Assembly: GCA_046563655.1 (NCBI GenBank)
Contig: CM102289.1
Coordinates: 6,820,001 to 6,884,000 of the forward strand
Direction: 5' to 3'
From: Yuukianura sp. NJ FZ-2021
Taxonomy: Eukaryota
DNA length: 64,000 nt
A model generated the notes under the pieces. The model did not search any database and was not told the origin of the DNA. It worked only from the letters and a program-made list of their open reading frames with translations. Position numbers and translations under genes: made by a program. The number at the start of each line of letters is the position of its first letter. Position 1 is the stretch's first letter. This document shows, in pieces, positions 1 to 64,000 of the stretch.

Positions 1-834
1 GGAGTTTCAACCAAATTGGATACACAGTCTGCTTTTAGTTTAATTCGACGGAAGAAAGAAAAGTTTTGGAGGCTATACTTAATGGATTGGCCAATTACTT
101 TTTTACTCAAAAACTGAAAACGAGAAGGCAGTTAAAAGTCCGGATTTTTGGCAAAAGAGAAGTTCAAATTTCAACTGTTCATGGAATACCTAAAATTTCT
201 TCTTGATGAAATCTAGCTAAAATTATTTTATATTTATTAGCTATAAATATAAAAATTTTATATTTATATGACTATTTGAAAATTGCTTAAGAGGTCTTAA
301 GGAAGACTTTTCCTAAGTAATTTTTTGTCATACAGATGAAATTCTTATTGGTAAGATTTATTCCAACAGAATAAGTTAATGCGAAAATGCGGTAACATTA
401 TTTTCTAAAATGTGGACACTTTAAAATCCTCCGCCTCTAGAAAGCTTAGAATTCAAAATTTGGGTTATTGCTGTCATGCTGTCATAAACAAATATTGACT
501 TCCAAAATATTTCAAAAATTCTATTGGGTTTAGAAACAGATTTATAGCGGGACTGGTTGGTAGCAGAACATTTTTGAAGAAAAATGAACTGAAAATTTTA
601 AAGAAAAGTTTGATTTTGCGCTGTTTTTATTTCAAAATATTAAGCGTCAAGAATTTCTGTAGTAGAAATCACAAGATGTATCTACATTTAAAAATGGCGT
701 ATTTTCTACATTTGGAAATTGTGTATTTATTGACAATCAAAGTTCAAAAAATATTGGAAATCAAAATAGGGTAAAAAGAATTAGAACCACGATTTTTAAG
801 AAAAATAAAAAGAATGTTACTTAAAATAAAAATT

Positions 835-2310
835 TTAAGAAGATTCTTCCAGAAGGCTCACGAGAGACTTGAGAGCATTGACTCTGCCATGACCAAATGC
901 ATTATTTGGCCAAGTATCTTCCGAGACACCTCCACAGTGTTTACCTGGTTTAGTCAAGTCACGGTCAATCGCTTGGTATAGATGTCTCTTGACATCTTCA
1001 ATGGAGATCTCTTTGTCACGACTTTTGAGCAGAGCAACCACTCCAGCCGCATGAGGACTAGCCATTGACGTTCCAGACATTGTAGCATAAGCTTTATCAC
1101 TGGAATGATAGGATGACCGAACGGAGGAACCAGGGGCGGACACATCCGGTTTGATGTCGCCGTAAACGCTTGGGCCGACACTGCTGAAGGAAGAAAGTGC
1201 GTCGGTATTGGTTGTGGAACCGACTCCAATGACTCCTGGGTGATCCGCTGGAGAACCGGCAGAACCGCATCGGGGTCCGGAGTTACCGTTGGAAAAAAGT
1301 GTTACGATTCCTCCTGCGATCCAGGCATCAATCATGTCATGGTAAACTTCACGTCCTTGACCGCCTCCCCAACTGTTGCTAACGAGATGCGGAGCTTTGC
1401 TGCAATCTGGTTTGCTTTCATCCGGAAGCGTTGGGCACAGAATGAATTGACCGCAGTGCAGAAGAGCGTCTTGGGCACAGGAGGAAGTTGCACAGCCTTT
1501 GCAAGCCATCCAAGTTGCACCAGGAGCAACTCCAATTCCACCTAAAATGTCAAAGGTCATATGAGTGGTGGGAGATCATTCAGGTTTAGGTGATCGCAGA
1601 AGTCATTAAAACTTAATTTATATACCTTGTCCAGCAATAGTTCCGGTCGTGTGGGTTCCATGTCCATTCTGGTCATTTGGCTCAGCCGTGAATTTGTGCG
1701 GGTCAAACCATCCGTATTCTCCGAGAAAGTTGCTGCGAAGTGCTTCATGTGTATACCTCACTCCAGTGTCAACCGTAGCGACTACAACGCCCTCTCCATT
1801 GTTTCCACCATCCAATCCCCAAGCTTCCGGTGCCTGAATGATACTCACACCCCATTCCTCTGCTTGTGGCTTATCCCCAAAAATTTCAGAAGACTCGACT
1901 ACTGGCATCATTATTTCGGTGAATTCCTGTTCGTGAATAGCCGAAACCGATGGGATCTGCGCAAGTCGCTGGACCAGCTCAAGTGTCGCTTCCTTAATAA
2001 AAACTTGATTTGAAATCCAGAAGCTTCGAACAGACAAGTCAGGAAAGTCAGCCAGGACGTTGAAAACAGGCTGTTGGACTGCTTGAGCATGGTTCTGCAG
2101 GCTGTGGGTCAATGTGGTCAGCTTTTGGCCTCGGTTGGCAAATGTCAAGTCCTTGAATGACCTCAGGACTCCCGCTGTTCCTTCCTTCATGGACACGAAT
2201 ACATTGGCTTTCCCTTGGTCCAGCAGGACTTTGTTTAGAGAGTGGTCAATCTTGGAGGCTGCAGCAGTCGTCAGTAGAACGAGAATACAAAGTTTTACGC
2301 AGTTGTTCAT
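835..2310 (-). CDS. Secreted subtilisin-like serine protease (S8, bacillopeptidase F-like), copy 1; 2 exons (2310-1626, 1541-835), 463 aa
   Basis: Signal peptide MNNCVKLCILVLLTTAAA, then a prodomain. Catalytic motifs VATVDTG (Asp), GHGTH (His), SNGNSG (oxyanion Asn) and GTSMASPH (Ser). An 84-nt GT-AG intron (1625-1542) joins ORFs 1618..2310 and 835..1560 in frame (GQG/GIGVAPGA). Confidence 0.95.
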
Positions 2311-2458
2311 GTTTGAACAATTGTTGGAAAATTGCTTTTGAAAAAGTCTGTTTTGAGTTTTGAAGAGTTAGTTGAAGTTTAGATTGTTTGAAATGTTTTG
2401 GTTTGAGTTTGTAGTTGGTGTGTTTGGTTTGCAGTAGTTGTAGAGAAGTAGCTGATGA

Positions 2459-2497
2459 AACTGATGATTTGATCTCGAAATTTTGAAAGTATTTATA
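2459..2497 (-). promoter_or_regulatory. Core promoter of subtilase copy 1 (TATA plus initiator)
   Basis: tatttata at 2490-2497 and aactga at 2459-2464 are the reverse complement of the copy 2 promoter. Confidence 0.65.
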
Positions 2498-3094
2498 CGG
2501 TTTTAGTTTCTCAGATACAAGTGAACAAACTAAATGTTAGTTTGTAAGCTAAATGCTAGTTAGTTAAATCGTAATTGTTTTGGGGAGTTTATTGGCATAA
2601 GTTCAACATGGTTTACAAAATATTTGCACAGTGGTATTGACCCTGCCATTGATTTGAACTCGTCACACGAAAAGTAAATTTGACCTGAGATCACAACAAA
2701 CTCAAATTCCAGTCATGCAAGTTAGGTTGTTAAACCTAAACCAAACTTGTGACGTTTGAACTCTTTATCGTAAATGTACACAGACAAAATTAATCACAAC
2801 TAAAACTTAATCAAAAGTTAAACTCAAGTTTATCATTAAAAGTTTAATCAGACACTTCGGTAATCACAGCATAAAAACATAATAGCACTTTTTAGTTAGT
2901 CACAGAGCGGTGACCCAGGAAGAAACATTGAAAAATAAACAAAACGGAGAAATTTTGAACTTTTAGTTGAAAAAGTTCAAAAATGTCTCCAATATTTTGC
3001 AAACTATGTTGAACCTATGCCAATAAACTCCCCAAAACAATTACGATTTAACTAACATTTAGTTTGTTAACTTCCATCTGACAAACTAAAATCG

Positions 3095-3133
3095 TATAAA
3101 TACTTTCCAAATTTGAAGACCAAATCATCAGTT
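3095..3133 (+). promoter_or_regulatory. Core promoter of subtilase copy 2: TATAAATA (3095-3102) and initiator-like TCATCAGTT
   Basis: A TATA box lies ~30-35 nt upstream of an arthropod-type TCAGTT initiator, followed by a CAA-rich 5' UTR. The arrangement is mirrored in the other arm. Confidence 0.65.
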
Positions 3134-3295
3134 TCATCAACTACTTCTTTACAACTACTGCAAACCAAACACACCAACTACAAACTCAAACCAAAACATT
3201 TCAAACAAGTATTCTAACAATCTAAACTTCAACCAACTCTTCAATCTACTCAAAACACAATTTTTCAAAAGCAATTTTCAAACAATTGTTCAAAG

Positions 3296-4771
3296 ATGAA
3301 CAACTTCGCAAAACTTTGTATTCTCGTTCTACTGACGACTGCTGCAGCCTCCAAAATTGACCTCTCTCTAAACAAAGTCCTGCTGGACCAAGGGAAAGCC
3401 AATGTCTTCGTGTCCATGAAGGAAGGAACAGCAGGAGTCCTGAGGTCATTCAAGGACTTGACTTTTGCCAATCGAGGTCAAAAGCTGACCTCATTGACCC
3501 ACAGCCTGCAGAACCATGCTCAAGCAGTACAAGCGCCTGTTTTCAACGTCCTGGCTGACTTTCCTGATTTGTCTGTCCGAAGCTTCTGGATTTCAAATCA
3601 AGTTTTCATTAAGGAAGCGACACTTGAGCTGGTCCAGCGACTTGCGCAGATTCCATCGGTTTCGGCTATCCACGAACAGGAATTCACCGAAATAATGATG
3701 CCAGTAGTCGAATCTTCGGAAATTTTTGGGGATAAGCCACAGGCAGAGGAATGGGGTGTGAGTATCATTCAGGCACCGGAAGCTTGGGGATTGGACGGTG
3801 GAAACAATGGAGAGGGTGTTGTAGTCGCTACGGTTGACACTGGAGTGAGGTATACACATGAAGCACTTCGCAGCAACTTTCTCGGGGAATACGGATGGTT
3901 TGACCCGCACAAATTCACGGCTGAGCCAAATGACCAGAACGGACATGGAACTCACACGACCGGAACAATTGCTGGACAAGGTATACAAATTTCGTTTTAA
4001 TGACTTCTGGGATTACCTAAGTCTGAATGACCTTCCATCACTCATATGACCTTTGACATTTTAGGTGGAATTGGAGTTGCTCCTGGTGCAACTTGGATGG
4101 CTTGCAAAGGCTGTGCAACTTCCTCCTGTGCCCAAGACGCACTTCTTCACTGCGGTCAATTCATTCTGTGCCCCACGCTTCCTGATGAAAGCAAACCGGA
4201 TTGCACCAAAGCTCCGCATCTTGTCAGTAACAGTTGGGGAGGCGGTCAAGGACGTGAAGTTTACCATGACATGATTGACGCCTGGATCGCAGGAGGAATC
4301 GTAACACTTTTTTCCAACGGTAACTCCGGACCCCGATGCGGTTCTGCCGGTTCTCCAGCGGATCACCCAGGAGTCATTGGAGTCGGTTCGACAACCAATA
4401 CCGATGCACTTTCTTCCTTCAGCAGTGTCGGCCCAAGCGTGTACGGAGACATCAAACCGGATGTCTCCGCCCCTGGTTCCTCCGTTCGGTCATCCTATCA
4501 TTCCAGTGATACTGCTTATGCTACAATGTCTGGAACGTCAATGGCTAGCCCTCATGCCGCAGGAGTGGTTGCTCTGCTCAAAAGTCGTAACAAAGAGATC
4601 TCCATTGAAGATGTCAAGAGACATCTTTACCAGGCGATTGACCGTGACATGAAATCACCAGGTCAAAACTGTGGTGGTGTCTCGGAAAATACTTGGCCAA
4701 ATAATGCATTTGGTCATGGCAGAGTCAATGCTCTCAAGTCTCTCGTGAGCCTTCTGGAAGAATCTTCTTAA
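3296..4771 (+). CDS. Secreted subtilisin-like serine protease (S8, bacillopeptidase F-like), copy 2; 2 exons (3296-3980, 4065-4771), 463 aa
   Basis: Same motifs as copy 1. Intron 3981-4064 (caag|gtata...tttag|gt). About 14 aa differences from copy 1 by visual comparison of the translations. Confidence 0.95.
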
Positions 4772-7700
4772 AAGCTATATTTTAAGCAACATTCTTTTTA
4801 TTTTTCTTAAAAATCGTGGTTCTAATTATTTTTTAACCTATTTTGATTTCCAATATTTTTTGAATTTTGATTGTCAATAAATACACAATTTCCAAATGTA
4901 TCTGATTTTGTGATTTCTGTAAATGTACAGAAACTCTTCACGCTTTATATTTTGAAATGAAATGAAAGCAAAATCAATGTTTTCTTCAAAATTTTCAGTT
5001 CCTTTTTGTTCAAAAATGTTCAGCTACTAACCAGTTCCGCCATAAATCTGTTTCTAAAACCAATAAAATTTTTGAAATATTTTGAAAATCAATATTAGTT
5101 TATGACAACAATAACCCAAATTTTTAATTCTAAGCTTTGTAGAAGCGGAGGTTTTGAATGTGTTGACATTTTGCGAAATGATTTCTATTTGCTTTTGGTA
5201 TTTGGATTAAATTCTTCCTTTAAAACAACTTTGCATTGTTAAATGGTCGTTCGTTTATCATTCCTAAAAAGCTGTTTTTAGACTTGACAGGGAGGACGCG
5301 AACTGGCGGTTTTTCAAACAGACGTTGATTTTAGTTTTATTGTGATTAATGAATCGTTTCTTTTCAAAAAAACAGCGACTGATGCAAAAGTATGTCAAGA
5401 TTCATTGTTACTACGACGCAACCCTCTGCGGCTTTAGCTCAAAATGCCAAAAATTGTATTTTAAATTTCAAAAAAGGAAATGGAATTCTTTAAAAAATTT
5501 GCAATAAAATTCAAAGAAAAAGAAGCAGATAGTTGACTTTCACTGCTGCTCCATAGGATTCAACACCCGAAGCATTTTTTCTCCATTTTAGCATTTTATA
5601 TTTTGACATTAACTTAATTTTTTATACTTTTGAAATCCTATGGGACCGGCATGGAAGGATAAGATGACATCCATTTGAGACAAAGAGCTCCACACGGATG
5701 GTGTAGAAAAATGAATTATTTTCTTCAAAAACGAAGTTTAGCCTATGGATCTATCTAGTGAAAGTGGAATCATATGACAATGGGACGAGTCATTTGGTCT
5801 TCTGGATCGGAAGACATTTACATAATGTCTTTTTGCCTTAGCTTATTCCCTGCGTCTTTAGAACTCTTGACGGTGCAGCTCCAGTGAGCGCTCAAATTTT
5901 GAAAATTTTGAACAAAAAAAAGGCTCCAGGCGAGAAGACGGTGAAAGAATGGCCGAAACCATTTTGAAATTTCCTCTCTTTTTTCAAACTTTTAAAAGTT
6001 CTTGTTCTCACTTTTTAAGTCAAACGAAAAGTGAAAGTCAAAAAAAAGTAATTTAAATATTCTCATTACAGTCAAGTTGAAAAACGTTTGTTGCTTAGAA
6101 TTCATTGTCTTCAGGATTCTGTCTCATCCTGTCTAAAAACCTTCCAGACAAACTTTTTTTTTTTTAATTTTTGCAATTCCCGCTTCCAACATCTATTACG
6201 CCTTCACCAGCAACACTGTTGCCAGCGACGCGTAAAAATCTAAAATCGACGCGCGGCGTGAAAAAGTGAATGTGCTCGTATCTAAAGCCATTGAAGTTTG
6301 AGTTGAAAAAGTGAAAGTGAAGGATTTATTAGAAAGTATTATGATGATGGTTTCGAGTCCTCCAGGAAGAGATGGTTCACGTTCGCACGCCAAATTTCAA
6401 AATCAACTCACGTTTTGACAGAGTCGTTTCACTTTTCCCGAAAGTGAATTTCATCCAAAAACTTCAAAATGTATCCGGAAAAAGAGGATGGAAAATCGTA
6501 TTTTACAGTTAACACGTTAATAATAAATGATACTTAACACAAAAGTTATTTCCTTGACGGACAGACTTACGATTACGGAAAACCTAACATTACTTATGAA
6601 TGGAACTACATTTCAAACCGTAAACTACACAGGAAAGTTGTGTTATGCCCCCTGCTTCAACACATAAACTCACTGGTACTTTGGGAGTACATAGGGTGAA
6701 AACCGCGCAAAAAAAAACGTAAACATAATTTCCAAAACTCTCATTTTTCTCAAAATTCAAAAAATTATCTTTGTCTGGAATACGTAGAATGTAATTTGGA
6801 CTTTCTTTGAGTGTAGTATTCCTGTTCATCATTTTTTTAAAATCTTGTCATTTTTAAAATTGTCCAATTTCCAGAAAAAGTGTGACGTGAAAAAGCCTTT
6901 TAGACGTGAAGTAGTTAGTCTATTTTGTCGGAAAGTGAGAGGTAGATTTTAAGAGGCTTAATTATGTCAGACTTAAATCCCCGGTAACTAGTTCTGAGGA
7001 TCTTGAAATTGACCTCGGTTTCATCTTAAGCTTTTTTCTCTTACTTTCGGAGCGCAAAGGCAGCATCTGGTCGAGGCTTTTCCAGAACTATAGACACGAG
7101 GAGCTAAACTGTACTTTCGCTGGAAGTATTCGGTTCCAGGAATTCAGAAAATACTTGTTCGACGTATCGCTTCAATCCTGTCAAATCCTTTCCATCTACT
7201 AGAAACAATTATCATGTAAATCAATCAAGGCGAACGGACATGCTGTCACAAACATCCTAGTCCCAACAGGAGAAAGTCATTTCCAATAGCATCTTTGCTT
7301 GTGTAACCACTTTTTTGAAATTTCCGCTTCACTTCTTCCACTAGAGACTTCTTACGTAGTCGAATATTTTTTTCTCCGCACTGGCTTTGTCCGTCTACTT
7401 TTTATAGTCACTTTTACTTCAAGTGGGGGCAAAGCGCACAAGCAAGCTTTCAAACAAAAAACAGAACTTCCGTGAAAAACGCCAGATTCGAATCATTTAT
7501 TTCCTTTCTCGCATTCAAGTTTACCGAATCTTTTAAGTTCTGAGAAACACAAATTGGAAGCACAGTCGATGCTCATGCGCAAATTGGACTTTTTCAAAGT
7601 AATCTTTAAGATCTTTGGACAATGATGAAAGGAAAACAAGATTTGTTCCCTTCAGGTCTTGACGATGAAAGAAAACGAGGGCATTTTCAAATTCTCAAAA

Positions 7701-8022
7701 TAGCGAAAATTCTTTGGCTACCGTCAAATTACAACTGGACACGATAGGCTGGAGGCTGAAACTGAAGAGAAAGTCTGCTTTCTCCTTTGGGTTAAGTTAG
7801 ATTCTCCAGTTTACTCAGGGAATAAATCATGGTTCTCTGGTTTTAGTCCATTAAGGAAGAAGAAGGAACGAAGATGAGGATTGGAATGACAACTATTTAC
7901 TGGTTCATTCACTTACTTTCTCAAGTGGCAATATACAGAGACGGGCAGAGGTCGTAGAAACAGAGACGGGCATAAAGGTCATCAGCCAACACACTTCCAT
8001 CCAATCTTCAACTGTTTTCTCA

Positions 8023-8330
8023 TTTTGCCCATTTCTGATTTCGAGTGTTTTTATTTCCCCATTTCCACTTTTTCTCGATTCTGTTTTGCCCATTTCTGTT
8101 TTCTTTTTGTCTCTGATTTGCCCATTTCTGATTCCTTTTGGTTCCTATTTCACTCACTCTTACTTTTCTTGTTTTCGATTTCTGCTTGGTACGGCTCCTG
8201 TTTTACCCATTTCCGCCTAGTGTATATCTGTTTTGCCCATTTCTGCCTAACTCTGTTACTGTTTTGCCCATTTGTGATACCTAGACTTGTTTTTATTTTG
8301 CTCTTTTCTAAGTCTATTTTGCCCATTTGT
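8023..8330. repeat. Degenerate array of TTTTGCCCATTT(C/G) cores at ~31-nt spacing
   Basis: The core recurs at about 8023, 8055, 8084, 8117, 8201, 8231, 8262 and 8317, with T-rich linkers. Confidence 0.75.
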
Positions 8331-11300
8331 ACTTTGGTTCTAATAGCTAGAGTGAGAACGAGAGCAGGTGGAGTAAATGTTTCACAATGAACTTTCACAG
8401 GAAATGCAGAGTAAAAAGATCTTTTATTCTTTGTACCCGCTTCTGTTCTGTTCAAATTAAGATATGTTCCTTGTTTTAAAATTTTAGAAAATGCCAAGGC
8501 TTTTAGGATTAGTTTCAACTTTCTCTCTCGGTTTCCTTTGGCATACTGTTTGAAATTTTTGTAACTATGGAATCCTTTTAGGAAGCTCATTTAAAAACCA
8601 AGTAGACTTTTATGTAACAAATGAATTAAAGGAGTTCCTTTGAGTGGAAACTAATGCGTTTCCAGAATCCAGTTCCAAGAAGCCCAATTCTTCAAAGAAG
8701 TTCGGGGAAACAAGAATTTGCTTTCTTGAATTTCTTCAAATCTAACTCCTAACTCTGAGAATTAAACGAAAGTTTCAAAAATGTGCTTTGTGTTAATCAA
8801 GAAATGAACTAAAGTTTTTGAATATTCGAAAAAGGAAATGTAATATAGCCAAGACAAATAGAAATATTATGAGGTGGAGGCGGGAAACGTGGTCAAATAC
8901 AGATGAAATATAAGTCTCCGTCTCAAGTCCATAACTCATGCCAGTACGTTCTAATGTCTTGAACATTAACAAAATGGTGGCAGGCACCCAAAAAGAAAAC
9001 CTACATGAGTTACGAACCCATTAATTTTAAAAAGTAAAAAAGACGTCCAATTACCTTATGCTGCCAACTTACCTTATGTTTCTATGGTGGAATACTTGCT
9101 AACTAGAAAATGTGGTATTTGAGTTTGCGGGAAATGTGAAATATAAAACCTAGGTTTTTATAACCGTCACAGAATCGGAGTTATTCAGGAGCTTCTGTGC
9201 TCAGCTTATAATTTACTTCTGCTTCTCTAGCTCATTTCTCCACTCATTTCCATTTTGTTCATTAAAAACTAAAAACCATACAACACTACACATGAAATGA
9301 ACAAAGTGAAAATGCTGACATTAACGTCAAATCATCTTCCCACACAGTCGAGCACAAATGGATGGACAATGGGGTTAGCATAAGCATAACTTGCAACCCA
9401 TCAAATATGCGGCATAAGCCATATTGCCAGCGTTCTGTGAGATTACAAAGTGCACCACAAAATTTAATTAACGAAATTACAACAACAAAAAACAACGAAA
9501 AAAATCACCACGGGTGAATTTTTGCCTCAAAAATACAATTTAATTAATGCCCACTTTGGGAAAATGGAAACAAATCATACACTTTCAAAATATTTTTTTT
9601 TGAACAAAATCTCCCCTCATGCAGTAAACAAAATTTTGTTTCGCTGCGTGATTTAATTGGACATGACAATTTTTCCTTATTTTGAAATTTTTTAAAAAAA
9701 TTTCTGTAAAGGGAAGTCCTACCATTCGTTGTGCTATTTCGTTAAGCATGCCTTCCACATACTGAATGAAACTTTAGCGCTCAAACACAGCCAATTACTT
9801 TCGCCTTTTCTTTCCCTATTAGCCACTTTCTCTAGTTTCAAAGGATAAAAAGAAAATAAGCCGGGATTTATACAAGAACTTTCCAGAAAAAGGCTCTTAC
9901 TCCAAAAACACATCAAACAAATCCACCTCATTCCAGTGTACAGCACGAACGTAGGCCACTTTCTCTTTATTTTTTGTCTAGTATTTCAAAACCGAGCACA
10001 AAATACAAATTTTGAAATTTTCGCTCAAACGTTTTTACTCTGTCTCAAGCTGAAGGTTTTGAAAAATACAGAATTTGGAGATCGCCATTTTTGACGCTTT
10101 TATGCAATCAATGGTTTAATTAATTTTGTCAAAAATTTCTTCCAATTCACAAGTTCAATAAACAAAAGAAGTCGCTTTTGTTTTGGAAATAGGTGTAATC
10201 AGTTTGTAAAATAGGAAATAAATTTTGTTTGCGGTTTGGGCTCATTTTCTGAAGCTTGCGTTGAAGTTTTTCAAAATTAAAAGTTTGGTTTTGGTTGGAA
10301 AGAGGAGAAAATTGGAGTGAAATGAATAGAATATTGTTGGTGTCGAGGTTAGGTTTTTGCTCAAACTTTCTTCCAGATTTCAGACAAACTTTCTCCTTGT
10401 CTAAGGAACTGGAACGACTTGGAGTTGTGTAGTTAGTAGTTGCGTGGGTGATGGTTAGGTTAATAAAGAGTTCAAGTAATATTGCCAGTGAAAGTGCTAG
10501 AAGAGAAAGTTCTTGTTCAAGTGGAAGAATGGATAGGAAACTTTCCCTTCAGACTTTATTGTTTAATTTAGGAAATTGATTTTGAGCTAGAAGAAGTGAG
10601 TTTGGTTACCCAGTAGTGGGAGTTTGGCTGGTGGCTTTCAGAGGGACAATGGGATTGGAGAAAGTGCCCTTAGGTTTCCAGTGTACACAATAATAATAAG
10701 ACTGGTTATGTTTATTTACTTGGCGAATCTAATCACAACTTCGATTTTTTGCACTTTAGCGCCCTTTGTTGTAAGAGCACACACGTTGAACACAAAGGGA
10801 TTTCCAATGCGCAAATGCAGACTTTTCATGCCTTCACTTTCACTGATTAAAATTTTCACCTAACATAAGCCAAACCTTTTCGAAGTGAGTTTTAATGAAT
10901 TTCTTGTGTACTACAGTGTACAGGGTAAACTTATCTTTTAAAAAGTTTGTTCATTTTTGCTGAAAGTGTTATGTTTTCAAAATCTGAAACCTTTGACTCC
11001 CCAAATTTCAATTGTAAAAGTTTTCAAAAAATATCATGCCGCTACGTTTCAAAGGATTGTAAGGTTGAAATTTGAGCCTGCTTTTTAAATTCAAGAAACG
11101 TTGATTCTGGGGGAAAATTCTGAAATCTTTTTGAAACTAGTAAAAGGATCTTTGCTTTCTTGTCATACTTTCATTTTCCTTCACAAAATGCAAATCTTTT
11201 GAATCTGAAAGTGGATCAAATGGAGGAATTTCGTGGAGCTCAAATGAAAGTTCTTTGTGATGCCCATATCTGATTTACAGGAATCTGAATTTGGAGAAGG

Positions 11301-14300
11301 GAGAATTGAATTAGGGAGTTACTTTGTAGTTGAATTAAGACAGAGAAGAGAAGCTCTCTAGATGAAGAAGCTTTTAATTGTAACTAAATCTACTTAAATA
11401 CTCGGAACTCAAAGTGTGTGCTGAGGAATTGGTTCACTTTAGGAACCTAAATTTAATTAAAGTAGCTCACGGATTGGATATAGAATTAAGTGGCTCCAGT
11501 CTTTGGCTTTTGTGAGGTTCCATTAGGTTAGGTTTCCCATGAGGTTATGTTAGACTTTTGTACTGGGGAAAGTGTAGTCAAAAGAATTCTTTCTTTTGGT
11601 TTTTAGAGATGGCTGCTTTCTTTTAAAGCAAAGAAAGCTTTACCACCACCTCTGTCCGAATACACATAACACGTCGATAGATTTTCAAAACGAAATGGAA
11701 AAACAGGAGCTGCGGTAAGACTTTTCTTTTAAATTTAGAGTTATGTGCGGCACAATAAAATATACGGGACTAAAATTTCAATTTATACCTTCCAGCACTT
11801 TACTTTTCTTCCCGTTTGCCACATCCTTCCTTGTGTTCTTGTTCTTTTAGAAGATTATGGTACTAAATTTAAGTAAGAAGAAAAGCATTGAGAGTTCTTA
11901 CAACATCATAAATCGTATCCCCACCTTTATGTCCCTACGCTTTTTGGTTTCCACTTTTTAAAGCTTGCGCGCGAGAACTTCTTTTTTTTTTCAATTTCCA
12001 TTCAATTTATATTTCTGAAATTTTTCGCCATGCGATGAAGGCGAATGTCTCATTTGTTTCACAAGTTTTGGCTGTTTTTTGTGTACCCTAACTTCATTTA
12101 TGCTAAACCAATTTTTTTTAAAAAGAAAGTTGTTTTGAGGTTTGAGGTGAACTTTTTGGTACAATTTTCATAACAAAACATATGAACTTCTTCGAAAAGT
12201 TTTTGAGAGAGCAAGTTATTTTTGGTCCAATTTTTCAATTTTAGGGCTTTAAGGAGGAAATCCTTCTCAGCTGTTAGCTTTTTATTCGAATATGTTTCCG
12301 TATAAAGAAAGTCACAGTTTTTTTTTTGAAAAATATTACTCAACCTTATACAAAATGACACACGTTTCAAAATTTATTCACAGTTACTAACAGTATGTAC
12401 ATGAAAAAAAGTTGCATTTGAAAGTGTAGACATGTTGACACTTTTTCCCGCCTCTCGCTTCAATAGATTTTCCAGCTTCACATGGCTTTCCCCTCCTTTC
12501 TCTTTTCAAACTTTTTTTTCTAACACAGAAATTATTAGTTCCGCCAAGAACTGACTGTCGGCAAGTTTCTCTTGCTTTCAAATCCAAATCCCCGCCATTT
12601 TTTACAAACCGTATCTTCCGCTGTTCTAAAATTCAATTTTCAAGCTTACGACGCTACAAAACTAAAAACAAAATGGAAGAAGAGAATTACTTCCAAAATT
12701 TGTAGTTTTTCATGGAAAAAAAAGCTAAAGGTTTTCACAGTAAAGGAAATAAAAGCAGTCCTATTTCCTCATTAGGCGGTACTTTTTTTTTCCAAAAACT
12801 GTTTCCAAAAATTTGAAGAAAAAAGAAAATGCAATATCCTGGTTCCTGTTCCAAGAGAAATTCCTTCGAACTCACTCAGGAAGTTGAAGAAAAAACGGCT
12901 CCTAGAACAAGAGTTTTCTAAATCAAAGAATCAATAAATGATTGGTTGGTAAATGGCATTTCTTCTGTCGTCGTCTGAAAAAGGCCGAAAAAGGCGCCAC
13001 TTCAGTCATGTTTAAATTTTCAAACTTCGCTCTTCCTTCTCTTTACTTTTGTCTCCCTTGTCGGTTGTGTTTCTGAGCTTGGTGATAGTGGCATGCATGT
13101 GAGTTTTTCAAAAAAGAAATACGACTGTATAGTTACTTCCTCTTCACTTGGTTTTCTGAAAACCAAAAAATAAAACGAAGAAAAAAAAACTTGACAAGGA
13201 GAAAGTCCACAGATTGAAAGAAATGAGTGTGCTTTCTCCACTTTCCTTTTTCCCATTCTTTTCCCGCCTCCACTCCTCTTTCCATTGATTTACTTCACAA
13301 ATCTCTTCACATCCTTTTGTTTTTTTCTTTTTGTAATTTTTCAGAACTCTCCTTAAAAGTAGATACAAAATCTAACGAAAATTCTGTTTCATGACAAAAT
13401 TTAATTTTTTGACCTTATTATGAGATGATTGATTGAGCTTTTTGTTCATTTTTAGGCTGACGTCATTTTCTAAACCGTGAGAACGTAAAGCAAGCAAATG
13501 TATTTAAATTCACGTATCAAATTTGACCTAAAAACATTCCAGTTTACAACATTTCGGTGAAGAGATGAGGTTTAGTTATTAGAAATTAATAGGACGCGGA
13601 AATTCCTAAATTTGGTTTTAATTCCCAAATTTGAAAAGTTTGTGGTTAGCGGCCATTTGGTGTAACTTTTGAAACTCCATTTCCGGTAGTTAGTGAAAAC
13701 CTTGTGATTATCTTTTTATACCAAAAGGCGAGCGGACAAGCCATCGGACCGCCAACATTTGAAAATAAATCACTTTCGTTAATTAGCTCCCTGTCGGTTT
13801 CATTCTCTTAGTTGAAGTTTTAGCCCTTCTGCAATAATCTCAGCACGTCCGTACCTCTCATCGTTTTGGTCATAAACAAAATCATGTTCTCCCGCCACTA
13901 AGCTGTGCTTGTGCTGATACTGCGTAACGGTAGTGCTAACGGCGTAACGTAGGTAGAGAGTAACGCAACTTTAGCGTAAGAGGATGATGGAGGCAGAAAG
14001 AACGTGCGTCCTCTCATGCTGAACAAGAAGTAGTTTAGATCCAAATTGGTTCCGATTCACAAAACTTACCATCAAATAAAGCACTTCAAATTTTTCCTTG
14101 TCCAAAATCTAGTCCACAAACCTAACCAAAATCCTTCTTTGCCTCCATTTTCTTTTGCCGCAATGCACTTACACAATCATTGAAACACTCTTTTTCTATA
14201 CTTTCAAAACCTACAATTTTAGAACACAGGAAAACCATTTTAACTAATTTTTTATACTATACGGAAAAACTCAGGGAAGAAAATCGTGAAATCGGGGGTA

Positions 14301-17300
14301 ACTGTTGCCGAACTTTTATTTGAAATTTAAATTTTGTGCACTTTTAAGTTTTTTAATGGATTACTTTAGTATACTGTTGGAGTAGTTTGAGTTGTAGTAA
14401 ATAGGTAGATTAAGAGTAAAGTTGCGGTTAAAGTTTATGGCGGCTATTCGGATTTTGTTTAAATTGAAATTAAATCCTCTTTATTGTATGAATCATGTTT
14501 TAATAACATTGTTTGTGGAACTGGTGTCCCTCCATAATTCTCCGGCTTTGTGTTTCCTCCTTTTCTGGGTTCTTCAAAATAATGATTTTGTGCGTTTTTG
14601 CTTCGCTCGGCACAAAAATTTAATCAAATGGAAAGTTGGATACAATTTGTTCTTCTTTTGTTTTGCATTTCTCATGTATAATTCAAAAGTAGAGAAGATG
14701 AAGGCGGAGCGGAACAATCATTTCGCATAGTTCTTTATATTTTCATTTTGTTAGATTATAGAAAAATGTTCAATAAAAAAAGACAAACGATAGGTGAGTT
14801 ACTGTGCTTTCAAAATAGTTCCACATCATTTAATCATAATTGTACAACAGTTATTTCCTTAACCGTAATTATAGTTATTCAAATTAGGCGTATTATAATA
14901 TCATTAGTAATTAATTAAAAACACATTTGACAGTTTTGGATCCTACGGTGAGATATGTTAGGGAAATATGCATTATAGGTAATTGAATATGTTCGGTTCT
15001 GTTTAAAGTTAACTGCTTGTTTTGAAATACTATGAGAATTTGACAACATAAAACTAAGCTACTTTTATTAATCTCCTGTGTAATTTCAATTTTTACGGAC
15101 ATAAAATTTCGTATTTTTTATAAATTATGAAGTTAAGTGTAATTTTACGTTTATAAATAATAAAGTTAAGTATAATTTTAATTTATTTTAAATGTTTTTA
15201 CGTTTAGTCCGAAAACCCGTCTCGAAGCACTTTGAATAGACTTAACAGTTAGTGTTAAACGTGATCGTAACTATTACAAATTAAAGGAAATATTGTCTCA
15301 GTGGTTTAAATTTTCTACTTCACTCTTTCACTCCCACCGGAGAAAGTCAGTTGCCCTTTGCCAACAAATTTCAAATTCAACTTTGCCGCATTTGGAAAAA
15401 CCTACTTTTAGGTTTTTAATTAATCTAAATGATACGAAATGCCTAAATTAACTTTTTAACTGCTGGGCAGTATTTAGTACGTCCTGGATTGTGGCAAATC
15501 CAATTTGTATGGCTATTTCTCACTGCAATTTAAGAACTTTCCCAGATTCCTTCCGCCAATTCTTTTGCCATCAATCAATATCTGCCCCTCCCTGATGGTT
15601 TTTGGTCGTCGTGACATTGGAGTTGAGACGTGCTTCTGGAAGGGATTGTCCATGGTAGAGGTTAGCTCAGGGAATATAAGCTAACCATGACACAATAAAC
15701 GTCTCTCCGTGTCTTTTCTGAGTGAGTGATTAAGGAGAAGTATCTGGAGAATAAAAGACCAAGTTTTGATGAGATCTTCAGATAAAAGATGAAGATGGAA
15801 CAGTAGTGGATTATGACAGAGAAATACCCGGGGTACTAAAGGTAGTCTACGTTATGTTATAGGTTAACCTAAAATTCACAAGTGACAGTTGAGAGGCTTC
15901 CCATGTTCAGTTGCCGTATGCTAGAAAGCTGTTCAGTACCTCTTTATGCTCCAAAATCTCTGAAAGCTTCTCAACTTTAGTGCTATGCTCTGCCTATTGT
16001 GAGCGTGGTGAAAAGATCAGCTTTTGGAAAGTGATGACAGGCGGTCAAAATGACAACTTTTCAAAAATGACTTTGTAAGCAAATAAAATTGAAAACCAAA
16101 CTTTACCACCACTCACTCTTGAGTTCCATGCTTCTTCTGTTGTACATTTTATGCTGAACTGCCAAGGGTAACAAAATTTTAGTGTCAAGCTGTCAGGTTC
16201 ACAGTGTGTAACTAAAGTGCGGTTTATAACGTTGACAGAGTAGAATTTTGTGTCACTCAAGATGTAAACCATAGAATTGATTTCTGGCAGCGTCTTAAAA
16301 AAAAACTCCACAGCGGTCTAAAAACTTTCACTTTTTAGTGGGTGCAAAATTTCAAAAGTTTTTTATGATTTGAAAAGTTTGGATTAAAACAGAATTTAAC
16401 TTTCGGTTGTAGGACTTTGTGCCTGCAAATTTCCGCAACTAATTTTTGTTTCTCGAAAAAATTTTATAGGCCTGATTTTTTTCAAAATTCAAAATCGGAG
16501 TTTTACAAAACTAATTAGGCCAAACAGATTTTCTTCGAAACTTGATACAACAATTGCCAACTATTAACCAGAAGGCACACGGCTTAAACTTTTAGAAGTT
16601 TGTATTCAATGAGAGTCCAGAAGTTTCCAGCATATTCTCAAGTACATTCAGTTCATCGTCGTCATTAAGGTTGGAAATTCCTTTGAAGTTTTTTGGCAAC
16701 TGACTTTCTCTCCCATTCTGACTATTAGTCTACCCCCTTTCATTCATTCCCAAAATCTCCAAAAACTTTTTAGAACTTCTCATTCCAAAGACTATACAAT
16801 TTGAATAGGCGAATCCTCTCTGTTCCTTTGACTCGATCCCTTGTCTCTAATCCCTTTCGGTGGGAGAATGTGTGTCGTTGGGTGGGCCTCAAGGGCCCCA
16901 CCACTCCCCACCATCATTAGTCCCTCTTCTACTGTGGTGGGGCGTCCGTCTTCTGACGAGTCTGAGGCAGTGGTGGTGGCTGCGGGTGGGACAAGTGGGA
17001 GGTAATACAGGAGACAAGACACAGACACGAGAAATAGGAAGAAGATGAAGATGGCATCGAAGAGGAGCAGAGCGTTGAGTGCCATTAGTTGCATTCTGCC
17101 GTAAAACTTTCTTTCTGCCGCTGTGGATTCGGCGGGAAATTTCAAAATCTAAATCTTGTTAGCAACTAGCGGGAAATCGAATCCCTTTCTCTGTTCCTTC
17201 TTCTGCTTAGTTTTAGCAGCCACAATCCGTCTAAACAACTATGGTTTCCTAGAATGCTTCAATCCTTGTTGTATTGATCCGTTCCACTGAATTCTACTTT

Positions 17301-20300
17301 CTCTTGCGCCCACAGCGTCCCGCTTTTTGCTTTTCTACAAAATGCAATTACATATCAAATTGCAATTACAAGTAAACAACCTTCGAAGTTAGCCACTGGG
17401 AAACGTAAGAAAGCGGGAATTTTGAAGTACCTAGTTGGTTATATGGTCCAAGTCAGTTTCACTTATTCATAAGACGCAAGTAATCCAAGAAGATGTTGTG
17501 TCACAATAGATTCAATCCAGTTCACTTTTCAGACAAGACTACTCAAAAGAGAGTCACGCCGCACATCATCTTCGCTCTCTGTTCGAGCCCCGGTACAGCC
17601 GTTTCTTTTTTTTTTCTTGGTTAGTTCCAATTCCCTGAAGGTGTTCCTATGTACTGGCTGTAGTCTGCGGTAACGGTAAACTAACTTGATTTGGTGTAAA
17701 CTGTAAACGAAATAAGAAACATGTTAGAAAATTGGATTCGAACGAGGCAACAAACCAGCGCTCCTCGTGCGGAGGAAGATATGACGTTCTAGCGGGCGTT
17801 TTCAAGAGAAAAAAAAAGTACAAAAGAGCCACTTTCTGCAACAGTTCTTTTTTTACAAAGTGTGTAAACAGTTTGGTTCCAATTTCAAATAGGATGGGTG
17901 GGAACAGGGATGAAGGAAATTAGACCGTTTGAATTTCAATCGATAGTAAATGCAGGGGAGAAAGTTCGAAAGCGCGGGAAAGTGAAAAAAAAGTTGCACT
18001 TCGACAAACGACAATTCGATACGAGTCCAATGACCTCGCCGAATCCCTTCAAACTACCAATCACACTCCAGAAGTTTAAAATTTCCATAAGGAATTGCCA
18101 TTCTCAATTGCAAAAGTTACAATAGCATTGCAAAACATTTCACCCTAACTTCCACTCAAGCTGATTTAATTTTTATATCTACTACAATTAAATTCGCAAA
18201 TGGCGGACATTTATTAGGCAGTTTCAGAAAATGTTTAGAAATTGTCTGCATTTCAATTTCACTCCACATGAGAAAGCTCACGGCTTCTGCGGTTTCGCGC
18301 ACACGCGCTAATTTCAAACTTTTAATGGTGAACTTGTTAACTTGTGACCTTGTTAGAATTAAATATTCATGAACTCGTGTTTCCAAATTTTGCAAATGAC
18401 AGTCTGTGGCTTTTAAGTAGAAAGTAGATCGAAAACGAAGGGGAGTTCTGTGAGATCCTCTGATTAGCACGTCGTTGTTACACAATTTGTCCGACCTTTG
18501 TCAAATCTTGTCTGATCCTACTGTGACATTTGACACAATCCTGTATCTGAAAAGCCGTTGATCTGACAAGAAGGTCCCTTAAGGCCTTCCAAACAGTCAA
18601 ACGAGATTTCCTAATTGGTTTAATTCCACTCAGTTCGGGAAGGATGTGGAGCTCTTCTGATTGTTTCAGAACAGAATACACTGGAAGGCTTTCACTTTGC
18701 TTTTTTCCACTCGCCCTTAATCCCATGACGAATACGAACTTTCTCCAACTGTTTCACAAATTGACACGATCCAGAAGAACAAAAGGTTGTGAAACTGCGC
18801 ATGTCTAAACATTTTTCAAATATACATAAATGTTGCTGAACAAACAAAATTAAAAGTTGTGTCAAGTGAGGAAATCCCTGTGATTCATTACGTTAATTTT
18901 AAATTAGACTTTGTAGTTAATACTAATTTGACGACGTCGGCATTTTGATTTTCTTTGGATTCTAAATACTGGAGCACGAGAAAATAAAAATTAAGCTGCC
19001 TTTTATGTTTTCCGTTTCTTTTGAAGTATAAAGAACACTGCACAGGCAGGCACTATGCACTACTACCAGTTTGTTAGCGTTGAAACTCAATTAAAATTAG
19101 TTACTAATTACAATTTTGTTTCCAAAATGGAAATTGGTTCATTACCAACAAATAAAAAGAAATTGAAATTAATCTTATTCTGTTAGGTTTGCACAATTGA
19201 CAAATAAAAGTTTTCATAACGCAAAACAATTTCATTTTTCAAATCATTTTGAGAAAAATGAAGAATTCTTTTTTTTTCTTCCTTTTTTTTGAAAAAGTTT
19301 ATTGTTTCTTAAAAGTTGGTTTGAATAATGTTGTTAGAAACGTAGTCATTTCAGGTCAAATGTAATTGAAAATGAAATGCCATATGTCAAATGGCAAACG
19401 TTAATAAAAATCTATCCAAAAGTTTGGAGAAAGTGGTTGATTGTGATGATGGTGCAACGGAATGATAAGGCGTCGACGAGAAACTGTCGTCGCTTTTGGA
19501 AATGATCTTTCTCCTGCCGCTGAGCGCTTTCACCAAAGTGTTACTAAAAAGCATTTGGAGACAAACGAGACGAAGTTTCAAATTTCACTCAACCGGAAGT
19601 GAGCTCCCATCATCATCCCACTTCATAAAATTCTTATTTTGAACTTTCCTCGCGACCCTAGAACTTTCCGTGCTCTTAAAGTCTAAAGGGCGGAACAACA
19701 AGTGAAATTCCTTGGAAAGACGAAAGTGCGCTACAAAAAGTCTCGTATCTCGTTTTTTTGAAAACTCGTTTTCTATCACACTCCAAAAAGATAAGACGCC
19801 GGAAAAGCTCATATAGCAAATAGTTGAGACAGAAAATCGGATGCTCCACGTCAATTTTTATCTCGTTTATACCTTACTTCTTTCACTTTTTGCAGTCACT
19901 ATACTTTCTTTGCTTTTTTTGAACCAAAATATGAAAGAAAAAGTCAAACATGAAAAATACGCCGAAAATTTGGTACCATGGTGGAAATAGAATTTGAAAT
20001 CGAATCATTGTACTTCTTTAAAAAACCGCGAATACACGGGACAAGTAAATTAGTTTAAAAAGCTAAAGATTGGCAAAAAAAAAACGTTTTAATAGCGTTT
20101 GAACCATTTCGTGGAATAAAAATTGAGTTGTTAAGCTTTCAAAAAAAATTAATCTAAGCACAACCGGTCGGAAATCTAATACAGGAGCTGCAGCGCGCCT
20201 TTCTTATAAATCCCATAGCCTTTCATCTTTTTAACTTTTTTAAAAAAGCGGAGAGCAGCAACCTTAATGAAATTTTCAACTTTACTTCCCAAAAAATTAT

Positions 20301-23300
20301 GAAGGCAGGAGCAGCCAGCTACTTTTCTATGAGGAGTTTATAAGGCAAAGTTTAAAGAGTAGAGTAAAAGTTAAATTTGGTTAGATTGGCGCTCGAAATT
20401 TTTTTTTCTTCTTAATTTTATGAAATTTTGAAATTTTAGATTCTAGAAGAGCCTAACCTAACCCGTTCATCACTTTTCACTTTCCCCTTTGTTTCAACCT
20501 AGCCCTTCACTTACGTGAGTTACGATTCCCTAAACCTAATGAGGTAATTTCCCTTTTCTTTTGCTTCAATGACTTTTCCATTTTCCTCAATGCTTCCTCC
20601 TATGTTATACTGCAGAACATACTTCAATTCAGTTTTCAGTTTTCTCCAAGGGCTTTTGAAACCCGTTTCTAAAAAAAGATGAGTGGAAAGTTTCTTTTTG
20701 GAAAATGAATTTTTTTCTAATCATGAATTCTCAAGTTACCTGGGCGTGAATTTTCTTTCAAACAATGGAGAAGAGACGGTAATTGAACGGCGAGGAAAAA
20801 ATAAACTTAAAGGAGAAAAAAGTTAACTTTTTGTTCAATTTTTTTTTCTTTTGTTGAAGATATTTTTCATTTTCGAGGCTTGGTACTGGAAGGGTCTGAC
20901 AGGTTGTTGATAAATGATTTTCTTCACTTTTCTGTGGGAAGTGAACGTGAAAGCATGCGAAGACTTCGCAGGTACAGCCGGAAGACAATGAGACATTTCT
21001 TTAGGAAGGAAAAGTCAGAGCGGAATCTTTGAATCGATTCGAAAAATTCCTACCTACCAACGTTTCTGTAGCACCATAACCTGAAAACCGAACGCGGGAT
21101 GAGGCATACTGCGGCTACACTAAATTCATCAACTGTTTTAAAATGGAGAAGCGGGCAGCACGGGCTGGTGAAGACCGGAATGTTTAAAATGGCGTTCACA
21201 TTTTTAGCGCGTAGAAAGTTATGTCTAAAGTTTATGTGGGTCGAAGGCTTTTTGGGTTCTTAGAACCATCAGGACTAGAAATAGAATCCATGATGAACTG
21301 GAGAATAAACAGAACTTGGACGTTATAACATTACGCTACCTGTTTCGGTTTATGTTAGGTTAGGATTAGAACTAGGTTAGTTGCGTTCAGTTAAGTTATG
21401 TTCTTATGTCAGTTACATTTTGTGCGGGTTTGTTTACAAAAAGAAGTTCCTGGGAAATCCTTTTTAGAAAATGAATTAAAATCGTTGTAAAGTTGTTTTC
21501 TAGACTTTCGTAGCACGAAAACATCTACTACGTTGAAAGGAAACTTTGGCTCAATTTTTCTTCAAGGTATACCTACCGCGTGTTGTTGCAGTAGCGCTTT
21601 CTGTGCACATATTTCCTTTGATTTTTATACATACACTTGACTGCAAAGGAGATCTAAGTTGTAGAAGTGAAAGAAGTTTCTCTAGGCAATAACTTTTGAA
21701 GTTTCGAATTTCGGAAAATGAAAGAAAATGCTTCAACAGTTTGCAATTTTTTTTGTCATTGGGTGTGTTACATAATGTTTAGAGTCCCACTTTCCCCAAA
21801 GTGGCCAATTTCATACTTTCCCTTTTCAAAAAAGTATCAACTTTCACCAAACACAAAACCAACATGAAATCAATACCAAATTTATCGTCGTTACCGTTTT
21901 TAGTTTACAAAGGTTTCGCATACAAACAAATTCACAAAAGAAAATTACTTTATCAAAGTGAAAGTTTGACTAAATTGGCTTAATAAAGTTATAGGACTTT
22001 TGTGCCTCGTTAGTTTGAATAGTATAAGTAAAAATTTTTGAAAATGATGCAAATAAACTATGCAAACTATTTCCATCGCTAATTTGGATGATTAAAAGTT
22101 TTGATTTTAGAAATGGTCAAAAACTTTGTTACTGACTGGGCAACTGGTTGAAGGCCCTTGAGCACTTTCACTAGAAAGTGATTAGTGTGCTCTTGTGAAA
22201 AGGAAATGAAGCCTGTGTGTAGTAGTTTCAGAGGGCATTCCACCATGCGCGCAAAATTTTATTTACCATCAAGCAGTTGGGCAACAGCCGGAGGCGAAAT
22301 TCGCCTTCACTTCATTTCCTCTGCCCACATATGTCAACTTTCACCCTAACAATTCTCTTACATTTTGAAAAAAATTGCGGGAAAAGTTGGAACTGCGGGA
22401 ACTTTTCCATTTTTTTTTCTCTCAACCTAAAAGAAAAGGACAAAAAATGGCTCTAATTTCCAAAACAAAGTTTAACTTTTTCCAAAAACTTTCTCCCGTC
22501 TGAATTTTCTTAGCATTAGCTTTTTCGAGAACGGTGCGTAAGTCTTAACTAGTAAGCGCCAGATTTGAGTTTATTGCATGCAGAACGAACTTTTTTCTAG
22601 AAAAAATGTAGAATAAGCTTAACTTACCCAAAGAAATATGTCAATTCACAACTTTCTTTATGTTTGTTTTAGAAGGTGACTTTTGTGAAGTGTGTTTGCT
22701 GTAGCTTCTTGAAACCTTTCCACAACTTTGATTTTTCTTGATCCCGTGTGAAATGTTTTCTAGTGAAAACCCGAGTAAAGTGTTTTCGTTGGTTTTGGCG
22801 GGAAGTGTTTTCTTTTGTTTTAGAGTTGGTAGCTGGATGCACCAAAATTAAATTTTCGTACTGAACCGCAACGATGACTGAGGTTAGGCTAGTTTTTCCT
22901 GACCTATGGAGTCAAGGGCCCCTCTTCCTGATGCAAGTCAATAGAGGCGGTCCGTTACCAAGGAGAAAGTTACCTCCTGTTTTGAGTTCACCGGCGACTC
23001 AACTTGGCTATTGTCCAACTACACGAGGACTTTCGAATTTAGATGCTTCTCAAATCCTTGCTTCTGATTGGTTCTTGTTGGATTTTCAAACAATGTAATT
23101 GTAGTTTGAACTCTGTCGAGTTAATTTTCTTGTCAAGATGGATACAACTACAACACAAAACATGGCAATGAGAAACAGAAGCCCAAGAATGACGTGGTCA
23201 AAGACGATAAGAACCGTAGGCATTGTCATCGTTACAACTTTCTCTTTTGTCTTCCCACCGCTATGTTGTGGTAAAATAGTTAGGTTTAGATTAGAATACT

Positions 23301-26300
23301 TCAGGTTGAGTTAAGCGTTACTTTGACAGTTAATAAACACACAACCAGCACGAACCAACCCCGACAAACTCAAAATTCAAACTGATGGAATTCGGCACGA
23401 AAGGAACTTTCTAAATAGAGATTCCAACGTATGAAAAGCTTCAAGTTTTCTCCCACTTTCTCTTGCTTTCTCCTTCTCCACACAAACTGTGTGTAGTGTA
23501 GTTAAGTTTCCATTTTCTGTAACAGCAACAGTGCGCACGACTAGACAAATTTTTCCAACCGGCAACTTTTTTTTCCATCTTCGAAATCATGATCTCAACC
23601 GAACAGTTCTTTGCTCTGATTTGAAAAAGGAAAAGAAAGGAGAATCTAAGATTTGTTTCAAAAAAGACAATATTTTTCTTGTCTCAGAAAAACAAAAAGG
23701 TTATTGTGTTGTGGATTTGTGAAGAAATGTACAAATATTTTTTCAGACAACCAAGTTTTTTCGTGTTTTTGAAAAGCTGACAAAGCATTTTCTGTTGTTT
23801 GTTTTTTTTAATATGTCCGGCCCAGAACGGCTTTGTTCCATTACGGTTCATGATTCCTAAACCTAAATCCAAGAGCTGCCTGTAGTTCGAAAGTAGCTTA
23901 GGCTTTGATGGAAAAACGTTTTTAAAAAAAATGTCCCGTAAAATTTTTTTGGTTTTCCTTTCATGCTTTCTCCTACGTCTAACAAACTGCCAAATGCTAG
24001 TTTTTTTTCTTGTAGAAAATGAACTTCATTTTCAGGATTTTAATAATCATGTTACAAGAACGGAATTAAAAGGAAGAATTAAAGAATAAAGGAATGTTCA
24101 AAAACGGAGAAAGTTTACCAACATGAAAAGGAGAAGAAAAGCAGCCAAGATGAAATTCTTCAGCATCAAGGAACTTTACTTGGAGCTTGCAGCAAGAACT
24201 GAGGGTCTAGAAACTTCAAACTGCATATCTTGCAAGTCTTTTCCGACCAAAATTCAAAATTTTTCCTCTTTTCTGAAAAAAAATTTAAAAGAGTAAAAGA
24301 AAATGAGGGAAGTTTTGAAAAGTTGTGTCATCCCGGTAGTGAATAGTAGTGAGTGGATGAAGATAAAAACAAGTTGTTGAAATTCTGGTTAAGACGTAAG
24401 GGGGAGAAAACTAAGATGAGGACACAAAAGTTATTGTTTCCAAAGATGAACAAAAACTTTGTCGTTTACGAATCATATTATACGACGAACCCTATGTTTA
24501 ATTTTCTCCATTGAAAACCCTAATCTCCCTCGGCCCAACTCTGTTTTCTCTATTGTTTTCTCCAGACTCTCATCCCTTCTGAGAAATTTCAAAATGAAAT
24601 TGAAATTAAGGCCCAAACAAAAACATTAACTGAGACTGTTTAGGCTACTTTAAGTTTTGAACAAGTTTAAACTCCCCCGCTACTTTCTAAAGCTTCTTCT
24701 TTCACTAAAATCAAATCGCACCATTACTGTTTTCGAATAACTTTTGCCAACTTTGTACCCTCACCAAGTCTTCAGCAATGAGTGACAGAAACAGCGGGAG
24801 AAAGCAGCAGGGTGTCAAAGACCTCTAGTAACTATTTCAGTTCAATCAGCTTTTTCAGAAATTTCTGAATTTATAGGTTTCAAACACGCGAGAAAATTTC
24901 GAATCAAGGTACGTATAATCCAAAAATTTCTTTTAAATTTTAAGTTTTTTTTCTATTTGGTATTTTTTTATGCGCTAGAATTTTCAGGTTTACAAACTAT
25001 CAAACTTAGGAAATCTAAAACACGTACCAGAGAATGTAATCAACAAAAGTTTTTGATTATGAATTGGCACTTTTCCAACTTTTGAATCCAATATGTTAAT
25101 TTGGAGATGAAAAATCGCACAAAATTCAAAATTTGTTTCGATTTTGTCGCTTCGATGCCAAAAATACGGCTTGTTTCGACCACTTTCGCCTTCCAGAGTT
25201 TAATGCGTCTGGTTAGGGAATACGTTTCTACATGAAACGTTCTCGTGCCTCTTGCGGTGGGAGAGTGCATCCGAGCGGGAAATCTCAAAACAACATTCAT
25301 GAAAATGGAAACAAGGAAATGATGAAAGTAGGAAACCGTAAACATTGAGCATGCATTAAGGGCCCTCGGGACTCAGGAAGTAAGCGGTGAAAATCTCATC
25401 ATCTTCTCACAGGGTGGTGGTGACAGCAGCAAAGCCGCTTCTGCCTAACAGCCAAAGCCCTCCAAGTCCACACATGTCATCCCGAGTCCTAAAGGCATTG
25501 TAACACAAAAGTACAGTGAATTTTACTTAAGAACTTTACACCCTTAAGACACCCTCTCATTCTTAAATTCCATCCGGCGCCAAACTTCAAATGTCGGTAT
25601 TGCAAAAATTCCGACACAAACTGATTATTTCCAATTTGTCTCAAGAATGGGGATGAGAGTAGTTTTTTGTTTAAAAAAATCCCGATTTTTTGAAAAATTT
25701 TCAAAACCGGTATTACCTTTTTGCAAAAAACGCACTGTACATTTTTCATACATTACTTTAATGTTGTGAAAGTTATAATGAGAGGATGATTGTCTCCTTT
25801 CTCTTGGCCATATGAGGGCGTTCCTAATTGTCTCCGTCCACAATTCCTGTTTTTGTATGCCCATAATTATCGTTCAAAATGTCGCGCCGGAAATAAATTT
25901 TCACTTCAAAATGTTTCCATTTTGAATACTCTGTGCCAACTTTATTGCACTTCAACCAATCATTTCAAATCTATTATTTTTACTACTTTACCAGCAGAAC
26001 ACAGTTCGTGATCCACCAATTTTGGCTCTGACTCAACCAATTCCACTTTCTTCCTCCTGCAATCCAAACTCTCGTGGCAATAAACTTTCCCAGAGGGTTG
26101 ACTTTACAGTAAAGTCTTTACTGAATCGGAAATTTTGTGGGGTAACGTTAATGACCGATTTAGCACAAAGTTTAAGGTTGGATAGTTACTAGCATAAGCT
26201 TCGATAAGGATCTTCATGGTGGATAAATTTGAAAATTTGAACCTTGGATTCGAACGCGGTACTGCAGGAGGCCTAGAGTATCCTGAGTGATCCCATATGC

Positions 26301-29300
26301 CCTCCACTACTGCAGAGCTTAATGATGGCCACCTTCCGCTCCATGAGGCTCCTCCATTTTCAAAATTGAGCGCCACCTCCAAATCCCTTTGCACTTTTTT
26401 TCCATTTCCTTTGAAACTCTTTTGTCCTCTACGGTTAATCAATATGCTAAAAGAAACTAAGTCCTCCTGAGTTCATTTTGGTTATGCGGGAGAGAAAAGA
26501 AAGCCTCCGGAGGTTAGGCTCGGCAGGAAGTGAAGGTGTATTATTAAATTGAATTTATCAGCGGAGCTTCCAGGTAATGTGATCTGGTGAGAAGTTCTTT
26601 GCATTGAAATGAGATACTTAACAGGGAAGAGGTGAGAGGTGTAGTCACACTTGTGGGAGTCATTGATTAGTGGGAGGTTCGCTTTCTTCACTTTCCGAGG
26701 ACTTTTACTGAAAAAGTTCTGAAAAGCGGTGAAAGTTGGGCTGTTGGAAGTGAAAGGGAAGATGTGATGGCGGGAGAATATCAATTTGAAAGGGCAGGAG
26801 TTAATGCACCTTGTCGCTTCCATCCCCCAGTAAAGCAAAGTCAACAGTAGGCAGAAACCTACGGAAAGAGAAAGTTGAAACGAGGTCATGGGTCAAGAAA
26901 CTCAAATAAAGTATAACTACAAGAAGATAAACATAGAGTAGAACGCTGGTTATAAACATGGCGCTGAGGTCAATGACCTCAGCAGTCATTCAACTTACAC
27001 AAAAGATATGATCTGGAACAGAAAAAAAGTACAATTTTCAAAATTTTTGGGACATTTAAATTCACGAAGGAAAAGTTCCAAATAAGTTTTTTTTAAAGCA
27101 TGTAGAATTTCATACTGTTGGATTTTTTGTCAAATCGAGCAAAATCTGAACTAATTTTAATGCTTTTTTCTGGAAGCGTGGAACGTCTTAGCAGGATTTT
27201 TGTTTTCAAGTCAACCTCTTGCCTCCCTTGTCGTCGTTTTTGAAAATTTTGATTTAATCATGGTTAAAAATTGAATTAAACGCACACTTTTGTGTTGCGG
27301 AAAGTGAAAGGCGGCGAGAGAAACCAATCAAAAACCGCCAGTTTTAATTATTTAATGAAAGAAAGCTCTAACCTAGACGGGTGAGAAAGTTATGCAAATG
27401 AAAGCACGGCTGCCACCAACGGTTCCCAGACGGGCTTTGATACTACGTTTATTGACTTCGGAGCAGAGAAAGCACTTAAGACAAAACTTAATTGTGGGAA
27501 CAGCAGTTAGTAATTACTACAATTTCAAAACGTAAAGTAGCATAACGGAATTACACTACAAACTAAGCCAATGGAAATGTTTTGTTACAGGAGGTCAAAG
27601 GTCAGCCAGAGCAAGCACATCAGTCACATCCCTGTTCTCTATTTTGCTCAAAAGCTTTATATATTTTAAACATTCTTTTTTTACATTTTTGCTAATCAAG
27701 TCTATCTTTATTTCCTTTTGAAATTTTGTTAAAGTGAAACCACAAATCTAGGTGAGCCTTTATTGCTAGCCCTTTTATCAAGTACAATAACGTTTGTCGT
27801 TTCATTTCTGTTGTATAGATCAGTCTTTATAGTTTTACTTTTGACTTGAGTAAAAGTTTTTGCTAAAGTAACCAAGAGGAAACTACAGAAAATTTCGGCA
27901 GCAAAAATTTTCTAACTAGATCTCATCAATCTCCGCTGGGAATTCTTTCGAAAGATTTCTCATTTTGAAAAGTAACCAAAGTTACAGAGTTAATATGAAG
28001 CACTGGATCCATCAAAGTATTGTGCCATCACTTTCCTTACACTCTTGGCCTCTTGTCGTAGTCTCTGACCACCCATCACATCCGATTTGCGTTTGGCTTT
28101 CTCCATGACCCTAGATTGAGGTCATGAGGTTCAACATATTTTGTAGAGTAAAATGTTATGGTCCATCTGAGAATTTCACGTTCGTTTTGTTCCTGGATGA
28201 CAATGATGCGGAAGGACGTAAAAGCGAGAAAGCTACTCGTGGTTTTGTGGAAATTGCACTTTGCTGGGAAAATGAAATAAGGAAAGCAAGCATGAAACAC
28301 GAAAGAGAAGAGGAGTTTTTCGGCGGTGAAAGTTGAAAGAAAGGAGCGGCAATCTCGAAATCTAAATTTGAGTAACCCTCCATGTAAATAATATTATCAT
28401 ACCAACCTCTAACTTTTGTAAAATAAAATTCAGCCTACGCTAAACCTAGCCTCGACATAACATATTCCATTACTAAAAGGAAACCGTTGCCACTTCCGGA
28501 TAAATGAAGAAACGGAATTGCGTTTAAATGGAACGGATCAGCTTACGCGGTTGACATGAATGCAACTTTAAACATACATTCGCTATACAATGGAATCGTA
28601 TTTCTTTCAGTGTTTTGAAAATATTGTTCCAGAATTTCCGGCTTAAAACCAAAATTGCAAAACGTCAACCAAAAAACATGTTTTGAGACGAGATTTTAGA
28701 AACTCTAAGTAATTTTTAACTGTTTGAACAAGGCATTGACTTTCTCACACAAAAAATTTGAGTATGTTTAAGTTTAAGTTTATTATTCTGAAAGTTTCCT
28801 ATAATCATAGGTTATTACACTTCAGCACTTATAAGTTTTTTTTACAATACTTGTTAGATCACTTAATTGGAGTATGTTTTAAAAGGTTTAGATTATTAAA
28901 ATTATTAAAATTAAGAATGGTGTACATTGGTAGAAATGTTATTACAATTATGATTTTTTTTAAAGTAGGTAGTTAATTAAATTAAGGAGTTTAAGTTACG
29001 CAGTAGGTGATGATGAATATGGTTCAGGATTATCAGCATGTTGGGCATTTGATAATTTGCTTGTTTATGTTTATGTTTTGGACGGATTTACAATAAATAC
29101 TAAACTGTTGATGGTAGTAAATAACAAAATTAAACAATTCTAAGCATAATTTGAATTAATATAAACTAAAGTTATGAGACTCAAAATACTTTTTTTCATG
29201 TTAGGGTTTTGCACTCTTGCTTCGTGAACTTTTAGAAAAGTTTCAAAAATCCAAACCCTTATGAAATGAGCGTGCCTAACTACAAGTTACGAACTTTTGA

Positions 29301-30384
29301 TTGCTTCCAATTAACTTTTCGCACGCTTTGGAATACTTTTTGTATAGTTGCAACTGTTCTGTTCCCCGACCAAACCTCACAATAAAGTTAAGTCTGAGTT
29401 TCAGAATGAACTTTTTTCGGTCACTCTACTATTGTTAAGTTACTTTCTCCAAGTGATTTCAATCCTCTTCAGTAAGTAAGAAGGGAAAGCAGTGACAAGA
29501 AACCAACTAGTACTGGAACAATTTTTAGAAAAAAGTTGTGTAGGTGGAGATCCCAAAGTTTCTGCGAGGCTTTTCCACTAAAAGTCTTTTTTCTTAAGGA
29601 AGAAAGTTGGTACGTAAAGTTTTGGTTGTTGTCTAATGATGATGTCGTCCTTTGTCATCGTCTCATAACTCAGAAACGGCCGAAAGACCATATTCTTCAC
29701 TTAAAAAAAGTAAAGACTTTATGAAACTTCTTTCTTGTGGGAAAAAATAAAGTGACAAGTGAAAGTGAGAAGAAAGTCTTCTGTTAGAAAGTGACAAAGT
29801 TTGCACACACAAAAAAATGCTTAGAAACAAGCATAGATTTGAAACTCCCGCCAACAAACCGGAACCCACAGTGACGCTTGTACAAATTCGAATTTCAAAA
29901 AAAGCATACCGTGTGGGCATGTAGGTCAAATTTTGTGTTTTAATGGAAATTAAGGGGAATATTTTTTGAAAACTGAGTTGTTTTGTGTACATTTCTGTAA
30001 ACTTTGATAGCAATTTGTAATACTTACTCGTAATTGATTTGTGAAAAAAAAATTGTAAGATTCACAGGGCTTGTTAATGTATAAAGGAACAGTTTTAAAA
30101 CTAACTTTATGCGCCTTGTACATTCAGGTTTTCATATTTGGAGTATTAAACAAAACAAATTTTCAAAATTGTAAAACCCAAAGACGTTGAACGTGGAATC
30201 CTAGTGAACAGTCAAAACTTTGCATTCAAATGGTTTTTAACACAAAGTAAAGGCCTCGTTGGTAGCTATTAATAATTTCTGTTCCTTTTCTGAAGTTCTC
30301 ATGAGGCAAATTCCGTAGTTTATCCTGAAGGTAATATTTTGGTAGACTTACTCTGTAGAGCTCGGGAATTTTGATTTCACAAAA

Positions 30385-31082
30385 ATGGGGACTATGTACT
30401 TGGACCCGGTCGTTCGAGATGTGACAAAGAATCCCCAACGTTTGATTTCCGGTTGGAGAATTGCCATAACCTACAACTATGAACAAGGACATCTTTCTTT
30501 TAGACTAACGTTCGGTAAATGAAAATGCAATTTAACAACAAAAAAATTGGCGCATAAATTGTTGTAACATGTATAATTTTTTCACTTCAGACGATTTTGA
30601 AAAGGCTGCAGCCCATTTTGGTATAGACGGTGATTGTCTAATACATATATGTTCGGCCACGAACATGCTAAAAATCCGGGGACTAATGCATTTAAACGGC
30701 AAATCGATATTGGAGGAGCAGGAGTATCACCTCGAATTTGACAAATTTGGTATGATTGATTAATACAACTTATAAAACTAATGTTAACTGCGAAATCACG
30801 ATTCCGAATTCGTTGAAACCTTGAAAAAGTTGAAATCAAAAAAACTGGTTTTGCTTTTAGACTACCCACTTGCGATGCTTATGTTGAGCTTCGCAATGCA
30901 TAGCGGAGAGTCGAATGCATTCGTAAGTTGAGCTGAAATATTTCATTTACTAACTGTATTTCAGTAATAAATTGAAAATTAATATTAAAGAACTTATGAA
31001 TTAGCTTACCAATCAGTTATTTAGTAAATGCTTACTTTACTTTTTATTTTAGATTCACGACGCATGTAGCAGGGGCCTTTGA
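30385..31082 (+). CDS. Orphan protein, copy 1; 4 exons (30385-30514, 30591-30749, 30861-30922, 31053-31082), 126 aa
   Basis: AAAATGG start context and three GT-AG introns give an open spliced frame MGTMYLDPVVRDVTKNPQ...FEKAAAHFGIDG...KIRGLMHLNGKSIL...IHDACSRGL*. Exon phases match the paralogue. Confidence 0.75.
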
Positions 31083-31175
31083 AAACATGTAAAATTGTCA
31101 AATGAAAAAGAGAATAACGTTTAGTATTTATTTAAACCCTATTACAGATAGCTGGACTCAGATGTTCCTTACTAG

Positions 31176-31311
31176 CTAAATATTTTTTATAAAGTTTGAA
31201 TAAATATTTTCTGCAGGCTGTTCGGCTAATTTCTTTGACCCTTTGGCCTAAGACTTCAATTGCAAATACTCCTATAGTTAAACTCGACATGCTTAGCGGA
31301 AATCCAAAAGC
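31176..31311 (-). pseudogene. Duplicated 3' fragment of the ionotropic receptor gene (last TM and C-terminal tail)
   Basis: ctaaatattttttataaagtttgaataaata...gacttcaattgcaaatactcctatagttaaactcgacatgctta matches 33031-33165. No upstream IR sequence is present. Confidence 0.8.
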
Positions 31312-32150
31312 TTATGGAGCTTCCTTTTTCTTTTCGAAAAAATAAAGTGACGACAACTGATGAAAGTGAGAAGAGCGTCTTAGGTTAGAAAGTGACAAAG
31401 TTTGCGAAAAAAATTGCTTTAGAAACAAGAATAGATTTGAAAACTGCCGCCTCCCCGCTGGAAGCTACAGCGACGCTTGTAGAAACTAGACTCCAATTTA
31501 GAAACGGCTTTTGGTGTTGTAATATTTTGTTCAAACTTTGTGTTTTGATTAAAACAAAAGGATAATGTTTTCTAAAAAATGATTTTTTATCAGCTTGGAT
31601 AGAAATTTGTAATCCTTGCTCGTGATTTGTGATAGCCAAGCAATTGTACGATTCATTGATCTTTGTTTTGTACACTTAAAACTTAGCTTTAAATAGGTAA
31701 CAAATTACGTCACTTCTTGGTTTTGATGTTTAAAGTTTTGATTGAGGAAAGGCGTTAACGCTCTGGGAGACAACAATCTTCAGCTACACGGATTAATAAT
31801 ATCCCGGAGTTTCTAGTTGCATTTATTGAAACCGCATTTATCGAACATTGCTTCATTTGTATGAGTTTATTTCATGAATTGCATGCAAAATGTTAGATTA
31901 TGTTATATACTATATGCTGTAGCATTCAATTTTTGGTTTCAAACAGAAAAAATTTTCAAAATCGTTTTTACCAACTTTTGAGCGAGTTTTACAATGCAAC
32001 AGTTTTTTTTTTGAAGAGAAACAAAGAAAAGGGTTTCCTTCTAGCTATTAATAATTTCTGTTCCTTTTCTGAAATTTTCATGCACCAAATTCCGTTGTTT
32101 ATTCTGAAGGTAGATTTGTTAGAGCTAATCGAAATTTCCATCTCGCAAAA

Positions 32151-32901
32151 ATGGTAATTGTAAGTATAAAGCATCGTGTTGTAGTCGTTCGAGATGTGAC
32201 AAGAAATCCTCGAAGTTCGGTATATGGGTGGACATTTACAATACGGTACAAGGGTGAACCAAGATATGTTTCCTTTAGACTAATGTCCGGTAAGTGAAAA
32301 TGAAAAAGCAATTTATCAAAACATTTTGCATAAATTATTTTAGCCTCTTACCTACAATTTGTGCCACTTCAGAAAATATGGAAAAGGCCGCAGGCCATTT
32401 TGGTGTAGACGGTAATTGTGCCATAGAGATTAAGATGAACATAATAAAGATCCGGGGACTAATGCATTTAAACGGCAAATCTATACTGGAATACCAAGAG
32501 TATCACATCCAACATCATGGCAGATTTGGTATGTTTGAATAATGCAAATGTAAAATAACCAATTTTAATGACAAAATTAAAATTTCAAAATTGTTGAAAC
32601 TCTGAAAAAATTGAAATAAACACACTGTGTTCGCTGCTTTAGGTTTCACAGATGCGTGGATTATGTTGAGGTTAGCTGTAAGCGATGGAACTACAAATGC
32701 ATTAGTAAGTTGAGCTAAAACAATTGAATCTGTAATCAGTTCTTTTATACCAAAACAGAAACTCATAATTTAATAATAATTTGCAAAGCAGTACTAAACA
32801 TGTAACTGCTTATTTATTAATTTTATCAATGAGATTTTGGTAAATATTTAATACCTTAATTTCATTCTTAGATTCACAATTCATGTGGCAGGGGTCTTTG
32901 A
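32151..32901 (+). CDS. Orphan protein, copy 2; 4 exons (32151-32289, 32373-32528, 32643-32704, 32872-32901), 128 aa
   Basis: Spliced frame MVIVSIKHRVVVVRDVTRNPR...MEKAAGHFGVDG...KIRGLMHLNGKSIL...IHNSCGRGL*. Exon length differences from copy 1 are multiples of 3. Confidence 0.75.
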
Positions 32902-33030
32902 AAACATGCTAATTTTTCAGAATAATTTTATAAGAAAAATGATTTGCTAATTTTCAAATAAAACAGGCTGAGGTTGATAAAAGCACTTTTTTGCAGTTGG
33001 TCTAAACTGGATTATGATCTTATTTACTAG

Positions 33031-35040
33031 CTAAATATTTCTATAAAGTTTGAATAAATATTTTTTACAAACGTTGCGGCTAATTTCCTTGACTCTTTGA
33101 CCTAGGACTTCAATTGCAAATACTCCTATAGTTAAACTCGACATGCTTAACACAAATCCGAAGGCACCTAATAAACTACTGAGACCCAATGCTTTAATAC
33201 CCACTTCAGCATAGTCGTCATAAACTTCCAAAATTTTCTGACTCACAATTGACTTCTCTCCTTCTTTCAACCACTTTGAGCCGCCACTTTTCAATCGAAT
33301 GGCGTCATATTCAGTCCATTTATTTACAAGTCCGGAGGAAAAAGTCCGAAGTAAATACGTTTCAAATGGAGCCACTAGTGGAGAAAACCGGCGAAATAGC
33401 CATGAGGGATAAGCTGCCAAAAGTGATTCTTCCGACTTCAGCAGCAGCTTGTTTTGTTCCAGTGTACGGACAGTTGCATTACGGTAAACGACATAACGTC
33501 CATGAGAATCCCAGTCAAGACATGCGGATTTTTCTGTCAAGATGGCTCCTACAATGCAGTCAGTTGAAGAGTTGACTAATGTTGAGCGCCGAAGTATCGT
33601 TTTTGTAATTGGATCTTTGGATTCAACTGCTTCACGGTATGCAATTCCCCCATAGTAACGGAAAAACAGATTATAGTTCATGTCAATAAGATCCTTATGT
33701 GTAGTAGGTACTTCTGGAGGAATTGTAAATGATAGATAGTAGATTAAGCGTGACCTGTAGCCTGCCCCCAAAATCAAACAAACTAAAAACCACCCTACAA
33801 TTACTATTTTTGCATATCTGTTGCTCCACACTCTACCAGATACAGGTTGGTCCAACAGAATTGCCAAAATAGAACCGGCTACCCCGCCCAACTTTTTCAT
33901 TTTGTCCAAAGTTTGTGAATTTTGTTTAGTGAAAATCAATTCTGGTCCCAGAAGACAAACTGTACAGGCAAAACTGGTACAAATTCCTGTTAAGAACAGT
34001 AGAAGCCAAAGGTTGAAATGAAAAGCAAACAGCAAACGTTTCGAACTGTTTTCAGCCCGTGGAATTCGAATGAAGAATTGACGCAGAGTGGGTTCAAATG
34101 GAAATGCATTGTCGACAACAAATAATCGATCTGCATCTATCCCTCCGCCAAAAGCAAAATCAGCTCGTCGATTTACGACGTCTCCAACAGCGCCATGCCA
34201 TTCACCGTCTTTCTTGAACCCAGTGGCTCCGTTATTACTGGACGTCCATAATTTGAACGTAAAATTATAGCGCCGAGAAGCTTCATGTAGAACGTCATAG
34301 TAGAATCCCGATCCATCTAGGCGTATGTACAACGGAGCATTCGCACAGGAAATTTGAAACTGTTTGCCATTCAAGAGGAGCCATTTCGACTGTTTCAAAA
34401 TTTTTAAAGTTTCAGCCAAAATAGTGTTATGTAACTCTTGCACCGAAACTGGAATTTCATGAAACTGTTGAGAAAGTGAACTGTTTAGAGCATAAAAGCT
34501 TTTAAAGCGGAAATCTTCAAAAACAGTTTTTCGAAAATCATACGCTTTGTTTTCCCTCGAAATTACCAAAAACACATCTTTGTGTGACCTAATAACTTCC
34601 GTACTAAAAAGTTGATTCAAAATTTTAGTGTGAAGTGAAAGACTGTCAGTAAAGCCATTGATATTTGACTGTTGTCCAAGAAATATGAGTACAATTTGAC
34701 ACTGCGCAGTGTAGCGGATTTGAGTCAAGTATTTAGGTATGACCCAGACAATAGGTTCATGCGATTTGGTCGGAACAGAAACAGCTTCAAAAATGACAAC
34801 TGGGTTCAGTTGTCTATGCTTTCTGTAAAAGAATTCAAAATCTTGTTCCACTTTAGCAAGATTTGAAAAAATCGTTACCTGAGTGCTACATAATGAACTT
34901 TCACTGGTGGGATTCCACCGTCCAAAATTCTTTTGGTTAAAACCTTTTAACTGGTAATAAATATGCTTTTCATTGACATTACTATCCACTTGATTTAAAA
35001 GTGTTTGAAGCACAAGAACACAATTTAGAAAAGACTTCAT
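33031..35040 (-). CDS. Divergent ionotropic receptor (IR, iGluR-related chemoreceptor), intronless; probable ATG at 35040 (MKSFLNCVLVLQ...), alternative ATG at 35073
   Basis: Uninterrupted ~670-aa ORF. S1 lobe motif GEWHGAVGDVVNRRADFAFG, M1 (FHFNLWLLLFLTG), M3 (WFLVCLILGAGYRSRLIYYLS), S2 (SSGLVNKW) and M4 (LSSLLGAFGFVL). Single-exon structure is typical of divergent IRs. Confidence 0.88.
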   Translation of the reverse strand: MKSFLNCVLVLQTLLNQVDSNVNEKHIYYQLKGFNQKNFGRWNPTSESSLCSTQVTIFSNLAKVEQDFEFFYRKHRQLNPVVIFEAVSVPTKSHEPIVWVIPKYLTQIRYTAQCQIVLIFLGQQSNINGFTDSLSLHTKILNQLFSTEVIRSHKDVFLVISRENKAYDFRKTVFEDFRFKSFYALNSSLSQQFHEIPVSVQELHNTILAETLKILKQSKWLLLNGKQFQISCANAPLYIRLDGSGFYYDVLHEASRRYNFTFKLWTSSNNGATGFKKDGEWHGAVGDVVNRRADFAFGGGIDADRLFVVDNAFPFEPTLRQFFIRIPRAENSSKRLLFAFHFNLWLLLFLTGICTSFACTVCLLGPELIFTKQNSQTLDKMKKLGGVAGSILAILLDQPVSGRVWSNRYAKIVIVGWFLVCLILGAGYRSRLIYYLSFTIPPEVPTTHKDLIDMNYNLFFRYYGGIAYREAVESKDPITKTILRRSTLVNSSTDCIVGAILTEKSACLDWDSHGRYVVYRNATVRTLEQNKLLLKSEESLLAAYPSWLFRRFSPLVAPFETYLLRTFSSGLVNKWTEYDAIRLKSGGSKWLKEGEKSIVSQKILEVYDDYAEVGIKALGLSSLLGAFGFVLSMSSLTIGVFAIEVLGQRVKEISRNVCKKYLFKLYRNI

Positions 35041-35531
35041 CGCTGCAAGGAATGCAATTCCAAAGTGAGTCATTGACAGAAAGTGCATACCAATAACGTA
35101 AAGAAGTGTTAAATATTTTGCTTTTTAGTGCGATTAATCTGACACATATACGTGTGTCAATCATTTCGAAAGTAATTGAAATTATTCGATTATGAAATGG
35201 ACTGGAAATTTTTTTTGGTTAGGCTTTTTTGACATTTATTACTGGGATTACCATAAATAAAGTATAACAATTATACTAAAACATTACAACATAGCACAGC
35301 AGAATGAGCATTCAGTTTTTAGTGAAGTGTGAATTTTTTCAGATAAATGAGATAAACTTCCTTTGATATTCCAATATAAATATTGTATCGGTCTTACATT
35401 ATTCAAACTTAACTGGCAAGTTAGCCTTGGGCAACGCAATATTAAAATAAAACTTTAAAATATAGTTAATCAAGTCTGTATTGTTCAAAAAACAAACTGC
35501 CCTTTGTTCGTCAATGTCGATATTGCGGTAC

Positions 35532-36032
35532 TAGGGGTGGGAAAGTTCCGTTTCGTTTCGTTTCCCGATAGAAACAGAAACGGAACGGAACAGCGAATGC
35601 GGAAACAGAAACGGAACAGAAATTTTTAGCATGGAACGAAACGAAACAGAAACGGAACTGGAACGGAACTGGAACAAGAAATCCCTGCTGTGCATAGCAA
35701 ACGCTTACAAAAGTATCTCAGCCGTCAATTTCGAAAGTTTGTAAATGTACCAGTTCGCCATTTCAGTCGCTAACAATATCCTAAGCATACGGGAAATATG
35801 TTAAAAACTCAATTTTGTCGTTAGGTTTTACCACCGAAAATCCCGGAAGAGGAAGAAAATTCTTCCTTTCTGTTCCAGTTCCGTTTCTAACCTTTGGAAC
35901 AGGAACAGAAGCGGATGGAACAGAAACGAAACGGAACTGGATTTTCTGTTCCAAAAAATTATGGAACAGAAACGAAACGGAACTGGAACAGAGGCTGTTC
36001 CGTTTCTTGGAACTGGAACTTTCCCACCCCTA
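35532..36032. mobile_element. Non-autonomous hAT-superfamily element (MITE), 501 bp
   Basis: Perfect 18-bp TIRs TAGGGGTGGGAAAGTTCC / GGAACTTTCCCACCCCTA. Perfect 8-bp TSD TGCGGTAC at 35524-35531 and 36033-36040. Subterminal GGAAC/GAAAC repeats. Confidence 0.93.
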
Positions 36033-36250
36033 TGCGGTACCTTGCCCTACTGGTACCGCAACGTTAAAGAAATCGAAGGTCAATTGATATTACGTAAAGT
36101 TCAAACAGTGCCGGAAATTTTATTATGCTTTGTGCTATTGCGTTGTAGTGAAAATGGCATGTCAAAAAGGCTGGACGCTTCCCAAATCATTCTATTTGCA
36201 AACTTTACGTAACCACTTCTTGTTTTAAACAATTTTTTTAAACTTTGGAA

Positions 36251-36797
36251 ATGCAGGGCGTCATTTTCCCAACAGTTTTTGTTTTTTCGTTGTGCCTATT
36301 TTTGCGTTTGGCTGAAGGTGCATATTTCGAAATGAAGGAGGGCAGGGGTTCAGACACATTTGTGTTTGAATTACGAGATGAAGCTAAAATCAAACTCGCA
36401 CGAGATATAGTAGCTGGAAAGGAGAAGACGCAAACGCATGTGGCAGGACGAATTATCAAAAGAAAGGTACCCTACAATCCAAAATGGAGTTTTCATTTTG
36501 GTAAGTTGTATAAATAAAATGTTTTGTAGTACCAAATATTAATTGACAAAAATGAGCCAAAGCTGAAATTATTTCTTCCAGGAAATATCTAGAAAATTAA
36601 AAGTTACTTTGAGTTCATGATTATTTTGAAAAACAGATCCCGACACAATTCACTTTTTTGACATGGCCATTGAAGTTTGCGATGCAAGCTTGCCTTATGT
36701 TGAAGAGCACTTGGATGAAGCGGGTGGGCCATTCCTCCCAGGAAATCATTGGTGTCCATGGAGTTCCATTGTCGTCAAAGAAATTATTCCAAATTAA
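36251..36797 (+). CDS. Small secreted BP74-related / Dictyostelium CaM-BP15-like protein, copy 1; 2 exons (36251-36500, 36637-36797), 136 aa
   Basis: Signal peptide, then AYFEM...TFVFEL.D..KI..AR...[66 protein letters not shown] recognise this motif pattern from bacterial BP74-related proteins. Phase-1 GT-AG intron. Confidence 0.85.
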
Positions 36798-37225
36798 ATT
36801 AAAAAAAAAGGCAATCATGAGTAAGCAAAATTAGAGTTCCGGTGCCTAAACTTCTAGAAAGGCTTCTGAAAGGATCATCTTTTTGTTTAACTTCCAATTT
36901 TCCCACTATACTTTCCATCAATTTCAAATTATCACCACAATTTCAGGTATTGTTCACATTTGATTGACGGGTTGTCAATATTGACAACTCCTTTCGGAGG
37001 AATATATTTTGGCAGGATTTTTTGTCTGTGTTTCTGCAACAAGGAAATTTATAACTGCGGACTACATTTGTCTATAAATTAGAATGTCAACAAACCAGAC
37101 AAAACATTTTCACAGTTTGCACAATTCGTTACACCAAAACACAACTTCGCTTCCAACTTTATTTAATCCAGTTGTGTCTATTGCATTTAGCATAGTTGAT
37201 AGTAAGTTTACAAGAACTATTACAA

Positions 37226-37774
37226 ATGGGGCCAAAGGTCGCAGAACTGGTGCTATGTGTGCTGTTGTTTGACATTACTCGGGCAGCTTACTTTGCTATG
37301 GACGATGGATCTAGATCGCCAAAGACATTTGTCGTTGAAATTACTGACAACAGGAAAATAAACCACGCAAGATCCCTTATCAATGGAACAACAAAAAGTT
37401 CTCCACATATTATCGGCACCATTGTGAAACGCAAAACAAGTTACAACAAAAACTGGGGATTTCACATAGGTAAGTAAGTTTTAACATTTTAGCACATTGT
37501 TAAATAATATTACTACTAAACAAATTACTACTTCTGAACAAAGAAACTTTCAATTTTTAATTGTAACAAAATGGTTCCTTGGCTGTATAATTTTGTCTAC
37601 TTTTGTTTAGATCCACGGACGCTCGACTTTTTTGAAATAGCAATTGAAGTATGTGATGCATCGACGGACTACGTACAAGAACATTTGAGGGAGGCTTGCG
37701 GGGCCTTTCTTCCTGGTTGCACTTGGTGTCCCTGGGAATCTACACTTGTGAAAGAAATTCATATCAGGGCATAA
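37226..37774 (+). CDS. Small secreted BP74-related protein, copy 2; 2 exons (37226-37469, 37611-37774), 135 aa
   Basis: Signal peptide, then AYFAM...[65 protein letters not shown]. The intron is at the same position and phase as in copy 1. TATAAA at 37073. Confidence 0.85.
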
Positions 37775-38088
37775 TAGGGAGTTTGCGTTATAAACAAATT
37801 ACAGAACTTATAGAAATTATAGAAAGTATAGAATTTATAGAATTGAATTATGCGCTGACGTCACTCCTCAAAGTTTTCCAATTTATAGAATTTATAAGCA
37901 CGGTACATAAGTCCCATAAATGAGGAAATTTTGTGCCGTATCGTGACTGAAATCGACCAATCGCGAGAGCCGTAACAAAGAGGATTGGAATGAGTAGAAA
38001 GTAGCTTTCCAACTGTAGATGCAACCTTGTCTCTTAGGATTAGTACTGAATTGTAAGATCCAAAATAAAGTTGTTGCTGTGTTTTTTT

Positions 38089-39150
38089 TCAAACAATAAT
38101 GTTGTCTATGAGGCGAGTAGAATTCAACATGGCCGCTACTAGGATTACGAGTTGTTGACCCGAATCTTCGGAAGTCGGCAACTCCAGATTATGCTTTCTT
38201 ATTGTCAAATATTCCACTACGAAACCTAGCTTGGCCAAATGTTCAGTTCCATTGACTTCCAAAGCTTTAAAATTTGAATTTCCCGCTTCCACTTCATGTT
38301 TGATATTTGCTAAAGTTTTGTAGATTGAACTTGCCGCCATCCTTTCCTCGTCACTCAAGTAGTTGTTTCTGGAAGACATCGCTAGGCCAGACGGTTCTCT
38401 TTTAGTGGGAACTGAAATTACTTCCAGGCCCATATGAAGGTCAGCCACAATTTGTCGAATGACTTGGAGTTGTTGCCAGTCTTTTTCTCCAAAAACTACT
38501 GCGCATGGACGTGTCAAGTTGATCAAAATCGTCACAACGGTTGCCACGCCCTCAAAAAATCCAGGCCGATGCTCTCCTTCTAAAATCCTGCAACATTCAA
38601 TCCTAAATTGTAAAACCCTAAACCAAATGTAGCAAATGTGATTGGATTTTTTAGTACTGACTGATGAGAGTGTTAACTCTTACTTGCCAATTGGTCCAAC
38701 ATTTACGGTTGTAGCTATCGGATACTTGGGATAAATTTGCTGGATGGATTCTGGAGCAAATAAGTAGTGACATCCCACCTTCTCCAGTTTTTTTGAATCT
38801 TGTTCCAACGTTCTCGGGTATTTCCCAAAATCGTTATTCTGTGGATTTTTGGAAGTAAATTGAAGTGGGTTCACAAATATTGTGACCATGACTTTGTCTT
38901 TTGGAAACAAAGTGAGACCCTTGGTCACCAAATCCAAATGACCTTGATGTAGATTCCCCATTGTAGTAACGAGAACAAGCCGTGACCCTTGACCTTGGAG
39001 AGCTGATATTTCAGCTCTCAGAGCTTTGACAGTTGTGATGACCTTCATTTTTATGGAACAGGAGCACAGCGTTCTCAATCGCCTGACCAAACTAGACTGA
39101 CTGAATTCATGATCCAATAACAACCTTTGTACCGTATGAGCAGCAAGCAT
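38089..39150 (-). CDS. panC: Pantoate--beta-alanine ligase (pantothenate synthetase); 2 exons (39150 or 39048 to 38684, and 38587-38089), 321 or 287 aa
   Basis: TMGNLHQGH (HIGH-like motif), IFVNPLQF, YPRTLEQD, LEGEHRPGFFEGVATVV (spanning a 96-nt GT-AG intron at 38683-38588), FGEKDWQQ, REPSGLAMSSRN and RLIDN are all diagnostic PanC motifs. Confidence 0.96.
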
Positions 39151-39385
39151 AAGAATTTTCTCTGAAACTTCTTTTCTCACGATTAATGTTCATGTTGAAC
39201 CAAAGAAATTCCAAATGGAAAATCGGTTGCATTGGTTTTTAATAGTAAAAGGAAATTGCACAGTGCAGTTTAAAAAAAGTTCAATATTTTTTTTTATAAT
39301 TCACAGTAAATATATGGTCCATATGATATATTTCCACATACGACAATATTTGAGACAGTAGCTGGTTCGCCATACACTTCCAATG

Positions 39386-42300
39386 TTAAACATTTGTAGT
39401 GTGCTGACTGTGTGGTGATGGTTGACTTGCGGCAGCCGAAGCCGTTTGTACCGGACACAAACTTGCACGACGAATAGACTTCCTGCGTTTTCTATCATAA
39501 TCTGGATGAATACTCCAAAATTTATTTCCTCTCCCGAAATCATCTGCATCTTCAATTGTTTCTGGCAAATGTTGGCGCAGTGTCTCTGGTAAAAATGCTG
39601 CCAATATGGCTCCAATGAATGCAATCAAACTCATCACCAAATATGGAGCACCGGAGTAGATTTTTGCCTAAAAAATTGGCCATTGCAAAACCAAAATTTG
39701 GTGAATTCGATGAAAATTTGAGCTGCATTTGAGATTTTTTAACAACTGTTACCGTGTAAACAATGTATGGAGTCAAAAGGCCTAGAGATGATGAAATTGT
39801 TGAAGAAACGGCGCTTCCCGTAGCACGTAGTGGAGTGGGGAATAGTTCAGTAGCTTGAACAAGGACGACGTAAGTTGTTATCGTTACTGCAAACCTGAGA
39901 CAAAAGCAATTGTGTTAAATAATGCTTTCAAATAAGTTTTAAGAGTTAATTAATTAGCATACTTTGACAACATAATGCAGGTAATGATTAGTGATTCATT
40001 GTTTTGTGGACCTGCTCCTGCCACAAAACTCACGATAGCCATGAAGATACTAAACAGCACTGGCGTCCATCGTCGACCCAAAGAACCAATCATGAATCCC
40101 GCCGCAAAACTTGCAGGGAGTTCCACAATTGCGAGGATGAAGAAATTCAGAAACTGATTTCCACCCATATACGGTGCATTTAGAGTAATTACGTCATAGA
40201 TCATGATGTGAATTGCACTAACATAATAATAAAAATTAAAATTTTGCATTTTAAATTACATTTTAAGTTTCAGGTGATGGGAAAATAAAAATTACAAAAT
40301 TACCCTAAAACTGAAACGAGACAAGTGATCATAGTTAGCCGTTTTGTTGTAAAGAGCGTCCAGAATCCCATAACTTTTCTGTCTTTTTCTTTCTCCAAAT
40401 CCACTAACTTTTTTATAACTGCGACAAGTTCATCTTCAGTAATTTTATGCTGTGTGCCGTTGACTTTTGTAACTTGGCGCATAATTTTTGCGGCATCGTT
40501 GACTCTGCCCATAGTCACAAGCCAGCGAGGAGATTCCGGTAAAAATGGAAATATTAGAAGAATGAGAAATCCCTGCGATGTGACGCAAATGCCCAGAACA
40601 TACCAAAATCTTGAAAGATATGCAATTAATCTGAAAATAAGCATTATTTTTCTTTCATGTTAACCAAAAAAAAATTTCGTCAAAATTTGGAGAAATTACG
40701 GCACTGCAATCATTCCAAATACCCATGCTACATAGCCCATTGTATATGTCCAAGCTCTGTATTCTAAAAAAAAACTGTAAACTTTAGAAATGTTTAAACC
40801 AAATTTTTGAAAAAAAAACACACCATTGTCACAAAATTCAGCCATCAAAAGTGGCGGAAGGGAGTAGATCATTGCAAAACCGGAAGCGGCAATGAACGTA
40901 CAGCTCAAGTATAACCAGTAGATGTGTGTTACACAGTAACTGACTGATATAAACACCAAGTATAGTACTAGGGAAAACAGTAGCATTGGTTTCCGTCCAA
41001 ATCTGAAATGTCAAAAAATACCAGAACGTCTTTAGAAATTGCAACTTCAGTCATTTGCCAAAATGTTCGCCTTACATGTCCGCTAGTGGTCCAAAAACAA
41101 CGTTGCCAACGAATAGTCCACTTCCGGCTATGGTAAAAACTTTGGTGGGATAATAATCTTTTTTATAAGCGACATATGGAGTTAAAAGGTTGAGAGTTGA
41201 TGTAATTGCTGAAGAAACGGCGCTTCCCGTAGCGCGTAGTGGCGTAGGGAATAGTTCAGTAGCTTGAACATAGACGACGTAAGTTGTTATCGTTACTGCA
41301 AACCTGAGACAAAAGCAATTGAAGTAAATCCATATTTCAAATTTTTAAAAGTTAATTAATTAGCATACTTTGACAACATAATGCAGGTAATGATTAGTGA
41401 TTCATTGTTTTGTGGACCTGCTCCTGCCACAAAACTCACGATAGCCATGAAGATACTAAACAGTACTGGCGTCCATCGTCGACCCAAAGAACCAATCATG
41501 AATCCCGCCACAACACTTGCAGGGAGTTCCACAATGGCGAGGATGAAAAAATTCAGGAATTGGTTTCCACCCATATACGGTGTATTTAGAGTAATTATGT
41601 CATAGATCATGATACTAATTGCACTAAAATAGTAATCAAAATTAAAAATTTACATTTTTAAGCAAATCATTAAGCTTCACGTAATCGGAAAAAAAGTTAC
41701 CATAAAACTGAAATTAGGCAAGTGATCATAGTGAGCCGTTTTGTTGTAAATAGCGTCCAGAATCCCATAACTTTTCTGTCTTTTTCTTTCTCCAAGTCCA
41801 CTAACTTTTGTATGACTGCAACAAGTTCTTCGTCAGTAATTTTGTGTTGTGTGCCGTTGACTTTTGTAACTTGGCGCATAATTTTTGCGGCATCGTTGAC
41901 TCTGCCCATGGTCACAAGCCAGCGAGGAGATTCCGGTAAAAATGGAAATATCACAAGAATCAGAAATCCCGGCAATGTGACGCACATACTCAGAACATAC
42001 CAAGTTCTTGAAAGATACGCAATTAATCTGAAACAAGCATTGTTTTCAGTTATCTTAACAAAAAAAAAACGTCAAAATTTTGAAAAATTACGGTATTGTA
42101 GCCATTCCAAATACCCAAGCTACCCAGCCCATTGTATATGTCCAAGCTCTGTATCCTAAAAAAATTTAAAAACTACAGAAATGTTTGAAAACAATTTTTT
42201 TTAAAGAAAAACGCACCATTGTCACAAAATTCAGCCATCAGAAGTGGTGGCAGGGTGTAGACCATTGTAAACCCAGAAGCGGAAATGAACGTACAAGTCA

Positions 42301-43156
42301 AGTATAACCAGTAGATGTGTGTTACAAAGTAACTGATTGATATAGACATCAAATATAATACTAGGCAGAACAGCAGCATTGATTTGCGTCCAAACCTGAA
42401 ATTCCAAAAACTAAAATAAAATCTTCAGAAAATCAAAACGAAACTTCTTCATCCAATTTATATGCTCGTCTTACTTATCCGCTAGTGGTCCAAAAACAAT
42501 GCTGCCCACGAAAAACCCACTTCCGCCTATGGTAAAAACTTTGGTAGGATAAAAATCTTTTTCGCAAATCCAGAGATTGTCAGTAGCAATGGTCCGTTCA
42601 AAATCTTGTTTACTAAAAGTCCATCCATTTTGGCATGACATTGTCGCCGTCGTGTTGTAATCTTCAGTGAACGTAAAATTGTACATTGTACAGCTACTAA
42701 ATTTTTCAGTTGTATCCAAACCAGATTCCCTTCAATAAAAATTAAATTGCGGTAAAGCTTTATCTCGAAAAAATGAAGCTTCTAAACAGATTTGTAAAAA
42801 TTGATTTTACTTTGGAATGTTTTTGATTTTCCACTCTTCCAAGGCTGAACCTTCCAGAAGTTCTGGAGGACTGCAAAAGTGTTCTGGAATGAACATTGTA
42901 AAAATGCCGGTAAAAGACATTAGAGCCATTATAAACGAAAGTGGCATCAAAGCACCGTAGAGTACATATTTTTGGTAACGTCCATTTGACCCCACAAACT
43001 CCAAAAGGTCATCGAACTCCTCCATGTCTTCACCAACCTAATACATATTCGAATTAGAATATATTGTGACTTTTTTATATAAAATTTTACACATACTTTG
43101 TGGTTTTCTTTGTCCAGTTTCAGGTCGAATTCACCATTTTTATTTTTTTCACTCAT
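39386..43156 (-). CDS. SLC22 (organic cation transporter-like, MFS) double-length fusion gene; 14 exons, ~947 aa
   Basis: Exons 43156-43097, 43037-42811, 42729-42475, 42395-42217, 42155-42092, 42027-41701, 41623-41369, 41303-41076 (chimeric), 41002-40824, 40763-40700, 40630-40304, 40217-39963, 39894-39753 and 39667-39386. All introns are GT-AG and in frame. It has two sets of LAD.FGRK, PESPRWL and ELFPT motifs but a single LPET. Confidence 0.8.
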
Positions 43157-44571
43157 CGTTCCAACAAAATTTCACTGAAAATTAAATTCCAGCCTAACTG
43201 TGTTATAATAAATTTTTGAATAAGTAGAGAGATTCCACTGGCCGAGGCAACGCAGAAGTGCTAACACTAAAACTAGCAATTTTTTAATCTCAAAGTGAGT
43301 GTTGCAGTGACCAGTGGTGACCTCAGGAAAGATTGGCTTCAATTTCCAAGGTGATAGACACAAAAAACTAAAGAACATCATTACACTTCATAGAAAGATG
43401 CGACTTTTGGAAAACTAAAGCAACACTTGAGCTTAAGTATGTGTTTAAGTAGGATTATCCAAAGTGTTTTATTCATTTACTGGACTGGGATAAACAAAAA
43501 AAAATTAACAAAACAAATACGAAAGTGGAAATGGAAATTCATGTTTGGGTAGTGTACGAAAAATGAAAATTAAAAGCTCTTCTGTTCTATTAATTAAGTT
43601 AAAGGTTAAGTTAAGGCAAAAGTGTTCCAGATTTAAAAAACTGACTGTTTGAAAAACTCTGGTCTGGCTGAGGAGGCCAGACTGAGTGCTAAAGTTAGCT
43701 GCAAAATTTTTAGTTAGGTTTGGATGTGTACTTTTGGTAGAGTTGTTTGAAATTGCACGGTGATAGACTACATAAAAAACCTTAACAACAACATATGAAG
43801 ATGCGAAAGTAGATCTCTCCAGCGGAGCGGAACGATTTTGTGGTCATAAGGTTAATCCAAAGTGTGGTTTGATTTTTTACTAGAAACAACAAGTTCTCGC
43901 TTTCTGGTGTCACTCTTACAACATCAAGTAAGAAATGTCTCGACGCCACTAAATTTCCAAATTACAAAAACCACAAACTCAAATGTTGTGAACTTCTTGA
44001 AAATTTTCAAAATTCTGAGTAATGTTCCAGACAGGCTTTTGAAAAAGTGTCAAAAACGAAAAACCAAGACGCTCTAGAATTCTATTTCAATTTGTCCTTA
44101 ACCATATTTGAAAAGACCACAATTCTGCTTACTTCAAAATTATGTCGCCGCAGAGCAGCATCTTTAAAGTATTTGCTAAGCTTCAATGTTATGAATGTCA
44201 TTTAGCTATAAATTGTAACGAAATTTTATTTTTGTTCTTTTCGTAGTGAGTCTGAGCAGTGTCATCTCATTTTAAGTATTTGAGCATGTGGCCCACTTGA
44301 GACATGTTTATTGTTTCAACCGGTTCAAAATTTTTGATGTCACGTCCTGTGGTTGCCATTCACTTGAGAAATAGTCTGTCACTGCAGAGATTCAGTTAAA
44401 TGTACTCATTTTGTATGTTCTACGTGTGGTTTTTGCGGTGGGGATAAACATTAACAAAGACTAACACAAGTCTAAAACTAAATCTATACAACTACATGAA
44501 TCATAGAATTAATTATAAGTAAATTTTACATGAAACTTTTACACTACGTTAGTTAAATCTTATTTAATAAA

Positions 44572-47146
44572 TTAGGCAATAGTGCTAAGTTCAGTTGCCA
44601 TTGGTAGCGTACTGATTGGCGAGATTCCCTGAGAACTCGTACTTGATCTCCGTATTGACTTCCTTCGTTTTCTGTCAGAATAATTTGGCTGTAGACTCCA
44701 GAACTTGTCTCCCCGCCCAAAGTCATCCGCATCTTCAATAGTTTCTGGCAAATGCTGCCGCAGTGTTTCTGGTAAAAAGGCGGAAAATGTTGCACCAATT
44801 ATTGCTAAGAGAGCCATCACGAGATAGGGAGCACCGGAGTACAATTTGGCCTAAAAAGATACATTTTCAAAAAAAATTCCAAAAATTTTGAGATTTCTAT
44901 ATTAAAGTCTTACGGTGTATACGACTGTTGCATTTAGCAATCCAAGTAATGCTGCACAAGTTGAACATACTGCACTGCCGGTAACTCGAAGTGGAGTAGG
45001 GAAGAGTTCTGTCGCTTGAACATAGGCGACGTAGATGGTAACAGTCACTATAAACCTTTCAAGTAAGAAAAATGCAATATTAAATTTTGAAAAACAAAAA
45101 TTCGAAAAGGCTACATACTTACTTGGCTAACAGAATGCAAGTGACGGTTACAGTTGACCAATCTTGTGGAACTGCTCCAGCGACTGCGCATACACCAGCC
45201 AATAGAAATCCATAGAATACTGGCGTCCATCTTCTGCCCAACGTTCCAATCATGTAACCTCCCAAAACACTTCCAGGAAGTTCCACTGTTGCCAGTAAGA
45301 AGAAATTCAAAAATTGGTTTCCACTCATATACGGCGTGTTCAGCGTAATTTGTTCGTAAATCATGGTATTTGTTGTCCTGAAATTTTTGTTCAACTGTTA
45401 AAATTAGTTGTCATTACCTCCTGATTTTTTTTTAGAAAAAATTTAATGATTTATGAAAAATTTACCAAGCTATTGAAATCAAAGTGGTAATCATAATTAG
45501 TCGCTTCGTACTAAACAGTGTCCAGAATCCAAGAACTTGGTTATCCTTTTTCTTCTCCAAATCCACCAACTTTTTTAATATGACTTCCATTTCAAAATCG
45601 GTAAGCTTCGCTTCTGTTCCATTGACTTTTGTAATTTGGCGCATAATTTTTGCGGCTTCACTAACACGGCCCATATTCACAAGCCAACGAGGTGACTCTG
45701 GCATAAATGGATATAAGATGAAAATCAGGAATCCTGGAACAATCAAGCCCAGACTCAAAACAAACCACGTTCTGGACACCCATGCAATGAGTCTGCAAGA
45801 TGAACAAAAAAGGATAGATTGAAATTTTGTTTTCGTTTTCTTGAAATTTGAGAATTTTTGAAAAAAAAAATTGTGAAAAATTACGGTACTGTAGCCATTC
45901 CCAAAACCCAGGCAATCCAACTTGCTGTGTAAGTCCATGCTCTGTATTCTAAAAAGTTAAAAAAAATCAATTTCCCCTTTCTGAATTACTTTATTAAAAT
46001 TTGCATGTAAAAGTTTGAATTCAAATTCGGAGTTAAGCAATTTAAAACTCAAAAAATGTGAAAATTTTTTAAATACTAATTACCATTGTCGCATAGTTCA
46101 GCCATCAAAAGTGGTGGAATAGAGTAGACCATTGGAAATCCCATTGCGTAGAGGAATGTAGCTCCCAAGTACAGAATGTAAATGTGAGTTACAAAAAAAC
46201 TGATCATGGCAAAAACCATGTACAACGCTAACGAAATCCATAACAAAGGTTTCCTGCCATACCTAGAATTTCAAACAAATCAAAATTTTGAAAATGTTTG
46301 AAAAAGTATTTTGAAAATTAACTAAACGGTTTTACTTGTCAGCCAATGGTCCAAACACTATGTTGCCAACGAAGATGCCAATGGCAGACGTGGTAAAGAC
46401 ATTGGTTGGAAAGAAGTCTTTGTCACAAACCCACAAATTGTCAGTTGCAATCGTGCTGTCAAAATCGTCTTTACTAAAAATCCATCCATTTGGACAAGAA
46501 ATGGTCTCGTCATGGTTGATGTCTCCAGATGGAGTTGAATTGTACATTCTGCAGCTACTGTATTTTTCAATTCCGTCTAACGTAGTTTCTCTATAAAGTA
46601 GTTAAAGTTATTAAAAATTACAAAATTTTATTACTTTTTAAAATAAATTTTTTGGAATGTTCCGTTTTTCAGTAAATTCTTGTGGAAGCTAACTTTGGAA
46701 TATATAGAACCTTCCACTCTTCAAGCGCAGCTCCCTCCAGTGCCGTTTCTGGACTACAGAAATGCTCGGGTATAAAAAGTGAAAATACGTTACTGTAGGA
46801 CAAGAGAGCCAAGATGTATGAAATTGGAACCAGAGCACCGTAAAGCATCCATTTTTGGTACGGCCCACTCGCACCTACAAAATCCAAGAGGTCATCGAAC
46901 TCTTCCATTTTTTCGGCGGCCTAAACATACAACGCAAACAAAAAAAATCACAACCGATTTCAAAATTTATATACAAAATTTGGTACTGGACATTTTTTTT
47001 CTCAAATTGTTAAGTTTACTTACGATTGTGGCCGACATGCTCATTTTTTTGTGTTGAGGTGTCACTCCGTTTGGTTCAGTTGACGTGACCTGTGACATTG
47101 GGAAGTCCAGTGGCCCGTACTTCCCCTCCTTTCCAGTTTCCTCCAT
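44572..47146 (-). CDS. SLC22 organic cation transporter-like protein, normal 12-TM copy; 9 exons, the first at 47146-47024
   Basis: MEEFDDLLDFVG segment, Cys-containing first extracellular loop, GPLADK/YGRK, MPESPRWL, ELFPTPLR and FLPET. The upstream exon MEETGKEG... splices in frame at 46920. Confidence 0.9.
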
Positions 47147-49005
47147 GCTAAATTATTTGAAGCGGAAAACTTGAACTTCTAGCAAGTCTCCTTCGTCAGT
47201 GAATGACTCTGCCAAAAACCTTCACTTTTCACTTTAATTTATTCTAAATTCATCATCACCAGGGACATCGAGTATAAAAAGAGACACAACAGAGGTCAGA
47301 CCCACTTAAAATTCTAATTGACTCTTATTCAGGCTAATCCACTCTTAGTTCCTAATTTACTAAGTAGACCGAATAGGAACAATATTTAGTCTACGAAGTT
47401 CATGATGCTACTGGAACAAATTCAATGGAAACATTTGAGTAAAAGTCTTTTAATAGGACAATCAGAAATGATTAAAGCCATAGTCTTTCAGAGACAGTGT
47501 TTAACCTTCCGGTAACTAAACAATTAGTTATGTAGGAAGCTAAGCTCTTTGACTTTGGTATTTAAGAAAAAGCCACAGGATTTATCTAAACCAATTTTTA
47601 TTACGACTTCTGTCTTCCTAGTACCTACTACGGTGTAGTAGTTTTGGTTTTTGCTTCGTCAATAACATACTTAAACTCTTGTTAAAAGTTGATTACCCTT
47701 TGACTCTTTATTCTATTGTTAGTAAAGTGTATTCGTAATTTATGAGCAATTTTCGCTGAGGAATTGAAATAGTTAGGTTAAACATTGCCATTCTCAATTG
47801 TGAATATGATTTCGATCACGGCAAATAATCTTTGACCCTAAGGGGAATAAACTCGAGGGAACTGAATTTGCACAATTTTTGCAAATTTCTGCACAGCGAT
47901 GCAAATCCTATTTTCACACAAACTCAAATCGAGGTGTGATGAATTTGCGAATTGTTAATAGTACGAGGACATGCTAGAGGTTGAGTTGACAATAGAAAGG
48001 AAATGATGCAAAAAAAAAGCAAGAACTGGTTTAATGGCGTTCATCACCTTGGCTAGGTTAAGTTAATCTACAATATTGGTGTTTTTCACATCATTATTGT
48101 TAAAGTGGATTTAGATAAAGTTAATTAATTGGAATGGTTGGACAGGTGAATTAATTTGCACTTAAGTATTTCTATTGCTTTCTAAGGCGAGAGTTGTGAA
48201 TGTTTGCTAAATTTGGAATTTAGGTAAACCTGGAGTGGTTTAGCATGTCGTACGAAAAAGGACATGTTTTAACCTTGCAAAATGAAACGTACTACCGTGA
48301 AGGTCAACGCGATGAAATTAAAACCAACCTTAGAATATGGTTCCTTACTATTGTTTCGAATGAATTGTCTCTAACGGAAAAGTTTCGAAACATTATTGTA
48401 AAAAACCTGACATACCTTTTAACACATTAGAAACAAAACAAAATAGAAGCAATTCTACTATAGAACCCTACGGCGTGCTTAATCACTTGCATAACAAAAT
48501 TGGCGTATCTTGCAAAAAAATTAAACTAACCTTGAAATTTTTCATACGTCAATGTTTAAAAAAAAAACTAACCGTAAGGTCAACGGCTAAACTAACTACT
48601 ACTTAGGGAGTAAGTAATTAGTTATTCAAGAATAGAATGAAGTAATCTACAACATTGAACTGCTTCTAACTTCAATTCATTATGACGTTAATTGAATATT
48701 CCCACTCATCACCAGATTTCCAGTTTTCCCTCCAACTTACAAAATTTCAATTTACTACTGAATTCAGCTAAATAATAAAAAAAAATCTTTTCGTATACCA
48801 TTTTCTTGTGCTCGTCACACTCACAATCTTCTTTTGCGAATTTATTTTGTGATCATGGATTGTAAACCGGTTTTTCTTCATAAATTGCAATAAAAAGGGA
48901 ATAAGCTATGCAAATGAAGGAATCATGTAAATTAGTCACCTTAAAAGCAGCGCACAATAAGGTTTACTGCTCAACTTTATTTTGTATAAGGCTGGTCGAC
49001 ACAAA

Positions 49006-52000
49006 ATGGAACATCTTTCACCTTCTCCTACATTTCTAACAGGGTAAGCTTTCCCGATGGGAAAAAAGAAAAACCGAAAACAATAATGATGCGAAACTAT
49101 TTTAATACTTCCTTTTGTTGTAAGTTAACAATACTTTGTAATTGTAACGTTCCAAAAGTTTACTTGCGTGTAAGCAACTTTTTGTTCCTGAAATTAAAAT
49201 CAGTATCTAAACTGTGGTGCATGACACAGGCAGGATAACTTTGGGTATGAAAACGAAGTAAATCCAGAAGGAAGACGTTCTGCCACTTCCAATGGAGTGC
49301 CCAGACGTCCAAACGGCACTGAAGGAAGTAGAACTGGGACGCCGTCGAATTCAACCGGGGCAGCCACAGCAGTTATTAGTGACAGTGAAGATTCTGTTGA
49401 TTTTGTTTCAAATGGCAGCAGTGGTAAAGACGGAAAATACTTGCGGACAGCAATTCGAGTTGAAAGGGCCAAGAAGAAATTTGGAAATTTGACTGTTTTA
49501 AATGGACTTTATATGACAGTGCAAGAAGGCACAATGTAAGTTTTTATAATTTTTTTAAATGATAAACCTAGCCTAACCTTTGTTACTTTAAGAGAGTTTG
49601 TAGCTTTACTTGCATAAAAACTTAGTCATAAAACCATGCAAACTTGTTTGTGCATCTTATTTCAAGGTCACTTTTTTACTGGTTTGTTGCAGATATGGCT
49701 TATTGGGCTCAAGCGGTTGTGGAAAAACAACAATTCTGTCTGCCATTGTTGGCCTTCGGCGTCTAGATGAAGGAAGAATTTCAATTTTTGGTAAAACTCC
49801 GGGAACGCGAGAATGCGGCGTTCCTGGACGGCTTGTTGGATACATGCCCCAGGTAAAGTGTTTTTAGCGCATACGCAGATTTAAAAAAACGTTAAGAGTT
49901 TAAGAACTAGTTGGTGACGGTGGCGGTTCGTAATTTGCGAAAACTTTCTTTGAAAAAAATGGCTTCGTTTTTGTTTAATTTGCAAAAAAATTTCGTGCAT
50001 AAAGTTTGCTAATTTCTTTCAGGAAATTGCACTTAATGGTGAATTTACGATGCTGGAGGTTTGTCAGTACTTTGGGCGGTTGTATGGCATGGACATGGAA
50101 CGAGTCAACGAAAGAGTTGAGTACTTAGTAAATCTTCTGGATTTGAAAAAGTGCCGAGGACAACTGGGCAACTTCAGGTGAAAATTTATTAAAGCTGAAA
50201 CCAGTTTTCATTTCAATTTAAAATTCACAAAAAAAATGGAGCCAATCAATGGTTGCAAATTCTTCTAATTTTTGTTACTAATGCACTTTTTGATTTCTTT
50301 TAATTTTGAAATATTTGACTCTAATGAAGTGGTGGCCAAAAACGTCGAGTATCATTTTTGGTGGCTCTGCTGCATGAACCAGAAATTCTAATCCTTGACG
50401 AACCCACTGTCGGGGTGGATCCTATACTTCGTGCAAAGTAATTCCCAAAATTTATGAAGTATGCTTTCGTTATAAATTTTTCCTTGAAGACGTAATTGTT
50501 GTCACCATAATCTTTGTAGAATTTGGAACCACATTCGTGAACTCACTGATACTTATGGGACAACCGTGATATTAACAACGCACTACATCGAAGAAATGCG
50601 CCAAGCAGAAAGGGTAAAGTTCACTTTAGATTTTTTCGTATTTTTTTAAAACTTGTTTTCTAAAAATGTTGATTATCTTGTTCATAGGTTGGGATAATGA
50701 GGGGCGGCCATTTGATGGCAGAGGCGTCCCCCGAAACTTTGATGGCTTTCCACAAAGCAAAAATGCTTGAAGAAGTTGTGCTAAAATACTGTTTAACGGA
50801 TAAAGCCGAGGATAACCGAATGTTGAGGTCTGCTCCTCCTAGGAAAAACACAATTTCCTTTGAAAGTGAATACGGCGCGCGAAATTCTGAGGACACCGGA
50901 AAAGGACAACTGCAACAGCCGTCACAGGATGATCGTCGTGGACTTACTCTACCACCACCATACGTTCCTGCCAAACACAATGACACGGACCAGCTGAACA
51001 GACTTTGGGCATTAACGACAAAAAATGTCATTGTGCTTCTGCGAAACGTTGGGTAACAACTGTACAAAGAGAAACTTTGCTTCTTCTGCGTTTATACTTC
51101 TTTGAAGAAAATGTACAATTTTGTTTGTTGTTACAGATTTGTTTTGTTCTTGCTCGTTGTTCCGTCTGTGATTGTTTCGTTCTTCGCCATCGCTATTGGA
51201 AAAGAGCCGAAAAATCTTGGAATGGGCTTTGTTAGTGAAGAACTTTCTTCCCTTGATTTCTGCGACAAAGCTCCGCCAATATCTTGTGCACCAGAACATC
51301 TGAGTTGTGGCTACTTTGACACTTTAGCAAGCTTCAACGTGTTCGATCTGGTAAGATTCTAAAATTTAAGAAAGAAACATACTTTAGTTTATTTAGTTCA
51401 TGATTTTTTAATATTTTTAGCACAAATACAACACTGTAGGTGAAGCTATTGCGGATGTGGATAAACAAGTAGTGTGGGGCTATGTCCATTTTTCACAAAA
51501 CTATTCGCAGTACACCTTTAACCGAACATTGAGACACGACTTGTCGAATGCAACTATTGAAGGATCCAAAATTCGTGTTCGGTTGGACATGTCCAGTAAG
51601 ACAATATTTTGACCGTTGTAGGTTCTAAAAAAAATAACTTCAAAACTTGATATTTTTTGCTTTCACCAGCTATTCTAACGGGAGCTTTAATGAAAAAATT
51701 GATATACGATGCTTACCGTGCTTTCTCTGTGAAGTTTTTGACACTCTGTCAAGTGGAGTTGACAGGAAGAGATCTTCCAGTTGAAGTAACTAACAAATGC
51801 ACACTCAAAATTTAATAAATTTTTAATCTCATTCGCATAATAATTCATATTAATTCATATCTTTCCATTTTGCAGTTTGAAGAACCAATCTACGGCGAAG
51901 AAAATGGTACATTTACAGGCTTTATCATTCCTGGGCTCGTTGTTGGGTTTCTACCATTTTTTAGCTGCGTCAGTTGCATCCTGTCGTACATAATTGAGAA

Positions 52001-52663
52001 GAAGGATGGAATGATCGACAGGTCAAAGGTCGCAGGGGTCACTGCTTTTGATGTCATTCTGTCCCATGCCATTCCGCAGTTTGGAATTGCAATTAGCCAA
52101 ATTCTACTAACTTTTATCATCATGTATTTCGTTGACATACCATTAAACATTGGAAATCCGTTTCTCGCCTTCTCCCTCACTCTCTTCTGCACAGTTGTTG
52201 GAATGTGCATGGGTAGGTCAATAAATAAATCAAAATAAATACTAAAAAATGAATTCGAAATTTGCTTCCATTTAAACAGGCTTTGCAGCAGCAGAAATTT
52301 TTGATGAAGAGAAGAATGCCATGTTGTTCGCAATGGCAGCTTTGTTTCCTAGTTTCGTGCTCGCCGGAATATTTTGGCCACTTGAAAGTAAAACTTTTGC
52401 AACATATAATTTCTTATAGCGCATAAAAATTAAAATTGAGTTTGCTAAAACTTCTTAACACTTTGTTTTCAGGCATCCCACAGTCCATACGGTATGTCAG
52501 TTACTTTCTGCCAGCAACAATGCCAGGGAAAAGCATCCGCTCAATTTTATACCGCGGATGGGGACTGTCCAACTCTGCAGTTTACATGGGATTTGTTTCT
52601 CAAGTTGCCTTCATCTTATTCTACATTGCTTTGACATTTGTCGTCCATAAGATTAAGAAGTAA
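49006..52663 (+). CDS. ABC transporter subfamily H (ABCH) half transporter, copy 1; 13 exons
   Basis: NBD-then-TMD order. Walker [26 protein letters not shown], signature [11 protein letters not shown], Walker [14 protein letters not shown]-loop TTHYIEE. ABC2-type TMD (IYG...FIIPG, WPLE, RGWGL). First exon ATGGAACAT...ACAGG|gtaag. Confidence 0.92.
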
Positions 52664-54085
52664 CAACTAACAAAAAAAAATACCTCGGCAATACTTCAAA
52701 TTATGGAACAATTTCAGAACCATTTTTGGTGACATTCAATCAAGTGAACAATCGAAGTGAAAGGGAGGTTGTTCAATATATTTTATTTAGTAAAATACTG
52801 GAAGTCTGCGATATAAAATGTTAACTTACTCACAAAACTTTAGGCAAGTACTGAATGCGTTGTTCAAAAACAAAATAAATACTTAAACTGTATAATAACA
52901 AAGTTGGCAAAACTCAATTTGTTGGTAAATTAATTGTACGACTACAATTGATTAAATAGACAGTTACTACTGAAATTCAGCACATACAGAAAACATCATA
53001 TGAAAACAAAGAAACGTAAATTAATTAATTACTTTTAGCTATTTCAAAAACTAAAACTTGATCTTAATCTCGTATACTTAATTTGAACATGGCATGATGT
53101 ACAAAAAAAGGACATGTATTAACTATGCGAAAATGAAACGCGTTACTACGATGGTCCACGTGACAAAATTGGCGACTCTTGGAAAATAAAATAAAACGAA
53201 GCTTAAGAAACAAAGTCTACAAAAAGCTTACAATTTTGATTAAATATTGACAGTTGAATTGAATAGTAACTGTTGTCCGATGAGAATTAGGTTACTCATT
53301 AGGAATTTCATACGGGTTGAATAACACATTAGTGTAGCTTATATCCACATCAAAGTCGTAATACGCTCAGATTATGTTTTCGAAAGCAACAGTGGATAAA
53401 ATCTACATGGCCGATTTGCTTCCGCGATTTCATTTTTTTTAAAAGCGTAACGCTTGTAGCGTTCTGGGGTGGGAATTTTTTCGCGCGTGTTTTGTCCATG
53501 ATTTCCAACATGTGAAAGTCAAACTGTAGAGGCAATGGTTTTATTAACATGTCCATAGCCTTTTGAAGTTCGCGATTTTGAATTTTGTTTTCAATTTCGT
53601 CAACTCCCCAGCAGTTTCACGCGTAACTGATTCCAAGGATACCAAGGTCAGCGGCTAAAGTAACTTATGATTTAGGGAGGAGTAACTAGTTGTTCAAGAC
53701 TAAATATCGAAGCAATTTAAAATAATGAAAGGCTTTTTCTAATTTTAATTGATTATGGCATTAATTGAACATTCTCGCTCATCACCAGCTTTAGCTCCAC
53801 AAATTAACAAAATTTCGACTTGTTACTATAATCAGCTAAATACAAAAAAATATTTTTTGTATAGCATTTTCTTGTGCTCGTCGCACTCACAATCCTCTTT
53901 TGCGAGTTACAATTTATGACCATTCTCTGCAAAACCGGTTTTTCATTATAAATTGAAATAAAAAGAGAATAAGCTTAAGCAAAGGAAGGGTATAGTAATT
54001 AGTTACCTTAAAAGCAGCATGCAATAAGGTTTAGTTCTCAACATTATTGTGTGACTGGCTGGTCAGAAACGACAATTGGCACAAG

Positions 54086-57000
54086 ATGGAACATCTAACA
54101 CCGTCTCATACAATTCCGACAGGGTAAGTTTTCCCAATGGGAAAATTTAAAGGAAAACCGAAAACTATAATGACGGGAAATAATTTTAATAGTTCCTCCT
54201 TTTTGTTGTAAGATGACAAGGCCATGTAATTATAGCGTTCTAAGTTCGCGTTCTAAGTTTAGTTGCGTGTGTAGGATATATTTTATGAAATTGAGGTCAT
54301 TATCTAACTCTGTGGCTTGAAACAGGCATGAAAACTTTGGGTACGAAAATGAAGTGAATGCAGAAGGAAGAATTTCTGCCAATTCCAATGGAAAGCCCAG
54401 TCGTCCAGACGGAACTGACGGAAGTAGAACTGGAACGCCGTCGAGCTCAAACGGAGCAGCGACGGCAGTTATGAGTGACAGTGAAGATTCTGTTGGTCTT
54501 GTTTCAAATGGAGGCGGCAGTGGTAAAAGCGGAAAATACTTGCGGACAGCAATTCGCGTTGAAGGGGCCAAGCAGAAATTTGGAAACTTGACTGTTTTAA
54601 ATGGACTTTGTATGACAGTGCAAGAAGGCACAATGTAAGTTTTTATCATTTTTGAAATGATAAACCTACCCTAACCTTTTTAAACTTAAGAGAGTTTGTA
54701 GCTTTTATTGAGGAAAAGCTTAAAACTTTCTTGTCACATGAAGGCAAACTTGTTCCTTCATCTTATTTCAATGTCACTTTTTTACTGGTTTGTTGCAGTT
54801 ATGGCTTATTGGGCTCAAGCGGTTGTGGAAAAACAACAATTCTGTCGGCCATTGTTGGCCTTCGTCGTCTAGACGCAGGAAGAATTTCAATTTTTGGCAA
54901 AACTCCGGGAACTCGGGAATGCGGAGTTCCTGGACGGCTTGTGGGGTACATGCCCCAGGTAAAGTGTTTTTAGCGCATGCGCAGATTCAAGAGACTTAAT
55001 TTGTCGTTAAGGGTTGATGATTTTTTTGCTCATGCGCAGATTGAAAAGAGCTTTAGGCGTTAAGAGTTTATGGGTTAAATAGTTGGTGACGGTTCGTAAT
55101 TTGCGAAATCTTTCTTTGCGAAAAATGACTTTGTTTTTGTTTAATTTGCAAAAAATTTCTGTTCGTGAAAAGTTTGCTATTTCTTTCAGGAAATTGCACT
55201 TAATGGTGAATTTACGATGCTGGAGGTTTGTCAGTACTTTGGGCGGTTGTATGGTATGGACATGGAACGAGTTAGCGAAAGAGTTGAGTATTTAGTAAAT
55301 CTACTGGATTTGAGAAAGTGCCGAGGACAATTGGGCAACTTCAGGTAAAAATTTATTAAAGCTGAAACCAGTTTTCAATTAAAAATCCACAAAAAAATCG
55401 AGCCAATCAGTGGGTGTAAATTCTTTTAATTATTGTTACTAATGAACTTGTTGATTTCTTTTAATTTTGAAATATTTGACGCTAATGAAGTGGTGGCCAA
55501 AAGCGTCGAGCATCATTTTTGGTGGCTCTGCTGCATGAACCAGAAATTTTAATCCTTGACGAACCCACTGTCGGGGTGGATCCAATTCTTCGTGCAAAGT
55601 AATTTCCAAAATTTATGCAATGTTGTATTTTGTGTGCAAATTTTTTTCCAGAAGATGTAATATGTGTCACTATAATCTTTGTAGAATTTGGAATCACATT
55701 CGTGAACTCAGTGATAATTGTGGGACAACCGTGATATTAACTACCCACTACATCGAAGAAATGCGCCAAGCAGAGAGGGTAAAGTCGACTTGAAATTTTT
55801 TCTTACTTTTTTAAAACTTGTTTCTAAAAATGAAAATGTTGATTATCATGTCCAAAGGTTGGCATAATGAGGGGTGGCCATTTGATGGCAGAGGCGTCAC
55901 CCGAAAGTTTATTGGCTTTCCACAAAGCCAAAATGCTTGAAGAAGTTGTGCTAAAATACTGTTTAACGGATAAAGCCGAAGATAGCCGAATGACGAAGTC
56001 TCCTCCACAAAAAAACACAATTTCCTTTGAAAATGAATATGTGATGCGAAAATCTGAAAACGGAAATGTGCAACAGACTTCATGGGATGGTCGTCACGAA
56101 AACTCTCCATACGTTTCCCCCAAACACAATGACACGGACCAGCTAAACAGACTTTGGGCACTGACTACCAAAAATGTCATTGTGCTTTTGCGCAACGTTG
56201 GGTAACAACTGTACAAAGAGAAACTTCGCTTCTTCTGAGTTTACTTCTTTGAAGAAAATGTACAATTTTGTTTGTTGTTACAGATTTCTTTTGTTCTTAC
56301 TCGTCGTGCCGTCTGTGATTGTTGCGTTTTTTGCAATCGCCATTGGAAAAACGCCAGAAAATCTTGGACTGGGATTCGTTAGTGAAGAACTTTCTTCGCT
56401 TGATTTCTGCGACAAAGCTCCGCCAATGTCTTGTGCACCCGAGCACCTTAGTTGTGGCTACTTTGACATTTTGGCGAGTTTTAACGTCTTCGATCTGGTA
56501 ACATTCTTAAATTTAAAAAAAACAAGCCATTTTTTACAACTTATTCAACTTTTCTTTTGCTTTTTAGCACAAATACAAGACTGTAGGCGAGGCTATTGCG
56601 GATGTGGATAAACAAATAGTATGGGGCTATGTCCATTTTTCACCAAACTATTCGCAGTACACTTTTAACCGAACATTGAGACACGACTTGTCGAATGCAA
56701 CTATTGAAGGATCCAAAATTCGTGTTCGGTTGGACATGTCAAGTAAGACAACATTTTAACCGTTTTGTTCTAGAAAAAAAAACTTAAAAATTTGACATTT
56801 CTGATTTTCAAACAGCAATTACGACCGGAACTATAATGAAAAAATTGATATATGATGCTTACCGAGCTTTCTCTTCGAAGTTTCTCACACTTTGTCAGGT
56901 GGATTTGACAGGAAGAGATCTTCCAGTTGAGGTAATTAACGAAGGAATATTTCCAATTTAAACCTGTCGTAAAGTTTTTCAACACAGTCGTATTCTGTAT

Positions 57001-58036
57001 GTCACAAAATATTTTATACAGTCGTTTCGGTTGCTAGCGCCTGAAAAAAAGTGGCTTGAACCCACATCTCCGTGCCAAAATAAATAGAAAAAATAATTTT
57101 TATATGAAATTCTTAACACAAATCAAGTTTAGGATGTTATATAAGATCCTTGAATTCGACGGCAGGTTGGGAAGGTTCCTTCTAAATATGCACACATTTA
57201 TACATAATAATACATTTTATTAATCTCAATTTATATACATTTTTCGTTTCCTAGTTTGAACAACCAATCTACGGCGAAGAAAATGGAAAATTCACCAACT
57301 TCGTCATTCCTGGGATCGTTGTTGGGTTTCTACCATTTTTTAGCTGCGTCAGTTGCATCCTGTCGTACATAATTGAGAAGAAGGATGGAATGATCGACAG
57401 GTCAAAGGTCGCAGGGGTCACTGCTTTTGATGTCATTCTGTCCCATGCCATTCCGCAGCTAGGAATTGCCATTTCACAAATTCTACTAACATTTATCATC
57501 ATGTATTTCCTTAACGTACCGCTGGACATCGGGAATCCGTTTCTCGCCTTCTTACTGACTTTCTTCTGCACTGTTGTTGGAATGTGCATGGGTAAAAGTC
57601 AATTCTCAAAAAATAATACATTAGTAATACAAACTAAGTATTAAAAATGAAATCGAGCTTCCTTTTGAACAGGCTTTGCAGCAGCAGAAATTTTTGATGA
57701 AGAGAAGAACGCTATGTTATTTGCAATGGCAGCTTTGTTTCCAAGTTTTCTCCTTTCCGGACTTCTTTGGCCACTTGAAAGTAACATTTTTAACATAATT
57801 TATCGTACAACGTAAATAATGTTACATCTGAAAATTTTTTTCCAGGCGTCCCACGCACGCTACGGTATGTGAGTTACTTTCTGCCCGCAACAATGCCAGG
57901 AGAAAGTATCCGTGCAATTATGTTCCGCGGATGGGGACTGTCCTACTTTGCAGTTTACATGGGATTTGTCTCTCAAGTGGCCTTCGTCATGTTCTTTATT
58001 GCTTTGACATTTGCCGTCCATAAGATTAGGAAGTAA
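54086..58036 (+). CDS. ABCH half transporter, copy 2; 13 exons
   Basis: Same motifs and exon structure as copy 1. ATG at 54086, TAA at 58034-58036. Confidence 0.92.
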
Positions 58037-59045
58037 GAGCTAACTTATAAAAAATAAGTACCTACGCTTCGCTTCAAATTATGAAATAATTTCAGAACCA
58101 ATGTTTGGTAACATTGAATCAAGAGATAGCATCATCGCAGCGAAAATTTGGTTGTATAATAATACTTTTAATTTTAGTAAAACAATGCATGGAAGTCTGC
58201 GATATTAATGTTAACTAAGTCACAAAGCTTTAAACAAGAACTGAACTAATAATAATAATACAAATGGAAATGAATAATATTTACTATACAACGCATCATA
58301 AACTTGACTTGAATTTGCTTATAATTAACTGTAATGGTACAATTATTGCTCGTATAATAATAATACAATAATACGTCTGTAATAATATACAGTTTACTAC
58401 TGAGATTCGGCCCATAAGCTGTAATTATGTTTATTCTCAAACATACTGCGAGTATAGTAAGAAACAAGGCTTACGGAAAATTTTTGTTGATGGCGGGAAA
58501 CTTGTTCCAGTTTTTCAGACTTTACTTTCAACGGGAGGACAAGACACAAGAAGCATTACTTGAATTACTTTTTATAATCTCATACCTAATTTCATCTTGA
58601 GTTTTGTTATTGTAAGCCAGGTATTCATGCGAAGTCTGTTTAGTAAGCAAAACTTTGCTCCCATTCCTGCGTGGTGACATTTATCCTTTTACCTCCACCG
58701 TTGACCTTTGACATTTTTGTTTGCAGAACAGCCGTGTAGCATGCTTCACATATCGTTCGGAATAGGAGTGCAATTTCTGAAGGTGCCACTCGAAAAATCA
58801 ATATCAAGAACTGCACAGTAAAAAAAAATTGAACAATAGTTGCGTGTGTGCGATTTTTTCCTCAAACGGAGGTCATTATCTAAACTATTGCGTGATACGG
58901 GCATGCTAACTTTGGGTATGAAAATGAACTGAATCCAGAAGGAAGAATTTCTGCCAATTCCAATGGAATACCCAGTCGTCCAGACGGCACTGACGGAAGT
59001 AGAACTGGAACGCCGTCGAGCTCAAACGGAGCAGCGACGGCAGTT

Positions 59046-62000
59046 ATGAGTGACAGTGAAGATTCTGTTGGTCTTGTTTCAAATGGTGGCGGCAGTAGTG
59101 TTAAAGACGGAAAATACTTGCGGACAGCAATTCGAGTTGAAGGGGCCAAGAAGAAATTTGGAAAATTGACTGTTTTAAATGAACTTTGTATGACAGTTCA
59201 AGAAGGCACAATGTAAGTTTTGATCATTTTTTGAAATGATAAATATACCCTAACCTTTGCTAATTTAAGAGCGTTTGTTGCTTTCCTTGCCGTAAAGACC
59301 GTAAAACAAAATGAGACATTTTTGTGCCTTTATTTCAATGTCATTTTTACTGGTTTTTTACAGTTATGGCTTATTGGGCTCAAGCGGTTGTGGGAAAACA
59401 ACAATTCTGTCTGCCATTGTTGGCCTTCGTCGTCTAGATGAAGGAAGAATTTCAATTTTTGGTAAAACTCCGGGAACGCGAGAATGCGGCGTTCCTGGAC
59501 GGCTTGTGGGGTACATGCCCCAGGTAAAGTGTTTTAGCGCATGCGTAGATTCAAGCGACTTAATTTGGCGTTAAGGGTTTATGGGCTAATGTTGGTGGCG
59601 GTTTAGAATTTGGAAGTCTTTGTTCTACCAAAATGCCTTTGTTTTTGCTTAATTTTTCAGAAATTTCTGCGAATTTCAAACATTTGCATTTCGTTTCAGG
59701 AAGTTGCACTCAACGGTGAATTTACGATGCTGGAAGTTTGTCAGTACTTTGGGCGGTTATATGGTATGGACAAGGCAAGAGTCAATAAAAGAGTTGAGTA
59801 TTTAGTAAATCTTCTGGATTTGAAAGAATGCCGAGGACAACTGGGCAACTTCAGGTGAAAATTTTTTTAAACCAAAACCCAGTTGTCAATTTTAAAATTC
59901 ACAAAAAATGAAAGCACGCAATAGTTGAAAATATTTCCATTTTTGGTACTAATGAACTTGTTTATGTCTTTTAATTATGAAATATTTGACACTAATGAAA
60001 TGAAGTGGTGGCCAAAAGCGTCGAACGTCATTTTTAGTGGCTCTGCTGCATGAACCAGAAATTTTAATTCTTGACGAACCCACTGTCGGGGTGGATCCAA
60101 TTCTTCGTGCAAAGTAATTTCCAAAATTTATGCAATTTCTTACTTTCTGTGCAAATTTTTCGCGGAAAATGTAATTTTTGTCACCCTAATTTTTGTAGAA
60201 TTTGGAATCACATTCGTGAACTCACTGATAATTGTGGGACAACCGTCATTTTGACAACCCACTACATCGAAGAAATGCGCCAAGCAGAGAGGGTAAAGTT
60301 CACTTGAGATATTTTCGTGCTTTTTAAAACTTGTCTTCTAAAAATGAAATCTATCATGCTTACAGGTTGGGATAATGAGGGGTGGCCATTTGATGGCTGA
60401 GGCGTCACCTGAAAGTTTATTGGCTTTCCACAAAGCCAAAATGCTTGAAGAAGTTGTGCTAAAATACTGTTTAACGGATAAAGCCGAGGATTCCGTAATG
60501 ATGAACTCCCCTCCGCCTAAAAATACAATTTCCTTTGAAATTGGATATGTCGTGCGAAAATCTGAGGACGCCGGAAACGGAAATCTTCGACCACCGTTAC
60601 TGGATGGTCGTTGCGAAAACTCTCCATACGTTTCCGCCAAACACAATGACACGAACCAGCTGAACAGACTGTGGGCACTGACTACAAAAAATGTCATCGT
60701 GCTTTTGCGCAACGTTGGGTAAAATCTGTACAAAGAGAAATTTTTGATTACTTGCTTAAAGAAAATGTTTTTATTTGTTACAGATTTCTTTTGTTCTTAC
60801 TCGTCGTGCCGTCAGTAATTCTTTTGTTCTTTCCATTCGCAATTGGAAACACGCCGAAAAATCTTGGACTGGGCTTCGTTAGTGAAGAACTTTCTTCGCC
60901 TGATTTCTGCGACAAAGCTCCGCCAATATCTTGTGCACCGAAACACCTTAGTTGTGGCTACTTTGAAATCTTGGCGAGTTTTAACGTCTTCGATCTGGTA
61001 ACATTTTTAAATTTTCAAAAAAAAAAACTAGTCATTTTTTCTGTCAACTTATTTAACTTTTCTTTTACTTTTTAGCACAATTACAACACTGTAGGTGAAG
61101 CTATTGCGGCTGTGGATAGACAAATAGTGTGGGGCTATGTCCATTTTTCACAAAACTATTCGCAGTACACGTTTAATCGAACATTGGGAAACGATTTGTG
61201 TAATGCAACAATTGAGGGATCCAAGATTCGTGTTCGGTTGGACATGTCCAGTAAGCAACATTTTGACCGTTATGTGTATGTTTTAGGGAAAAAAAACTTC
61301 AAGACTTTACTTTCTTTTTGTTTTCTTTCATTTTTCACTTTTTTTTTTACTTTCAAACAGCAATTACGACGGGAGCTTTAATCAAAAAATTGATATTTGA
61401 TGCTTACGGAGCTTTCTCTTTGAAGTTTCTTTCACTTTGTCAAGTTGATTTGACAGGAAGAGAACTTCCAGTCGAAGTAACTAAAAATACAAGTACACAC
61501 AAAATATAGGTAATAAATTGTAAACCTCAATTCATATATATTTTCCATTTTGTAGTTTGAACAACCAATCTACGGCGAAGAAAATGGAAAATTCACCAAC
61601 TTTATCATTCCTGGCGTAGAGGTTGGGTTTCTCCCATTTTTTAGTTGCGTCAGTTGCATCCTGGCGTACATAATTGAGAAGAAGGATGGCATGATCGACA
61701 GGTCAAAGGTCGCAGGGGTCACTGCTTTTGATGTCATTCTGTCCCATGCTATTCCGCAGTTTGGAATTGCCATTACGCAAATTATAATAACTTTCATTAT
61801 CATGTATTTTGCTGGCATACCGATGGACATCGGGAATCCGTTTCTCGCCTTCTTGCTGACTCTCTTCTGCACTGTTGTTGGAATTTGCATGGGTAAGTCA
61901 ATTTTGAAAGAATGATTAGTAATTGAAAATAAATATTTTTGAATCCGAGCTTCCTTTTGAACAGGCTTTGCAGCAGCAGAAATTTTTGATGAAGAGAAGA

Positions 62001-62343
62001 ACGCTATGTTATTTGCAATGGCAGCTTTGTTTCCAAGTTTTCTGCTTTCCGGACTTCTTTGGCCACTTGAAAGTAACATTCTTAACATAACTTCTTAACG
62101 CTTAAAAATTGTAATTCAGTTTACGTTTTACATGTTAACAATTTTTCCCTAGGCGTCCCATACCCACTACGGTATGTCAGTTACTTTCTGCCTGCAACAA
62201 TGCCAGGAGAAAGCATCCGTGCAATTCTGTTCCGCGGATGGGGACTGTCCTACTTTGCAGTTTACATGGGATTTGTCTCTCAAGTGGCCTTCGTCATGTT
62301 CTTTATTGCTTTGACATTTGCCGTCCATAAGATTAGGAAGTAG
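59046..62343 (+). CDS. ABCH half transporter, copy 3; lacks exon 1, so N-terminally truncated (putative start MSDSED) or a young pseudogene
   Basis: Exons 2-13 are present with open frames and intact motifs. The exon-2 acceptor reads atacgg at 58895-58900 instead of acag, and no ATGGAACAT exon or promoter block occurs between 58036 and 58840. Confidence 0.7.
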
Positions 62344-63079
62344 CAAATAACTTTTTTAAAAAAAGCACCTCTAAGCAACTCTAATGTCGCCAGTCTGCGA
62401 CATTAATGTTAGCTAACTCACCAAACTTTAACCAAGAACTGAACTTTTAATACAATATGAAAATAAATACTTAAAAATTATAACATGTAACAAGTTTAGC
62501 CTGAATTTGCTTTATAATTTGATTAATTGGGTAATGGTACATTTAAGATTAATTGTGATACTATAACAATTACTGAAATTGAGAACATATACTATAGCCT
62601 TTGTTCTCTAACACACTCACAGTTATAGGGAACATGGCCTCCGGGCAATTTTTGTTTTGAAGGCGGGAAACATGTTCCTATTTCAGACTTTACTTTCACA
62701 GGGAGACCAAGAAACATAAATTAATTACTTTTAGAGAAATTAAAAACTAAAATTTTAATCTCGTACCTAATTTCATCTTGAACGGAGTCTTTTGACTGTG
62801 TAAGGAAGCTATGGGTGCGAAGTCTGTGTGTAGTAAACAATACTTTGCTCCCATATTTTTGGAAAAGTTTGATGAAGGTTGTGTCGCATTTCAACGGTGG
62901 ATTCGTGACCTTTCTGCTAAAAAAGAAAATGAAAATAAGAAACAAATTCAAAAACGAATTTCAATTGCAGCTGAAGTGCAGGTAAATGTAAAATTTTCAT
63001 ATTTGATTCCTTACTTCAGCCTGGTTGAGCCAAAATCAATGTCGCATAATGTCTGATTTGACCTTGCCGCCAATTATTT

Positions 63080-64000
63080 TCACACCCTCGATCTATCCAC
63101 GTATGGTTCAGTATACAACTTCAATGGATTACTAAAAAGTTCCCAAAATCCACTGTACGGAGGTGTTACTGGCAAATTGCATGCGCACCACTGCTTAGGT
63201 ATCCCAGCATCATCACAACTTCGACTCTCGGGAAGCAATTGCAAAAGATTTCGCCCGAATTTAGATGTCTTCATTTTCAATTTTGCAATTTCATCTTGGT
63301 TAGTTTCTTTTCGTCCCAGTTGAGATAAGGCTAGGAGTGTTTGGAACACGTCGTAATGGCTGACAACTTGTTTAGAATTTTGGTCTATGATGGACTCCAC
63401 TTCTGGGATGAATGTAGTAAGGCGTTGTGGGATTCGGATAAGCAAAAGTGGCAGCCGACGTTCTATTAAACCTGCGTTAGATTTTGCGTATCCACCTTGG
63501 TAGAAACCATGGTCTCCCATTACAAAAATCACAGTATTTTCCAGTAAATCCTTTGAATCTGCTATCGACTGAAAGAATTCCAGTGTCGCATTTTCGATTG
63601 TGCCCAACGTGTTGAAATAATCGTGAAAAGGCCAACATAACCAAGGCATCGTGAATGAAGGAATCAAGTTGTTCAGTTTCCTCAGAATCTTCAGTTCATA
63701 GTCGAAAAGGTATTTCCAGAATGGAGTATTCCCCAGACAACGGTCCTTTATGAAAAGAACAAAAAATTGACGAAACGGATAGACAAGGAATATCGTGTTA
63801 TAACGTACCTCGGTATTTCCGCTGAGTGCTTCCCAAGCAGTGAATAAAGGACGTGGATAAAAATCGGTCGGCGGGCGCATGAAACCCTTTTGAATATCAT
63901 AATTGAATGTTCCAATAATTGGATCGTCTTCCATGAAGGCTGTTGCGAAATTAGATCGGTGAAAATATTTCCAAATGAACTCTGTGTCATCCCAATAGTC
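63080..64000 (-). CDS. DUF229-family (alkaline phosphatase/sulfatase-like) protein, 3' part; continues beyond the window end
   Basis: FIWKYF...TAFMEDDP..GTFNY...GF..PPTDFYPRP, CLG, HD, MGDHG, ERRLP, SHYDVFQTL, RSCDDAGIP..WCAC. Probable in-frame 63-nt intron at 63808-63746. Confidence 0.85.
   Translation of the reverse strand, partial: DYWDDTEFIWKYFHRSNFATAFMEDDPIIGTFNYDIQKGFMRPPTDFYPRPLFTAWEALSGNTEVRYNTIFLVYPFRQFFVLFIKDRCLGNTPFWKYLFDYELKILRKLNNLIPSFTMPWLCWPFHDYFNTLGTIENATLEFFQSIADSKDLLENTVIFVMGDHGFYQGGYAKSNAGLIERRLPLLLIRIPQRLTTFIPEVESIIDQNSKQVVSHYDVFQTLLALSQLGRKETNQDEIAKLKMKTSKFGRNLLQLLPESRSCDDAGIPKQWCACNLPVTPPYSGFWELFSNPLKLYTEPYVDRSRV

Follow-up and report, generated by a model that had tools for sequence, protein, structure and literature searches.

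Animals are textbook vitamin B5 auxotrophs. The known animal recipients of panC, the gene for pantoate--beta-alanine ligase, feed on plants or parasitise them, and the transfers have been interpreted as a way of adapting to a poor diet. Wherever panC has been captured, the lineage concerned has gained partial freedom from B5 dependence. Transferred panC genes are documented for tetranychid mites, Aculops, Bemisia, the mealybug Ferrisia virgata and cyst nematodes (PMC7738191, PMC5157087, PMC9582021), in agreement with the spider mites, whiteflies and plant-parasitic nematodes cited in the original prediction for the locus described here. The panB and panC genes of tetranychid mites and Aculops are interpreted there as enabling de novo B5 synthesis (PMC7738191), and the whitefly may borrow the ilvC of its symbiont (PMC5157087). 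The pantoate used by cyst nematodes is described as coming from their host plants, and the function of the cyst nematode gene Hs-panc was shown by knock-down and complementation-type work (PMC9582021). The literature searched on oribatids, springtails/Collembola, Folsomia, Orchesella and Acariformes reported no transferred panC; supplementary tables of horizontal transfers may list one.

The gene considered here lies in the window, the 64-kb stretch of DNA that was analysed. It is held with considerable confidence to be a PanC gene captured from a gammaproteobacterium, probably of Nevskiales type, and to reside today in the nuclear genome of an arthropod. Following the transfer it would have gained one phase-2 spliceosomal intron and taken on the base composition of the host, with the catalytic core kept nearly whole. 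The spliced mRNA would encode a protein of about 287-321 aa that, as in the rest of the family, would use ATP to activate (R)-pantoate to pantoyl-adenylate and condense beta-alanine with it, yielding pantothenate (vitamin B5). With that step the animal would finish B5 synthesis from pantoate, which it would owe to other acquired genes elsewhere in its genome, to microbes or to the diet.

Layout and family identity of the predicted gene

The gene occupies exactly the interval first proposed for it, 38089..39150, and is encoded on the minus strand, with both exons matching the PanC family. The features of the gene and its 5' flank are listed below.

39151-39385, minus strand: 5' spacer of 235 nt, between the last exon of the transporter (39386-39667) and the first panC ATG
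39150 (or 39048)-38089, minus strand: two-exon gene for PanC, pantoate--beta-alanine ligase
39049-39150, minus strand: optional in-frame N-terminal extension MLAAHTVQRLLLDHEFSQSSLVRRLRTLCSCSIK of 34 codons, beginning at the first ATG of the open frame
38684-39048, minus strand: core of exon 1 from Met35 (MKVITTV...), with VTTMGNLHQGH (HIGH-type motif) and FVNPLQF; matched in Pfam and PDB
38588-38683, minus strand: predicted spliceosomal intron of 96 nt, GT..AG, phase 2, GC 0.33; from the sequence
38092-38587, minus strand: exon 2, ILEGEHRPGFF...RLIDNIIV, with the GEKDWQQ and MSSRN motifs and the C-terminal domain; matched in Pfam, NCBIfam and PDB
38091-38089, minus strand: stop codon TGA; sequence read directly

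The intron, which was part of the original prediction, begins with GTAAGA and ends with TTGCAG, and it is present in the DNA contigs of runs X1, X2, X3 and X5. Its retention would bring in an in-frame stop after ten codons, and its predicted removal leaves an ungapped alignment to bacterial PanC in which a split Lys codon is completed by the first base of exon 2. The computed spliced CDS of 966 nt encodes 321 aa, or 287 aa if translation begins at the second of the two candidate starts, which are the ATG at 39150 and the in-frame ATG at 39048 where PanC homology begins. The 34-codon extension is basic, hydroxyl-rich and without PanC homology; as speculation from composition alone, this leader could be an organelle-targeting peptide. 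The promoter and 5'UTR of the predicted gene must lie within the 235-nt spacer, which contains an A/T-rich TATA-like run. An upstream out-of-frame ATG is located 42 nt before the first panC ATG, and a canonical AATAAA was not found within 260 nt past the stop codon.

The Pfam profile PF02569 was matched by exon 1 with an E value of 7.4e-30 (residues 36-151 on profile positions 1-104 of 268) and by exon 2 with an E value of 6.6e-50 (profile positions 111-268 of 268); because these matches cover positions 1-104 and 111-268, nothing is missing at the exon junction. The NCBIfam panC model TIGR00018 scored 93.1 bits for exon 1 and 157.4 bits for exon 2, a rough sum of 250.5 for the separately scored halves, where the equivalog cut-off for a whole protein is 212.75 bits. 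Among structures in the PDB, exon 2 matched 3uk2 at 8.8e-38 and 1iho at 8.4e-35, and exon 1 matched 3inn, 3mue and 1iho at about 1e-20. As predicted from the sequence, both halves match the PanC family far beyond chance.

Conservation was assessed with 319 distinct full-length bacterial PanC homologues from the searches, aligned with the spliced window protein. The prediction of a complete PanC with its catalytic motifs holds, with PF02569 spanned by the two exons and the consensus kept at 47 of the 48 columns with 95% or more conservation in the bacterial set. The H-x-G-H of the HIGH-type motif is retained as M64 G65 N L H68 Q G70 H71, in columns that are 97-100% conserved in the 319 homologues. 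The pantoate- and ATP-binding residues N94 and Q97 (in FVNPLQF) and K191, D192, Q194 and Q195 (in GEKDWQQ) are also kept, as are S227, S228, R229 and N230 of MSSRN. By motif position, the counterparts of these residues are pocket residues of the Mycobacterium tuberculosis enzyme, and Pro38 of that enzyme, the equivalent of Thr62 in the window, is listed among the active-site pocket residues (PMC11317409). Thr62, which replaces the Pro of PTMG, is the sole departure among the 48 near-invariant columns, so the VTTMG reported earlier in place of VPTMG was correctly read. Across 464 motif-bearing homologues this position is P in 459, A in four, M in one and T in none; the proline is nearly always present in these sequences, but it is not strictly a defining residue of the family. 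Thr62 is, from the alignment, an unusual change inside the predicted pocket, though natural non-proline variants exist. With Thr62 placed in the pocket and T found in 0 of 464 homologues, PanC activity or specificity could therefore be altered.

This substitution speaks in favour of an integrated copy that has decayed or been re-purposed, being either silent or engaged in ligating another acid or amine. Such a reading would also suit the 64-kb window in that it contains no panB and no panB remnant. Against it, the frame is open across 321 codons, 47 of the 48 near-invariant columns are kept, and A and M occur naturally at the position of the proline. The lone panC has a precedent in the cyst nematodes, which are described as using panC alone with pantoate supplied by the host (PMC9582021). 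Decay or re-purposing is given only a slight chance on this evidence, and a domesticated and active panC is a plausible reading of the sequence.

The locus in the arthropod chromosome

Four groups of host-type genes were identified around panC.

33031-35124: ionotropic-glutamate-receptor-like gene, single exon, 697 aa, with a Pfam Lig_chan-Glu_bd match
39386 to about 46900, minus strand as panC: MFS/SLC22-like tandem array, directly upstream of panC
49225-62340, plus strand: tandem array of three ABC half transporters, all with an ABC_tran and an ABC-2 membrane part
63083-64000: DUF229 gene

The nearest Atlas clusters of the receptor-like gene are 100% Eukaryota, with Arthropoda the commonest, and a search with this gene gave three matches of 34-37% identity among 7647 candidates. 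At the level of gene family, the receptor-like, MFS/SLC22-like, ABC-2 and DUF229 genes bear out the arthropod-type neighbourhood that had been proposed. The panC CDS has a GC content of 0.42 and a GC3 of 0.40; GC3 is 0.33-0.48 in nine neighbouring host exons and 0.39-0.84 in seven of the nearest bacterial genes.

Physical linkage was followed in Logan contigs of the public DNA runs X1, X2, X3 and X5. A single 1640-nt contig of run X2 covers 37950-39578, which includes the whole of panC and 190 nt of the last exon of the transporter. The second X2 contig covers 33036-37977 and extends from the receptor-like gene to the 3' flank of panC. The word depths of the two contigs, which meet in a high-copy repeat, are alike (79.4 and 80.6), an agreement that carries little weight. 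Run X5, which belongs to another study and carries another organism label, provides three contigs at 37882-38382, 38408-39135 (across the intron) and 39194-39716. These differ from the window by about 3-5%, with the gene order kept and the intron included. In the contigs of this second organism (B) there are 9-10 gap letters, which limits what they show about the intactness of its copy.

An assembly artefact, in which bacterial contaminant reads were joined to arthropod DNA, would account for the bacterial-type sequence of the gene, and the best DNA runs lend it some room: X1-X4 may be the window's own assembly sample, so X5 alone counts as independent. Against this stand the intron and the host-like GC3, the contigs of equal depth that bridge panC and both flanks, and the recurrence of the locus under a second study and organism label. 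Because contigs join panC to its flanks, X5 repeats the locus and the composition is host-like, contamination or chimerism is very unlikely, and the probability left to an artefact is close to nil. The original argument against contamination, which named linkage to the flanks as a check, is thereby upheld by the X2 contigs and by the intron-bearing locus of X5. Integration of panC in an arthropod chromosome is supported.

Several other features of the window were recorded. A high-copy repeat is located just downstream of panC at 37676-38009, where the summed contig word depth in X1 is about 4100, compared with about 250 in neighbouring bins. This region contains short 'tatagaa'-type repeats and TGACGTCA palindromes and has many loose ends and joints, and the contigs of X1, X2, X3 and X5 all break within it. 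The contigs of the same four runs skip about 509 bp at 35523-36033, which resembles either an insertion/deletion polymorphism or an insert, rich in repeats, that is specific to the assembled haplotype; the open frames in this segment encode low-complexity N-G-T/E-repeats. Upstream of panC, contigs join 39716 to 41164 (1447 nt skipped, with 35 other letters between; X1, X2 and X5) and 41154 to 42554 (1399 nt skipped; X2 and X3), which suggests copy-number variation or collapse in the MFS/SLC22-like array at 39716-42554.

Between the receptor-like gene and panC are two tandem two-exon genes, 36242-36797 (+) and 37196-37774 (+), that are convergent with panC and encode small proteins with hydrophobic N-termini. 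Both match PF23621, the BP74 N-terminal domain, at 9.6e-20 and 1.1e-18 respectively. No match for either was found in PDB or NCBIfam, and the literature on BP74 offered no explanation. At the start of the window, two genes of the subtilisin family (Peptidase_S8), each with two exons, form an inverted duplicate at 835-2367 (-) and 3218-4771 (+), and their proteins are nearly identical; the top-scoring PDB and NCBIfam entries for them are microbial subtilases, with modest scores only. The ABC half transporters at 49225-62340 have many short introns, and a Ser/Gly/Asn-rich N-terminal exon stands before each copy. Neither a second panC nor a panB remnant was found in the 64-kb window (E <=1) beyond the gene itself, and Rfam gave no match in the window.

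Bacterial relatives and two metagenome proteins

Word-index searches were conducted with exon 2, and the best 120 of 2153 near-length matches and the best 120 of 410 longer matches were considered. The best of these were 55-57% identical, and the named ones were Gammaproteobacteria, including Stagnimonas and Panacagrimonas MAGs. The highest bacterial identity to exon 2 among the listed matches was 57%, a distance that also speaks against contaminant bacterial reads. No named animal PanC was present among the listed 120 and 120 matches, in which the sole animal label was an isopod record marked 'UNVERIFIED_CONTAM' at 49%. An exhaustive phmmer search of 1.84 billion representatives returned 9191 matches, 78 of them at 1e-30 or better, and the best 150, like the two listings of 120 word-index matches, were of bacterial type. 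Only two phmmer matches exceeded 51% identity, namely P0123 (about 58-59%) and P0170 (about 54-55%). The Atlas search with exon 2 found bacterial PF02569 clusters only. Scans of metagenome loci (best 80 of 595 stretches) and prokaryote genomes (best 80 of 600 stretches) likewise found bacterial loci only, at no more than 50% and 51% identity respectively.

A careful maximum-likelihood tree was constructed from 60 rows and 287 columns under LG+C20+F+G4; plant, fungal and published animal PanC sequences were not among the rows. Support of 100/99 unites the window protein with P0123 and P0170 on a long stem (0.69). The sister group of this trio (81/91) comprises 17 rows, Panacagrimonas and Stagnimonas among them, within a wider gammaproteobacterial group, and the Pseudomonas rows are found in another clade than the window PanC. 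The support of 81/91 makes the predicted sister relation to Nevskiales-type Gammaproteobacteria a moderate one. Because the window protein, P0123 and P0170 are K/N/I/Y/F-rich, a composition control was added in the form of a tree with ten K/N/I/Y/F-rich bacterial PanCs. The SH-aLRT values in this control tree were 98 for the trio and 93 for the trio with the Nevskiales-type rows, and composition attraction was rejected as the cause of the trio. The phylogeny that had been called for thus nests the window PanC in Gammaproteobacteria among bacterial rows, with the control tree in agreement. Together with the bacterial-type best matches and the linkage to host DNA, this placement among bacterial references sustains the horizontal acquisition originally put forward.

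The host could instead be an acariform mite or a hemipteran, with its panC a diverged orthologue of one of the described transfers (Tetranychidae, Aculops lycopersici, Ferrisia virgata or Bemisia tabaci). Several arthropod lineages are described as already carrying a transferred panC (PMC7738191), and the trees comprised rows without known animal PanC, both of which leave space for this reading. The searches weigh against it, with the 49% isopod record as the only animal label among the listed matches and P0123 and P0170 as the only phmmer matches above 51%. The whitefly gene is reported as a Pseudomonas-allied fusion (PMC5157087), whereas the window gene has no panB and falls in another clade than Pseudomonas. 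The Aculops genome, at 32.5-Mb, is described as streamlined (PMC7738191), which fits poorly with the many short introns of the window. An orthologue of a described transfer is considered unlikely. The window panC is probably the result of a separate transfer event, given that the searches found no close named animal PanC, that the gene is not fused to panB and that it groups away from Pseudomonas.

P0123 is the representative of a 90% cluster with P0394 and P0395, all from metagenome contigs of 949-1455 nt and annotated only as 'pantoate--beta-alanine ligase'. It begins with 16 residues unlike PanC and continues as ILEGEYRPGFF... from exactly the first residue of the window exon 2. The residue before ILEGE is Ser, which fits an AG acceptor and one exon base, weakly in that Ser has other codons; when read in the same way, the window has Arg from AGG before ILEGE. 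In a screen of 392 proteins against a bacterial reference, seven start their match at the position of the window exon-2 boundary. Among these, P0123, P0394 and P0395 alone have an unrelated leader and AT-type composition, and the other four resemble bacterial fragments or frame errors. From its protein sequence, P0123 looks like an exon ORF that starts at the intron site of the window panC. P0170 is a protein of 137 aa that begins at GEKDW with M in place of the conserved F, and could represent either an exon ORF or a fragment at a contig edge.

P0123 and P0170 are about 54-59% identical to the window exon 2, and each keeps the near-invariant columns that it covers with one exception: L273 is replaced by I in P0123, and F188 by M, the first residue, in P0170. 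The retention of these columns despite the divergence argues for long purifying selection, and it counts against the decayed or re-purposed copy discussed above. Should P0123 and P0170 turn out to be exons of animal genes that have this intron too, the transfer would be old and common to lineages that are now 54-58% identical; a common intron, if true, would date such an old transfer. The window panC may be part of an older animal family that is absent from the literature searched. In its fullest form, this would consist of one Nevskiales-like transfer into the ancestor of a broad small-arthropod group, followed by a phase-2 intron still common to distant members, Thr62 and possibly an organelle-targeting leader. 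This fuller history is put forward tentatively, as a possibility that is doubted rather than favoured. If it were true, Thr62 and the leader would suggest that the last step of B5 synthesis has been tuned or relocated and is fed with microbial pantoate.

Comparison with known systems

Among bacterial genes, the Nevskiales-type panC (the MAG proteins P0133 of Stagnimonas and P0167 of Panacagrimonas, and locus L081) has the same family and domain order as the window gene. Exon 2 of the window gene is 51-57% identical to its bacterial counterparts, for L081 the full-length identity is 45%, and window and bacterial proteins alike have the GEKD motif in its GEKDWQQ form. Unlike these genes, the window panC has an intron, a possible N-terminal extension of 34 aa and Thr for the PTMG proline, and it has no adjacent panB. 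Its GC3 of 0.40 is shifted toward AT, compared with 0.62 in L081. The solved PanC enzymes (E. coli 1iho; 3uk2; the M. tuberculosis 1mop series) are in the range of 35-50% identity to the window protein and align with it at all catalytic motifs, whereas the pocket residue equivalent to Pro38 is Thr62 in the window.

Among animal genes, those of tetranychid mites and Aculops lycopersici resemble the window gene in that a bacterial pantothenate gene is placed beside host genes, but these mites are described as carrying both panB and panC (PMC7738191), whereas the window has panC alone in 64 kb. The gene of Bemisia tabaci is, like the window panC, of bacterial origin with introns gained after transfer; it is described as a panB-panC fusion allied with Pseudomonas (PMC5157087), whereas the window panC is unfused and apart from the Pseudomonas rows. 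Hs-panc of the cyst nematode is similar in being panC only, intron-bearing and flanked by host genes. It differs in that it belongs to a different phylum, with the transfer assigned to the ancestor of Hoplolaimina (PMC9582021).

The capture of panC by animals is already documented, and the window case is not a new principle; its value is comparative. What seems to be one more separate case would broaden the known range, and its relatives are seen only as metagenome fragments. Set beside the mite, whitefly and nematode genes, the window panC would serve as another natural replicate for the gain of introns and host codon usage in bacterial genes.
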